Source: Umezawaea sp. (GTDB taxonomy: Bacteria; Actinomycetota; Actinomycetes; Mycobacteriales; Pseudonocardiaceae). Taken from it: a DNA stretch of 51,852 nucleotides. The position numbers were made by a program, and so were the translations under genes. The stretch covers positions 1 through 51,852 of the forward strand of contig JBDSAJ010000990.1 of assembly GCA_039922235.1 (NCBI GenBank), read 5' to 3'. The notes beneath the pieces are model-generated. The model searched no databases. It worked only from the letters and a program-made list of their open reading frames with translations, and had not been told where the DNA came from. Positions 1-51,852 of the stretch are shown here, one piece after another. Every line of letters starts with the position of its first letter. The first letter of the stretch is position 1.

Positions 1-58
1 CCCCGCAACGGCTCCTCCACACGACCACTCACGTGATGACCGGTCCGGAAGGAAACTC

Positions 59-694
59 ATGCCTACCACCAGCGCCGTGCTGCTGGCCACCACCCTGCTG
101 GGGTGGACCGCCAGCGCCGGATACGCCCTGCACCTGTTCCAGCGCCTGCACACCGACCCCCTGACCGGACTCGGGAACCGCGCCATCCTGGAGAGCATCG
201 CCCGCCGCGCCGCCCGCTCCCGCCACGGTGGCTCGGTCGGGTTGCTGCTGCTCGACCTCGACCGGTTCAAGACGATCAACGACACCCACGGCCACGCCGT
301 CGGTAACCACGTCCTGCGCGTCCTGGCCGCCCGACTGACCGCCGCCCGACGGCCCGGTGAGTTCCCGATCCGGCTACACGGCGACGAGTTCGCCCTCTGG
401 CTCGGGTTCCTGCCCTCCGGCGCCCGCGGTCGACAACTGGCGGCCCAACGGGCGGGCGAGATCCGGCGGGTGCTGGCCGAGCCGATCACCGTCGCCGGAA
501 CCCGGTTGTCCATTGCGGCCAGCATCGGCGCGCACATCCTGCCCGCGGCCGGACTGCCACTGCCCGCGCTGCTGGCCGGGGCCGACGCCGCCATGTACAC
601 CGCCAAACGCGGCGGACGCCTGTCGAGCCTGCCCGTCACCGGCCGCCTGCGCGACCACCACAACCACGACCGCACCGAGCGCGACAGCGCCTGA
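59..694 (+). CDS. GGDEF-domain protein with N-terminal membrane segment (variant HGDEF active site)
   Basis: TDPLTGLGNR, DLDRFKTINDTHGHAVG, RLHGDEF, ASIG and ADAAMYTAK motifs. Confidence 0.9.
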   Translation: MPTTSAVLLATTLLGWTASAGYALHLFQRLHTDPLTGLGNRAILESIARRAARSRHGGSVGLLLLDLDRFKTINDTHGHAVGNHVLRVLAARLTAARRPGEFPIRLHGDEFALWLGFLPSGARGRQLAAQRAGEIRRVLAEPITVAGTRLSIAASIGAHILPAAGLPLPALLAGADAAMYTAKRGGRLSSLPVTGRLRDHHNHDRTERDSA

Positions 695-769
695 AACCCC
701 GTGGCGGGACGGGTGTCTCCCCCTCCCCGCCCCGCCACGGCACCACCCATGCAGCGAAAGGAACCCGTC

Positions 770-1681
770 GTGTCCGATCACGCCGCCACCGCCCGACTCG
801 CCGAAGCGCTCATTGCCGCCGATCGCGGCTGGCATGTGTTCCCCGTCATCGCCAACAGCAAGCGCCCCGCGATCACTGACTGGGAGAACCGCGCCACCGC
901 CGACCCCGCGTCAATTCGTCGGTTCTGGACCAGGTACCCGACCTACAACGTCGGTGTCGCCACGGGACCCTCGAACCTGGTCGTGGTCGATCTCGACGTG
1001 GCCAAGTCCGGTCAGGTGGCCCCGGATGGCTTCAACATGCTCGGGGTGTCCGAGGGGGCTGATGTGCTGTCTGTGCTGGCCCAGCGGGCACACGCCACCA
1101 TCCCGGCCACCTACACCGTGCGCACCCCCTCCGGCGGTACTCACCTGTACTACCGGGTATCGACCGGTGTCCGGCTGCGCAACACCGCGGGCACCCTCGG
1201 CTGGCTGATCGACACCCGCGCACATGGCGGCTACGTCGTTGCCTCCGGATCGGTCCTGCCGACCGGCGCCTACGAACTCATGGTCGAGTCGTACCCGGCG
1301 ATTCTGCCCACCTGGATGGTCCAGGCCCTCACCGCCAGGCCCTCACCGGTCGTCTCAGCGACCAACCACAGCGCTCCTGCGCAGCGCGGTAAGTACCTGG
1401 ACGCGATCCTGCAGGGCGAACTGCGCAAGGTCGCAGCGGCGCAACCAGGCCGCCACAACAAGACCCTGTTCCAGGCCGCGTTGTCGCTGGGGCAACTGGT
1501 CGAGGGCGGCGAACTCGACCACGCCGAATCCACCGCCATGTTGCAGCATTCCGCCGCCCACATGGTCACCGGCACCTGCCAGTGCACCGCCCGCCAAATC
1601 GCCGACACCATCGCCTCCGGGCTGCGACTCGGCGCCACCCGGCCGCGTCGACTCGACAACGGTGGCGGTGTCGCGGCGTGA
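770..1681 (+). CDS. Bifunctional DNA primase/polymerase (Prim-Pol)
   Basis: GWHVFP, KRP, NVGVATG, LVVVDLD, TPSGGTHLYY and IDTRAHGGYVV motifs; GTG start follows AAGGAA. Confidence 0.9.
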   Translation: MSDHAATARLAEALIAADRGWHVFPVIANSKRPAITDWENRATADPASIRRFWTRYPTYNVGVATGPSNLVVVDLDVAKSGQVAPDGFNMLGVSEGADVLSVLAQRAHATIPATYTVRTPSGGTHLYYRVSTGVRLRNTAGTLGWLIDTRAHGGYVVASGSVLPTGAYELMVESYPAILPTWMVQALTARPSPVVSATNHSAPAQRGKYLDAILQGELRKVAAAQPGRHNKTLFQAALSLGQLVEGGELDHAESTAMLQHSAAHMVTGTCQCTARQIADTIASGLRLGATRPRRLDNGGGVAA

Positions 1682-1977
1682 CCGTCTACGTCGACAACTT
1701 CCGCGCCCCCGCTCGTGTCGGCCGGATCACCGGCCGCTGGTCGCACCTGGTCACCGACAACCCCGACCTCACCGAACTGCACGAGTTCGCCGCCCGCATC
1801 GGGCTGCAACGCCGCTGGTTCCAGACCGGCAAGCACGCCTACCGGCCGCACTACGACGTCACCGACACCAAACGCACCGCGGCCATCGCGGCCGGGGCCG
1901 TCCCGATCGACATCACCGAACTGGCCGACGTGCTGGCCCGCGCCCGCAACGCCGAATCCGGAAAGGACACGGCATGA
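1678..1977 (+). CDS. DUF4031-family protein
   Basis: VYVD...WSHLVTD...ELHEFAARIG...WFQ...HYDVT...AIAAGA; translationally coupled at both ends. Confidence 0.8.
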   Translation: MTVYVDNFRAPARVGRITGRWSHLVTDNPDLTELHEFAARIGLQRRWFQTGKHAYRPHYDVTDTKRTAAIAAGAVPIDITELADVLARARNAESGKDTA

Positions 1978-2675
1978 ACGTGCTGTCGCTGTTCGCCGGG
2001 ATCGGCGGGCTCGAACTCGGACTCGAACGCGCCGGGATGACCACCGTCGGCCAAGTCGAGATCAACCCGTTCGCCCGCTCCGTGCTCGAACGCCACTGGC
2101 CGGAGGTCCCCCGCCATGACGACGTCCACACCGCCACCACCTGGTGGCACTCCCAGCCCCGCCCACACGTCGACCTGGTCGCCGGAGGATTCCCCTGCCA
2201 GCCCGCATCCGAAGCAGGACCCCGACGGGGTACCGAAGACCCACGATGGCTCTGGCCCGCCATGGCCGACGTCATCGCCGACCTCCGACCACAGTGGGTG
2301 CTGTGGGAGAACGTGCCCGGTCTGCTCACCCGAGGACTGGACATCGTCCACGCCGACCTTGTCCGACTCGGATACCGGCACCGCGTGGGGTGGACCTCCG
2401 CTTGTGCAATGGATGCCCCACACGCACGCAAACGCCTGTTCGGTGTGGCCCACACCGACACACCGCGACGGGCCACGGGGAGCGGGCTACGACCGACCCG
2501 GACGCCCCCTGTCCGAACGCGTCGGTGGCCCGCTGAACCCGACGTGGATCGAGTGGCTCATGGGCTTCCCGGACGGGTGGACCGCGTCGCCGCCCTCGGC
2601 AACGCCGTCGTCCCCGCCGTCAGCGAATACCTCGGCCGACTCCTTCTCGCCAGCCATCACCAGCACGCGGCCTGA
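1974..2675 (+). CDS. DNA (cytosine-5) methyltransferase, alpha-type chain (motif IX not recognisable in this frame)
   Basis: LFAGIGG (I), GGFPCQ (IV), ENVPG (VI), PHARKRLF (VIII), LGNAVVP (X). Confidence 0.9.
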   Translation: MNVLSLFAGIGGLELGLERAGMTTVGQVEINPFARSVLERHWPEVPRHDDVHTATTWWHSQPRPHVDLVAGGFPCQPASEAGPRRGTEDPRWLWPAMADVIADLRPQWVLWENVPGLLTRGLDIVHADLVRLGYRHRVGWTSACAMDAPHARKRLFGVAHTDTPRRATGSGLRPTRTPPVRTRRWPAEPDVDRVAHGLPGRVDRVAALGNAVVPAVSEYLGRLLLASHHQHAA

Positions 2676-2688
2676 ACAGGACACCGCC
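2116..2688 (+). CDS. Overlapping alternative-frame MTase beta-like segment, in frame with the downstream DUF3987 gene
   Basis: Open frame containing WPTP and GPLNPTWIEWLMGFPDGW (motif IX-like, 2524-2580); true start unknown. Confidence 0.55.
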
Positions 2689-4224
2689 ATGACCACCGCC
2701 CGACCCCTGCACGCCGTCCCCGACGACCCGCCCACCGACCAGACACCCGACTGGGACGCACCGATGCCCTTGGGCAGCAGCCGACCCGTCCCGCTCTTCC
2801 CGGTCGACGCCCTGCCGGACTGGATGGCCGCCCACGTCACCGCGGTCGCCGACCTCACCCAAACCCCACCCGACCTCGCCGCATTCCTCGCCCTGGCCGC
2901 CCTGTCCACCGCCGCCGGGGGCCGGGTGCGGGTCGAGATCCGGCCAGGCTGGTCCGAACCGGTCAACCTCTACTCCGTCGTGGTACTCCCACCCGCCTCC
3001 CGCAAAAGCGCGGTGTTCAAGGCCATGACCCGACCGATCCGCGCGGTCGAAAAGGAACTGGTGGAACAAGCGAAAATCGACATCGAAGCCGCCCGGATCG
3101 GCCGCCGCGCGGCGCAGGAATTCGCCGACCGCGCCGAGAAAGCCGTGCTGTCGGCTGATGGTGCCGACCGCGACGCCGCACTCGAAGCCGCGGTCAACGC
3201 CGCCATGCAGGTCGACAAGAACGCCCCGCCCAAATCCCCCCGACTCATCGCCGATGACGCCACCCCGGAAGTGGTGGCAACGCTGTTGGCCGACCACGGC
3301 GGCCGCATCGCCGTGCTGTCGGCGGAAGGCGGCTTGTTCGGCACCCTCGCGGGCCGCTACTCCGGAGCGCCGAATCTCGATGTGTTCCTCAAAGGACACG
3401 CCGGGGATCTGCACCTGGTGGACCGGCAAGGGCGGGAAGCCACCGCCGTGGAAGAACCCGCCATCACGTTGGGGCTCACGATTCAGCCGTCGGTGCTGGA
3501 CGGGTTGGCGCGCAACGAATCCTTCCGCGGCACCGGCCTGCTGGCCAGGATCATGTACTCCCTGCCGGTCAACACCGTCGGCAACAGGATCTCCCGCCCA
3601 GTGGCGCCCGATCCGGAGATCGGCGACGCCTACGACCTCCGTATCCGGTCCCTGGTCCGCGAACTGGCCGAATGGACCGATCCCGCGGTGCTGGTGTTCA
3701 CCCCGGCCGCCGACGACCTCATGGCCGACCTGCAAGACGAGATCGAACCCCGCCTGCACCCCGTCACCGGCTCCTGGGCACACCTCGGGGACTGGGGCGG
3801 CAAACAAGCCGGACTCACCGCCCGCATCGCCGCCCTGCTCCACCTCGCCCACAACCCGACGAGCTGGGCCGGGGCCATCACCACCGACATCTTCACCGCC
3901 GCCCGCCGCATCACCGACTACGCCGCCCAGCACGCACTCGCCGCGTTCGACCGCATGGGCAGCGACCCCGTCATCGACGACGCCCACATGCTGCTGTCGT
4001 GGATCGAACGCACCAACCCGACCTCGTTCACCGTCCGAGAGCTGTTCACGACGGCCAGCCGAGCCCGGTTCAAGAAGGTCGCCGACCTCGCCCCCGCCCT
4101 GGACCTGCTTGAACAGCACGGCCACATCCACCAGGTATCGCCATCGGCGCACTCCGGACGGGGTCGCAAGCCCAGCCCGACCTACTACGTCCACCCCACC
4201 TACCGCACGGCAGGCCAGCCATGA
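2689..4224 (+). CDS. DUF3987/YfjI-family replication-associated protein
   Basis: FPVDALP, WSEPVNLY, PPASRKSA, DDATPE, SAEGG, GLLARIMY motifs and a C-terminal winged-helix-like tail. Confidence 0.8.
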   Translation: MTTARPLHAVPDDPPTDQTPDWDAPMPLGSSRPVPLFPVDALPDWMAAHVTAVADLTQTPPDLAAFLALAALSTAAGGRVRVEIRPGWSEPVNLYSVVVLPPASRKSAVFKAMTRPIRAVEKELVEQAKIDIEAARIGRRAAQEFADRAEKAVLSADGADRDAALEAAVNAAMQVDKNAPPKSPRLIADDATPEVVATLLADHGGRIAVLSAEGGLFGTLAGRYSGAPNLDVFLKGHAGDLHLVDRQGREATAVEEPAITLGLTIQPSVLDGLARNESFRGTGLLARIMYSLPVNTVGNRISRPVAPDPEIGDAYDLRIRSLVRELAEWTDPAVLVFTPAADDLMADLQDEIEPRLHPVTGSWAHLGDWGGKQAGLTARIAALLHLAHNPTSWAGAITTDIFTAARRITDYAAQHALAAFDRMGSDPVIDDAHMLLSWIERTNPTSFTVRELFTTASRARFKKVADLAPALDLLEQHGHIHQVSPSAHSGRGRKPSPTYYVHPTYRTAGQP

Positions 4225-4225
4225 C

Positions 4226-4551
4226 CAGCCGCAATAGCCGCAGAAGCCGCAGAATTCCCGAACCGCCCTGTTTACCCAGGTCAGCGCGGTCGCGTCTGTG
4301 GAGGGAGTCCAGCCGCAGAAAAGCCGCAGAAAAGCCGCACAAATACCCAGGCCCCGCAGTCGCGCCCGTGACCGAAGTCCGCCGAAGGGGCCGCGGCCGG
4401 TCGCCGCCACCGAGGACGGCCAGGCCGGACTGAATTCTGCGGCTATTTTGCGGCTTTTCTGCGGCTAGACCCCATGATCACTCGCATACCACCTGACCAG
4501 CACAAACACGCCGCGAGCTGAATTCTGCGGCTATTGCGGCTATTGCGGCTG
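4226..4551. repeat. Nested inverted repeats built from 12 AGCCGCA units (candidate origin)
   Basis: 4226-4257 matches the reverse complement of 4520-4551 at 30/32; inner triplets at 4311-4340 and 4432-4466. Confidence 0.85.
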
Positions 4552-4566
4552 CCCGAGGAGGACTCC

Positions 4567-5769
4567 ATGCCCCAGCCCGGACGACGCCCGCCCATCGGGG
4601 TCAAGGTGTCCGACGACATCGAGTACATGCCGAACCGCCCCACGCCCTACCGCGCCCGCATCCGGTGGACGGACCCCGAGACGCGGAGCCGCTGCTCGAT
4701 GTCCGAGTCGTGCGAGAACGAGGACCAGGCCCAGGCGTGGATCGACTCGATGAAGCAAGCAGCAGCCGGAGGCGTCGACCCGACCGCGGGAACCATGACT
4801 CTCGCCGACTACGGGAACGCCAACATGAAGCTGGCACTCCGCGGACTGGAGGCCAAAACGACCGATCCCTACCTGGCCGGATGGCGAAAACGCGTGGTCC
4901 CGACCATCGGGCACATCGCCGTCCAGATGGTCAGCTACGGAGTTGTCGACCGCGCGGTACACGGGTGGATCGCCGACGAGTGCGGACGTTCGACGGTGAA
5001 GAACAGCATTGCCGTGCTGGTCCGCGTGATGGAGCAGGCGTTGCGTGACGAGATCATCGACCGGAACCCTGCTCGGATCACCGGATGGCAACGGGAGTAC
5101 GCGCGTGCCGAGGACGAGTTGGACGATCCGCGTTTGCTCGCGCTGCCGGATTGGACGGCGCTGACTCGACTTGCCGACGGGTTGGTGTCGCGTTCCGCCG
5201 ACGAGTACGAGGGTTGGCGCGATGTTGTGCTGTTCGCCGCGTGTACCGCAGCGCGTATCGGCGAAGTGTCGGGTTGCCGAGTGAAAGACCTCGATACCAA
5301 CGAGTGGACGTGGAACGTGCGGCGCCAGACCACGAACGGCCCAGGAGGTTTGATCGACAAGGGCACCAAGGGAAAACGTGCCCGCCGGGTGCCGATCATC
5401 GAAGAGATTCGCGAACTCGTGCAACGCCGAATCAGCAAGACGGACGGGACCGAGGACGCACGGCTGTTCGTCGGACCACGGGGAGGCAGGATCTCCACCG
5501 CGGTCTTTCGCGACGCGACCCACTGGGACGAGGTCGTGAACAAGCTCGGCTACGAGCACCTGCGGCGCCACGACCTGCGGCACACCGGGTTGACGTGGAT
5601 GGCCGACGCTGGGGTGCCGGTCCACCACTTGCAGAAAATCGCCGGGCACGGCTCGCTCACCACAACGCAGCGGTACCTGCACCCCAACCGCCAGTCGGTT
5701 ACCGACGCGGGAGCGCTGCTCTCACAGCACCTCCAGCGGGCAACCACACCGCGGCTACGGGTCGTGTAG
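4567..5769 (+). CDS. int: Tyrosine recombinase/integrase
   Basis: ARIGEV, HDLRHT, AGH and TTQRY catalytic motifs; RBS GAGGAGG. Confidence 0.95.
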   Translation: MPQPGRRPPIGVKVSDDIEYMPNRPTPYRARIRWTDPETRSRCSMSESCENEDQAQAWIDSMKQAAAGGVDPTAGTMTLADYGNANMKLALRGLEAKTTDPYLAGWRKRVVPTIGHIAVQMVSYGVVDRAVHGWIADECGRSTVKNSIAVLVRVMEQALRDEIIDRNPARITGWQREYARAEDELDDPRLLALPDWTALTRLADGLVSRSADEYEGWRDVVLFAACTAARIGEVSGCRVKDLDTNEWTWNVRRQTTNGPGGLIDKGTKGKRARRVPIIEEIRELVQRRISKTDGTEDARLFVGPRGGRISTAVFRDATHWDEVVNKLGYEHLRRHDLRHTGLTWMADAGVPVHHLQKIAGHGSLTTTQRYLHPNRQSVTDAGALLSQHLQRATTPRLRVV

Positions 5770-5852
5770 TCACTCAGCTAGACCCTCAAGGTCCACAAAT
5801 GGTCCACAGAACGACCTCGGACTGATCTTGAGCAAGATCCACAAATGCATAT

Positions 5853-5903
5853 GAAAAAGCCCCGCTGACCTCGACCTATGTCAAGTTTCAGCGGGGCTTT
5901 TTC
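5853..5903. terminator. Hairpin between the convergent int and tRNA-Pro genes
   Basis: GAAAAAGCCCCGCTGA ... TCAGCGGGGCTTTTTC, a 16-bp perfect inverted repeat. Confidence 0.8.
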
Positions 5904-5908
5904 GACCG

Positions 5909-5982
<74 letters not shown>

Positions 5983-6161
5983 GCCACACCCGTTTGCTGG
6001 GTGCTCGGAAAGCTTAGCGTATCCAGCGACGGGGGTTGACATGGGGGGCTGTTGGGGGTGATCAAGGGGTTGAGCTGGGGAGATGGCAGAGGCCCGCCTG
6101 GGCGGGCCTCTGCTCCCCCTTGGTCGCGATCGGCCCCCCGACCGTCGATCGACAGGGGCAA

Positions 6162-7301
6162 CTATGCGTTTGCGGGGTTTCGTGCGCTACCGCCATAAGT
6201 CGAGTCATTTTGGTCAACTTTCGTCCTACCCGTGGGTAGGGTTGCTTCTACCTGGAAGCCGCCGTCTGGGGTTGGGGCTGCCTTGAAGGTGCCGCCCAGG
6301 AGGGTTACGCGTTCGGAGAGGCCGTGTAGGCCTGTGCCGTTGTGGTGGGTGTGTGGTCGAGGGGTGGCTGGGGGTGTGTTGAGCACCTTGACGTGCACGG
6401 TGCGGGTGGTGTGGGTCAAGGTGATCTCCACGGGGGTGTTCGGGGCGTGTTTGGTGACGTTCGTGAGGGCCTCCTGGATCACTCGGTAGATGGCTCGGGC
6501 TGTGGTGGAGGTGGTGGGGGTGTTCAACTGGTTGTCGAAGTGGATGGGTAGGCCTGCTGCTCGGGCTTTGGCCACCAGTTCTGGTAGGTCTTGGTTGTCG
6601 TCGGTCGGTTCTCCTGGGGTGTTGAGCAGGCCTAGGGCTGCGCGCATTTCGGCGAGGGTTTCCTTTGCCAGCGCGCGTACGCGCAGGGCGGTGTCCTTGG
6701 TGTGCTGTTCGGCGGTGGTGGCGGCCAGCGCGGCTGACTCGACTGCTATGAGGGTGGCGTGGTGGCCTACCGCATCATGGATTTCGCGGGCGATCCTGGC
6801 TCGTTCCGAGGCTCTGGCCGTGTTCGCTCGGGCTTCGAGTTCGGCTTCTTTTGCCCTGCTCGTCTCCGCGAGGCTGGTGGTGAGGTCTTGTCTTGCGGTG
6901 ATGAGGGCGCCGATCGCGGTTGGGGCGGCGGACATGAAGAAGGCGAACACCACCGTGAGCAGTGCCTGGTTGATGGCCAGGTGCTCGTTGAGGACCACGA
7001 AGGTCGACGGGATCAGTGTGGTCAGCAGGACGACGGTGATGGTGATACCTGGCGCGGCGGTTCGGCGGCCTGTGCGGTAGAGGGCGACTACGGCTGGGGG
7101 CCAGCCGAGGCCGCCTACCAGGGCCGGTACGCACAGTAGGGCGGCCAGCCATGGCCATCTGAGGCGTAGGGGCAGGGCTAGGCAGGCGGTTAGGGCGGTG
7201 GGGACGGACCAGGGGAACGGGTAGGTGCCTGCCATGAGGACCATGGCTGCTGGGACGGTTACGGCCAGCAGTTCCAGTGCTGCGCGGCGGGGGGTCACCA
7301 C
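6162..7301 (-). CDS. Membrane sensor histidine kinase (HisKA_3 type)
   Basis: ERARIAREIHDAVGH, YRVIQEALTNVTKHA, GTGLHGLSERV. Confidence 0.93.
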   Translation of the reverse strand: MVTPRRAALELLAVTVPAAMVLMAGTYPFPWSVPTALTACLALPLRLRWPWLAALLCVPALVGGLGWPPAVVALYRTGRRTAAPGITITVVLLTTLIPSTFVVLNEHLAINQALLTVVFAFFMSAAPTAIGALITARQDLTTSLAETSRAKEAELEARANTARASERARIAREIHDAVGHHATLIAVESAALAATTAEQHTKDTALRVRALAKETLAEMRAALGLLNTPGEPTDDNQDLPELVAKARAAGLPIHFDNQLNTPTTSTTARAIYRVIQEALTNVTKHAPNTPVEITLTHTTRTVHVKVLNTPPATPRPHTHHNGTGLHGLSERVTLLGGTFKAAPTPDGGFQVEATLPTGRTKVDQNDSTYGGSARNPANA

Positions 7302-7930
7302 GTGGCTCGTTGGGCGACCAGGGCCGCCTGTACGCGGTTCTCGACGCCCAACTTGGTGAGGAGGGTGGAGACGTAGCTCTTCACGGTGGCCTCGGTGAGG
7401 CCGAGGTTGAGGGCTATCGCGGCGTTGGGTTGGCCGGCGGCGACCAGGGTCAGCACCTGGCGTTCGCGGGCGGTCAGGCCTGCCAACTGGTGGTTCTCGC
7501 GCAGGCCTGAGCCGCGGAGCCTGGGCAGGAGGCGGGCGGTGATCCTGGGGTCCAGGACAGCGCCGCCTGCGGCCAGGTCGAGCACCGCGCGGATCAGGGC
7601 GTCGGGTTCGGCGTCCTTGAGCAGGAAGCCCTGTGCGCCGAGGTCCAGGGCGGTGGCCACGTAGTCGTCCAGGTCGAACGTGGTCAGGACCGCCACGACG
7701 GGTGGGTCGGCCAGTTCGTGCAGGAGGCGCAGTGCCTCCAGGCCGTTCACGCCCGGCATCTGGACGTCCACCAGCACCACGTCAGGATGGGCGGTGGTGA
7801 CGACGTCTAACAGTTCGGCGCCGTCGGACGCCTCGGCCACCACCCGGATGCGGTCGTCTGCCTCCAAGAGGACCCTGAGCCCCCGCCGTAGCAGGGGCTC
7901 GTCGTCTGCCAGCACCAATCGCACGACCAC
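7295..7930 (-). CDS. NarL/LuxR-family response regulator
   Basis: LADDE, PDVVLVDVQMP, GFLLKD and LTARERQVL HTH. Confidence 0.95.
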   Translation of the reverse strand: MVVRLVLADDEPLLRRGLRVLLEADDRIRVVAEASDGAELLDVVTTAHPDVVLVDVQMPGVNGLEALRLLHELADPPVVAVLTTFDLDDYVATALDLGAQGFLLKDAEPDALIRAVLDLAAGGAVLDPRITARLLPRLRGSGLRENHQLAGLTARERQVLTLVAAGQPNAAIALNLGLTEATVKSYVSTLLTKLGVENRVQAALVAQRATW

Positions 7931-7974
7931 GTCGCCCAGGAGACCTCATTCGGCCGCCTGGAGCAACCGGGTTG

Positions 7975-9426
7975 CTACTTCTTCCCGCCCTTGCCGCCGC
8001 CCTTGGCACCGGGCTTGCCGCTGAAGCCGCGCTTCTCGCGGACGCGCACGGAGACGCGGACGGGGCTGCCGACGAAGCCGAACTCCTCGCGGAGCTTGCG
8101 CTCGATGAACCTGCGGTAGCCCGCCTCCAGGAAGCCGGAGGTGAACAGCACGAACGTCGGCGGGCGGGTCGAGGCCTGGGTGGCGAACAGGACCTTGGGC
8201 TGCTTGCCGCTGCGGACCGGCGGCGGGGTGGCGGCGATGAGGGCCGTCAGCCACGTGTTGAGCCTGCCGGTGGGCACGCGGGTGTCCCACGACGCCAGCG
8301 CGGTGCGCAGCGCCGGGGCCAGCTTGCGGACGGCGCGGCCGGTCAGCGCGGAGATGTTGACCGTCTCCGCCCACGGCACGCGCACGAGGCCGCGTTCCAG
8401 CTCGCGGACCATCTCCTTGCGGCGGTCCTCGTCCACGAGGTCCCACTTGTTCATGGCCAGCACGATGCCCTTGCCGGACTCGACGGCCATGGTGAGCACG
8501 CGCAGGTCCTGCTCGCTGATCGGCTCGCTCGCGTCGAGCAGCACGATCGCGACCTCGGCCGAGTCGATCGCGGCCTTGGTGCGCAGCGACGCGTAGTACT
8601 CGGCGCCGCTGGCGAAGTTCACCCGCTTGCGCAGACCGGCGGTGTCGACGAAGCGCCACACCTCGTCGTCCAGCTCGACGAGGGTGTCGACCGGGTCGAC
8701 GGTGGTGCCCGCGACCGCGTCGACGACCGAGCGGTTCTCGCCGGTCAGACGGTTGAGCAGGCTGGACTTGCCGACGTTGGGCTTGCCGACCAGCGCGATG
8801 CGGCGGGGGCCCGCGACGACCTTGAAGTCGTCACGGGGGGACTCCGGCAGGGCGGCCAGGATCGCGTCGAGCAGGTCGCCGGAGCCACGGCCGTGCAGAC
8901 CGCTGACGGGCCACGGCTCGCCGAGGCCCAGCGACCAGAGCGCCGCGGTCTCGGCCAGCAGCCGCTCGTCGTCGACCTTGTTCGCGACCAGCAGCACCGG
9001 CCGCTTCGAGCGGCGCAGGATCTTGGCCACCGCTTCCTCGGTGGCGGTGGCGCCGACGGTCGCGTCCACGACCAGCAGGATGACGTCGGCGGCGGCCATG
9101 GCCAGCTCGGCCTGCTCGGCGACGGCGCCCTGCAGGCCGGTCGCGTCGGGCTCCCAGCCGCCGGTGTCCACGACGGTGAACTTGCGGCCGTTCCACAGCG
9201 CGTCGTACGCGATGCGGTCGCGCGTCACGCCGGGCACGTCCTGCACGACCGCCTCGCGGCGGCCGATGATGCGGTTCACCAGGGTCGACTTGCCCACGTT
9301 GGGGCGGCCGACCACGGCGAGCGTGGGTTGCGGGATGGCGGTGCCTTCCTCGCCGTCCTCCGAACCGTCACCGTCGAAGCCCGACCAGTCGGACTCGTCC
9401 GTCCACGTGCCGTCCAAGTCCGTCAC
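7975..9426 (-). CDS. der: Ribosome biogenesis GTPase Der
   Basis: Two G domains ([16 protein letters not shown]; DTGG/DTAG; NKVD/NKWD) and a KH-like tail. Confidence 0.98.
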
Positions 9427-10082
9427 TTTGCTTCTCCACTCACACTTCTGTTGCGAAAATCGTCCAGTTCGGCCACCAGGGTGGCCAGGCGGTCGCGCAC
9501 CTGTCCGGTGGCAACGTCGAGCGCCTGTTTTCCCTTCCCAGGGGGCAGCTCGAACGGCTCACCGACCAGCACGTCGACCACGGGCAGGAACCGGCGCGAG
9601 GTGCCCGCCGGTCGCAGTGTCCCGCGACAGGCCACCGGCAGCACGACGGCGCCCGACGACCTGGCCAGCCACGCCGCCCCGTGCTGCGCGTCGGCCACGT
9701 CGCCGCTGCCGCGCGTGCCCTCGGGGAAGACGCCGACCACGCCACCGGCGCGGAGCACCTTCAGCGCCGCCATCAGCGGCGCCCGGTCCGGCACACCGCG
9801 GCGCACCGAGAGCTGGCCGATCTTGCGCAGGAACCAGCCCAACAGCCCGACGAACATCTCCTGCTTGATCAGGAACACCACCCGGCGCGGCAGGAAGCCG
9901 AAGAGCAGCGGCCCTTCCACCATCGTGCTGTGGTTCGCCACCACCACGACCGCACCGGTCAACGGTACGTGCTCACGGCCGCGCACCCGTACCCGGAACG
10001 GCAGCGCATAAGGGTACCGCGCGATCCACCGGCCGAAATCCGTCCACCCCGCCGACGCCCCGTCGGGGAGTTGAGCGGTCAC
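9423..10082 (-). CDS. Lysophospholipid acyltransferase (PlsC family)
   Basis: ANH(x4)E variant and FPEGTR motifs; lies between cmk and der. Confidence 0.9.
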
Positions 10083-10789
10083 CTGGTCACCCGATCCCCC
10101 ACCCGCAGACCGCGCTGGTCGACCAGGTCCAGCAGTGCGGCCACGGTGCCCGCGAGGTCCAGTGACGTCGTGTCGACCTCGACCGCGTCGTCCGCGGGGC
10201 GAAGCGGCGAGACCGCCCGCGTCGAGTCGTAGTTGTCGCGCCGCTGCACGTCCGCCAGCGTGGCGTCCACGGTCGACACGCGGCCCGCGGCGGTGTCCTG
10301 CCTGGTGCGGCGCTGCGCGCGCGCTTCGGCGGACGCCGTCAGGTACACCTTCAGGTCGGCGTCGGGCGCGACGACGGTGCCGATGTCGCGGCCTTCGACG
10401 ACGATGCCGTCGGCTTCGGCGATGATCCGGCGCTGCTCGGCGACGAGCAGTTCGCGGACCTCGCGCACGGCGGACACGGGCGACACCGCGAGCGTCACGT
10501 CCGCGCCGCGGATCTCGGCGCCGACGTCCTGGCCGTCCAGCGTCGTGGTCGCGCGGGCCGGGTCGGTGCCCAGCACGAGCCTGGCCGCGCGGGCGATGGA
10601 AATCACTCGTTCGGTGTCGAGCGGGTCGACCCCGGCGCGCAGCACCGCCAGCGTCACGGCGCGGTACATCGCGCCGGTGTCCAGGTACCGGGCGTCCAGG
10701 ATGGCCGCCAGCCGGCGCGCCACGGAGGACTTGCCGGTGCCGGAAGGCCCGTCGAGGGCCACCACGCCACGCAGCTCACCTTGTCCCAC
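10079..10789 (-). CDS. cmk: Cytidylate kinase
   Basis: [30 protein letters not shown]. Confidence 0.97.
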
Positions 10790-10913
10790 CGCGACTTCCT
10801 CCTGATGTCGATGACGCGGGCAGCTCATGTACCGGCGCCCACGACCACCCATTGTGCCCGGTGTGGCGCGTCACACCCGCATCAGGCGTGGATTGGTGCC
10901 CTCCCGAGCCCTC

Positions 10914-11279
10914 TCACTGCTGCTTCAGATCGGTGCGCAGCGCGGCGGCGCCCCGCAGGTACACGTGCTTCACGGCGGCCCGTGGCAGGTCCGTCTCCAC
11001 GTGCGCCATCAGCCGGATCACCCTGGGCATCGCGCCGGGCACCGCGATCTCGGTCGCCGACAGCAGCGGCACGTCGTCCAGCCCCGCCCGCCGCGCCGCG
11101 TACGCCGGGAACTCCGACACGACGTCCGGTGTCGCCGTGAGGATCACGCTGATCACCTCGTCGCTGGTGAGACCGTTGCGCGCCAACACTTCCCGGACCA
11201 GTTCGGCCGTCGCCTCCAGCACCTGGTCGCGGTCGTCGGCGTCGATCTGGGTCGCACCGCGAATCGCTCGTACCGCCAT
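10914..11279 (-). CDS. aroH: Chorismate mutase, AroH class
   Basis: VRAIRGAT, FPAYAAR, HVYLRGAAALRTDL. Confidence 0.95.
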   Translation of the reverse strand: MAVRAIRGATQIDADDRDQVLEATAELVREVLARNGLTSDEVISVILTATPDVVSEFPAYAARRAGLDDVPLLSATEIAVPGAMPRVIRLMAHVETDLPRAAVKHVYLRGAAALRTDLKQQ

Positions 11280-11289
11280 TCGGTGGACT

Positions 11290-12435
11290 CTAGAGGTCCG
11301 CCAGCAGCAGGCCGCTGCGGGGTTTCGGGGTGAAGTAGGTGCTCTTGCGCGGCATCCGCTCCCCCGCCGCGTGCACGGCCAGCACGTCGGCGAGCGGAAC
11401 CGGCGCCACCAGCAGCACCGCGTCGGCCGCGACCGAGCGCCACCGGTCGTCGGTCACCGGCTTCACCCGCGGGGACTCCGGGTCCAGTCCGAGCGCCTTC
11501 TCCAGCAGCAGGGACTCCACGGCGGCGTGGTCGACGCCCGGCACGGGCAGTTCGACGCGCAGCACCCGGTCCGGGCACACCACCACGACCACGCCCGGCT
11601 CCGGCGGCACGGCGGCGGGCAGGTCGTCCACCCGCAGGCCGACCCCGCGCCACGCCTCGACGAGGTCGTCGGCGGTCAGGCCGGTGTCCACGAGCGCGCG
11701 GTGGATCGGGCCGATCCGCAGCGCGGGCCCGGCGGTGATCAGTGCGAGCAGGCCGCTCAGCCCGGCCGCGGCCGCCGCGGCGACCCGGTGGTTGCCGTCG
11801 GCGACGAGCAGCGGGTGCGCGCCAGCCGCGGCGAGCAGGGAGTCCTGTTCCTCGCCCGGCCCGACCAGCCACATCCGGTGCCTGCGCCCGCCGGAGTCCA
11901 CCAGGGACACGGCGGGCTCGCGACCGGACCCGACGTCGAGCAGCGCGGTCAGGTCGTCGCGCGCGGCGACCGGCACGAGCATCGCGGCGCTGGTGGCGAC
12001 CCCGAGCCCGGCGAGCACGCGGGCCCGTTCGGCCACGACGTCGGGGTACACCTGCTCGCTGTGCCGGACGCGGCTGATCCCGTCGGCGTCGACCGCGGCC
12101 GGGTCCACCATGCACAGCAGGCCTGCCGCCGTCCCGTCCGGACCGTCCACCCAGTACGGCGCGACGACGTCGGCCACCGGCCGGTACGACCGGCGCAGCA
12201 GCTCCGCGAGCGCCTCGCGGGCCACCGGCAGCGACTCGACCAACCCCGTCCCGGCGGCCAGCGCGGCGGGCGTGCGGTGCGGGTGCTGCACGGCGAGCAG
12301 CGTGCCGCGGCCACCGCCTGGACCAGCCAGTGCGCGGATGACGCGGTCCGGTTCGGCGAACTCGTCCACGTCCGGACCCGGCACGCGGTCGCGCACGACC
12401 CATCCACGCCGCACCGGCTGAAGCCATCCCGTCAT
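11290..12435 (-). CDS. DUF1015-family protein
   Basis: HSEQV, VADGNHR and C-terminal MPRKSTYFTPKPRSGL. Confidence 0.8.
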   Translation of the reverse strand: MTGWLQPVRRGWVVRDRVPGPDVDEFAEPDRVIRALAGPGGGRGTLLAVQHPHRTPAALAAGTGLVESLPVAREALAELLRRSYRPVADVVAPYWVDGPDGTAAGLLCMVDPAAVDADGISRVRHSEQVYPDVVAERARVLAGLGVATSAAMLVPVAARDDLTALLDVGSGREPAVSLVDSGGRRHRMWLVGPGEEQDSLLAAAGAHPLLVADGNHRVAAAAAAGLSGLLALITAGPALRIGPIHRALVDTGLTADDLVEAWRGVGLRVDDLPAAVPPEPGVVVVVCPDRVLRVELPVPGVDHAAVESLLLEKALGLDPESPRVKPVTDDRWRSVAADAVLLVAPVPLADVLAVHAAGERMPRKSTYFTPKPRSGLLLADL

Positions 12436-12492
12436 TCGCGCACGGTACTGCGGTGTCCAGTCCGGTCATCGGACGTAAAGTACGCTTTACCC

Positions 12493-12975
12493 GTGAACGT
12501 CGAGGTGACGCCGCTACCGGGAATCGGCACCCGGCAGGACTTCATGATCCGCGCGGACCGGCGAATCGGGGTGATCACCTACCGGGACGGCAAGTTCGAG
12601 CTGATCGTCTCGAAGACCGAGGACCCCGACGCGTGCATGGCGTCCATACCGCTGACCCCCGCGGAAGCGGGCACCCTCGCGGGGCTGCTCGGCGCGCCGC
12701 AGTTGGTGGCGCACCTGGAGAACCAGCACAGCGACGTCACCGGGATCGACACCAAGCAGTTCCCGATCGTCCCCGGTTCGCGGTACGACGGCAGGGAACT
12801 GGGCGACACCCAGCTGCGCACCAAGACGGGCGCGTCGATCGTCGCCGTGGTGCGCGCGGGCACCGTGCACCCCTCGCCCCGCCCGGACTTCGTGTTCGCG
12901 GGCGGTGACCTGGTCGTGGTGGTCGGCACGTCGGACGGACTCGCGTCGTCCGCCGAGATCCTGGGCGGTGGCTGA
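12493..12975 (+). CDS. Cation:proton antiporter regulatory subunit (KhtT-like, TrkA_C)
   Basis: VTPLPGIG...LRTKTGASIVAVVR...PSPRPDF; TACGCT 6 nt before the GTG suggests a leaderless mRNA. Confidence 0.9.
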   Translation: MNVEVTPLPGIGTRQDFMIRADRRIGVITYRDGKFELIVSKTEDPDACMASIPLTPAEAGTLAGLLGAPQLVAHLENQHSDVTGIDTKQFPIVPGSRYDGRELGDTQLRTKTGASIVAVVRAGTVHPSPRPDFVFAGGDLVVVVGTSDGLASSAEILGGG

Positions 12976-12981
12976 GCACCC

Positions 12982-13567
12982 GTGCACACCACAGCGATCG
13001 CACTGATCCAACTCGGGGCGGTCTTCTTCGGCCTGGGCCTGCTCGGCCGGGTCGCCTGGAAGATCGGCATCTCCCCCATCCCGCTCTACCTGATCGGTGG
13101 GCTGGCCTTCGGGCACGGCGGGCTGATCCCGCTGGACAACATCGACGAGTTCACCCACCTCGCCAGCGAGATCGGCGTGGTGCTGCTGCTGTTGCTGCTG
13201 GGCCTGGAGTACTCGGCGAGCGAACTGGTCACCGGCCTGAAGCGGTCGTGGATGGCGGGCCTGCTCGACATCGTGCTCAACGCGACGCCCGGCGCCGTCG
13301 CCGGCCTGCTGCTGGGCTGGGGGCCGGTCGGCGCGCTCGCGATGGCGGGCGTCACCTACATCTCCTCCTCCGGCATCATCGCGAAGGTGCTCGGCGACCT
13401 CGGGCGGCTCGGCAACCGGGAGACGCCGGTCGTGCTGTCGGTGCTGGTGTTCGAGGACCTGGCGATGGCCGTGTACCTGCCGATCCTGACGGCTGTGCTG
13501 GCGGGCGTGAGCTTCGCGGGCGGGCTGAGCGCGGTGGGCATCTCGCTGGCCGCGATCACCGTGGTCC
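12982..13567 (+). pseudogene. 5' half of a CPA2 cation:proton antiporter (KhtU-like), interrupted by the prophage
   Basis: PIPLYL, SEIGVVLLLLLLGLE, ISSSGII and VFEDL motifs; after AITVV the frame turns non-hydrophobic and stops at 13689, and GC3 bias drops. Confidence 0.85.
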
Positions 13568-13788
13568 AGCTTATCTCAAAGTCCACATGTCTCCCCACCG
13601 GCCCTAGTCAACCCGCAACTTCCGCGATCTACGCCAACGCGGTGCCCTCGTGCGGTTTCCGCAGGTATCAGCCATCACACAACGCCTGACCAGCACTTAT
13701 GGTTCAGATCGGCGCGACGGCGGCGACTCAGGCGAGGGATGCGCGGACGTTGAGGCCGCACGACCCCAGCACGTAGCTACCCGCAACG

Positions 13789-14973
13789 TCAGACGTTCGG
13801 ACCGAGCCAAGCAACGAAGTTCGCAACGGAGTCAGACTTCCGACGTTCAGCCAGCGCGATACCGCGTGCGGTCTCCCTCACGCTGGGATGCAGCCGGGTC
13901 TGTTGCGGAGCTACCTTCCGGGCCTTGTTGAGCGCGTCAAGTGCTCTTCCTGGCTCGCCCGAGAGCAACCAGGCACGGGCGGTGTCCTGGTAGTGGTGCC
14001 CGGCGCGTGGCGGTGCGATCGATGCCGGTAGACGTAGCGCCGTTCCCTCGCGAGCCGCAATGGCGGGGTCGCCTGCCTCAAGTTCGACCGCGCAGGCGTG
14101 AATGCCTACGTTGGCGCGACCAAAGAGCGTGCCGTATGCGTCTGACTCACCGTTTACGTGCTCGGCGAGCTTGTGCGCTTCAGCGATGTGCTCACGCGCT
14201 AGTACGGGGTTCCTGCCACGTGCCGCCGCGATTGCCCCTGCTAGGTGCGCATATCCGCGTACCGCCAGTGCCGATTCATCGTTCCCCTCGATCGAGTCGA
14301 GCCCACGTTCCACAAGGGAGAGCCCAACGTCGTACGACCCGACGTACATCAGAACACGGCAGCGTTTTACTAGAGCCTGCGCGGAGTAGAGCGGATCATC
14401 GGCGCGCGAGGCTACGTACTCCAGGCGGTCAAGTGTCGGCGTGGTGAGCGTCATATATCCGAATCGCCTGCAAAGTCGCTCGGCGGTGACGTACGCGCTC
14501 GACAACAGCGTGTAGATGGCCGCGCGTTCGCCGTCCGTGTTGGCTGCGTGAACGGCCCCGTGAAGTTGGCGAATGAGGATGGGGAGCCTGACAAGCGATT
14601 GGCGCCCCTTGTCGTTGCGGTACGCCGTGTTGATGAACCCGAGTTCGACCCTCAGATCATCGAGTGGTTCAGGCTCGATGGCCCCTACGTACTGCCCCTC
14701 GGCGAGGATCGCGCGAAGATCGGCGAATCCTTCCAGCCGACCGTCAAGCTCGATGGTGTCGAGGTAGGGCGTATCGACGAGTTCTTCGTACTCCACGTGC
14801 AGGGCGACGCCCACAGCAGCGATGAACGCAGGGCTCGGGGGCTCGACCCCCTGCTCAACCTTGCGCACCAGCGAGAGTGAGTACGCCGTCTTACGGGCCA
14901 GAGCGGCCTGAGTGAGTCCCGCCAGTTTGCGAGATGCGGCGATCCGAGTACCGACGCCGAGTGTGTCAGTCAC
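13789..14973 (-). CDS. XRE-family HTH regulator with a long helical C-terminal domain
   Basis: RIAASRKLAGLTQAALARKTAYSLSLVRKVEQG; C-terminal ARKVAPQQTRLHP. Confidence 0.9.
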   Translation of the reverse strand: MTDTLGVGTRIAASRKLAGLTQAALARKTAYSLSLVRKVEQGVEPPSPAFIAAVGVALHVEYEELVDTPYLDTIELDGRLEGFADLRAILAEGQYVGAIEPEPLDDLRVELGFINTAYRNDKGRQSLVRLPILIRQLHGAVHAANTDGERAAIYTLLSSAYVTAERLCRRFGYMTLTTPTLDRLEYVASRADDPLYSAQALVKRCRVLMYVGSYDVGLSLVERGLDSIEGNDESALAVRGYAHLAGAIAAARGRNPVLAREHIAEAHKLAEHVNGESDAYGTLFGRANVGIHACAVELEAGDPAIAAREGTALRLPASIAPPRAGHHYQDTARAWLLSGEPGRALDALNKARKVAPQQTRLHPSVRETARGIALAERRKSDSVANFVAWLGPNV

Positions 14974-15331
14974 GTGGAGCCCTCTCGGTGGGGTCGGGTG
15001 CATACCTCCTCAAGACTACCCACGCGATCGTTACCCCGAACGGACTGTCACTTGACTGTCACTCCATGTTCTTGATCATCACTACCGTCTGTATAGCCAG
15101 CGCTCATAGCGGGCCGCTGGTCAGCCGCAGAGCGGGGCCGCTACCCCTCAGGTATCCGCCCCGAAACGGTCGCCTACGTGGTCCCCGCTCTGCATTGAAC
15201 GGCTGTGACGGCGCGACATGTTGAGACCTGCCGTTGCATCCCGAACGCGGAGCAGGATCGCTACGACCTTCCGGTCCCCACCGGTGATCCCCCGGCGGCC
15301 CTGCTCCGCCACGGCCAACGGAGGACACGAG

Positions 15332-15502
15332 ATGGCTGGATTTCTAGGAGCGCTCCTGGGTGGTGGCGTCGCCCTCTCGGTGATCTACGCCTGTCGCCTG
15401 ATCCACGCTGCGCGTGGGTGTGACGCCTGCTTGGCCTTCGTGGAGTTACGTGGACTTCGCACGCGGATACGGCGCGCGTTCACTCGGCAGAGTGCAACAT
15501 GA
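15332..15502 (+). CDS. Small membrane protein
   Basis: RBS GGAGG, hydrophobic N-terminus, ATGA coupling to the next gene. Confidence 0.6.
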   Translation: MAGFLGALLGGGVALSVIYACRLIHAARGCDACLAFVELRGLRTRIRRAFTRQSAT

Positions 15503-15969
15503 CCACCCTGGCGCTGGACTCCCGCGACGTAGACGCGTGGATTGGGCTGCTGACGAACAAGGGATGGACGCACTACTACCTCCCCAATCGGGAAGCTCCA
15601 ATCGCCGTGGCGTCAACGTTCTGGCACGCGGGCTACGTCGATGTGATCCAACTGTTCGACCGAGCCGACGCGTTCGCCTACCGGGCTCCAATGGAGCGAT
15701 GGGCAGGACCGGGGTTGCACGAGTTCAGTCCGGCCGCCGTGGTCTGGACCTACGGCGGTGACCCGAATTGGACGATCAGGATGGCGATCACGCTCCCCCC
15801 GCCGGGAGACAGGCAAGCACCAACCACGCCCGAACCGCCCCCGCCAATGTGCAGGGTGTTTCCGGAGATGGCGGCGAAAGTTCGCGGCGTAGTGATCCGC
15901 CCGAACACACCTAGCGGCTTCAGCACGACCGTTGAGCCTCCGGTGCCGCGTAATCCGGTTTCGCGCTAG
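15499..15969 (+). CDS. Hypothetical protein
   Basis: 156-aa ORF coupled to the upstream gene; protein-like composition. Confidence 0.7.
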   Translation: MTTLALDSRDVDAWIGLLTNKGWTHYYLPNREAPIAVASTFWHAGYVDVIQLFDRADAFAYRAPMERWAGPGLHEFSPAAVVWTYGGDPNWTIRMAITLPPPGDRQAPTTPEPPPPMCRVFPEMAAKVRGVVIRPNTPSGFSTTVEPPVPRNPVSR

Positions 15970-16155
15970 GACCACCATGCCCCCGACTGCGGCGGTCGGG
16001 GAATGCGGGTGGCGTGCGTCGAGCAGCACAGCTACTCCCACGTAGTGAGCGCCCCACGTCACCCGCCCTTAGCGGCGGTGGGATCGGGTCTTCCCGACAG
16101 AGACCGGTCTCACCGCCTTCCACTTTGAGCCCCACACCGACGAACGGAGACCACG

Positions 16156-16401
16156 TTGACCGGCATCAAGGCACCTTCCATGTCTGCGGTGGGAGTCGCG
16201 CCGAGTGATGCTGACCCGCTCCAAGTCTTGGCGTGGGTCTTCACCTTCTCTGACCGGACAATGGTTCTTGCCGATAACGGGGATTTCTTGGGCCGGTTCG
16301 ACTCGGAGGACAGTGCGGTTCGGTTCATGTCCTTTGGGATCGACTCGGAGAGACTACGTCTCAGCGTCCGCGCACTCGACATCATCGAGGCGCACAAGTA
16401 G
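16156..16401 (+). CDS. Hypothetical protein
   Basis: 81-aa ORF after GGAGA RBS. Confidence 0.55.
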   Translation: MTGIKAPSMSAVGVAPSDADPLQVLAWVFTFSDRTMVLADNGDFLGRFDSEDSAVRFMSFGIDSERLRLSVRALDIIEAHK

Positions 16402-16417
16402 CGAGAGGGGGCATCTC

Positions 16418-16762
16418 GTGCGCGACGAGTTCACTTTAAAAGGATATCGAATTTGGCGCTCAAGCTCAGGTTTCGACGGTGACCGAGACCGTGAATTCAG
16501 AACCTGGAAAAGAGCCTTCGAGTGCCCATATGGTCACACATTCGACCTCACCTTCGACGCTGACGCTGAAATACCAGTCGCATGGGAGTGCCGCACTCAC
16601 AGCATTATGGCCAAGCTGCCGTTCGGCGAGTCCCCACCGCCGCAACCAGTGAGGTATCCGACCAAGTCCCCTCTCGACCACCTGCACGAACGACGCACGG
16701 TCGCCGAGCTGGACACACTCCTAGAAGAACGTCTAGCGGAACTCAGGAATTCGCGAGTCTGA
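16418..16762 (+). CDS. rbpA: RNA polymerase-binding protein RbpA paralogue
   Basis: LKGYRI, CPYGHTFDLTFDADAEIPVAWEC and LHERRTVAELDTLLEERL align with the RbpA N-terminal, core and sigma-interaction segments. Confidence 0.85.
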   Translation: MRDEFTLKGYRIWRSSSGFDGDRDREFRTWKRAFECPYGHTFDLTFDADAEIPVAWECRTHSIMAKLPFGESPPPQPVRYPTKSPLDHLHERRTVAELDTLLEERLAELRNSRV

Positions 16763-16792
16763 ACAGACTGGGCAACCGAAGGAACGTCCGCA

Positions 16793-17152
16793 GTGTCAAC
16801 GAGATCGGAAACCACGTTCAGCCATCCCCTCCCACTACGTCAGCCGGGGACTGACAAGACAACCCCCCGCGAGCGACAGGTTTTGATGTTGGTGGCTCTC
16901 GGGTACATCAACCGCGAGATCGGCAATCAACTGGGTATCACCGAGGACACTGTTAAATCCTACGTCCTTCGCTTGATGAGAAAGTTCTGCGCGCGAAATC
17001 GGGTTCATCTCGTCGTGACCGCCCAGCTCAACGGGATGCTCACGATCAAGCGCAGCGACGGTGTCCGGTGCGATACGGCGGCAGTAGTGATCTCCGTGGA
17101 TGGCGGGTCAGCCGCTTGGGCGGACTCGGGTGGGATCTCAGTGACGCAGTAG
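16793..17152 (+). CDS. Stand-alone LuxR-type HTH protein
   Basis: TPRERQVLMLVALGYINREIGNQLGITEDTVKSYV...NRVHLV; no receiver domain. Confidence 0.85.
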   Translation: MSTRSETTFSHPLPLRQPGTDKTTPRERQVLMLVALGYINREIGNQLGITEDTVKSYVLRLMRKFCARNRVHLVVTAQLNGMLTIKRSDGVRCDTAAVVISVDGGSAAWADSGGISVTQ

Positions 17153-17516
17153 CCATCCCAACAGAAAGCTCCACCGCGCCACGGCCGCTACTAGCCAAGC
17201 AGTCGGGATTACCAGTTCGGCAGGCAGAAAGGACCAGCGACACACGATCTACGCACCGAAAGCGGAGTGACCCGACCAGAATGAGCATTCCGCCACTTCG
17301 CCATGCGCGAATATATTTTTTCACGAGTGAGTCAATCGGCAAGTTTCACCCAATTGAACCTTTCGACGTGGGCATAAAATCAGCATGATAGTTCCTGCTC
17401 CGACAACATGCGCCGCTACCGCTCCAGCAAGGCGACGCGGAACAGAGGAGTGCGCTATATAGCCAGGTGAGCGGCAGAGGCTCAATGCCGCCCAAAAGCA
17501 CGAACAGAGGATGGTC

Positions 17517-17759
17517 ATGGATCTGTATTCGATCGGACTGGACGGGCTTGCCTCGCGGAAGATGTGCGGCGGCAACACTGGCGACAAGTCGGACGAGAAC
17601 TCGGAGTCGTGCGTCATGGTGACCGGAATCCCCGGCTTGCCGGGAGCGGTCGAGTTGACCGACAGCAAGAACCCCGGCGCGGGTGCCCTGCGGTTCGACG
17701 CGGCCGAGATGCGTGAGTTCGTGCTCGGCTACGCGGCCGAGAACGACATCTCGCTGTAG
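17517..17759 (+). CDS. DUF397-like protein
   Basis: CV.V...GAVELTDSKNP...LRFDAAEMREFV signature. Confidence 0.8.
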   Translation: MDLYSIGLDGLASRKMCGGNTGDKSDENSESCVMVTGIPGLPGAVELTDSKNPGAGALRFDAAEMREFVLGYAAENDISL

Positions 17760-17779
17760 CACTCGCCAGGCTGCGCGTG

Positions 17780-17818
17780 GTGCCCCAGTCCTCACCGCTA
17801 CGGTGGGGACTGGGGCAC
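17780..17818 (+). terminator. Hairpin after the DUF397 gene
   Basis: GTGCCCCAGTCCTCACCG/CGGTGGGGACTGGGGCAC followed by TT. Confidence 0.7.
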
Positions 17819-17848
17819 TTGCGTTGGCGCGAAGGGTAGACGAGACGG

Positions 17849-18280
17849 ATGACAGAACTTCACTGGCACGGGTACGTGTGGAACAACCTCGGCTCGGAGA
17901 TCAGCGACTCCAAGGGCCGAGACGAACTGCCGGACTTTCGGACACTAGAACACCCAGCGAACCGACTCGCGGCGTGCCTGAAGAAGTCGCCATCGCTAGT
18001 GCGCGGCACGTTCACGGACGTCGACGCGGCTTTGATGTGGTTCGCGACCGAGTATCGCAAGTTGCCGCGCATGCTGCGAGACGACCAGGTGGGGCAGTTG
18101 GGCTCCCCTGACGACGAGGATCGGCTTGCCCGTCAACGCGAATCGCTGCTCAGGGGAACCGATGTGGCATGGTCATTTTGGATCGTGAACGTCCGACGAG
18201 TGGATATCAACCTGATCGCTTGTCCGAGCAAACAAGCCCCTGGTTTTCCGTGTCCTAAACCAGCCACGGCGGCCCGCTAG
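17849..18280 (+). CDS. Hypothetical protein
   Basis: 143-aa ORF followed by a hairpin at ~18289-18330. Confidence 0.7.
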   Translation: MTELHWHGYVWNNLGSEISDSKGRDELPDFRTLEHPANRLAACLKKSPSLVRGTFTDVDAALMWFATEYRKLPRMLRDDQVGQLGSPDDEDRLARQRESLLRGTDVAWSFWIVNVRRVDINLIACPSKQAPGFPCPKPATAAR

Positions 18281-18342
18281 CTCGAACAGCAAGCGGCCCC
18301 ACTCTGGTATCAACAGAGCGGGGCCGTTGCGTTGTCCGATAT

Positions 18343-18750
18343 CTATGCCTCGGCGCAGGCGGTGTCACCACGTAGCCGGTTCCATGCCGCAATGGAACTG
18401 TCCTCGGCGGTGCGCACTGTAACACTCACGTAGTCGGTACCAAGGCGAGTGGCGGTTGCGCGCCCAGCCTCGCACATCGGTACCGCACTGGCCGCTTGGT
18501 CCTTGGTGAGCGTGGTCCGGATGATGACGGCTTTACCGTCCAGTGCCGCAGACGAGACCGAGGGATACCACGCGGCCGAACTGTGGTCCTCGCGGAATGC
18601 CGGGCCGATCAGGTCCGTCGAGCTGGTCGATACCGGGGTTGTGGTTGGCGCTGCGCTGGTCGATACCGCGTTCGTGGTACCGGAACCACACCCAGTGAGC
18701 ACGAGGGCGGCAGCGGCGGCAGCGGGGCCGAACAGGACACGGGCACGCAT
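18343..18750 (-). CDS. Putative lipoprotein
   Basis: Signal peptide with lipobox LTGC, then a Ser/Thr linker. Confidence 0.75.
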   Translation of the reverse strand: MRARVLFGPAAAAAALVLTGCGSGTTNAVSTSAAPTTTPVSTSSTDLIGPAFREDHSSAAWYPSVSSAALDGKAVIIRTTLTKDQAASAVPMCEAGRATATRLGTDYVSVTVRTAEDSSIAAWNRLRGDTACAEA

Positions 18751-18814
18751 TAGGTTGGTTCCCCTCTCAATGGTGAACAGTGAGGGTATCGCCGTGCCGC
18801 GTGTTGTTGTCGCA

Positions 18815-18832
18815 TGTGGTGTGCACAACAAA
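18815..18832. promoter_or_regulatory. Operator-like palindrome A (consensus TGTGGTGTGCACACCACA), first of nine copies
   Basis: TGTGGTGTGCACAACAAA, overlapping the U-tract of a - strand terminator. Confidence 0.7.
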
Positions 18833-18901
18833 AATGGCCCCCCGCCCGGAAAGGACGAGGGGCCGCGCCGTTCCTAACTCCCGTTCTCGGCCGCTATGCC
18901 G

Positions 18902-19339
18902 TCACGCCTCGCCACGAACCAACGCGCGGATGTACTCGGCTACGTCGGGGGCAAGTGTGGCGTCCTTCCCCTCTGCGAGGCCGTACACGACTACGGGACC
19001 TCGCGCCCGGTCGTGCGTGCCCCATCCGAACAGCGCGTCAGACAGGATGATGGTTGCCCAGTCGTTGAACTCGGCGTCAGCCGCGGGAACGTCGCCGAGG
19101 ACGTAGAAGGCGCACGGGTACTCGAACACCTGCCCCTCGTAACGGCGGAGCACGTCCGTGCCGAGCACTCGGGCAACCGGGGTGGTGGTCGGGTCGTTCG
19201 TGGAGATCGGCGTAACGGTGCCATCCGGCGCGATACGGAGGCCCGTACGCGAAGCCGTGTCAGCGTTCGACGTCATTCCGTCATTGTCTCCCAGGTTCTC
19301 AGCCTCGTCGCCCGTGAGTGGGCGGGTGCTGCGTGCCAT
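18902..19339 (-). CDS. Hypothetical phage protein (DUF3846-like)
   Basis: GLRIAPDG...NDWAT...GPVVVYG pattern. Confidence 0.55.
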   Translation of the reverse strand: MARSTRPLTGDEAENLGDNDGMTSNADTASRTGLRIAPDGTVTPISTNDPTTTPVARVLGTDVLRRYEGQVFEYPCAFYVLGDVPAADAEFNDWATIILSDALFGWGTHDRARGPVVVYGLAEGKDATLAPDVAEYIRALVRGEA

Positions 19340-19424
19340 TGAGGTGCCTCTCTCGGTTGGTGCAACAGAAGGGGTCTTCGCGCAGCCCGGTCCCCCGCGA
19401 TCAGAGGACCGGGCCGGGAGTCGT

Positions 19425-19928
19425 CTAGCGGGCCGACAGGCTGACAACCGCGCGGGCGCGGGCGACCTGGTCGTCAAGTTCCCCCTCGGCCGACACGATC
19501 ACCTCGACAACGCGGTAGCTGTCGCGGTTGTAGGGGTGCGTGCTGCGCCAGTTCGAGACCGTTCGTGCCGCGTGCGCCCGCCATGCACGACAAGGGACGC
19601 CGGTCCGGTAGTGCGGGTCGTACGTGGGGTCGCAGTTGATGCAGTTCACGCCCTCGACGTAGACGTTGGACCCGTCCGGCGAGACAGCAAGCGCTACCTC
19701 GACGACGTTGATCTGTGTCTTGAAAAGCAGCAGCTCGGCAAGCGCTTCGCGCATGGCCTGATCGAGGGCCGTCCTGAACGCGCCGAACACAGTGGGCCGG
19801 TTGAGCATTGAGGACATTTCGCGGATTTCGCCGCGCAGCTCGACCACGCGGGCCGCGTTGCGCTGGTCGTTCTCGGCGTGCGCCGCTTCCTCTGCCGCCG
19901 TGCGCTCCGCGTCGGTGGGGTTGTGCAT
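19425..19928 (-). CDS. Hypothetical phage protein
   Basis: ORF after AAGGAG RBS. Confidence 0.65.
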   Translation of the reverse strand: MHNPTDAERTAAEEAAHAENDQRNAARVVELRGEIREMSSMLNRPTVFGAFRTALDQAMREALAELLLFKTQINVVEVALAVSPDGSNVYVEGVNCINCDPTYDPHYRTGVPCRAWRAHAARTVSNWRSTHPYNRDSYRVVEVIVSAEGELDDQVARARAVVSLSAR

Positions 19929-20023
19929 GTCGGTCTCCTTGAACGTTGTCACCAGAGTAAGTCCAGGCGGAACCATCTGTATGTAGCGGCCCCGAACTCG
20001 ACGAGTCCGGGGCCGCCCCCGGC

Positions 20024-20185
20024 CTAGCCGCGCGAGCGCCCACAAGAGGGGTACAGGCACGCGCCGCAGTGCAGCGGCGTCAGGTCCCACTCGGGAACCC
20101 ACCACGCGCACGCCTGCCCGCACTCGATGCACTCGACGTGCTCAAGAGCCGGGGCGGACTCGATGTTGATGAAGATGACCGCCAT
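20024..20185 (-). CDS. Small zinc-finger-like protein
   Basis: CIEC...CGAC; RBS GGAGG. Confidence 0.55.
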   Translation of the reverse strand: MAVIFINIESAPALEHVECIECGQACAWWVPEWDLTPLHCGACLYPSCGRSRG

Positions 20186-20224
20186 TTGGGGCCTCCTTGG
20201 TTGTTGGTGTGTTGTGATCATCGT

Positions 20225-20293
20225 AGGTACAGATGGTTCCTCCTGTATCTAGTTTGTGGTGCACACCACATACAGGCGGAACCATCTGTACCT
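20225..20293. promoter_or_regulatory. Composite regulatory site: two inverted motif-B copies flanking motif A
   Basis: AGGTACAGATGGTTCCTCCTGTA / TACAGGCGGAACCATCTGTACCT (22/23) around TTTGTGGTGCACACCACA. Confidence 0.75.
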
Positions 20294-20296
20294 TAA

Positions 20297-21034
20297 TCAC
20301 AGGTAGGCGCGGCTGTCGTCGGCCGTCGACTCGACCACCGAGTACGCGGCGCTGATCAGCTCAGTCGCCCGCACAGGGCCGACGTTGCACGCGGTCTGCA
20401 CAGCTCGACGAGGAACGCGCTTCCCCTCCTCCTGCGCACGAATGAGACCGTGGACGATCGGCAACAGTTCCTCGTCGGGCCGGATGATCCGCTTGGACCT
20501 GGCGACCACCGGGCCGGTCTCGACTACCTCGACCACCTCGGCGACCGGTGCGGACTCCGCGGCGCCAACCGTGACCTCGTCCCGCGCGGCTACCAATTCG
20601 GTCTGTGCGTCCGCCTTTCGCTGCTCGGCGATGAGTGCCGCGAACGCCGAGGAGTAGTGCTCCTCGCACAGCGCGAGCACGAACACCATGACCGGGATGC
20701 CCGCATGGAAACCGGCCGCCGCGTAGTCACCGTTCATCACCGCGCCCGTGCAGTTGAGCGCCAGACAGAACGCGACCGAGAAGTACCTCAGCGTCCGAGC
20801 TGGTCCCGAAACGATGCCGTAGGCGGACAACTTGGCGGACGCCCGCAGGGAGGCGATGAGACCGACATCGGACGCGAGCGGGAACAGGATCGCGAGGTAG
20901 ATCGGGCTACCGAGGTCGACCATGAGGATGGTCCCGCTACCGAGACTCGTGAGCATGGCGAGGATCGTCGCCGTCCACAGCCACGGCATGAGTGCACGCC
21001 GGTTGTCGTCGAGTTCGCGCAGCTTGTCAGTCAT
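20297..21034 (-). CDS. DUF2637-like membrane protein with C-terminal HTH-like tail
   Basis: Four hydrophobic segments with the FPLASD and ALN...FHAGIP pattern; C-terminal RRAVQTACNVGPVRATEL. Confidence 0.6.
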   Translation of the reverse strand: MTDKLRELDDNRRALMPWLWTATILAMLTSLGSGTILMVDLGSPIYLAILFPLASDVGLIASLRASAKLSAYGIVSGPARTLRYFSVAFCLALNCTGAVMNGDYAAAGFHAGIPVMVFVLALCEEHYSSAFAALIAEQRKADAQTELVAARDEVTVGAAESAPVAEVVEVVETGPVVARSKRIIRPDEELLPIVHGLIRAQEEGKRVPRRAVQTACNVGPVRATELISAAYSVVESTADDSRAYL

Positions 21035-21259
21035 GATCGCTCGGCCCCTTGTCGGTGGTGGTCGGTCCAACGGGAACATAGAAACACACGGAACCATCCG
21101 TATGTCACAAGGTGTGGTGCACACCACAAACAGATGGAACCTTCTGCACTTGCTCGGCTGGTAGTCCTCGGTCGTGGTGTGCACAACAAAAATGCCCCGC
21201 CCCCGGAAATCCCAGGGACGGGGCACTCTGTCTAGCTACTCGGGACAAGCGTCGCCCGC

Positions 21260-21445
21260 CTACCCTCGCCGCACTGTGCGCGGGTACGTCTCGGCGGTCA
21301 CCACGTGGAGACGCGGAATCCCCTTGGCCGTGGTGCACGCGAACGTCGTGAACGTGGCCCCGCGGATCAGTTCCTTGATCTCGTGCTCGATGTCGTGTTC
21401 GCACGGGCTCACGACGTGCAGGGTCACCAGCTCCCGGCCGGTCAC
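21260..21445 (-). CDS. Small hypothetical protein
   Basis: Coupled (GTGA) to the upstream gene; terminator follows. Confidence 0.5.
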   Translation of the reverse strand: MTGRELVTLHVVSPCEHDIEHEIKELIRGATFTTFACTTAKGIPRLHVVTAETYPRTVRRG

Positions 21446-21960
21446 GCGGACACCTCTCCGGTTGCGACCCAGTGGGCCGCTGCGACGAGATCGATCGGCG
21501 GGCCGCCGAGTGCCTTGTTCGTCATTTCGAGTGCGTACATGCGAACCGCCATCGCGTCGCGTGTGGCCTCGTCGACCGGTGCCGTTTCCTGTCGCGGAAC
21601 CATCGCGTGCATCTCGGCGTAGGTGGCCGTGGCGTCGAGCACGTCGGCCAGGCGGCCCGCGTCCGGGTAGGACAGCAGCACGCCTCGCGCGTCGTCACGG
21701 GTGATGATTCCCGTGACAAGGACCGTGTCGTCCTCGTGGCCGTCGCCAACCCACAACAGCCCGACGTGTGCCCCTTCCTCGTTCGAACCGTCCACGATCC
21801 CCCGTAGGGCGGTTGCGGCCTTGCGGGCGCTGGTGCTCGACAACCGGGCCTCGGCGGGCGTGTCGGAAGCGACTTCCGTGATCACGACAAGGACCATGTC
21901 GCCGTACTGTGCGACGCCGAGGCGGTCTGACTTGTTCTCGGTGCAGTAGAAGAACTCCAT
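21442..21960 (-). CDS. Hypothetical phage protein
   Basis: 172-aa ORF directly downstream of the sigma gene. Confidence 0.7.
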   Translation of the reverse strand: MEFFYCTENKSDRLGVAQYGDMVLVVITEVASDTPAEARLSSTSARKAATALRGIVDGSNEEGAHVGLLWVGDGHEDDTVLVTGIITRDDARGVLLSYPDAGRLADVLDATATYAEMHAMVPRQETAPVDEATRDAMAVRMYALEMTNKALGGPPIDLVAAAHWVATGEVSA

Positions 21961-21977
21961 GCGTCGACCCCCCGGTC

Positions 21978-22886
21978 TCAGTTGTCGGCGATTGCGGCGA
22001 GCTTGCCCAGGGCGACACGCTTGATTCGCCAGATGGCCTGTTGCGAGACGCCGAGGATCTTCCCGGCTTCCCCTTCAGACAGAGCTGGTCCGTCGAACCC
22101 CATCAATACGCCGAGAACTTCGCGTTCCCGTGGTGCGAGGACAGGTGAGGCCATGAGCGCCCGTGCGGTCTCGATGTTCTCGATGCGGTTGAGGGCGTCG
22201 GTCGCGTCGGTGTCGCCGAGGGTTTCCCCGAGGGTGTAGCCCCCGCCGTTGCGCGAGTACAAGTCATCAGCAACCGCGAACATGACGGCGTGCACATCCC
22301 AGAACGTTTCGAGCGTCCATGCGAAGTGCGTGCGCGCATAGGTCGCCGCGCCGATCAGGTCATAGTTGCCGTCCGCGTCCGATGTCGCCCGCAGTGCCTG
22401 CCTGAGTTTCTGCGTGAGCCTGCCCGGATCGTTGGGCTTGCCGGGGCTCTGTGTACTCGCGATGTTGCGCATGTGTCCCAGGACCGCACGCCCGAGGTAC
22501 GGCCCGAGGTTGCCCGCGAAATCGTTGGTGATCTTGCCGGATCGCGCGTCCGTGATCAGCCGTAGAGCGCCCTCCTGATGGAGGTCTTCGCGGTCCAGCG
22601 CCGAGGAGCCAACCGCAGTTGCGGCCATGCGGTCCAACTCTGCCGCACAGCGGACGTACAAGGGAGCCTCGGCGTCCTTGTCCCCGAGGGTCACGGCGTT
22701 GAGCAGGTCCGGGGTCGAGCGCGGATCGGCGAACACGTGAGCGGCAAAGGTGTTGCGGCTCAAGGCTTGCAGCATCTGCGGAAGCGCTGCGCCTCGATAG
22801 GCGTGAGGCGTGCCGTGGTCGAGCCCGTTCCGGATGTCGGTGACGAGTTCGACCCTCGGCTGTTCGAGCGTGCTGATAGTGCTCAC
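21978..22886 (-). CDS. Phage sigma-70-like factor
   Basis: Region 2-like LDREDLHQEG; region 4 LAPREREVL...GFDG...EAGKILGVSQQAIWRIKRVALGKL. Confidence 0.8.
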   Translation of the reverse strand: MSTISTLEQPRVELVTDIRNGLDHGTPHAYRGAALPQMLQALSRNTFAAHVFADPRSTPDLLNAVTLGDKDAEAPLYVRCAAELDRMAATAVGSSALDREDLHQEGALRLITDARSGKITNDFAGNLGPYLGRAVLGHMRNIASTQSPGKPNDPGRLTQKLRQALRATSDADGNYDLIGAATYARTHFAWTLETFWDVHAVMFAVADDLYSRNGGGYTLGETLGDTDATDALNRIENIETARALMASPVLAPREREVLGVLMGFDGPALSEGEAGKILGVSQQAIWRIKRVALGKLAAIADN

Positions 22887-22912
22887 TTTCGGTGGTCTCC
22901 CTGTTTCGGGCA

Positions 22913-22968
22913 GACGAAACAAGCCCGCCGTTCACGTGCGGTTCACACACGGGCGGGCTTGAGTCGTC
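22913..22968 (-). terminator. Hairpin just upstream of the sigma gene
   Basis: CAAGCCCGCC/GGCGGGCTTG stem with TTGTTT on the - strand. Confidence 0.6.
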
Positions 22969-23649
22969 CAGGTCGGACCGCGCTGCGAGGTCGCCAGCGA
23001 AACGCCGCGCGCTCAGCGCAGCGTCGTGACAGTCACGGCTCGACGTTGGTCTACGTTCGATGGCTTGACAGCGCGCGGCTTATGGCTTGAGCACTGCCAG
23101 CCTGCATGTTCCTCAACGGGGTTCGACGCTCCGCGAGAAGTCCACAAAGGACGAATCCTGAGTTCAGCTCGGTATTACGCCGAGCTGATGCATTCGCCTT
23201 GCTAAAGATGATCTACATCGTTGCCCGCCGCAGACAGGCAAGCCGCGTCCGCAACCCCCCCGCCCGTCATTTCCACCCGATACTGCTCGCCTTACGGCGC
23301 TCACCCGTCCGTCCCCTCTTCAGTCCATATTGCCGGTCGGTACGCCCCCCTAGGCGAGCTTTCCACCGTAACCGCAATTCGGCGGAACGCAATGTGTCTC
23401 GAACATGCGTGCTTGACCTATGGCGAGCCGCGCCATCCTCGTGTAACAACGTTCCGGTTACACTCCGACAATGTTTCGCCCTGAATTTCGCAAGTTTCAC
23501 CACGGTCAGTTACATAATTACCCTAACTAATTGATTTTTCGCGCGCACTACACAGAACTGAGTAGGCCAAATAGGTGAGAACTCCTCAGGTCCGCCAACC
23601 AGCGCGCAGACAGGTGACATACAACACATGAAGGTTTAGACGTCCGTCT

Positions 23650-23973
23650 CTAGCGGTACTGCGCGCGCTCGTGCCTCGGCTGCGAGTACGCCCGCTCTGC
23701 CGCCTCGGCGTGCACGATCGCGCGCTCGGCCTGCAACACAGCCTGAATCGCCGCTGCCCTGGTCAGGTACAGCTCGGCGGTGATGCCCTGGTCCAGTCGT
23801 GCCATCACCAGGGCTTCAACCGGCCGCTGAATGCCCTTGACCGACACGGACGGCACGTGGTCGGGGTTCTCGTCGGCAACCGCTTGTGCCACCAGCGCCC
23901 AGCGTTCGAACGTCGTGGCGGCCGTGCGCAGGCGTGCCGCGACGGTCGGGAAATCGGCGGTGCGCATGGACAT
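23650..23973 (-). CDS. Hypothetical phage protein
   Basis: ORF after AAAGGGGA RBS. Confidence 0.6.
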   Translation of the reverse strand: MSMRTADFPTVAARLRTAATTFERWALVAQAVADENPDHVPSVSVKGIQRPVEALVMARLDQGITAELYLTRAAAIQAVLQAERAIVHAEAAERAYSQPRHERAQYR

Positions 23974-23986
23974 GGACAGTCCCCTT

Positions 23987-24457
23987 TCAATGGGATTCAT
24001 TTTCTGCAATGGCGCGTAGTTCGTCAGCCATTTGCAGATATTTGATTGCCGCCGACAACAGGACCGGGTCGTCGGCGAAATGACCGATGCCGGAATTGCA
24101 GGATTGGCAGAGCAGTCCGCGAACCAGCTCGGTGACGTGGTCGTGGTCGACGAACAAGCCGCGGGGTAGTTCGTCCTCGTGCCGTCCGCAGATCACGCAC
24201 CGGTAGCCCTGCGCCGTGCGTAGGTCGTCGACCTCGGCGGCCGTGACGCCGTAGCGCGACTGGTAGCGCCGATCACGGTTGGCGTCGCGGTTGGCCAGGT
24301 TGTGCAGCACCATCCGCGCTAGAGCCTGCTCGCGGTTGGCCGTGTGGTAGCCCTTGCGGCACTGTTTGCAGTACGGGTGCAGCCCGTCCGCCCGTGAGCG
24401 GTCGCGGTCGAACTCGTCGAGTGCCTTCTCAGCGCGACACTTGGGGCACTGCCTCAT
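23987..24457 (-). CDS. Endonuclease VII-like HNH nuclease
   Basis: YGVT...QGYRCVIC...VDHDH...VRGLLCQSCNSGIG; N-terminal CPKC/CKQC. Confidence 0.9.
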   Translation of the reverse strand: MRQCPKCRAEKALDEFDRDRSRADGLHPYCKQCRKGYHTANREQALARMVLHNLANRDANRDRRYQSRYGVTAAEVDDLRTAQGYRCVICGRHEDELPRGLFVDHDHVTELVRGLLCQSCNSGIGHFADDPVLLSAAIKYLQMADELRAIAENESH

Positions 24458-25122
24458 CCGGCCGCCGTGAGCTGGTCCCAGAGATCGCCGACGCCGCGCC
24501 GATGGTCGACGTCGAGCGCGACCAGGTGCCCCGGCAACCACGCGCCGAGTGATCTCGGGCCTTTGGACAGGTTGCAGCTCGCACACGAGGGCGCGAGGTT
24601 CCACGGCGCGTCATCACCGCCGTCGACCAGCGGCCACAGGTGATCGATGTGTTCGGACCTGCTCCCGCAGTACACGCACCGGTCGCGGTAAGCCCTGCGC
24701 AACCACGCCACGTCTACCGGCACGGCGTGCGCGTTGCGTTCAGCCGCTCTCGTCTTGTGTCCGTGCGCCCGTGATCGGTCCCGCGTCGAGCCAAACGCCC
24801 GGAACGCCTGGTCGTCGAACTCGGCGAAGTAGCGGACCGAGGTTCGCGCGACGGCCGCAAGCAGACGGACGACATCAGGCCGTGCCGGATGGTCCGCGTC
24901 GATGCCGTCGAGTGTGATTGCGGCCAGCGCCACGTGATGTGCCTCGGTCTGCGCCAGGCGCTCGGTGAAGTCGCCGTAGAGGGTGCGGAGCCGAGCAAGA
25001 TCCTCGCGACGCTTGGCCTTGAAATGCACCGCCGCGTGTGCCCTGCACAGAAACTCTTTTCGTGGCCAACGCGTCACGTACGGGCGAACGTTTGTCGTTG
25101 TGCTGCAACGAGAACAGCGCAC
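24454..25122 (-). CDS. HNH endonuclease
   Basis: CVYCG...IDHLWP...GG...NLAPSCASCNLSKG. Confidence 0.9.
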   Translation of the reverse strand: MRCSRCSTTTNVRPYVTRWPRKEFLCRAHAAVHFKAKRREDLARLRTLYGDFTERLAQTEAHHVALAAITLDGIDADHPARPDVVRLLAAVARTSVRYFAEFDDQAFRAFGSTRDRSRAHGHKTRAAERNAHAVPVDVAWLRRAYRDRCVYCGSRSEHIDHLWPLVDGGDDAPWNLAPSCASCNLSKGPRSLGAWLPGHLVALDVDHRRGVGDLWDQLTAAG

Positions 25123-25133
25123 ATCTCCCCTTC

Positions 25134-27002
25134 CTAGGCGGCAGCTCCGTACAGGGAACCCCATGAGTTACCGCCGATCTCAAGATCGGTCGCGAGCGGG
25201 ACGCCGTAGAAGTCGTCTACTTGCATGGTTTTTGCGATGTGGCGGCCGACTTCCTCGGCGATGTCGCGGGGTGCAGAGAACACCACCTCGTCATGGACCG
25301 GCAACCGCAGGTACTCGGTAAGGCCTTCCTCGTCGAGCCGTAGCAGCGCCTCGGCGAGCACGTCGCGCGCGGTCGACTGGACGACGTAGTTCGTTGCCGC
25401 GTACAGGCGTCGCCGATCGAGCGGGATCACGCGGCCCGAGGGGGTGACGACTTCCTTGCGGCCGTAGAGGGCGCGTTCCTCAAGCCGCCGCGAGTAGCGC
25501 TTGATGCCCCGGTACACGCGGTCGTACTGCCTGATCGCGTGCCGTACCTGTTCCAGCGGTGCCCCGGTCTGCCGAGAGAGCGTGTCCGCACCGCCCCCGA
25601 ACAATTTGCCGAACCCCACCCCCTTCATCAGGTTGCGCTGTTTGACGGTGTAGTTGTCCCCGTAGACCAGGGCGGCCGTGTACCCGTGCAGGTCGCGGCC
25701 CGCGAGGATGGCATCGATCATGGTTCGGTCGCCCGAGAGTGCCGCGATGACGCGCATCTCTACCGCTTGGTAGTCCACGGAACCGATGACGTGACCAGGT
25801 GTGTCCGCGAGCATCGCCCGACGAATGAGCCAGTCTTTCGACGGCAGTTGTTGCAACGGCGGACGGCTGATCGACATGCGCGCGGTACGTGCCTTGAGCG
25901 AGGCGATACTTGGGTGAATGCGGTCCTCGGCATCGCGACCGTTCAGCATCGCGTCTACATAGGACGTTCCCCACTTGCTTGCCCGCTTGGCGCGCAACAC
26001 CGCCTCGGCGAGCGGGTTCGGATCGCGAGTGCCACGCGGCTGCCAGTCACGGTCAAGGTCGGCGAGGTGTAGCAGAACCTCCTTATCGACCTTGAGCGCG
26101 CCAGTCTTGGTGACCTCGGTGAGTTCTTCCCCCATTCCCAGTAGAGCCGACGAGACCTGCGCGGGTGCGTTGACCGAGGTGACGCCGAACATGTGCGCCA
26201 CACTTGACCACTGCTCGGCCTCGGCCCGCAGCGTCGCCCGCAACTCGGTCAGGTAATCGGGGTCGACGCGGAAGCCACGCGCCTCGATCTTGGCGCACAC
26301 CAGCGCAACTGCGTGCTCGAACTCAGCCAGCCTGGCGAATCCTCGCGCCTCGACCTCGGCCGACAGCACCGCGTGCAGCCGTGCGCCGAGGATCACGTCA
26401 AGGCCCGCATACAGCGTGTAGAGCGGGTGATCGAGCGGTATCGCTGCCCAACCGGTCGCCTTGGTGTGGCCGATCTCCCGGAACGCCGAGTACAGCCCGG
26501 TTGCCGTGTCCGGCGCGTCCGGGTCGACGTAGCGCGCCGAGTTGCCCTTGAGCCCGAGTCCGGTCCCGCCGTCCTCGGGGCCGCGCGGGTCGAGTAGGTG
26601 GGTGAGGATCGCGGTATCGGTGGACCGTGACCACAAGTCGTCGAGCACGACATCGAGTTCCTGCGTCGAGACCAGCGCATCGAACGTCAGGTTGTGGACC
26701 GTCAGCCGCGGAAGGTGTCGCAGCGCCGACGACACGACCTCGCGCGCTGCGCCGCATTGATCGGACGGAACGCCGAGCCGATCGACCGGGATAACGAACG
26801 CCTCGGTCTCGTGGCCGAATTGAGCGGTCCTCAACCGGAACGAGGGCGAGAACATGTCGAGACCGGTCGTCTCGGTGTCGAACCCGATCGTGCGTTGTTC
26901 GTTGTGCTGCAACCATAGCGAGAACGTCGAAAGGTCGTCGCGGCTCTCGACGACGTTGACGCGGACCTCGTCGCCCGCCACACGGTGAAGCTGTCTACGC
27001 AA
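25134..27002 (-). CDS. Phage family A DNA polymerase
   Basis: FDTETTG exonuclease motif; DYQAVEMR, KGVGFGKLFG and PVHDE motifs A/B/C. Confidence 0.97.
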   Translation of the reverse strand: MRRQLHRVAGDEVRVNVVESRDDLSTFSLWLQHNEQRTIGFDTETTGLDMFSPSFRLRTAQFGHETEAFVIPVDRLGVPSDQCGAAREVVSSALRHLPRLTVHNLTFDALVSTQELDVVLDDLWSRSTDTAILTHLLDPRGPEDGGTGLGLKGNSARYVDPDAPDTATGLYSAFREIGHTKATGWAAIPLDHPLYTLYAGLDVILGARLHAVLSAEVEARGFARLAEFEHAVALVCAKIEARGFRVDPDYLTELRATLRAEAEQWSSVAHMFGVTSVNAPAQVSSALLGMGEELTEVTKTGALKVDKEVLLHLADLDRDWQPRGTRDPNPLAEAVLRAKRASKWGTSYVDAMLNGRDAEDRIHPSIASLKARTARMSISRPPLQQLPSKDWLIRRAMLADTPGHVIGSVDYQAVEMRVIAALSGDRTMIDAILAGRDLHGYTAALVYGDNYTVKQRNLMKGVGFGKLFGGGADTLSRQTGAPLEQVRHAIRQYDRVYRGIKRYSRRLEERALYGRKEVVTPSGRVIPLDRRRLYAATNYVVQSTARDVLAEALLRLDEEGLTEYLRLPVHDEVVFSAPRDIAEEVGRHIAKTMQVDDFYGVPLATDLEIGGNSWGSLYGAAA

Positions 27003-27079
27003 GGTGCCCCCCTCGGTGTTTCGGGCAGCACGAATGAGCCGGACCGAGGTGGTTCCCGGTCCGGCTGCTGTCGTTGCTG

Positions 27080-29497
27080 TTAAGCCAGTTCCTCCGCGCG
27101 GGCCTTGCGCACTCCGCGTAGCACCATGCCCCGCCGATCACGGATGATGCGGACCTTGCGACCTTCCATGTTCTTCCGGAACGTGATCTTTCCCCACGGG
27201 CGTGACGCCCCGCCCAGCTCGACATCCGCCCAGTCCTGATAGGCGTTGAACGCGTCGTCGAGCGTGATCCGGGCCTCGGGGTCGCGCACGAGCACGCCCG
27301 GTAGGAACCCGTCGAGAATGTCGCTCGACCGCCGGTACTCGCGGACGGCCGACAACACCGACTCGGGTTCGCGCAGCCCCTCGGCGTACCACTGCACCGC
27401 ACCGCGCACGGCCCACGCGGCGATACCGACCGACTCGGCAAGCAGCGTCACGGGGAGTGCTGCGTCCTTGTCGGTACCCGCGAACTCTCGGGCGAACGGG
27501 ATGAGTCTGGTTCGCCTCCAGAAACCGTCATCCTGCCCGCGCACGTCGGGCCGATAGTTCGTCGCCATGAGCATCAGCGCCGTCGGCGTGAACGTGAACT
27601 GTCCTTTGTAGAGTTCACGAGCGACCACAGGGTCACCGGCCGTGATCTGCTTGAGCAACGCCTCGTTGAGGCGCAACCCCTCGGACAGCTCGGAGAGCAC
27701 CGCCAGGCGCACACCACGCAGCGCAGCGAGCGCGGGGTTGGCCGCACTCGGGTCGAATGCCCTGGTCTGGGCAATCGCGGCTTGCGACATGTGTCCAGTG
27801 ATGCCTGCGAACACCGTCGCCAGTGCGTTGACGAACACGCTCTTGCCGTTGGAACCGTGGCCGTAGAGCAGCGCGAACACGTGCTCACGCGTCTCGCCTG
27901 TGATGCCGTAGCCGACGAGCCGTTGCATGAACCCCGGCATCTCGGGGTCCTCGGGGAAGACCTCGCCGAGGAACCGTGTCCACCTCGGGCAGGCTGCCTC
28001 GGGGTCGTAATCGAGATCGACGAACCGGGTCAACCGGTCCTCGCGTCGATGCTCGCGCAGCTCCCCCGTGGTGAGGTCGACGGTTCCGTTGCGGAAGGTC
28101 AGCAGATCGTGCCGCGCGTCGAACTCGGTCACCTCGGCGGCGGTGATCGTTCGGAGGTGTTCGAGTGCGGCCCGGATGCCCGAATCCATGTGCATCCGGC
28201 GCGTGCGCTTGACCGCTTGGACGTACTCCTCATGGTCGCGCTGCTCCGCTCGACTGCCGTCCTTGTCGCCCTTGGGCATCGCGGCCAGCTCACGCGCCAT
28301 TGCGTCGGCGACTCGATGCCCGATCGCCCGCTCACGGGTCGTGCTCATGACCTGCCAGATACGCCCGGACCAGGTGAGGAAACCCACGCCGTCCACGTGC
28401 GCGGTGTCCTCGCCAACGATCGTGAGCGCCAACCGGGCGTTTTCGATATCGGTTCCGAGGGTGGCCTTGAGCTTGTCCCGCTTGGGCGGTGGCGGTGGCG
28501 GATCGCTCGGCGTGGCCTCCTCCCCCTGTGCCCATTCGACCGCCTCGGCAACCGCTCGATGCAGTGCCGCGCTGAACTGATCGGGTGCCGCAGCGCGCCA
28601 GTCCGCAAGGTCGCCGTACTCCTCGGGGATGCGCAGCACACGGGCGTGGATGCCGAGTGCCTTGAGCCCTGCGCCGAGCGCGTCGTTGAACTCACGTCCG
28701 GCCTGGTCGTTGTCCCCGGCAAGAATCACCTCTCCCCCCGCGGCGCCAACGGCGAGTTCCGTGATGGTCCGCTCGGCGCGTGCCACCCCGGCACCACGAA
28801 CGGCCACGGCGGTGTATCCGGCCGCAACTGCGGTGAGGGCATCGCCCGGTCCCTCGGCGACCACAACCGTCGGGAAGCTGTCACCGGTCCGTAGAACGGC
28901 CGTCGCGTCCCATCTCATGCCCTCGGCGGGCGAGGCCAGGTTGAGCCACCTCGCCGGACAACCGTTGCCAACATCGCGACCTTGCAAGCCCCTCGGCATC
29001 CCGGACCAGTCGACGAACGGGACGACCAAGCGCGGATGCGCGAGGTACCCAGACGTCCGGTAGTCCTTGGCGCGGCCGACGCTCACCGTGCCGTCGTCGA
29101 ACCCGAGGCGCAGTTGTCGCCCCATGTCCTCGGTCAACCCGAACCGGTCGCGGGCGTACTCGGCGGCCCGTGAGCCCGCGAATCGTCCGGCCGCCGCGTT
29201 GACGTAGGTGGCCAGCGCGGCGACGACGCCCGGAGCCAGCTCGACCGGCGCGACCGTCGAGAGCGTCGGTTCGCCGGTCACCTCGAACAAGTCCGACTCG
29301 GCGAGATCGGCTGCTTTGAGAACGTCGGCTGTCTTGCAGCCCGCGCGGCAGTAGACCAGTGCCCGCCGTTCGTCGGTGAGCGACACGAACAGACTCGGTC
29401 GTCCGTCGCCGTGCGCGGGACAGGTGACCAGCACGCCGCCGCGTTCGTCGAGCACAAGCCCGTTGCCGAGGCGGTCGAGCAATCGATCAATGTGCAC
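27080..29497 (-). CDS. Primase-helicase (Zn ribbon, TOPRIM, P4/D5-type SF3 helicase)
   Basis: CPAH...YCRAGC; EGPGD, GDND; GHGSNGKS; ITAGD, FWRR. Confidence 0.95.
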   Translation of the reverse strand: MHIDRLLDRLGNGLVLDERGGVLVTCPAHGDGRPSLFVSLTDERRALVYCRAGCKTADVLKAADLAESDLFEVTGEPTLSTVAPVELAPGVVAALATYVNAAAGRFAGSRAAEYARDRFGLTEDMGRQLRLGFDDGTVSVGRAKDYRTSGYLAHPRLVVPFVDWSGMPRGLQGRDVGNGCPARWLNLASPAEGMRWDATAVLRTGDSFPTVVVAEGPGDALTAVAAGYTAVAVRGAGVARAERTITELAVGAAGGEVILAGDNDQAGREFNDALGAGLKALGIHARVLRIPEEYGDLADWRAAAPDQFSAALHRAVAEAVEWAQGEEATPSDPPPPPPKRDKLKATLGTDIENARLALTIVGEDTAHVDGVGFLTWSGRIWQVMSTTRERAIGHRVADAMARELAAMPKGDKDGSRAEQRDHEEYVQAVKRTRRMHMDSGIRAALEHLRTITAAEVTEFDARHDLLTFRNGTVDLTTGELREHRREDRLTRFVDLDYDPEAACPRWTRFLGEVFPEDPEMPGFMQRLVGYGITGETREHVFALLYGHGSNGKSVFVNALATVFAGITGHMSQAAIAQTRAFDPSAANPALAALRGVRLAVLSELSEGLRLNEALLKQITAGDPVVARELYKGQFTFTPTALMLMATNYRPDVRGQDDGFWRRTRLIPFAREFAGTDKDAALPVTLLAESVGIAAWAVRGAVQWYAEGLREPESVLSAVREYRRSSDILDGFLPGVLVRDPEARITLDDAFNAYQDWADVELGGASRPWGKITFRKNMEGRKVRIIRDRRGMVLRGVRKARAEELA

Positions 29498-30506
29498 CGG
29501 TCACCCCCTCCGTTGTGTTGGTGTGCACACCACAAATGGCAGCGCGGGTAAGCACCTCGACCAGCGCGCGGACGGCTGTTTCCCCTTGCAGCGGCACCAC
29601 TCCGTTGCCGCACAGCCCGAGGGCCTGGTTGACCGAGACACCCGGCACTGCGGAGACCCAACCGTCCGGCAACCCCATTGCCCACTCGGTGAACCGTGGC
29701 GACAACTTCGGTCGGCCGTGTGGCCCCTCGATCGCCGGTCGCGGAGCTGGACGCCCTAGGACTCGCTCCCACCGGTCGATAGCGGCGCTGTACTCACCCC
29801 AGTCGAGTCGGTGCCCGTCCTCGGTGCGAGGACGTAGCGAACGATCGCGTCCAAGCTCGCGCCCGACTGACGTCCGTTCCCCGGTCGTCCTCCGCGACGC
29901 CCATGACCGTTCGGCGACAACCCGGTATCCGGGGTCGGCAACAGCCTGTTCACGCTGCCCGTCAACGTGTCCGGACGCTCGGAAGTCGAGCCCAGAACCG
30001 CCCGTCGCGAATCCGACGCGCGTGGGGTCGACAGCAACGACAAAGACCCGGTCTCGTCGATGAGGTGCCCCGACGTCGGAAGCTCGCAGGCTTCCCCATG
30101 CGACGAGATACCCCAGCGTGGCCAGATCCGCGAGAACGTCGCCGAACCCCTTGGATCGGTGGCCGGGGACGTTCTCCAGGACCACGACGCCTGGTCGAAG
30201 TACGCGAATGCCCTCGGCGATGTGCGGCCAGAGGTGACGCGGGTCATCGGCCCCCTTTCGTTGTCCGGCAAGGGAAAACGGCTGGCAGGGATACCCCGCC
30301 GTGAGGACGTCGACCCGAGGGACGCTTGTCCAGTCGACCGCCCGGATGTCGCCGAGGTTGGGCAGGTGCGGCCAGTGGTGCGCGTGCACCTTGATCGCCG
30401 CGTCGTCGATCTCGGAGAACCACACGGTCCGGGTGCCGAACACCGCGTTGGCGGCGATGTCCAAACCCCCGTATCCCGAGCACAGAGAACCGCTCGTGAG
30501 GGTCAT
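29487..30506 (-). CDS. Phage DNA (cytosine-5) methyltransferase
   Basis: LCSGYGG, AGYPCQPFS, ENVPG, PHRRDRVF, LSPRFTEWAMGLPDGW, GNGVVP. Confidence 0.93.
   Translation of the reverse strand: MTLTSGSLCSGYGGLDIAANAVFGTRTVWFSEIDDAAIKVHAHHWPHLPNLGDIRAVDWTSVPRVDVLTAGYPCQPFSLAGQRKGADDPRHLWPHIAEGIRVLRPGVVVLENVPGHRSKGFGDVLADLATLGYLVAWGSLRASDVGAPHRRDRVFVVAVDPTRVGFATGGSGLDFRASGHVDGQREQAVADPGYRVVAERSWASRRTTGERTSVGRELGRDRSLRPRTEDGHRLDWGEYSAAIDRWERVLGRPAPRPAIEGPHGRPKLSPRFTEWAMGLPDGWVSAVPGVSVNQALGLCGNGVVPLQGETAVRALVEVLTRAAICGVHTNTTEGVTGAH
29756..30271 (-). CDS. Overlapping alternative-frame ORF inside the MTase gene (LLPTP-type repeats)
   Basis: 171-aa open frame with LLSTPRASD and LLPTPDTG units. Confidence 0.45.
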   Translation of the reverse strand: MPDNERGPMTRVTSGRTSPRAFAYFDQASWSWRTSPATDPRGSATFSRIWPRWGISSHGEACELPTSGHLIDETGSLSLLSTPRASDSRRAVLGSTSERPDTLTGSVNRLLPTPDTGLSPNGHGRRGGRPGNGRQSGASLDAIVRYVLAPRTGTDSTGVSTAPLSTGGSES

Positions 30507-30649
30507 GGGAGAAACCAGCCGACGACCGTGACCAGACCCGTGACCAGAAGAAACAACGCCGCGAGGTCGACCAGGGCGATGACCAGGAACCCGAACCAGC
30601 GCGGTCGCCCGCCGTTGTCGCCGAGATCGGGGGGTTCGATCGTGTCCAC
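30503..30649 (-). CDS. Small membrane protein (48 aa)
   Basis: Read manually: VDTIEPP...WFGFLVIALVDLAALFLLVTGLVTVVGWFLP; ATGA coupling to the MTase. Confidence 0.6.
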   Translation of the reverse strand: MDTIEPPDLGDNGGRPRWFGFLVIALVDLAALFLLVTGLVTVVGWFLP

Positions 30650-30736
30650 TGTCTGACACCCCTTTCGGTTGTGGGGCAACGCGAAAGCGCCCCCGCGCCA
30701 TCCACTCGGGACAGCGCGGGGGCACCTGGTTCGCGG

Positions 30737-31423
30737 TTAGGCCGCGCCCTTGATCACGATTTCCGGCCGCGTGTACGACACGTCGCGGCCCTTCTTGGTC
30801 GTGTACTCGACGAGGGTGAGGCGCAGTTCGGCGATAACCGGGCCGTCCGCGTCGGCGAGCTGCCGTTCGATCTCCGGGAGGTCGTTGACCAGCGACCAGG
30901 AACCGGACCCGAACACGAAGTAGCCGAGTTCGGGGTCATCCTTGAGACGGAAGCGCAGCGAGATGTCCGGCTTGGGACCGGTGCCGCTCTTGGCCTTGTC
31001 CTTGCGGTCCTGCAAACCGCGGGGGCACTCGCAGGGCTGGCCGATGCGGTCCTCCTCGGGGTGTCCCGCGATGAGGTACGCGCCGTCGCACACGTGCAGC
31101 GGCCCCTGAAGCCCGTACAGCGCCATCCGTGAGCGCAGCGCCTCGGCCGACTCGACGACCACGAGGACCGATTCGGCCTCGCTCATGACCTCGTAGCGGT
31201 CGCGGGCCTCCTCGTCCCCGGAGTCCACGGCCTCACCGCCGAACAACTCGGCGATACGGTCGGCGACGTCCGGGTCATCGGAGATCACGCGCCACTCGGA
31301 CAGCGCCATCGGGCGACGGCCGACCAGTTTGCCGCCCTTGAACTTCCCGACCACGTCGTCCATGAACGGGTTCCGGGCCTTGGGCTTCGCGTCGGGGTCG
31401 GTCTCGAAGATCCTGAGAGCCAC
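30737..31423 (-). CDS. phiC31 gp3-like recombination directionality factor
   Basis: ALSEWRV, LFGG, HVCDG, IGQPCECP, DDPELG.F.F..GSW and LVEYT match the gp3 family. Confidence 0.85.
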   Translation of the reverse strand: MALRIFETDPDAKPKARNPFMDDVVGKFKGGKLVGRRPMALSEWRVISDDPDVADRIAELFGGEAVDSGDEEARDRYEVMSEAESVLVVVESAEALRSRMALYGLQGPLHVCDGAYLIAGHPEEDRIGQPCECPRGLQDRKDKAKSGTGPKPDISLRFRLKDDPELGYFVFGSGSWSLVNDLPEIERQLADADGPVIAELRLTLVEYTTKKGRDVSYTRPEIVIKGAA

Positions 31424-31501
31424 ATGCTCCCCTTTCAGTCGTCGACAGAAGATTCAGTGCGAAAGGTTCCGCCCGTATCTCTGGTATGGGTGAAGGGCTG
31501 G

Positions 31502-31891
31502 TCAGGCACGCCGCCAGGTCGGCCGCGGGTAGGTGGCGGTGAACGCGTTGCGGACGTGCGCGGCGATGCGCTGCGCCTCGGCCTTGAGGGCCGCCTGTTC
31601 GGCCGCCCGCTCGGCGAGGTGGGCCTTGCGGTCGTCGGCGAGCTTGAGCAGCGCCTCGGCGACCTCGCGGGCCTGGTCCTCGTCGAGCGCGATCGGCCGA
31701 CCGTTGACCTTGAGCGAGGCCACGAGGTTGTCCTTGAGCGCGCCGACCGTGGCCGGGATGCGGTGCACGTCCAGGCGGGCCGCGCCGCTCGCGAAGGTGA
31801 CGGGGTACTCGCTGATCCGCGCGACGCTCGCACCGGTCGGCAGGTTCTTTGGTTCGGTCTCGGTGCGGTAGCTGACTTCCCACTTGGGCAT
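31502..31891 (-). CDS. Hypothetical phage protein
   Basis: 129-aa ORF after GAGGGGA RBS. Confidence 0.7.
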   Translation of the reverse strand: MPKWEVSYRTETEPKNLPTGASVARISEYPVTFASGAARLDVHRIPATVGALKDNLVASLKVNGRPIALDEDQAREVAEALLKLADDRKAHLAERAAEQAALKAEAQRIAAHVRNAFTATYPRPTWRRA

Positions 31892-31914
31892 GACTGTCCC
31901 CTCTCGTGAACTGC

Positions 31915-32715
31915 TCAGCGTTTGGCGGCGCGGCGCTCGGACCCGGTCGAGATCGTCGAGTCGTACACCGGGTCGCCGATGACGGTCTTGCTCTCCTCGG
32001 TGACCCAGTCGAAGACATCGCGCATGGTGAGGAAGCGCTCGAACACCGCCGCGTCAGCGCGGACGGGAACCAACTTCCCGCCCTCGGGCCGCACGTGGAA
32101 CACCGCGTGCGCGGCGATGGCGGGAATCTCGACGTCCTCGCCGGTCGCCGTGATGATCTTGTCGGCGTTGCGGTACGCGGAGAGCTGCAAGGCCACCGCG
32201 TCATGCACCCCGGAACGGGTCGTCTTGGTGTCACCGAGGACGATCTCTCCCTCGATCTCGGCAATCCAGTCGAACGAACCGGCGAACCGGTGAGTGTCAG
32301 ACCACACCGTGTCCTCGATGTGGAGGAACCGTGGTTGGTACCGGTCAAGGAACGCGTCGATGTGACGCAGGTAGTCGACCATCTCGGGATGCTGACGACC
32401 GACAGCCTGCCCGCGCGCCCGCTTCTCGAAAAGCGAGTGAACCTCGGTGCCCGTGTCGGCCGCCTCATGGACGAACCGCCGAGAGGCATTCTTGATGACG
32501 TCGATCGCGGCTTGCCGCTGGCCGTTGACAAGCAACTGCACAACCGCGCCGATGTTGTCCGACGCCCATTCTGCCGCGAGCTTGGACGCCCAGAACGTCA
32601 GGAACGGTTTCGGCAACATGTCAATGATGCTGGTGACGCCCGGATACTTGACTCGCGTTTCCGGGTGGACGTAGAAGCGGGAACCGCCGCGCTTGATCGT
32701 CGTAAGTCCGGCCAT
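31915..32715 (-). CDS. PD-(D/E)XK (Cas4/RecE-like) exonuclease
   Basis: PGVTSI, GTEVH, FAGSFD, GDTKT, LQLSAY. Confidence 0.88.
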   Translation of the reverse strand: MAGLTTIKRGGSRFYVHPETRVKYPGVTSIIDMLPKPFLTFWASKLAAEWASDNIGAVVQLLVNGQRQAAIDVIKNASRRFVHEAADTGTEVHSLFEKRARGQAVGRQHPEMVDYLRHIDAFLDRYQPRFLHIEDTVWSDTHRFAGSFDWIAEIEGEIVLGDTKTTRSGVHDAVALQLSAYRNADKIITATGEDVEIPAIAAHAVFHVRPEGGKLVPVRADAAVFERFLTMRDVFDWVTEESKTVIGDPVYDSTISTGSERRAAKR

Positions 32716-32895
32716 GGAACCTCCGGTGCCATTTGCGTTTCGCTTGACACCGAGGACACCCCCCGTAGAGGGGCCGTTAACAACCGGATGAGACCGGAGT
32801 CACAGAAGGAACCTTCTGTATGTATTTTGTGGTGTGCACACCATCCACATGGCGGCGACGTTCACATGAAGGGTCGCGCCTGGACACCTGCGGCT

Positions 32896-33597
32896 CTAGC
32901 CCGCCTGCTTACGCATCTTCTCGCGGGCGATCTCACAGGCCTGTTGCGCCGTCTGGCAGACGCGCCCAAGGTGGCCGATCAGCGCCTCGGTTTGCTCAGC
33001 GGAGAGTCCGGCAAGCTGTTCGACGCCTGCGCCCTCGGGGTCCGCGACCATGACGTCAAGACGATCTCGGACTACCTGCACGAGTTCGACAAGCCGTTCC
33101 GGAGTGACGGATTCGGTAGCCAATACTCGATGTTCGCGGATGTCTCGTGAACGTTTCTCGTTCGGGCCTTCCGGTTTCAATCCGTGCACGCGGCACAATT
33201 CGTGATATTTGGCGAGATCATCGCCCGCAAGTTTCATCAGGCGTTCACGGACGCCGTATTGCATGTGATAGCGAACAGCCTCGACAAGGTGCCGATGAGG
33301 GGAGGTACTACCAAGGCCCGCCTCGTCAAGAAGTCTCGTGAATGCTGTTCGGTAGTCCCAGCTCTTGCCCTTGTAGTCGGTGATTCCCTGCTTGTTCGCG
33401 AAGGTCTCACGCAGGTCGATAGCCGCCTCTGCGAACGCTCTGCGGTTCTCCGTAGTGTCGTGCGCGACGAGTTGGCGACCAGCGTCAACGACTGCTATCT
33501 GACGCTGTTCGCGTTTATTCTGATTTGCGTCTTGCGTTCGCGACACGACGTGCGCCCTTCCCGTAAACCCAGCAAGGCTCCGTGCGGAGACTAACAC
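32896..33597 (-). CDS. Probable immunity repressor
   Basis: DYKGKSWDYR...AVRYH...GL.P..P resembles Streptomyces phage repressors as recalled; lies between late and early genes; start uncertain. Confidence 0.55.
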   Translation of the reverse strand: MLVSARSLAGFTGRAHVVSRTQDANQNKREQRQIAVVDAGRQLVAHDTTENRRAFAEAAIDLRETFANKQGITDYKGKSWDYRTAFTRLLDEAGLGSTSPHRHLVEAVRYHMQYGVRERLMKLAGDDLAKYHELCRVHGLKPEGPNEKRSRDIREHRVLATESVTPERLVELVQVVRDRLDVMVADPEGAGVEQLAGLSAEQTEALIGHLGRVCQTAQQACEIAREKMRKQAG

Positions 33598-33625
33598 ACG
33601 GAGCCTTCTGCATCTCGGGCGGAAA

Positions 33626-34375
33626 TCAGGCGGCTTGGCTGCTCACCTCGGGGTGATAGAACTTCTCGCCGCACTCGCCGCACAGGATCGCGCGCTTGGC
33701 CAATCGACCAGGACTGACGGGGAAGGGCTCGGGTTCTTCGCATCCACACACGGCGTTCGGTCGCTTGTTCACCTTGCGACCGCCCGTACCGGTGCCTGCG
33801 CCGCCTTCGTCGCCTCCCCCGCTGCCGCCCTCGTCACCTCCCCCGGTACCGGTCACCGTGACGACCTCGGACAAGTACGCCTTGACCGCCGACTCAAGCG
33901 CGGTGATCGTGTCGGCGTACTTCTCCGCCGCCGCATCGGTGATGACCACGGCCGAGTATCCGTGCGTCTTGTGCGCCTCACCGCCCTCGGGCCACTCGTC
34001 GCCCAACTCTTTTGCCGCTGCGACGAACCGCAGGTTGTGACGGCCGTTCACGTTGGTGTCCTTGATGCCACGCACGTGACACAGACCGTGCGCCGCTTCG
34101 TGCAACAGGGTCTGCATGATGCGACGCCCGGACAGACCGAGAAGTTGACCGGCAACGAACAGTTCGGGCTTACGCGGAGCGTCGGCCGTGTCTTCCCCCT
34201 CGTCACCGAGGTCTACCCAGCGGTTGGCCCAGAAATGCGCCCAGCGGTCGCCGCCCTTCTGATGCCAGCCCGACCCGGTCACGACCACGACGTCCGGCAC
34301 CTCAGGGTTGACGGTGCGGATGTCGGCCCATGCCGCCTCGATGGCCTTGACGATCCTTGCGCCCGTGCCGGTCAT
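33626..34375 (-). CDS. SprT-like zinc metalloprotease
   Basis: TLLHEAAHG...HNLRF...ELG; C-terminal CGC...CGEC. Confidence 0.7.
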   Translation of the reverse strand: MTGTGARIVKAIEAAWADIRTVNPEVPDVVVVTGSGWHQKGGDRWAHFWANRWVDLGDEGEDTADAPRKPELFVAGQLLGLSGRRIMQTLLHEAAHGLCHVRGIKDTNVNGRHNLRFVAAAKELGDEWPEGGEAHKTHGYSAVVITDAAAEKYADTITALESAVKAYLSEVVTVTGTGGGDEGGSGGGDEGGAGTGTGGRKVNKRPNAVCGCEEPEPFPVSPGRLAKRAILCGECGEKFYHPEVSSQAA

Positions 34376-34387
34376 GTCGATCTCCCT

Positions 34388-34469
34388 TACAGATGGTTCC
34401 GCCTGCACCTCCCAATCTAGGTACAGATGGTTCCGCCTGCAATGGTGGTGCGCTGTGGTGCGCACCACA
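34388..34469. promoter_or_regulatory. Tandem motif-B pair plus a motif-A variant upstream of the protease-repressor genes
   Basis: TACAGATGGTTCCGCCTGCA at 34388-34407 and 34422-34441; TGTGGTGCGCACCACA at 34454-34469. Confidence 0.75.
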
Positions 34470-34522
34470 ACATGGCCGCCCCTTCCAGTCCACATAGGAC
34501 AGGCGAGGGGCGGCCCGTTCGA

Positions 34523-34756
34523 CTACTCGCGGTCGAGCGGTGGGAAACCGCGGTTCTCGCGGGCGACCGGGGTGACGCGCCGCTGAATGGCCGCGCCCGT
34601 CACGATGGCAATTGCCGCCGCGATCCAGTCGGCGATGTCGCCGACGTCGAAACCGGCAAGACCGGGGACGTACTTGACGGCGAGACCCGCGAGTGCACCG
34701 ATGAGAGCGAGCGAGAGAGCCGGATAGCGCTCGATCAGAGACTTGATCTTGTTCAC
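34523..34756 (-). CDS. Putative holin
   Basis: 77 aa, two hydrophobic segments, RRVTPV tail, last gene of the tail operon. Confidence 0.6.
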   Translation of the reverse strand: MNKIKSLIERYPALSLALIGALAGLAVKYVPGLAGFDVGDIADWIAAAIAIVTGAAIQRRVTPVARENRGFPPLDRE

Positions 34757-34822
34757 TATGTTGTCCTTTCCATGCCGCCGATGACGTTGCGACTCGGCGC
34801 ACAGGTTGCGGAAGTTCGTGTG

Positions 34823-35647
34823 TCAGTAGCCGAAATCGCGTGGGGGCATCGGCCAGATTCCGTCTTCGTCCGGCCACAGGGCCGCAGGTCCCTCGGCGGA
34901 AGATCGCGCGGTCGACGCCAGAGCCTCGGTTCTGATCGGGTATCCGGGGACGTCCGAACCGGTGATCAACGACCCCTCGATACTCGCCATCGGGAACGCT
35001 GCCAGGGGCGCGAGGAAGACGTATTCGGGCTCCCTGAACAGGACCGGATAACGCACCTCCGACTGTGTGACCCACGCCGCCAAGAACTCGGTCTGTGACG
35101 CGGTGAAGCCCTTGCCCAATGCGTCGGCCGAGAAGTCGGCGTTACGGGGGCGCGTGAAGCGGTTGCCGGTCACGTTGGCGTGGATCTCCACGTTTCCGCG
35201 TCGGAGGAGGGTTTGAGCCTCGATCTCGTCCCACTGGTCTACCGGCATCCCGTGCAGCCAAGCGATTTCGAACGTGTTGCTCCGATAGTTGCCGTCGGCG
35301 CTTCCGGTGATCGACCAACGGCGCGTCGAGCGGCTGGAAGTGCCCATGTTCGCGCGTAGGTAGACCTCGCAGGCTCCGCCGTTCCCGATGACGAACACGT
35401 GGAAGCGTGCGACCAGGACCGGGTATCTCGGGTTGACCAGGGCCGCCGAGTACGCCTCGGAGTCCTTCGCCGCGTACTGGCCGTTGCCGAGTGGCGTGGT
35501 GTACATCTCGCGGGCGTTTGACGCGTCGTTGGTGGACAGCGGTTGCCGGTAGGCAAGGCTCCTGTCGCCGCGTTCGAGCGCGTCGAGTCGCTCTCTGTCC
35601 TCGCGGAACTCGGCTGCGAGGGACGGCGGTAGGGACGGGTTAGGCAT
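34823..35647 (-). CDS. Minor tail protein
   Basis: Position; N-terminal ERLDALER coiled segment. Confidence 0.65.
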   Translation of the reverse strand: MPNPSLPPSLAAEFREDRERLDALERGDRSLAYRQPLSTNDASNAREMYTTPLGNGQYAAKDSEAYSAALVNPRYPVLVARFHVFVIGNGGACEVYLRANMGTSSRSTRRWSITGSADGNYRSNTFEIAWLHGMPVDQWDEIEAQTLLRRGNVEIHANVTGNRFTRPRNADFSADALGKGFTASQTEFLAAWVTQSEVRYPVLFREPEYVFLAPLAAFPMASIEGSLITGSDVPGYPIRTEALASTARSSAEGPAALWPDEDGIWPMPPRDFGY

Positions 35648-36719
35648 CCTCGAACACCTCCAAAGGGGCGACGGTTGCAGTGATGTTCTCCGCGCCGTTG
35701 GCGTCCACGGCCACGGCGAGATCGGTCACCATCCACTCGCCCGAGATCGGCATCAGCCCGTAGCCACCCGCCACGGCCACGATGTCGCCGACGCCCAGCG
35801 CAGAAACTCCGAGTGCGATGTCGGGGTAGATGTCGATGGTGGGGAGGAGAATCGGTGTGGCGCGAACGCGCGTGAGGAAGTCGGCTTTTGCTTGAAGCGT
35901 CGCGACTTCCTTGACATCCGGTGTGGACACCACGGATTCGAGTCGCGGGTACACGGTGGACGGGCGTGACGAGGTGGCCCACACCTGTTCGGGTCCGTCG
36001 CCTGCGCCGGTCGCGATGGCCCACGTGCGAACGCTGGTACCGCTGAGTCGTGCTCCGAGGATGGCGCAGTTCACCCCGTCTTCAAGAACGAGGTCACGCT
36101 TGCGGCCGGTCACCGGGTAGCGGATGCGGAACCACACGGCAAGTTCGTCCTCAAAGGACCCGGACCAGTCCGCCTCAAACGCGAAATCGAATCCGTTCGT
36201 CACGGCCGCAAGTTGCTCGACGGCCTCGCCGATGCTCTTGCGGTCGGTCTCTTTGTACATGCGGTCCCGGATGACTCCGGTCTTCTCGTTCCCATACTTG
36301 ACCATGCCGAGCCGAGAGCCTGGCCCGTAGGTTCCCGCGTGCCGTACGAGGTCGCGCGCGATGTCTGCTTGATCCCAACGGGTGTACTGCTTTGTGGTGT
36401 GCACACCACGCAACCGGAAGTAGGACAACCAACCTTCGCAGCGGAGTTTCATCGTGCCCGCTGCGTAGTCGGCCTCGGCGTCCCAGTACAGGCCCGACCA
36501 CACGAACTGTCCATTGCGTTCGATGTGTATTGCCGTTGCCGCTCCTGCGACGAGGCTTGTCCGAGTAACGCGGGACACCCCCGGCACGAGGTCGAGCGTG
36601 ATCGTGGCCGAGCCGGGGGTGTTGCGGGTGGTGGTGTAGTCGATTGACTCGGCGGGAAGCTCACCGTGGATGTAGCCGGTCAGCACGTCTTGAAACAACA
36701 CGCGGTAGGTGGTGGTCAA
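35640..36719 (-). CDS. Minor tail (hub) protein
   Basis: DVLTG...ELP...RNGQFVWSG...NGFDF...GDIV pattern. Confidence 0.8.
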   Translation of the reverse strand: MTTTYRVLFQDVLTGYIHGELPAESIDYTTTRNTPGSATITLDLVPGVSRVTRTSLVAGAATAIHIERNGQFVWSGLYWDAEADYAAGTMKLRCEGWLSYFRLRGVHTTKQYTRWDQADIARDLVRHAGTYGPGSRLGMVKYGNEKTGVIRDRMYKETDRKSIGEAVEQLAAVTNGFDFAFEADWSGSFEDELAVWFRIRYPVTGRKRDLVLEDGVNCAILGARLSGTSVRTWAIATGAGDGPEQVWATSSRPSTVYPRLESVVSTPDVKEVATLQAKADFLTRVRATPILLPTIDIYPDIALGVSALGVGDIVAVAGGYGLMPISGEWMVTDLAVAVDANGAENITATVAPLEVFEDA

Positions 36720-36728
36720 CGCACCTCC

Positions 36729-37937
36729 TTAGCGTCCCAGGTATTCGAGTACGACCGATGCCGTGTAGGTGGTGGAAGCCGTTCCGGTCGAGGGAAGCCA
36801 AAAGGCGATGATGTCCATCGGCTTGGCCGCTTGGGCGGCACTCACGTTCCCGGTCCACGTGATGTTCTGGTGCATCTGTCCGGCACCGGCAAAACCCGTG
36901 GCGCGAAACGCGGTATTGTTGATGTCGACCGGGAAAATCGCCCCGTCTGTCCACAAGAGACGTACGGTCGACCGGCCGCTTACGGTGCTGTCCGAGAACG
37001 CAACGATGCCGATGTGCCACCGGCCCGCGCGGTTGAGGGTGATCCGGTTCCCCGCAACAGTGGCAATGCCGTCGTCGTGACCGGCTGCCATACCGGATAT
37101 CGCGAGGGTTGTCGCAATGCTCGGGGGAACCGACGCCGTCGCCACCAACGCGTGATGCCCAGGGTCGATGTCGCCGATCGGCACCCACCCCCGCGACGTT
37201 CCGCCCCAGCACCACAAGACGACGAGAGGTCCCGTGGTTATCGCGAGTTGACCCTCCGCGATGGTGCGGGGAAACGCGGTGTCACGCCGAGCGGTCGTCG
37301 AGAATCGCGGAACGCCTGCCGGGTACCAAACCGAGCCTTCCCAAGCCCAGACGTTCCCGTTGATCCAGTCAACCCAAATCGTGCCTGCCCGGACATCGGT
37401 CGGCCGCACAGTACTGGTCAGCACTAGCCCGCCGATGTACCTCTGCCCGTTGGCCTCGTATCGGCTGATGAACGTGGGAAACGTGTGCTTCGCCTCGGCA
37501 GGGACGGTGACGTAACACAACTGGAGCGCACCGGCCACCGTAGGGGGACCTGGGTTCGCGGCCGGTTGTCCCGCGCGAAGCTCCAGGCACCACGTCGCAG
37601 CGTCCCCAGGGTTCGCGGGCGGGACGACGTAGGCAACCAGTACGTCTTGCCGGTCGAGCGTGGGGTGTGGAGGGTCAATCGTCAGAGTGACCGGTTCCGG
37701 ATTCTCGACGAGAAAACTTCCTTGGTAGCTGGAATTGGGAGACGGAAGCGCCGCCATCCCTGGACTCACGGTCACAGTGAGTCCGTTCGTGCCGCCAACG
37801 GAGATTTGAAAAACCTTGTCGCCAAAGAACCCAACAGTGCCGTCCAGCAGCGCCGAGAGGATGCGGCGGACAGGGTCCGCCTGATACTCGGTGTTGTTGA
37901 CGAAAACAGGGGGAAGTTCCATCGTACGAACGGCCAA
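36729..37937 (-). CDS. Minor tail/fibre protein
   Basis: LTVTVSPGMA, PHPTLDRQD, GTIWVD patterns; position. Confidence 0.75.
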   Translation of the reverse strand: MAVRTMELPPVFVNNTEYQADPVRRILSALLDGTVGFFGDKVFQISVGGTNGLTVTVSPGMAALPSPNSSYQGSFLVENPEPVTLTIDPPHPTLDRQDVLVAYVVPPANPGDAATWCLELRAGQPAANPGPPTVAGALQLCYVTVPAEAKHTFPTFISRYEANGQRYIGGLVLTSTVRPTDVRAGTIWVDWINGNVWAWEGSVWYPAGVPRFSTTARRDTAFPRTIAEGQLAITTGPLVVLWCWGGTSRGWVPIGDIDPGHHALVATASVPPSIATTLAISGMAAGHDDGIATVAGNRITLNRAGRWHIGIVAFSDSTVSGRSTVRLLWTDGAIFPVDINNTAFRATGFAGAGQMHQNITWTGNVSAAQAAKPMDIIAFWLPSTGTASTTYTASVVLEYLGR

Positions 37938-37956
37938 GTTGGCACCTCCAGGAAGA

Positions 37957-38856
37957 TCACACCCAGGCTGACCGCCACTGCGCGATCAGCTCAGGTTCGA
38001 AACCGGGGTCGGGAAGACGGGCACCGCGCAGGGCGATTTCGTTGACACCAGGTGGCGCGGTCAGCCAGGTTGTGCGACGGCCCGGAGTGAGGAACTGCGG
38101 GGTGGTCCCGTTGAGAAGCACCTCGCGCGTGTCGGTGTTGATCACAAGCCATTGATCGCGTAGCAGCACATAGGAAATGGCGATCAGTTCACCGGTCGTC
38201 AGGTTCACGATCTGTGGGTTCGCGATCGGCCCACGCACCTCGAACGTGAACGGTGTGGGGAAGTTGCCGAGGTTGTCGACGCGGATGAACTCGGTGGGCT
38301 TGGACGCTCCGAACCGGAGTGGGAACCGCGCTGGAAATCGGAGCCCGTTGCCGAAGTTGGACACCTTCGTTCGACCTGTGCTCAATGACGGGTCGGTGAT
38401 CATCGGGTTCGGGCAGTACAACTCGACCAGGACCGTCGCGTACCGGTGCGTGTACGCCCAGTCGATGACGGTCGAGCGCTTGCGGACCTTCCCCCACACC
38501 ACACGCGGCCCGCCTCCGGCCACACCGGGGAATCGGAACGTGAACGGTGCGAGGTCCCGTGTGGGGGCGAACGCGGTGACCACGGCGGACATCGCGGCAT
38601 CGAACTCGGTGGCCGAGTCGCCGTTGACCTCGATGGTGAGGGTCACCGTTCGCGCGCCGAGCCAGTCTTGTCCGGACACCTCGCCGTGCCGGTTGAGCGT
38701 GGCGCGGTCGGAGGTACGGACCGGGGGCGCGTCGAGCAGTCCGGCAATCTCGGTGAACGTGAGAGCGGACTCCGGGGTCCCGATCACGAGACCCCGGTAT
38801 TCCGCCGTCCACTCGTGCAGTGCGATTCCGGGGGCGTCGTCGATACCAACGGCCAT
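37957..38856 (-). CDS. Distal tail protein
   Basis: Follows the tape measure; LRFPARFPLRF, NLGN.PTP...GPIANP, WRSAW. Confidence 0.85.
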   Translation of the reverse strand: MAVGIDDAPGIALHEWTAEYRGLVIGTPESALTFTEIAGLLDAPPVRTSDRATLNRHGEVSGQDWLGARTVTLTIEVNGDSATEFDAAMSAVVTAFAPTRDLAPFTFRFPGVAGGGPRVVWGKVRKRSTVIDWAYTHRYATVLVELYCPNPMITDPSLSTGRTKVSNFGNGLRFPARFPLRFGASKPTEFIRVDNLGNFPTPFTFEVRGPIANPQIVNLTTGELIAISYVLLRDQWLVINTDTREVLLNGTTPQFLTPGRRTTWLTAPPGVNEIALRGARLPDPGFEPELIAQWRSAWV

Positions 38857-38860
38857 TCGG

Positions 38861-41362
38861 CTACCTCCCCGTGGTTCGCAGCGCCCATGCCACCTCGCGA
38901 CCAATTCGGTCCGGGTCGGCATTGCTGGTGACGTTGACGTTGATTTCCTGGTGGGTGGTCCCCGCGGCGCCAACGCCGTTGCCGTTCGTGGAACCGCGTT
39001 GGTCGCCACGGGATGCCGTCCCGGTACCAGCCGCGATACCAACGGCACCGGCCGCACCCAGCGCGAACGCCAAGGGCGAACCGAAGTCGGTACCGGCCAC
39101 GGCCCCGGCGATGTCGGTTGCGAGACCGCTCGCGGCGGACAGGGCAACGTGTGCTGTCTGGTCGATACCAGCCGCGATACCGGGCGGAATCCAGCGTGCG
39201 ATACCGGCCATCACGCGTGAGGGCGAGTGGATGCCAAGCGCGTCACGGACCCAGTTCGGCATGATGCTGGAGAAGAACCCAAGGACGCGGTCGCGGAGCC
39301 ACCCGGCCGCACCTTGGATGCCGGACCACAAGCCGCTCAGCAGGTCGCGACCGGCACCGGTGAGCAGGCTTCCGAGATTGCCGATCGCGCCGAGCACCTG
39401 GCCGCCCAGACCGCCGAGCCACGAGACCAGCTCGCGCAGCTTGCCGACGGCCGCGTTGTACACCCCGGCGAACCAGTCGGCCGCCATGCCGGGTAGCCGC
39501 CCCAGGAAGCTCACGGCGTCGAGCACCCACGCCACGGCGGCACGGACACCGGCAACGATGTCGTCCCAGTAGGTGATGATCAGCCCGACCAGGGACCATT
39601 TGAGGAAGTAGTCCCAGATGAACCGGGCCGCAGCAACGATCGCGTCGACCAGCCACGCCCACGCCTTTTTCGTCCAGTCCACGACGGTGTCCCAGTTGGC
39701 GATGATCAACGCGACCAGGGCGACGACGGCCGCGATGATCCAGCCGACCGGCCCCATCGCGAGCACCCACGCCGCTGCCATCTGCGCCGCCCGGATGAGG
39801 GACTGCACACCCATGAGCGCCCAGCCGCCGACGACTGATGCGGCCGTGACCGCCATGCTCGCGACCATCGCGACGCCCGAGGCGACAGCGCCCGTTTGCG
39901 CCAGCAGCCACGCGCCGACCGTGCGAGCCGCGCCCGCCACCGCCGCACCTGCCATCAGTCCCCAGCGAGCAACGATCATCACCGCTGCGCCGGATTGCGC
40001 GAGTGCGGAACCGACGGCCGCGACCCGCCCCATCACCCACCCGGCCGCCGACTTCGCACCGCTGATCAGTGACTCGATACCGAGCTTGATGAGCGCGGGC
40101 AGGAACAGAGCGGTGATGACGCCTGCGACGACGCGCAACCATGACTCGTTCTCGCCTACCCACTGCGCGAGCGCTTGCAGAGCGGGAACCACGGTGCCCG
40201 TGACGAACGCGCCGATGACGGCGAGGGCCGGACCGAGGTTGGTGTTGAGGAACGTCGCCAGTTGATTGACCAAGGGGATGACATAGCCGCCGACCAGGTC
40301 GACGAACGCGGTCGTGACGCTGCGCGTGAACACGTCGAGATTGGCCGATGCGTTGTCGTGCAACGACTTCCCGAGCGCGTCGGTAGCGCCCGCGACACCC
40401 GTGAGCGCGTTCGTCATCGGCCGCAACGCTGCGAGCGCGTCGAGATTGCCCAGGTCCTCGAACTGAGTACCGAACAGCCCGACGGCCGCAGCCTCTTTCT
40501 TGACCGGGTCGTCGATGCTCAGGATGCCGTCAAGGATCTGCTGGAACGCGGCCTTGGCTCCCTCGCCGCCGCCGAGGATCTTCTTGGCCATGTCCTCGGC
40601 GTTGAGACCGATCGCCGTGTAGGCGTCAACGGACGTCTTGGACATGTCGACCGAACGGACGCGGAATTCCTTGATCGCGTCGCCCGCCTTGTCGAGCTGG
40701 ATCTTGCCGCCCTTGGCCGCCGCGCCGAGCACGCCGAACGCCTCGGCACCGCTGAACCCGAGCCCCTGGAAAAACACGCTGTACTCGTCGGACGCCTCAA
40801 GCAGGTCATCGCGCACCGCAGCGGGCACACCCTGAAGACCCTTGGTCATCAGGTCGAACGCTTCGCCCGCGTTCTTGGCGAGCCCGGTCTTGAGCAGGAT
40901 TCCGACACTGCCGACCGCGCGGTTGATGTCGACGTTGAACGCGTTGGCGACGTCCAGTGCCTGTTTGGTGACGGCTTCCAACTCACCTTGCGAGCCGAAC
41001 TTGCCGAGGGTCGACACGACCGCGCCGATGGACTCGGACACCTGGCCGAAACTGTCGCCGTAGCCCTTGGCGTACAACGCGCCCGCAGCGTCGCCGTAGC
41101 GCTTGGCCTCGTCGACGGTCGCGCCGAGTTGCGCGCCGAGCTTGGCGTTGATCTGCGCGCGGTCCAGCGATTCCAGAATCGCGCCGCCGATGCCACCAGC
41201 AGCAAGACCAGCCGCCGCGAACTTCGCCGCGCTCGCCGCCACATCCGTTGCCGCGCCGCCGACCTTGGACGCGAACGCGCCGATGCCGTTCTCTCCCTGG
41301 CCGAGCTTGTCGACCAAGTCCTTGATGTCGCCGAGGATCGTGACCTTGATCGGCTTAGCCAC
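38861..41362 (-). CDS. Tape measure protein
   Basis: 833 aa, Ala/Gly-rich, DKAGDAIKEF, LFGTQFEDLG, ALGIHSPSRV. Confidence 0.93.
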   Translation of the reverse strand: MAKPIKVTILGDIKDLVDKLGQGENGIGAFASKVGGAATDVAASAAKFAAAGLAAGGIGGAILESLDRAQINAKLGAQLGATVDEAKRYGDAAGALYAKGYGDSFGQVSESIGAVVSTLGKFGSQGELEAVTKQALDVANAFNVDINRAVGSVGILLKTGLAKNAGEAFDLMTKGLQGVPAAVRDDLLEASDEYSVFFQGLGFSGAEAFGVLGAAAKGGKIQLDKAGDAIKEFRVRSVDMSKTSVDAYTAIGLNAEDMAKKILGGGEGAKAAFQQILDGILSIDDPVKKEAAAVGLFGTQFEDLGNLDALAALRPMTNALTGVAGATDALGKSLHDNASANLDVFTRSVTTAFVDLVGGYVIPLVNQLATFLNTNLGPALAVIGAFVTGTVVPALQALAQWVGENESWLRVVAGVITALFLPALIKLGIESLISGAKSAAGWVMGRVAAVGSALAQSGAAVMIVARWGLMAGAAVAGAARTVGAWLLAQTGAVASGVAMVASMAVTAASVVGGWALMGVQSLIRAAQMAAAWVLAMGPVGWIIAAVVALVALIIANWDTVVDWTKKAWAWLVDAIVAAARFIWDYFLKWSLVGLIITYWDDIVAGVRAAVAWVLDAVSFLGRLPGMAADWFAGVYNAAVGKLRELVSWLGGLGGQVLGAIGNLGSLLTGAGRDLLSGLWSGIQGAAGWLRDRVLGFFSSIMPNWVRDALGIHSPSRVMAGIARWIPPGIAAGIDQTAHVALSAASGLATDIAGAVAGTDFGSPLAFALGAAGAVGIAAGTGTASRGDQRGSTNGNGVGAAGTTHQEINVNVTSNADPDRIGREVAWALRTTGR

Positions 41363-41373
41363 TCACGTCCCCC

Positions 41374-41622
41374 TTACGACATCACGGGCTCTCGTCGAGT
41401 CCTCTGGTCCTCACCGCCGCGCGGACCGCTTCGCTTGTTCTGTGCCTTGATGTCGGCGTTCATCGCGGACACCAGTGCGCGGAATTCGTCGAGTCGCAGG
41501 CCTTGCACGTCGGACCAGGTGAGTCCGCGAAAGTGGTTGATCAGGCGGGCTTTGGCGACCGCGCGCGACGCTCGCGGCGATTCGGGACGACGCGGTCCGC
41601 GGCGTCCGGTCCGGTAGGGTTT
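41374..41622 (-). CDS. Tail assembly chaperone, -1 frameshift extension
   Basis: Open -1 frame from slippery A AAC CCT (41616-41622) up to the tape measure gene. Confidence 0.65.
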   Translation of the reverse strand, partial: KPYRTGRRGPRRPESPRASRAVAKARLINHFRGLTWSDVQGLRLDEFRALVSAMNADIKAQNKRSGPRGGEDQRTRREPVMS

Positions 41623-41858
41623 TCGTCCGACTCCCCCGCGCGTGACTCGGGCATGGCCATCCGGACGTGTGCCGCGTCCTCCCACGTGAACTCGGGGTTG
41701 TCGCGGCGCTTGACGACGTAGGCGACGGCCCGCAGGAACCGGCCCTTGCGTGCACCGGGGAGGCCGATGCTGTCGATCGAGGCGTCGATCAGGTCCTCGA
41801 TGGTCTCGATCTCGCCGACCGTGAGGTCATTGACGTCGATGCTCAAACTTTCGGACAC
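41541..41858 (-). CDS. Tail assembly chaperone
   Basis: IDVNDLTVGEIETIED; position before the tape measure; RBS AGGAGAG. Confidence 0.75.
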   Translation of the reverse strand: MSESLSIDVNDLTVGEIETIEDLIDASIDSIGLPGARKGRFLRAVAYVVKRRDNPEFTWEDAAHVRMAMPESRAGESDENPTGPDAADRVVPNRRERRARSPKPA

Positions 41859-41868
41859 GGGCTCTCTC

Positions 41869-42258
41869 CTAGTCGGTGTCGACGTGTCGCCGCACGAGTG
41901 CGGACATGAGTTCTTGGAACAGCGCCGCGTATTCCTCGCGTCGCGCGTAGGCAGCGCGGAAGAGGAACGGTTGCGGCTTGATCCCGCGTTTGGGCCATCC
42001 GAAGTGGATCGGCCCCGCGTAGTTCGCCGAGTTCCCCGAACCGGCGCGGACGACAGCGCCCTTGACCGATGAACTCGGCTTGATGCTCGCGGACAACTTG
42101 CCGGACAAGTGCGGGGCAAGCGAGCGGGCAGGGGGAACCACGACGTTCGCCGTTTGCTTGTGTGCCTCGCGTAGTTCCTTGGCCAATCCCTTGTTCTTGG
42201 CCTGGTTGATCGAGCGCCGCAGTTCCTTGTGCCCCTCAACTCGGACTTGAAATTTCAC
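41869..42258 (-). CDS. HK97 gp10-like tail completion protein
   Basis: VEGHKEL...AP..SGKL..SI...YAGPIHFG...PQPFL. Confidence 0.8.
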   Translation of the reverse strand: MKFQVRVEGHKELRRSINQAKNKGLAKELREAHKQTANVVVPPARSLAPHLSGKLSASIKPSSSVKGAVVRAGSGNSANYAGPIHFGWPKRGIKPQPFLFRAAYARREEYAALFQELMSALVRRHVDTD

Positions 42259-42329
42259 CGCCGAGCACCCCCCGAGGACGAGGGCTCTCCTGGTTGTGGT
42301 GTGCACACCAAGAGAGCCCTCGACTGGCC

Positions 42330-43310
42330 TTAGGCGTGGGGTTCCTTGTAGACGACCGTGACCGCGTCGCCGGTCGAGCCGTGCAGGATGGCGAACGGCA
42401 GGGTCATCACGGTGAGGTCGTCAAGGGACGCCTCGGGAGACTCGCCCGTGAACTGGATGCTCGGTGCCCGGATCTCCAGTGACGCCGCCGTGCCGTTCGT
42501 CGACTCGGTGACGCCCGTGTACGCGATGCGCAGGCCGAGCACTTCGCCCGCAACGAACGCCTCGTACAGGCCGAGGGTCGAGCTGGTGAACTCGACCTCG
42601 AACTCACCTTCGTAGGCGGGCAGCTCGGCGCGCTCGGGCTTCTGCTTGAGTTCGTTCCCGCGGATTGCTCGCCGGTCGGTCTTCAGCCCGCGCACGCCCT
42701 TCGCCGTCCACTTGGTGACGGCAACCAGCGTCTCGACACCAGCGCGGGTGAGGTAGACCGCGCCACGGGTCCAGTCATAGGCGTAGGACTCGGTCGGGTA
42801 GTCGATCGGCAGCGCCGCGCCACCGTGCTGCACATCCTGGAAGTCGAACGAGACCTTGGCCTTGAGTGGCGCGTCGAGTTCCTGCGTGAACTCCCACTCG
42901 GTAGCCACGCACCCGAGGTGCCGGTACACGACCGTGCCGCCGTCGACCTTGGGGCGGATCATCTGCGCGGTGAAGCTCGGCGACAGGGACACGGTCGACG
43001 TCTTGAACGTCAGCGTGCGCGGTGCGCCGTCGGTTCCGGGTGCGTCGGCCGCGAGGTCGAACGCCGAACTCAGCAGCGCTTTCGCGCCCGAGTCGAGCAA
43101 GTCCACCTCAAGTTCGCCCTCGCCACCCATGTTCACGATGCGGCGACGGTCGGCCCGCACGGTCTGCATCCCCGCGCGGAAACCCTTGCTCTCCATGAAT
43201 TCCCGCGAGGTCTTCCACGAGTCGGCTTGTCCCTCGTATCCCTCGGCCGTGGTTGCGGCGACGCCGTACGCGGACTCAGCGCCGATCGAAATAGCAGCGT
43301 CGAGCGCCAC
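42330..43310 (-). CDS. Major tail (tube) protein
   Basis: IGAESAYG N-terminus; strong RBS; followed by a hairpin. Confidence 0.85.
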   Translation of the reverse strand: MALDAAISIGAESAYGVAATTAEGYEGQADSWKTSREFMESKGFRAGMQTVRADRRRIVNMGGEGELEVDLLDSGAKALLSSAFDLAADAPGTDGAPRTLTFKTSTVSLSPSFTAQMIRPKVDGGTVVYRHLGCVATEWEFTQELDAPLKAKVSFDFQDVQHGGAALPIDYPTESYAYDWTRGAVYLTRAGVETLVAVTKWTAKGVRGLKTDRRAIRGNELKQKPERAELPAYEGEFEVEFTSSTLGLYEAFVAGEVLGLRIAYTGVTESTNGTAASLEIRAPSIQFTGESPEASLDDLTVMTLPFAILHGSTGDAVTVVYKEPHA

Positions 43311-43321
43311 TCGCGTACCTC

Positions 43322-43768
43322 CTAGGATTGGATTCGAGCCCGAACCCGAATCGTGAAATCGCATTGCGCCGCCGTGCCGAGCGTCGCGTGTTCGCCGTTG
43401 GTGACGAGTGCGCGAATCGGTCGCGCGTCGATCAATCCGGGGACCGTTGCCGGGTCGAACCCGTCCAACACGGCGGATTCGATGCGCGCGCGCATTCCGT
43501 ACACGCCGCGTTCGGCGTGGATCGGATCACCGCTTTCGGCGCACAGCGCGCGAACGGTGATCTCGGCAACCAGGTTGCTCGGCTTGCGGCGACCGGCGAC
43601 CATCGCCGCCGGTTCGATCTCGGGCTCGACACTGTCGCCGAACCACACGGACCGGCGCGTTGCGTCGGCCCCCGGATCGGCCCACGCGACAAGGGTTCTG
43701 GTCCCTGTGAACGCGAGCTTGAGCGCTGCGAAAATGGCCAACTTGGTGTCAAGGACTACCTCGGACAC
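43322..43768 (-). CDS. Tail terminator/head-tail joining protein
   Basis: Size and position between the adaptor and major tail genes. Confidence 0.6.
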   Translation of the reverse strand: MSEVVLDTKLAIFAALKLAFTGTRTLVAWADPGADATRRSVWFGDSVEPEIEPAAMVAGRRKPSNLVAEITVRALCAESGDPIHAERGVYGMRARIESAVLDGFDPATVPGLIDARPIRALVTNGEHATLGTAAQCDFTIRVRARIQS

Positions 43769-43776
43769 AGGCCCCC

Positions 43777-44142
43777 TCAACCGAACGGCGGACGGGCGCG
43801 GTAGCTGTTCAGAACGGCGTTGACCTCGGGGAGACTGGTCGGCCGCCACGGGCCGCCCGCTTGCGCGAGGTTCTGCGTTCCGAACTCGGAGACGATCGAG
43901 GTCGCCCGGTCCGGCAACCGCGCATCGAGATCGGTCACCCACTGGCGGGCGACGGTGCGGACCGCCCAACGGATCGACACCGGGGGCGGCCGTTCCTGCG
44001 ACCAGGCAACGCCCGTGTACAGCTCGACCCGCTCGACCGCGACCGCTCGCGCCTCGATCAGCGTCGCGTCGTCGAACCGGTCGGTGTTGTCGAGCCCGTC
44101 CAACCGGCGGAGTTCGGCAAGCGTGGCGTAGACGTCGAGCAC
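43777..44142 (-). CDS. Head-to-tail adaptor
   Basis: YATLAEL...VELYTG...LPEVNAVLNSYR; follows the capsid gene. Confidence 0.75.
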   Translation of the reverse strand: MLDVYATLAELRRLDGLDNTDRFDDATLIEARAVAVERVELYTGVAWSQERPPPVSIRWAVRTVARQWVTDLDARLPDRATSIVSEFGTQNLAQAGGPWRPTSLPEVNAVLNSYRARPPFG

Positions 44143-44229
44143 GACGGCTGTCCTTCTTTCGACACGGCGAACCACACCCGAGTCACAGTTAGAACCTTCT
44201 GTTTCTCGGGTGTGGTTTCACCAGCTCGG

Positions 44230-45918
44230 TTACGGGAGGGTCAGCAGCGCCGAACCCGTGGTGTCGATCAGCGCGCCGCCGAATCGCTGGACGAACTTGT
44301 ACGACACCAGGTCTTCCACGAACTTGACCTCGGTCGAGCGCGCGACGCGCAGCGCTCCGGCGAACCGGACCGTGAAGCCGCTCAGGTCGGTGAACGCGAT
44401 CTTGCCTTCGTTCGTGTCGGCGAAACCGGGGTCCACGATGACCAGGGAGTCGAGCAGCGTGAGCGCGCCGCCGTCGGCAACGGAGCGGAGCAGGTACCGA
44501 CCGTCGGTGTCCTTGAGCTTGCGCACGCGGGCGACGGTCTTGCGGCCCATGATCCACCGGGCGCGCTGCGCCGCGTAGGTCGCCAGCGAGTAATAGGTGT
44601 CGATCACCGCATCGGTGACGACCGTGTCCTTGGCAATCGGACCGGTCAGGGCCGTCCGCAGCTCGGGCGCGATCCCCTTCGCGGGGTCCAACAGCGCGGC
44701 GACCCACTCGCGGCCCATCTGATCGGTCAGGTTCGGCCCCGCGTCGGCGACGAGGAAACCGACCAGGTCGACAATGTCATCGGACACCAGCTCGGCGGAC
44801 ACGTGCGCGACGTGACCGGTCTTCTCCACGCCCAGCGGGACCGTGTCCGTGGTCGGGTAGACCTCCGGGAGCGCCTGGCCCTCGGTGGTCTTGCGGGTCA
44901 CGCGGGTCGGCCGGACACGGGGGAAGTCGATGACTTCACCGCTGGTGGTGCGGATGACTCGGGCACCGGCCGCGATGACGAACGAGCGTTCCTCGATCAG
45001 CGCGAGCAACTGCGTGTAGAGGGACGGCTTGGCCGTGGCCTTGCCGTTCTGCTTGTTCGTCGCGTCGATGTCGACGCCCAGGACCGCACGGAACTCCGCG
45101 GCGCCACCCTCGGGCAGCCCGCGCAGCGTCGCGTTGTCGTCGACCGTGGTCGTGTTGCGTGGCGTGACGTTGTGGGACTCCAGTGCGGACAGGACCGCGT
45201 CACGGGTCTCGTTCGCACGGGCCTCGGCCGCCTCGGTCTCGAACCGCGCATCGATGGCGTCGAGCCGCGCGAGGATGAGCCGTTCCAGGTCCGAGCGGCC
45301 CTCGTCGGCCGCGTTCTGCAACGCGTGTTCGGCGTGCGCCCTCTGCTCGGCGGTCGTGGTGTCGGTGGCGGTAACGGTCACGGGTGCTCCCTTCTCGGGC
45401 TCGGCAAGCGCGGCGGGAATGGAGCGCTTTGCAACGGTGGTGTCGGGGTAGGCGGGCCTGGTCACAGGACCGAGTTCGTGAACCCGAAAGTCCTTGAGGG
45501 ACCGGATGAGGACGCCGCTGTCCTGATCGCGGGTCCATTCCTGGTCCGCGTCGAAGTCCTTGAGGCTGAACATGAACGAGGACCCGCGAACGATCTTCTT
45601 GTCGACCAGCTCGGCGACGTCGCGCCCGGCAGTGGTGTTCGGGAGGTCGATCTCGTACCAGCCGCCGAGGTCGTCGACCCCGGTACGGAGCCCGTAACCG
45701 GTGCGCGCCAACGGCTTGCCGAAATCGTGGTTGAACGTCGAGACCAGGTCGCCGCGTTCCATGTCCTCACGGCCCGCGCCGCGTTCGACGCGCTCACGGA
45801 AACCGCCGAGGTCACCGCTGAGTTTGTCGAACACGTAGGCGTAGCCACGGATGGTGAGCACGTCGCCGTTGGTCCGAGTTTCAACCGGGAGGGTGACGTC
45901 CCTCCGCTCGGTTGTCAT
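44230..45918 (-). CDS. Fused HK97 prohead protease and major capsid protein
   Basis: GYAYVF, FRERV, FNHD, GSSFMF, ELGPVTRPAY protease motifs, then VSAELVSD, KLKDTDGRYL, FTDLS capsid motifs. Confidence 0.92.
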   Translation of the reverse strand: MTTERRDVTLPVETRTNGDVLTIRGYAYVFDKLSGDLGGFRERVERGAGREDMERGDLVSTFNHDFGKPLARTGYGLRTGVDDLGGWYEIDLPNTTAGRDVAELVDKKIVRGSSFMFSLKDFDADQEWTRDQDSGVLIRSLKDFRVHELGPVTRPAYPDTTVAKRSIPAALAEPEKGAPVTVTATDTTTAEQRAHAEHALQNAADEGRSDLERLILARLDAIDARFETEAAEARANETRDAVLSALESHNVTPRNTTTVDDNATLRGLPEGGAAEFRAVLGVDIDATNKQNGKATAKPSLYTQLLALIEERSFVIAAGARVIRTTSGEVIDFPRVRPTRVTRKTTEGQALPEVYPTTDTVPLGVEKTGHVAHVSAELVSDDIVDLVGFLVADAGPNLTDQMGREWVAALLDPAKGIAPELRTALTGPIAKDTVVTDAVIDTYYSLATYAAQRARWIMGRKTVARVRKLKDTDGRYLLRSVADGGALTLLDSLVIVDPGFADTNEGKIAFTDLSGFTVRFAGALRVARSTEVKFVEDLVSYKFVQRFGGALIDTTGSALLTLP

Positions 45919-47279
45919 TCGGTCCCCTTGTCTCCCCCGTTGTCGTCAAGGGGGTTGCTGTCATCGCCGGAATCGGTCGGCTGGTCGTCGCCTTGGGCCT
46001 GGTCCTCGGCGGGCTGTGGTTCGGTGCCCTTGCTCAGCACGAGCGGCCCATCGGGCGTGAGGATCGCGAGGTTCATCGGCACCATCAGGTAGCCGCCGAG
46101 CCCGGACGGATCGGGCGGAAGGTCTTCCCACGCGCGGACTTCGTCGCGGGTGTAGATGCCCGTTTGCAGCGCCACCCGGTAGGCGTCGAGCCGTTCCCGG
46201 AGCGAGCCGCGCAACAGTGCGCCGAGGTTGAACTTGATGAACGCGCCAGCGCGCACACCACGCGGACCAAGCAGCGTCGAAAACGCCTCCTCGATCCGCG
46301 CAACCCAGGTAGTCAGCGTGTGTTGCACGAACGCGGTGTTCTGCTCCGCAAGACCCGAACCCCATGAGGTCGAGTTCGTCGCGTCCGCGACCAGGTGCGG
46401 AGGGACACCGAAAATCCGGACGACCTCGGGCACCTGGAATTGCCGTGTCTGGAGGAACTGCGCCTCGTCGGGAGTGACGCTGATCTTCTGAAACTTCGCG
46501 TCCTCGGTCAGGATGGCGAGCCCGTGCCGGTTGCCCTTGCCTCCGTGGATCGTGCGCCAGGTGCGCCGCGCCGCCGTGAGCCCGTCCGGGGTCATCGGTC
46601 CGGGAACCGAGATGACCGCGCCCGGCATGGCCCCGTTCTCGAAGAACTCCGCGCCGTATTCCTGTGCTGCCAACGAAAGACCGAACGTGCGCCGAGCCGC
46701 GTGCAGCGGCGAGACGCCCTTGATGCTTCCGGCCAGCGAGATACCCGAGATGTGCAAGACGTCCGACGCGGGAAGCGCGCCGACCACCTCGACCGACCCG
46801 TCTTCGCCGACGGCGGTGATCTGGTAGACCAGTTCACGCCGCCCGTTGCGGTGCCGGACGTAGCGCGGGTCAACGGCGGTCGCGGGGATGACGTCGAGTG
46901 CGATGATCTCGCCACGCGCCCGCGTGATGAGGATGTACGCGTTGCCCTCAAGCAACAGCGAAGTCATGATCTCGGTCAGGAACTTGATGCGGCGGACGTC
47001 CGTACTCGGCTGGTCCATCCACAACGGGCGGTCGAACGGTCGACGAGTGCCACCGCGACCGCGCTGGAACGTGTCCCACGGCGTGGTAGCGATCGAATCG
47101 GCGATCAGTCGCACACTCGCGTAGACCGCCGAGATCGCAAGCGCGCCCTCGGGAGTGATCGCGGGAGCGTCCTCGTCACCGGTCGTCCATCCCATGAGAC
47201 CACCGGTATCGGTTGCCTCATACGGGTTGACGGTCTCGGCCCGCGACTCGGAGCGCGCGAATACGTCCATGAACCCCAC
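45915..47279 (-). CDS. HK97-family portal protein
   Basis: SAVYASV..IAD, LLLEGNAY, GVSPL, AQFLQTR, IFGVPPH. Confidence 0.96.
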   Translation of the reverse strand: MGFMDVFARSESRAETVNPYEATDTGGLMGWTTGDEDAPAITPEGALAISAVYASVRLIADSIATTPWDTFQRGRGGTRRPFDRPLWMDQPSTDVRRIKFLTEIMTSLLLEGNAYILITRARGEIIALDVIPATAVDPRYVRHRNGRRELVYQITAVGEDGSVEVVGALPASDVLHISGISLAGSIKGVSPLHAARRTFGLSLAAQEYGAEFFENGAMPGAVISVPGPMTPDGLTAARRTWRTIHGGKGNRHGLAILTEDAKFQKISVTPDEAQFLQTRQFQVPEVVRIFGVPPHLVADATNSTSWGSGLAEQNTAFVQHTLTTWVARIEEAFSTLLGPRGVRAGAFIKFNLGALLRGSLRERLDAYRVALQTGIYTRDEVRAWEDLPPDPSGLGGYLMVPMNLAILTPDGPLVLSKGTEPQPAEDQAQGDDQPTDSGDDSNPLDDNGGDKGTE

Positions 47280-47282
47280 GCG

Positions 47283-47513
47283 CTACCTCCCCCGCACCAC
47301 AGCGATAGCGCCAACGATCAGCAGGACACCGCGCGTGATCTGTCCGGCCGCCGCGTTGAACTCGGCGACGCCATCGGCGACCGCGAACGCGCCACCGGTC
47401 GCAAGCAACTCGGCGAGGTTGCGCGCAACGAACTCACGTCCACGCCCCAGCAAGTCACCCGCACCAGACATCAAGGCGGACAGCCGCTCTCGCCTGCTTG
47501 GCTTGTCTTCCAC
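47283..47513 (-). CDS. Small membrane protein between terminase and portal
   Basis: 76 aa with hydrophobic C-terminal half. Confidence 0.6.
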   Translation of the reverse strand: MEDKPSRRERLSALMSGAGDLLGRGREFVARNLAELLATGGAFAVADGVAEFNAAAGQITRGVLLIVGAIAVVRGR

Positions 47514-47525
47514 GGCCGCCCCCTT

Positions 47526-48995
47526 TCACCACTCGTCCTCGTCGAAGTCGTCCCACGCGCGGGCGTCCACGAGGAACCCGTCACTGGTCTTGTTGGCGTC
47601 GCGGTAGAGCTGCGCGCGGTGCAGCGACATGACGAACGCAACCGCCAAGTCGATATGCCGCTTGCTACTCGGGCTTTCCTTGGTGATGCGCTCCCCGCGG
47701 TTGTCGGACTTGACCACCGCGTTGCCGATGTGGCGGGCGAGTTCGGGTTGTCCCGAGTGCGTGATCAGCCCGTCGACCACGGCCGCATACGCGCCCTGCG
47801 TGGCGGGAACCATGCGCGCGACCGAGTTCGGGAACTCGACCAAGGGCAATCCCTCGTCGGCGAGCATCTGCGCTTGAACCGAGAACCACGCGGGGTCGAA
47901 CCCGACCTCGACCACGGCGAACATCGCGCAGATTTCGCGCACCCGTTCCATGACCTCGTAAATCGGCGTGCGCCAATGCGGGTCATCGGGGTCGGCTTCC
48001 CAGTGCGCCAGCACCTCGACGTGAAGGTCACGCAGACGGACACCGACCACGGCGGTCGAGTCGTTGCGCCATGCCGCGTCGAGACCGACGAGGATGACGT
48101 CATTGGGCTGGAAAGCCTTGTCCTGTCGGGCGAGCTTGTCCCAAGCGCCGTGCGGAAGCCACGCCGCGCCGCCACGGACGAACTGATTCAACCTGTACAT
48201 CCGGAAATTCGCCTCGGGCGTGCGCTTGACCGAGGCCGCGAAATCCGCGTGATTCATGATCTGCCACGAGGGGTTACAGCGCTGCCACACCTCGGGATCG
48301 GTGTGGTCGACCTCTTCGCCTGGTGCGACGCCGAACCACATGGACCAGAACGAAGGGTCGTCCTCTTCGCCGGACTGGACCCGGTTGCCGTGATCGACCA
48401 GCTTCGCGAACGGGCCGTCTGGATACGGTCCCGCAGTCGAGATGACCAGGAACATCGGTTCATTGCGCTGCGCAGAACCGAGGGTGAGCGCGTCGAACAA
48501 GTCGCTGTTCTTGGCCTGCGCGTACTCGTCCATCACGACGAACGTGGGGTTCAACCCCTGCTGTAGACCCGCGTCGGCGGACACGGTCGTGAACACGCCG
48601 CCCGTGGCATGGCACGTGATCCGGTCACGGTGGACGGTGCACATGTCCTTGAGAACCGGGCTCATGAGCACCATGCGCCGCGCCTCGCGGAACAACAGCC
48701 TTGCCTGTTCGCGGGTGTTCGCCGCGCACACGACCTCGGGCGCAGAGTCGCGGGTGTCCGCGCACAGGTGGTAGAGCGCGAGGGCCGCCGCCAATTGGGT
48801 TTTGCCGTTCTTGCGGGCGATCCCGAGTACGGCGGTCCTGTGCTTTCGAGTGCCGTCGGGGTTCAGCCGGTACAGGTCGTCGATGACCCGCTTTTGCCAC
48901 GCCAGCAACAGAAACCGGCGACCGAGGTAGGAGCCGCCGAGGGTGAGGTGTTGGACGAAACGACGAACGCGGCGACCCTCAGTACGAATACGCAA
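47526..48995 (-). CDS. terL: Terminase large subunit
   Basis: WQ, ARKNGKT, VMDE, ISTAG, GLD, HIDLAVA. Confidence 0.96.
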   Translation of the reverse strand: MRIRTEGRRVRRFVQHLTLGGSYLGRRFLLLAWQKRVIDDLYRLNPDGTRKHRTAVLGIARKNGKTQLAAALALYHLCADTRDSAPEVVCAANTREQARLLFREARRMVLMSPVLKDMCTVHRDRITCHATGGVFTTVSADAGLQQGLNPTFVVMDEYAQAKNSDLFDALTLGSAQRNEPMFLVISTAGPYPDGPFAKLVDHGNRVQSGEEDDPSFWSMWFGVAPGEEVDHTDPEVWQRCNPSWQIMNHADFAASVKRTPEANFRMYRLNQFVRGGAAWLPHGAWDKLARQDKAFQPNDVILVGLDAAWRNDSTAVVGVRLRDLHVEVLAHWEADPDDPHWRTPIYEVMERVREICAMFAVVEVGFDPAWFSVQAQMLADEGLPLVEFPNSVARMVPATQGAYAAVVDGLITHSGQPELARHIGNAVVKSDNRGERITKESPSSKRHIDLAVAFVMSLHRAQLYRDANKTSDGFLVDARAWDDFDEDEW

Positions 48996-49010
48996 GGGAT
49001 CACCCGCCGC

Positions 49011-49472
49011 TCATTCGTCGTCGTCGTCATCCCTTCCGCCGAGGATGTCCGCGAGGGTGGTCTTGGTGACCGAGCTGGCCGCGATGCCGAGGCGCAACCG
49101 CGCCTCAAGGCTCAAACCGAGGACCGCCTCAATCGCCCGCATCTCCCGCTCAGTCGTCTCGACGTGACGCAACGCGGGGTGCATGACCGTCTGGCCGGTA
49201 CTGCCGACCGTGGTGAGCCCGTCCTCGTCGATGAGGCCCAGCAGCTCGGCCCGCCGATCGTGCAGCGCGCAGTAGCGCTCGATGACGTACCGGTCGGTGT
49301 GCGGGTTGTACGCGCCCTGTCCGGCCGCCCACACCTGCCGCCACACCTCACGCCCCTCGGTGCCGAGCGATGCGGGAACGCGGGGTGCGCGTCCGGTGTG
49401 GACGGTCGGTGCCGCTGTCACGTCCATAGGGCCGCGCGGGTTGCCAGTTGGGTTCGCACCGACGCGCGACAT
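49011..49472 (-). CDS. terS: Terminase small subunit (P27 family)
   Basis: P..LG.EG..VW, ERYC, HPAL, LGLSLEARLRL. Confidence 0.9.
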   Translation of the reverse strand: MSRVGANPTGNPRGPMDVTAAPTVHTGRAPRVPASLGTEGREVWRQVWAAGQGAYNPHTDRYVIERYCALHDRRAELLGLIDEDGLTTVGSTGQTVMHPALRHVETTEREMRAIEAVLGLSLEARLRLGIAASSVTKTTLADILGGRDDDDDE

Positions 49473-49559
49473 CGCTTTCACCTCAACAGGAGATCCATTG
49501 ACCGCGTGTCAATTTTCGACAAAGATGTCTTAATCGCCGACCAGACCACAAGGCGCAAG

Positions 49560-49598
49560 GTTGGTAACGTTGGTACGGTTGGTAACGTTGGTACCGTT
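49560..49598. repeat. 9-bp tandem repeat GTTGGTA(AC/CG/CC) x4
   Basis: GTTGGTAAC GTTGGTACG GTTGGTAAC GTTGGTACC GTT. Confidence 0.85.
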
Positions 49599-49670
49599 AA
49601 TAGGTGCGGTAAGGCGATAGTGCGATAATGCGATTAGGCATTCTGCCACCGCATGTGCCATTTTGAGGGC

Positions 49671-49988
49671 GTGTCATCTACCGCCGTCGCTGCCAGCGTC
49701 ATTGCAGCCGTACCAGTCGCAATGCTCGTGGTCGCGCTGCGCGGTGCCGAGCCGGGCGAACGTGCCGAGATCATCAAGGCGTTAGCCGTACTCGTGCGCG
49801 CCTTGCGATCTAGTACCCCACGTACCCGCGCCCAGCGCGAACCCCGAGCACTCCCGGAACGGAACTCTCCGAGCCGTAGCGCCCGCGCGCGTAGCGAACT
49901 CCCGCAACGATCGAGTCGACCGGGTGGAACGGGTCGCCGTAACCAGGCAACGACCACCGATCAAACGTCGGCTGAATCGCCTGAATGA
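49671..49988 (+). CDS. Possible small membrane protein, antisense to the late operon
   Basis: Hydrophobic N-terminus then ALRGAEPGERAEIIKAL; TGcGATAAT upstream; overlaps the SLT gene tail. Confidence 0.35.
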   Translation: MSSTAVAASVIAAVPVAMLVVALRGAEPGERAEIIKALAVLVRALRSSTPRTRAQREPRALPERNSPSRSARARSELPQRSSRPGGTGRRNQATTTDQTSAESPE

Positions 49989-50418
49989 GTCCCTTGGACG
50001 GCGTGCCCGCCGCAGCGTTTGAGTCCCAATCGTTTACGACACAAGGGTTTCCCGACGACTCATACCGGATGATCAGCAGCACCGCCGCGCGGTCGATGAT
50101 CGGGCTCTCACCGACGAACACCAACGCGGCCGACGCCTGATCAACCCACCGCTCAAGATCCTCGGGCGGCGCGACGCCACACGAGGGCTTGCCGTCCTTC
50201 GCGCTCGACGGCGGCGAGGGTTCAGGGGGTGGCGGTGCAGGTGCCACCGTGGACGGGCTCTGCGTCGGCTCGATGTCGGTCAACCCTGGGATCGGCGGGT
50301 ACGGCTGGACGACCTCGGGGACATGCTCGGTGCGCCGAGGCGCGGCCGAGTTCAGTGCGGGAATCAACGCGGCCAGCAGGACAACAACACCCGCGAGAGC
50401 GAGCAGCCGAGGAAGCAC
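49810..50418 (-). CDS. Exported lytic transglycosylase (SLT domain)
   Basis: N-terminal hydrophobic segment, Pro-rich linker, ESSGNP...WDSNA..GTPSKGLIQ...PTF...YARGRYG. Confidence 0.88.
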   Translation of the reverse strand: MLPRLLALAGVVVLLAALIPALNSAAPRRTEHVPEVVQPYPPIPGLTDIEPTQSPSTVAPAPPPPEPSPPSSAKDGKPSCGVAPPEDLERWVDQASAALVFVGESPIIDRAAVLLIIRYESSGNPCVVNDWDSNAAAGTPSKGLIQAIQPTFDRWSLPGYGDPFHPVDSIVAGVRYARGRYGSESSVPGVLGVRAGRGYVGY

Positions 50419-50439
50419 TTGCGTACCTCCTCGGGTGTG

Positions 50440-50512
50440 CTCCCCCGCCTGGACTCGAACCAGGAACCCGCCCCTTAACAGGGGGCCGCTCTGCCACTTG
50501 AGCTACGGGGGA
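50440..50512 (-). tRNA. tRNA-Asn(GTT), prophage-encoded
   Basis: TCCCCCG/CGGGGGA acceptor stem, GCCCC-CTGTTAA-GGGGC anticodon arm, GTTCGAGT T loop; CCA not encoded. Confidence 0.92.
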
Positions 50513-50560
50513 AGGTGCGACCGGCACGCGGTCGCGGTCGCGGTCGCGGGATGGTGGATG

Positions 50561-51268
50561 TCAGCGGAAGAGGGCCGCCCAGTCGTCGAACCACACCTCG
50601 CCGAACCGGGTGGTTCGGGGCATGGCCGCGCGCTGCCAGGTGGTGACTGCGTCCGCAGTTTCCTGCTCGTACAGGCCATCGGCCCACTCGGCGTAGCCGG
50701 GAGCGAATCCCTTGTGCTGCAACGCCTTCTGAATTCGGACGATGTGCGGACGCTCGGCCGGGTAGTAGCCGCCGTGGCTCTGGTCCGGGCCGCTGATCAG
50801 ACCAAAGTAGTGGTGAATCGGCAGCGGGAACGGAGGCGGGCCAGGCGTCGCGACGCCGAGCATCGGAACGTTCCACGGCCGCGTGTCGTCGTACGAGTTG
50901 TCGGCCATGATCGACAGGTGCACGTGCGAGGTGTGCGGGTTCGCGCCGTAGTACCGAACCCACTGCCACGGGTTGAACTGCGGTCGGCTGTCGAGAATCC
51001 AGCCGTTCGCGATGATGTACTTGATGCGCGGATCGCGGCTTGCGGCCAACTGGTCCGTGAACTTGTCGATGTCGAACCCGACACTCGGGTCATGGGTCCA
51101 GTCGGCCGCCGTGACCACGCCGGGGCCGAACCACGGGTTGTGGTCCGAGTCGCTGCTCTGGTGGTTCGCGTCGCCGATGTAGCCGTCACTCGCGCGGTTG
51201 CGGTTGGGGAACGCCGCGTCGATCTGGTCGCGCAGGGTCAGCAGGGATTGAGCAACACGCCAACTCAT
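50561..51268 (-). CDS. Endolysin (zinc peptidase-like domain plus peptidoglycan-binding domain)
   Basis: SDHNP...AAD...HTSHVHLS; C-terminal IQKAL...ADGLY...T..AV..WQ. Confidence 0.8.
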   Translation of the reverse strand: MSWRVAQSLLTLRDQIDAAFPNRNRASDGYIGDANHQSSDSDHNPWFGPGVVTAADWTHDPSVGFDIDKFTDQLAASRDPRIKYIIANGWILDSRPQFNPWQWVRYYGANPHTSHVHLSIMADNSYDDTRPWNVPMLGVATPGPPPFPLPIHHYFGLISGPDQSHGGYYPAERPHIVRIQKALQHKGFAPGYAEWADGLYEQETADAVTTWQRAAMPRTTRFGEVWFDDWAALFR

Positions 51269-51672
51269 GAGGCACCTCTGTTCTGTCTCGGGGGTAGGCC
51301 GGATCGGGCAGGCAGCCGAACCGGCCGACCCGCGAAACATCCGCACGCGCTACGCCTCGCCGCCGAATGCGGGGACGGGGACTCCTACGCGGTGAGCACG
51401 TGCCGGAAGAGGACCGGTCCGACCGGGGAGCGCGAGCGCGTCACGCGGAGAGAGGAGCGCGCGACACGAGAGGGCTCGACCCGGTCGGACCGGCCGAATA
51501 CCCCGGCTTCAGCGCGGTTAGCGCCTACTAACGGGGTGTTTGAGGGGCGTTCAGCGACCACTAAACGAGGCGTTTAGCGAGGATCTGCTCAACCCTGTAG
51601 CCCGCTTCCCGCTGGTCAGCGGGCGCGGCAAGATCATCAAAAATTAGGATCGCACTCAGGGCGCGTGAGAAA

Positions 51673-51682
51673 AGGGGCCGGG
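51673..51682 (-). other. Candidate cos site CCCGGCCCCT
   Basis: Lies in a GGGTGGGGTCAAAGTT...CCCGGCCCC-TTTT context upstream of the late operon. Confidence 0.5.
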
Positions 51683-51852
51683 GTGTCCGTCCACCCCAAA
51701 ATGCAGGAACTTTGACCCCACCCTCCAGGGGGATTTCAAAGTTTGTGATCTTTGTGTGAAGTCCGTTGGTGACCCGATCCGCATCGGGGTCCGGACATAA
51801 AGAGTGGCCCCTCACCTGCGATGATGTTGGTTCCTACGCCATAATCATCACA

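Follow-up and report, generated by a model that had tools for sequence, protein, structure and literature searches.

An actinomycete mobile element encodes a C5 cytosine methyltransferase whose very probable small chain, nested in the +1 frame of the large-chain gene, reads in frame into the downstream replication gene, Rep, and comparison of homologous loci indicates that this beta-Rep fusion is real, recurrent and facultative. The window, the whole stretch of DNA that was analysed, comprises 51,852 nucleotides of Umezawaea sp. contig JBDSAJ010000990.1 and begins at the contig end. Its features are collected in Table 1.

Table 1. Features of the element and of the nested methyltransferase locus, in window coordinates
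Feature	Position	Strand	Evidence
GGDEF-domain gene of element	59..694	+	PF00990, E 1.5e-33
Prim-Pol primase-polymerase of element	770..1681	+	PF09250, E 7.5e-46
DUF4031 gene, 4-nt overlap with alpha start	1678..1977	+	PF13223, E 3e-24
Alpha, C5 cytosine methyltransferase, 233 aa	1974..2675	+	PF00145 residues 1-162 only, E 1.5e-34
Shine-Dalgarno GGAGGT of beta, in alpha codons Pro-Glu-Val, 8 nt 5' of ATG	2102..2107	+	
Beta chain, +1 frame, ATG 2116, Ser/Thr/Pro-rich N-terminal part	2116..2583	+	
Beta WPTP TRD-like segment	2446-2538	+	sequence
Beta motif IX	2530-2583	+	sequence
Stop-free beta linker, about 35 codons, over alpha motif X	2584..2688	+	sequence
Usual beta stop site of relatives (CTG ATC)	2640-2645	+	sequence comparison
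Rep's own ribosome-binding site AGGA (2678-2681) and ATG (2689)	2678..2691	+	sequence
Rep, DUF3987 protein, 511 aa, predicted helicase	2689..4224	+	PF13148, E 6e-102
Tyrosine integrase	4567..5769	+	PF00589, E 1.7e-25
tRNA-Pro, likely integration site	5908..5982	-	ARAGORN; adjoins integrase

The window has features of an AICE, namely an integrase adjoining a tRNA gene, a Prim-Pol and a Rep module. The attL site and the left end of the element were looked for in genome G000 and not found there, and none of its contigs could be connected to the window. Related loci follow the AICE order Tra - Prim-Pol - methylase - Rep - Xis - Int; an FtsK/SpoIIIE Tra gene was found in L009 (under the cut-off), L011 and L013, and gave no score in L001, L003, L007 and L010. 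The named close homologues belong to Umezawaea and Actinosynnema. The methylase cassette is optional, since a contig from run X3 joins Prim-Pol directly to Rep.

The large and small methyltransferase chains

Alpha carries motifs I-VIII, with the catalytic PCQ and ENV on a Rossmann fold, and at its end GNAVVP, motif X. Its best sequence match in the PDB is M.HhaI, and Foldseek likens its AlphaFold model to M.HhaI and DNMT1. The Rossmann core and the last helix are modelled with confidence, whilst residues 166-209 fall below a pLDDT of 50 and are disordered in the model, which has no ordered small domain; the chain has almost no variable region. Alpha is thus not of the monomeric C5 type, with TRD, IX and X in one chain, because IX lies in the +1 frame. 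The original prediction, of a frame with the catalytic motifs and X, without IX and with almost no TRD, is confirmed.

The +1 frame is free of stops from 2041 to 4224, and initiation at its ATG at 2116 would give 702 aa. Within it, WPTPTHRD...GPLNPTWIEWLMGFPDGW is followed by DUF3987 (E 1.7e-101), the stretch WPTP...LNPTWIEWLMGFPDGW lying upstream of DUF3987. A prophage methyltransferase segment, LSPRFTEWAMGLPDGW, at about 29687 on the minus strand, aligns to the beta profile (E 2.4e-5). Both the motif IX-like segment matching the prophage enzyme and a frame open from 2116 to 4224 into the DUF3987 protein had been predicted, and both stand. When alpha is recoded synonymously, 11% of draws keep beta open between His48 and IX, and 65% between IX and Rep. 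The chance of such a frame is not small, so the window locus alone is weak evidence and the case has been drawn from homologues.

Of 201 non-duplicate alpha loci, down to 44% GC, 181 have X in alpha and IX in the +1 frame (dual loci); the remainder comprise nine truncated, ten unresolved by the motif patterns and one single-chain locus. In 179 of the 181 beta runs without a stop through IX, the open stretch starting no later than alpha codon 70. Of 70 high-GC loci, 56 retain the beta ATG, with His-Asp of HDDV written CAT GA, against a background of CAT in 30 of 408 His codons of downstream genes. In most high-GC homologues the Pro-Glu-Val codons give GGAGG 8-9 nt before this ATG. Lower-GC loci have the ATG in 31 of 100, the motif being absent from 11 loci. 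Among five close homologues, the variable columns fall mainly on the alpha third position up to codon 140 (23/43, 36/61), whilst over alpha codons 141-185 they fall on the beta third position (14/29), a variable segment under beta-frame constraint; the motif IX overlap is nearly invariant. By its conservation, beta is to be regarded as a real gene, and it is very likely to be translated from the ATG at 2116 via GGAGGT. This ribosome-binding site and the start of Rep itself were both missed in the earlier reading of the sequence.

Modelled together with SAH, alpha and beta residues 60-159 gave an ipSAE of 0.91, whereas the best of three controls scored 0.00, the mark for this score being reached by 116 of 157 solved pairs and 2 of 215 mismatched pairs. 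Contacts agree by at least 84% between runs, the partner pLDDT is at least 64, and beta 142-156 lies against motif I and residues 204-215 of alpha. The score speaks for a fit of the modelled chains, and may reflect their likeness to solved monomeric C5 methylases. Together, the conserved start, the layout in 181 of 201 loci, the complex model and the shift in codon position strongly support the predicted two-chain reading, and alpha and beta very probably form a C5 methyltransferase with a layout like that of M.EcoHK31I. The nested two-chain layout is itself already known, and it is widespread: collection scans put matches to the alpha pattern at an estimated 5100 or so metagenome and 4600 or so viral stretches.

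Read-through into Rep and its limits

In the window, the Rep ATG lies in the frame of beta, 13 nt past the alpha stop, and Rep forms the C-terminal part of the 702-aa frame. Initiation at 2116 would therefore yield a beta-linker-Rep protein, and the claim that any beta chain made here would be fused to Rep follows directly from the sequence. Such a fusion is quite likely to be translated. The Walker A of Rep is a variant, PPASRKS, which was read by eye and is missed by the motif pattern; the protein has no match in the PDB. An assembly frameshift is ruled out by the conservation of the frames in homologues and by a gapless contig from run X1, possibly the source sample, which spans 2334-4291 with zero differences. 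About 40 bases immediately upstream of Rep match G077, where this leader is found downstream of another gene, so that the window junction looks recombinant, with a breakpoint near 2647. Two further control Rep junctions share the offset of 13.

Protein records give no sign of the fusion. None of six fused proteins looked up is on record, nor is the one free beta. A search with beta residues 95-165 for annotated beta-Rep fusions gave 23 candidates, none at E 0.001, and the beta profile run against longer proteins gave no DUF3631 or DUF3987 among the 120 matches listed of 216. Both searches are uninformative, since gene callers probably start at the ATG of Rep.

Across the 181 dual loci, beta stops before the alpha stop in 157, overruns it by 4-16 nt in four, and in 20 continues unstopped into the following gene, each time in frame; two of the 20 (L039 and L049) have less than 90 nt of sequence after alpha. 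Beta stops in all 24 further viral loci and in 53 of another 56, the other three overrunning by 10-37 nt; these two sets may share duplicates. The usual stop falls where Leu-Ile of the last helix of alpha is written CTG ATC, and open loci have CTC, or another residue, at this site. Read-through elements include L011 of Lentzea aerocolonigenes and L009 of Dactylosporangium fulvum. The fused partners belong to four unrelated types, DUF3631, DUF3987 and AAA_25 proteins and one Pfam-less protein, at junction offsets of -11, 1, 4, 7, 13, 31, 37 and 46 and with linkers of 32-52 residues.

For 67 high-GC loci the next gene was identified from third-position GC, the offset being assigned manually in 11, and in 58 it was scanned against Pfam. 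It is of Rep type in 25, a class defined after seeing the loci (DUF3631, DUF3987, AAA_25 and the Pfam-less type of L001 and L004) and resting in L039 on 11 residues only. Rep lies in the beta frame in 20 of these 25, and 19 of the 20, namely the window and 18 related elements, are stop-free, against 7.1 expected by recoding. Out-of-frame Rep junctions are open in none of five (1.5 expected), and those with other genes in one of eight in frame (1.35 expected) and none of 34 out of frame (8.4 expected). Where DUF3631 or DUF3987 follows other genes, the +1 phase is found in 8 of 45 junctions in the window's own family and 7 of 51 in the family of G701; these controls cover junctions within 100 nt, after dropping loci preceded by alpha, L362 (an alpha match), uncalled loci and L278. 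The difference in phase (20/25 versus 15/96) gives a Fisher p of 2e-9 with kinship ignored, and that in openness of in-phase junctions (19/20 versus 8/15 controls open for at least 36 codons) a Fisher p of 0.011.

Kinship bears on these figures. In a quick phylogeny of 67 alpha proteins, from which L036 was excluded for its deletion, the open state needs six changes, three of them forced by starred branches, and a single read-through clade is rejected (AU test, p 4.5e-5). Within one open clade of ten members the partner switches among DUF3631, DUF3987, DnaB-N-DUF3987 and AAA_25. The Fisher and Poisson figures overstate the case, however, since starred branches provide only five independent pairs, whose sign test (p 0.5-1) is without power. 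Genome searches across the class and in other families added few loci.

The fusion is not obligatory, an option ruled out by six loci that are followed by Rep and unfused: L003, L004, L006, L017, L026 and L031, the last having Rep in frame and beta nevertheless stopped. Three of the four closest homologues keep the beta stop. In L002, L003 and L004 (83-86% identical to alpha) it lies 38 nt before the alpha end, and in L003 and L004 a Rep-type gene comes next, overlapping alpha at -4, whilst L001 (83% identical) reads through. Every fused Rep retains its own start. The original prediction thus stands in part: both frames stay open into Rep in 19 of the 25 Rep-followed loci, whilst the stop between beta and Rep that would have spoken against it occurs in six, L003 and L004 among them. 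The physical coupling of methylation to replication that it further proposed would be facultative, given those six loci and the start that Rep keeps. A specificity of the fusion for Rep is not established, in-frame junctions with other genes being open about as often as expected.

Rep proteins of these kinds have other N-terminal partners. One record (P0002) has this helicase joined to a PAPS-reductase-like ORF, and DUF3631 commonly follows a Toprim domain in a single protein, so that these N-termini appear to accept partners easily. This makes the beta fusion plausible, and also cheap. The L001-type Rep weakly resembles DUF5906 primase-helicases (0.93, 166/256 features).

Tether, by-product or expression device

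It is attractive to consider that the fusion acts as a tether. Translation would start at 1974 for alpha, at 2116 for beta-Rep and at 2689 for free Rep (511 aa). Alpha is predicted to dock on motif IX of beta, and beta-Rep would join Rep oligomers and so bring alpha, via the linker, to the DNA of the element. The methylase would then act at the origin or fork and mark new copies, which would be protected, probably against restriction in the next host; orphan methylases are carried by mobile elements. We put at even odds this recruitment through Rep oligomers, and give about the same odds to the fusion having been selected as a tether of methylase to Rep. That the arrangement is favoured in many AICEs, though not required, has about the same standing. 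The broadest form of the idea falls slightly short of it: AICEs would repeatedly couple their replicon to a methylase through a single silent letter, CTC giving a likely recognition subunit fused to whatever Rep is present and CTG a free enzyme, and the fused form would be a replication-tethered methylase preferring the element.

The weightiest alternative, though less likely than the tether, is that the two-chain enzyme is real and its fusion a tolerated by-product, the beta stop drifting away wherever shuffling puts Rep in +1; out-of-frame read-through would be purged, in-frame read-through would be harmless, and a few clades would inflate the counts. Stops are indeed retained at all 39 out-of-frame high-GC junctions, where 9.9 open ones were expected, and a single synonymous change in alpha, CTG to CTC before Ile, toggles the beta stop. 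The recombinant look of the window junction, whose Rep module already had its 13-nt leader, points the same way, as do the 8 of 15 in-frame control junctions that are open for at least 36 codons and the powerless independent-pairs test. The +1 phase can also be yielded by double ATGA overlaps via a mini-ORF (L001, L011, L013, L015 and L024). Left unexplained, however, are the excess of that phase over the controls and the 19 open junctions of 20, at a site where saturation is to be expected between loci of 49-67% identity. In Micromonosporaceae, moreover, DUF3631 behind alpha is always in +1 (6/6), whilst none of the control DUF3631 genes called within 100 nt of another gene is in that phase.

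Improbable, by our estimate, is an expression device, in which the strong beta site supplies extra Rep or keeps the Rep start unstructured and no tether is needed. Beta has a perfect GGAGGT and the window Rep only AGGA, unfused elements mostly couple Rep to the alpha stop by a -4 overlap, and in one locus, L036, about 40 alpha codons including the catalytic-motif region are missing and beta is still open into DUF3631. Yet strong sites also precede several of the fused Reps themselves (L001, L011 and L212), and fused loci conserve the beta core together with its predicted interface with alpha. Hardly credible is a locus with no beta translation from 2116, in which alpha acts alone or by frameshifting and the long ORF is a high-GC artefact. 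Long open off-frames are usual in high-GC DNA, and beta has no match in Pfam, NCBIfam or the PDB; against this stand the conserved ATG and Shine-Dalgarno sequence, the persistence of IX in +1 down to 44% GC, the lack of an ordered small domain in alpha and the precedent of M.EcoHK31I. A programmed frameshift joining the frames is ruled out, since motif X would be lost and a conserved start is present. The tether reading, if selection did shape the fusion, would describe a natural means of directing DNA methylation at a single replicon, and would bear on the way in which mobile elements shield their fresh copies against restriction while leaving the host methylome as it is. Should the fusion be neutral, the two chains and the start of beta would still amend how a very common gene family of phages and AICEs is annotated.

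Comparison with known systems

The closest parallel is M.EcoHK31I of E. coli HK31 (YGGCCR), described as a heterodimeric C5 methyltransferase with motifs I-VIII and X on the large chain and a small IX-bearing chain nested in another frame (PMC2836561, PMC3404938). As in the window, the small chain is described with a start of its own and a long N-terminal part, the start here being assigned by conservation. Its beta is reported to be active with a C-terminal zinc-finger fusion (PMC2836561). In contrast, its TRD is assigned to alpha, whereas the variable WPTP segment here is in beta, and its beta is free, whereas no stop precedes Rep in the window. The likeness is one of layout, compared by description. 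No partner endonuclease was seen among the annotated neighbour genes, and a search of plasmids with beta gave no enterobacterial match. M.AquI is likewise described as a two-gene C5 methyltransferase with complementing chains, although its small chain has IX and X, whereas here X is on alpha and only IX is nested (PMC3404938).

AICEs are described as combining Prim-Pol with RepAM (DUF3631) or RepPP replication modules, and the window shares with them its Prim-Pol, Rep, integrase and tRNA; it differs in the dual-coded methylase between Prim-Pol and Rep, reading into Rep, and the cited passages describe no such fusion (PMC3218068, PMC2440964). RepAM is described as an origin-binding initiator that binds repeats in its own gene (PMC2440964). 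AgaPH is described as an oligomeric PriCT-DUF3987 5'-3' helicase that binds its Prim-Pol (PMC11724360). There too, by that account, a DUF3987 protein with an extra N-terminal domain lies downstream of a primase-polymerase in an integrative element, but that domain is PriCT and not a methylase subunit, the phylum is different, and the window protein is a predicted helicase (PMC11724360).

What is new here is the recurrent read-through of the nested chain into Rep. No paper on such a fusion was found in the literature searched, which did not extend to subscription papers. Annotation hides the fusion because the frame is overprinted and the switch is silent in the annotated protein. In eukaryotes, DNMT1 is held at the replication machinery through PCNA, so that a C5 methylase carries out replication-coupled maintenance methylation. 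This is an analogy only: that association is non-covalent and obligatory, whereas the element would achieve its own by a gene fusion that is facultative and uses an overprinted frame.

The prophage methylase and phage relatives

Dual coding is not confined to alpha, the catalytic chain of the C5 cytosine methyltransferase, and beta, the motif IX chain nested in its +1 frame. The prophage C5 methylase of the same window is dual-coded as well, its nested ORF showing likeness to the beta profile in a profile comparison (probability 92.7, E 4e-7). Motif IX of the prophage enzyme sits in the main frame rather than in the nested ORF, and the split point differs, the inner chain stopping ahead of this motif. 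Members of the alpha family also occur in cultured mycobacteriophages, namely Che9d and its cluster relatives (~50% identity), where the methylase annotation covers one frame only.

Coordinates of the features discussed
Feature	Location	Strand	Remarks
Prophage C5 methylase, main frame	window 29487-30503	(-)	
Nested +1 ORF in prophage C5 methylase	window 29756-30271	(-)	171 aa; likeness to beta profile
Alpha-family methylase (L305)	phage Che9d 45002-45760		
Repeated GCCGCAGAA units facing TTCTGCGGC units	window 4236-4330 and 4432-4548		between Rep and integrase; by eye

Variation in alpha and at its junction with Rep

Two homologous loci, L032 and L033 (genomes G224 and G191), have in common a frame change at the end of alpha which brings motif IX into the alpha frame and puts motif X out of it, representing either a pseudogene common to both or an alternative chain layout. 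In locus L036 (1297-1911) an in-frame deletion has removed ~40 codons of alpha, including the catalytic-motif region, and yet the beta frame is still open into the DUF3631-type Rep. Three protein records (P0007, P0019 and P0035) derive from methylase genes interrupted by HTH or HNH-type inserts, and in these the called protein extends into the beta frame.

At five loci (L001, L011, L013, L015 and L024) a mini-ORF of ~12-17 codons spans from the alpha stop to the start of the replication protein, Rep, with a double -4 overlap; such mini-ORFs are possible translational couplers. In one record, P0002, from the 90% cluster of the window 2689-4224 protein, the helicase follows a PAPS-reductase-like domain within one fused protein.

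Repeats downstream of Rep

A hairpin origin is a feature of pMEA elements, according to PMC2440964, and the facing repeats of the window, recognized by eye, resemble the origin described there.

What the first reader, a model, noticed from the sequence alone, without database searches (positions are those of the whole stretch)
16418..16762. Prophage-encoded divergent RbpA, in a phage that also has its own sigma factor
Seen: full RbpA architecture with likely zinc ligands (CPYGH, CRTH) and an intact ERR sigma-binding helix, but an altered basic linker (PQPVRYPTKSPLDHL where host RbpA has a K/R-rich ...PPRTHWDML). A sigma-like gene lies at 21978-22886. Known: RbpA binds actinobacterial group 1 and some group 2 sigma factors, stabilises open complexes and affects rifampicin tolerance. 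Inference: it is either a dedicated co-activator for the phage sigma or a competitor that retunes host holoenzyme. I know of no characterised phage RbpA-sigma pair.
Basis: partly seen in the sequence, partly recalled or inferred. Interest (0 to 1): 0.8.

Follow-up and report, generated by a model that had tools for sequence, protein, structure and literature searches.

The report
Mobile spare RbpA on a prophage
A prophage in a soil actinomycete carries a diverged extra copy of the RNA-polymerase helper RbpA, of a kind that recurs on islands and prophage ends in related bacteria, and it likely retunes the host's own housekeeping polymerase rather than serving the phage's sigma factor.

Summary
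16418-16762 encodes a 114-aa RbpA (Pfam PF13397, 77 bits against a cut-off of 25) with intact zinc ligands and ERR helix. It is 37% identical to the host's core RbpA and lies 2.9 kb inside attL of a serine-integrase prophage. The gene at 21978-22886 is a full-length sigma70-fold protein.

The 'phage RbpA-sigma pair' reading is not supported. 0 of 13 other prophages with a close homolog of this sigma carry RbpA, and 6 of 9 RbpA-carrying prophages show no sigma.

The gene instead belongs to a broad class of accessory RbpA paralogs: 36 of 246 published family genomes, 58 loci, mostly islands and prophage ends beside XRE regulators. A second one lies in another prophage of the same genome. All 52 aligned copies keep the sigma-binding arginine pair, while tail and linker vary.

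Most likely it docks on host sigmaA/sigmaB holoenzyme, competes with core RbpA and shifts promoter output. Binding, expression and effect are untested. Verdict: new variant of a known factor.

The parts
12982..13565 (+). 5' half of host cation/H+ antiporter gene, interrupted by the prophage
   Evidence: PF00999; homology with congeners stops at 13565-13575; 3' half on contig C331 from about 3140
13559..13565 (.). attL core (7 bp), repeated at C331:3140-3146 next to a serine integrase (C331:1279-3066, minus)
   Evidence: integrase PF00239 E 3.3e-19. The link between the window's right end and C331 is not assembled, so the pairing is inferred from the two gene halves
13789..14973 (-). XRE-type HTH regulator with long helical C-terminus, divergent from the cassette
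   Evidence: PF13560, phrog_5823; 92% aa and 85.5% nt identical to a copy in the C311 prophage of the same genome
15499..15969 (+). 156-aa cassette protein of no known family, recurring beside XRE genes
   Evidence: no Pfam or PHROG hit; homologs on 4 other contigs and at the same end of related prophages
16156..16401 (+). 81-aa ORF directly upstream of rbpA, probably co-transcribed (16-bp gap)
   Evidence: no family hit
16418..16762 (+). accessory RbpA paralog (the finding): zinc ligands C36, H40, C58, H61; E91-R92-R93; GC 0.57, GC3 0.61; TTA at codon 7
16793..17152 (+). stand-alone LuxR/GerE-type HTH protein, 30 bp downstream of rbpA
   Evidence: PF00196 E 8.7e-16
17517..17759 (+). DUF397 protein
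   Evidence: PF04149 E 2.4e-8; homologs at prophage ends in L065 and L096
17849..18280 (+). 143-aa protein paired with DUF397, last gene of the plus-strand cassette
   Evidence: no family hit; homologs in L065 and L096
18294..18326 (.). 13-pair hairpin between the converging cassette and phage early genes, likely terminator
21978..22886 (-). phage sigma70-family protein (302 aa), a conserved gene of this phage group; neighbour, probably not partner
25134..51346 (-). rest of the prophage: DNA polymerase, primase, Gp3-like recombination directionality factor, tail, capsid, portal, terminase, endolysin

Best explanation
It is a horizontally carried extra RbpA in the regulatory cargo cassette at the attL end of a prophage, which likely binds the host's housekeeping sigmaA/sigmaB holoenzyme through its intact arginine helix and zinc core, would compete there with the host's core RbpA, and would shift promoter output because its tail and DNA-contacting linker are rewritten. 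Shown: family membership, position inside the prophage, an intact frame, retained zinc and sigma-binding residues, a rewritten tail and linker, and recurrence of such paralogs on unrelated mobile elements. Inferred: expression (probably in the lysogen, under the neighbouring XRE and LuxR-type regulators), binding to host sigma, competition for the single RbpA site, and a weaker or promoter-selective effect on open-complex formation.
For: Sequence and literature. R88/R89 equivalents are kept. [quoted passage not shown] The core domain, which contacts beta-prime, keeps 17 of 41 residues and all zinc ligands (PMC5302886 passages). R79 and K76 are described as absolutely conserved in orthologs, and R79A loses activation and counteracts CarD in vitro; here R79 is K and K73/K74 are lost. 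Tail deletion changes a distinct gene set in vivo; here the tail keeps 5 of 28 residues.

Selection. In 0 of 20,000 neutral-decay simulations of the host gene did 37% identity come with no stop and all 8 key residues; 1,102 had no stop and 2 kept the residues. All 12 accessory pairs tested have dN below dS (dN/dS 0.04-0.53 for 11, dS saturated in 1).

Class. 36 of 246 published family genomes carry divergent extras. Among 52 aligned copies R88, R89, C57 and H60 are each 52 of 52, while R79 is 39 of 52 and W82 32 of 52. 34 of 59 fetched loci have an XRE regulator within 5 kb, against 365 of 5,000 random points in the host genome. Only 9 of 58 accessory loci are at prophages, so the one partner common to all is the host enzyme. 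The host encodes sigmaB and at least the C-terminal part of sigmaA.
Against: No binding, expression or transcription data exist. This copy is among the most diverged (end branch 1.17, no supported clade). Its first sigma-domain turn is changed at H81, W82, M84 and L86, so binding to host sigma may be weak or lost. 8 of 58 accessory loci hold a broken copy, so this class does decay. ERR conservation is partly an artefact of finding copies with the RbpA profile, and the 8 simulated residues were chosen after seeing the sequence. The simulation shows past selection, not present function. Many loci are copies of the same islands, so the counts overstate independence. R79K is conservative, so a weakened effect is a guess. 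Whether it activates or antagonises cannot be told from sequence.
Confidence: 0.52

Rival explanations
1. It is a plain supplementary activator: it binds host sigmaA/sigmaB and does what core RbpA does, adding dosage under a different promoter (stress, or expression of cargo genes), and its divergence is largely neutral.
For: Linker plus sigma domain suffice for activation in vitro and the tail is dispensable on some promoters (PMC5302886 passages). R79K and the R near position 76 keep positive charge. The second core paralog beside secG-tpi also has K79 and L82. Several prophage copies (C311, L012, L015, L041) keep a host-like linker and sigma domain.
Against: The host already has two core RbpA-family genes. 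Tail and linker are the least conserved segments across the class while the docking residues are fixed, which fits altered output better than redundancy.
Confidence: 0.22
2. It is a relic: once selected, now relaxed or silent cargo that no longer binds RNA polymerase usefully.
For: It is a singleton with no relative above 49% identity on a long branch. It has low GC3 (0.61 against 0.84 in the host copy) and a TTA codon. 8 of 58 accessory loci are broken. The closest related provirus (L100) ends in a zinc-ribbon ORF with only a weak RbpA-core match and no ERR helix at the same position (E 0.0065).
Against: The frame is intact, an RBS-like run is present, and all 8 key residues are kept (0 of 20,000 neutral runs). 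Its K-x-x-L-x-H-L-x-ERR variant recurs in unrelated copies (L055, L069, P0044).
Confidence: 0.15
3. It is a dedicated co-activator of the prophage's own sigma factor.
For: The genes are 5.2 kb apart in one prophage. The phage sigma is full length, and its N-terminal helices align loosely with region 1.2 and the short non-conserved region of host sigmaB, so an RbpA-type surface is not excluded. 3 of 9 RbpA-carrying prophages have a sigma or a gp53-type sigma mimic (window, G078, C311). The sigma-domain changes could reflect a new partner.
Against: 0 of 13 genome-resident prophages with a close sigma homolog (34-61% identical) carry RbpA. 6 of 9 RbpA-carrying prophages show no sigma, and 49 of 58 accessory loci show no phage hallmark in the DNA examined. 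The RbpA copies in G078 and C311 have host-like sigma domains and do not group with the window copy. The gene lies on the opposite strand, in a cassette that differs among relatives. Characterised RbpA binds only group 1 and some group 2 sigmas.
Confidence: 0.08

Closest known systems
RbpA of Actinobacteria (PF13397; S. coelicolor and mycobacterial RbpA; PDB 8hvr_G, 5tw1_J, 4x8k_B)
   Same: Four-part architecture, zinc-ribbon core, ERR helix, length; full-length profile match.
   Different: Accessory rather than core; inside a prophage; 37% identical to the host copy; tail and linker rewritten; R79 is K; W82, H81 and M84 changed. Function untested.
Second core RbpA-family gene beside secG-tpi (the name RbpB is recalled and comes from no call; searches found no paper on it)
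   Same: Same Pfam family; K at position 79 and L at position 82.
   Different: It is conserved, syntenic and forms its own supported clade; the window copy is 28% identical to it and falls outside that clade.
Mycobacteriophage D29 gp53 (preprint 10.64898/2026.10.05.756390; abstract and passages seen)
   Same: An actinobacterial phage protein that remodels the SigA/RbpA holoenzyme. The host's second RbpA-carrying prophage (C311) encodes a PF25684 gp53 homolog.
   Different: gp53 mimics sigma and displaces SigA/RbpA from core. The window protein is a true RbpA homolog predicted to bind sigma.
Phage sigma-appropriation factors T4 AsiA, P23-45 gp39, Xp10 P7 (review PMC7403470, passages)
   Same: Small phage proteins that bind holoenzyme before promoter binding and change promoter choice.
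   Different: They target sigma region 4 and the beta flap, and are unrelated in sequence. The review lists the region-2 activators (RbpA, Crl, GcrA, GrgA) under bacterial hosts only.
whiJ-like clusters of mycelial actinomycetes (PMC4255298, passages)
   Same: Strain-variable clusters of an XRE-type regulator with small partner genes, proposed as developmental brakes; the cassette here has an XRE gene and a DUF397 gene. That DUF397 is the small whiJ partner family is recalled, not from a call.
   Different: The window's regulator has no DUF5753 hit, and the passages seen mention no RbpA in such clusters.

Membership tests
RbpA (PF13397) | Profile match over the full domain above the curated cut-off | tested here: met
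   77.2 bits against 25, positions 3-105 of 105
RbpA (PF13397) | Core-domain zinc ligands and core tryptophan | tested here: met
   C36, H40, W56, C58, H61 align with the host copy; zinc binding itself not measured
RbpA (PF13397) | ERR motif of the sigma-interacting domain | tested here: met
   E91-R92-R93; importance from PMC3675491
RbpA ortholog (core activator) | Absolutely conserved linker R79 and K76 | tested here: not met
   R79 is K; K76 is R or Y by alignment; K73/K74 lost; conservation statement from PMC5302886
RbpA ortholog (core activator) | Core chromosomal locus and vertical descent | tested here: not met
   The core copy is on C975; the window copy is inside att sites and its region is not found in 5 of 5 congeners searched
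RbpA ortholog (core activator) | Binds domain 2 of group 1/2 sigma and stabilises open complex | not testable with these tools
   needs two-hybrid, pull-down or in vitro transcription
Dedicated phage sigma plus co-activator pair | Co-occurrence of the two genes across related phages | tested here: not met
   0 of 13 prophages with the sigma homolog carry RbpA; 6 of 9 RbpA prophages show no sigma
Dedicated phage sigma plus co-activator pair | Physical binding of the two proteins | not testable with these tools
   needs a binding assay
sigma70 family (phage gene 21978-22886) | Domains 2, 3 and 4 fold | tested here: met
   Foldseek E about 1e-4, probability 1.0, about 310 columns, low TM-scores of 0.2-0.33; hhalign to sigmaA E 7e-5 over regions 2.2-4
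sigma70 group 1/2 (RbpA-binding type) | Region 1.2, non-conserved region and the aromatic region 2.3 motif | tested here: inconclusive
   N-terminal helices align loosely with sigmaB but have pLDDT 36-59; the region 2.3 tryptophan pair is absent; PF00140 finds only sigmaB in this genome

The most novel reading that the evidence does not exclude
Mobile elements of Pseudonocardiaceae carry a family of 'alternative RbpAs' that keep the docking surface but swap the tail and DNA-contacting linker. They reprogram the housekeeping holoenzyme by exchanging its cofactor rather than its sigma: a sigma-domain-2 route of takeover or lysogenic conversion not described for phages. In sigma-encoding prophages such as this one it would also weaken sigmaA holoenzyme and so favour the phage sigma.
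Probability: 0.3. Interest if true: 0.78.

Novelty: new variant of a known kind. Interest (0 to 1): 0.55.

Why it matters
RbpA is studied as a basal transcription factor of actinobacteria. In about one in seven published Pseudonocardiaceae genomes examined here there are extra, diverged copies under purifying selection on islands and prophage ends. If they bind, they are natural variants that test what the poorly understood tail and linker do to promoter choice. They could also be a way for mobile DNA to retune growth, development or secondary metabolism in an antibiotic-producing family. The narrower claim of a phage RbpA-sigma machine should be dropped unless binding data appear.

Tried and rejected
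Complex prediction of the linker plus sigma domain (residues 70-114) with phage sigma residues 9-150 gave no answer (score 0.00, controls not folded). It is not used for or against binding.

Single-sequence fold of the sigma was useless (pLDDT 41.9). The careful tree did not finish; only the quick tree is reported, and it does not place the window copy.

PHROGs and NCBIfam have no hit for the RbpA. Cultured phages: 1 of 50,697 records matched (MT835496.1). By my reading of its ORFs it is a bacterial core rbpA locus mislabelled as phage. IMG/VR scans with the window protein, a core RbpA and a closer alignment found no full RbpA (one 30-residue fragment). These records are trimmed before the cassette, so the blank is weak. 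Plasmids: 5 of 72,556 records matched, not followed up.

Of 7 IMG/VR records with the sigma, 5 duplicate genome loci and were not counted. A 9.5-bit hit in L170 was rejected as noise. G172, G198 and G230 were removed from the extra-copy count (duplicated or frameshifted core genes). 15 split or truncated rows were dropped before the residue counts.

No RNA holder listed. Contigs of run X1 cover the locus and one spans the attL junction, but it may be the source data and is not independent. The promoter scan gave 1 site against 0.8 expected, which is uninformative. An order-wide search found the sigma family in 0 of 354 genomes outside this family. Earlier findings of the scan: nothing relevant.

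Full report
1. The observation. Window 16418-16762 (+) is a 114-aa ORF with GTG start that matches Pfam RbpA over model positions 3-105 at 77.2 bits, cut-off 25. Its best solved relatives are RbpA chains. It has no NCBIfam or PHROG hit. The host genome holds 4 PF13397 matches: core rbpA (C975), a second core paralog beside secG-tpi (C349), the window copy, and a copy on C311. Named homologs of the neighbouring sigma (Actinokineospora, Actinosynnema, Allokutzneria, Amycolatopsis, Crossiella) place the family as Pseudonocardiaceae.

2. Anatomy against the host core copy (M. tuberculosis numbering). Overall identity is 37% over 110 columns: tail 5 of 28, core 17 of 41, linker 2 of 11, sigma-interacting domain 17 of 30. 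Kept: the four zinc-ligand positions, the core Trp, D83, L85, E87, R88, R89. Changed: K73/K74 lost, K76 R or Y depending on gap placement (against 49), R79K, H81P, W82L, M84H, L86H. From papers, passages only: the arginine pair is needed for sigma binding, and RbpA binds group 1 and some group 2 sigmas (PMC3675491). R79 and K76 are absolutely conserved in orthologs, R79 is needed for activation, and tail loss alters a distinct gene set (PMC5302886). Tail and core antagonise open-complex stabilisation (PMC8956947). So the docking parts are kept and the output-setting parts are rewritten. No relative above 49% identity exists among 1.84 billion representatives (best 150 of 343 hits listed).

3. 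Location. Congener homology ends at 13565-13575 inside an antiporter gene. The other half is on C331 beside a serine integrase, and both junctions share a 7-bp core. The join of the two contigs is inferred. The RbpA gene is 2.9 kb inside attL, in a lower-GC cassette (0.622 against 0.658 for the phage and 0.712 for the host flank). The cassette holds a divergent XRE regulator, two unknown genes, rbpA, a LuxR-type HTH, DUF397 and a partner gene, on the strand opposite to the phage genes and ending at a hairpin. The XRE gene is 92% identical to one in the C311 element. That element is an unrelated prophage with DNA polymerase and a gp53-type sigma mimic, absent beyond about position 11,300 from 5 of 5 congeners, and it carries its own RbpA paralog.

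4. The class. In 251 family genomes, 40 had more than 2 matches by my hand count. Leaving out the 5 unpublished genomes and 3 genomes whose extras are duplicated or frameshifted core genes gives 36 of 246. I fetched 55 loci plus 2 from G002, the window and C311: 59 loci, of which L057 is a core gene, leaving 58. Eight hold a broken copy. After dropping 15 split rows, 52 rows (49 distinct) were aligned: R88, R89, C57 and H60 each 52 of 52; R79 39 (K 9); W82 32 (L 12, Y 8); K76 34 (R 9). All 12 accessory pairs tested have dN below dS. 34 of 59 loci have an XRE regulator within 5 kb, against 365 of 5,000 random host positions; many loci are copies of the same island, so this overstates independence. 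Common neighbours are NB-ARC/TPR proteins, QueD/QueE-like genes, PCMT methyltransferases, lanthipeptide genes, DddA-like/Imm1 pairs and transposases (99 of 156 cluster representatives were scanned, plus a hand-picked subset of the 334 listed singleton ORFs). Nine of 58 loci adjoin prophage genes, 8 with a terminase within 50 kb plus C311. Flanks were extended for 15 loci only, and att sites were mapped only for the window. The quick tree does not resolve the window copy and does not group the prophage copies.

5. The sigma test. The gene at 21978-22886 has 14 close homologs and a full-length sigma70 fold. Its group is unresolved: the N-terminus may be a degenerate region 1.2. Thirteen other genome-resident prophages carry it. 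None has RbpA in the 7-17 kb downstream; 8 of the first 9 were seen to reach host genes, and the last 4 were not mapped. Whole-genome PF13397 scans show only core copies or extras elsewhere. The att-end cassette differs in each. From the other side, 3 of 9 RbpA prophages have a sigma or mimic (window; G078, weak, E 3.5e-9, about the level host sigmas score; C311 gp53) and 6 show none. The base rate of sigma genes in such prophages was not measured. The sigma is a stable gene of this phage group and the RbpA is transient cargo, which argues against a dedicated pair.

6. Function or relic. Neutral decay of the host gene to 37% identity kept an open frame and all 8 key residues in 0 of 20,000 runs (point changes only, residues chosen after the fact). 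The variant motif around ERR recurs in unrelated copies. Against: long branch, low GC3, a TTA codon, broken copies in the class, and a core-like zinc ribbon without ERR at the same position in the closest provirus.

7. Mechanism. Best (0.52): a cofactor variant that docks on host sigmaA/sigmaB holoenzyme, competes with core RbpA and shifts promoter output. Rivals: plain supplement 0.22, relic 0.15, phage-sigma co-activator 0.08. All binding and functional steps are inferred.

8. Novelty. Nine full-text searches (listings and abstract starts seen) returned no paper on phage- or island-borne RbpA paralogs. The library lacks most subscription papers and theses. I read no supplements; the 890-genome RbpA alignment in a figure supplement of PMC5302886 was not seen and could bear on this. 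The nearest print is the D29 gp53 preprint (abstract and passages) and the review PMC7403470 (passages). PMC5121209, PMC4255298, PMC6344877 and PMC5742136 (passages) say nothing on RbpA paralogs beyond a speculation on an RbpA-like partner for HrdD. Verdict: new variant of a known factor, interest 0.55.

Noticed in passing
G000:C311:17796-18125 (L111) and C311:22988-23569 (L133:2988-3569): A second prophage in the same genome carries its own RbpA paralog (host-like sigma domain, new tail), a near-identical XRE regulator, a JmjC gene, a DddA-like/Imm1 pair, and a PF25684 gp53 homolog, the family reported to displace SigA/RbpA in phage D29. A sigma mimic and an RbpA in one prophage is the best case for a linked takeover.
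   Followed up: partly
window 21978-22886: A phage sigma70-fold family found in searched genomes only in Pseudonocardiaceae prophages (no match in 50,697 cultured phage records), full length but lacking the region 2.3 tryptophan pair; group and promoter target unknown.
   Followed up: partly
L100 (IMGVR_UViG_3300049169_000066), last 330 bases, minus strand: The closest related provirus ends in a zinc-ribbon ORF weakly like the RbpA core (E 0.0065) without the ERR helix, at the same position and orientation as the window's cassette.
   Followed up: partly
L009, L021-L026, L028-L030, L032, L034, L036, L040, L042, L056, L110: A recurring island across genera: RbpA paralog with a C-terminal extension beside HTH_58, NB-ARC/TPR, XRE, HAD, QueD/QueE-like, NUDIX, inositol monophosphatase and often PCMT and lanthipeptide genes.
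   Followed up: partly
L017-L020, L027 and L045, L048-L050, L052 (genus g47): One genus has fixed two extra RbpA lineages at conserved loci, one beside a YcaO/nitroreductase cluster and one beside XRE-DUF5753/DUF397; up to 6-7 matches per genome in g47 and g29.
   Followed up: no
L031 (G078:C24:53839): A prophage with DNA polymerase, Gp3-like factor and a distant sigma-like gene carries RbpA followed by a lanthipeptide cluster at its end.
   Followed up: partly
window 13559-13565 and G000:C331:3082-3750: The prophage integrates inside a cation/H+ antiporter gene; the attR side supplies an in-frame start for the 3' half, so a split product may persist.
   Followed up: no
window 16436-16438: TTA leucine codon at position 7 of rbpA, the only one in 8 genes checked; may reflect low GC or rare-tRNA control.
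   Followed up: no
window 1-5982: A separate integrative element ends at tRNA-Pro (5908-5982): tyrosine integrase 4534-5769 with primase-like and GGDEF-like genes by my reading.
   Followed up: no
window 50439-50512 and 49810-50418: The prophage carries a tRNA-Asn and a stand-alone SLT transglycosylase between endolysin and terminase.
   Followed up: no
MT835496.1 (L135): A record filed as phage looks like a bacterial chromosomal stretch with a core rbpA locus.
   Followed up: partly
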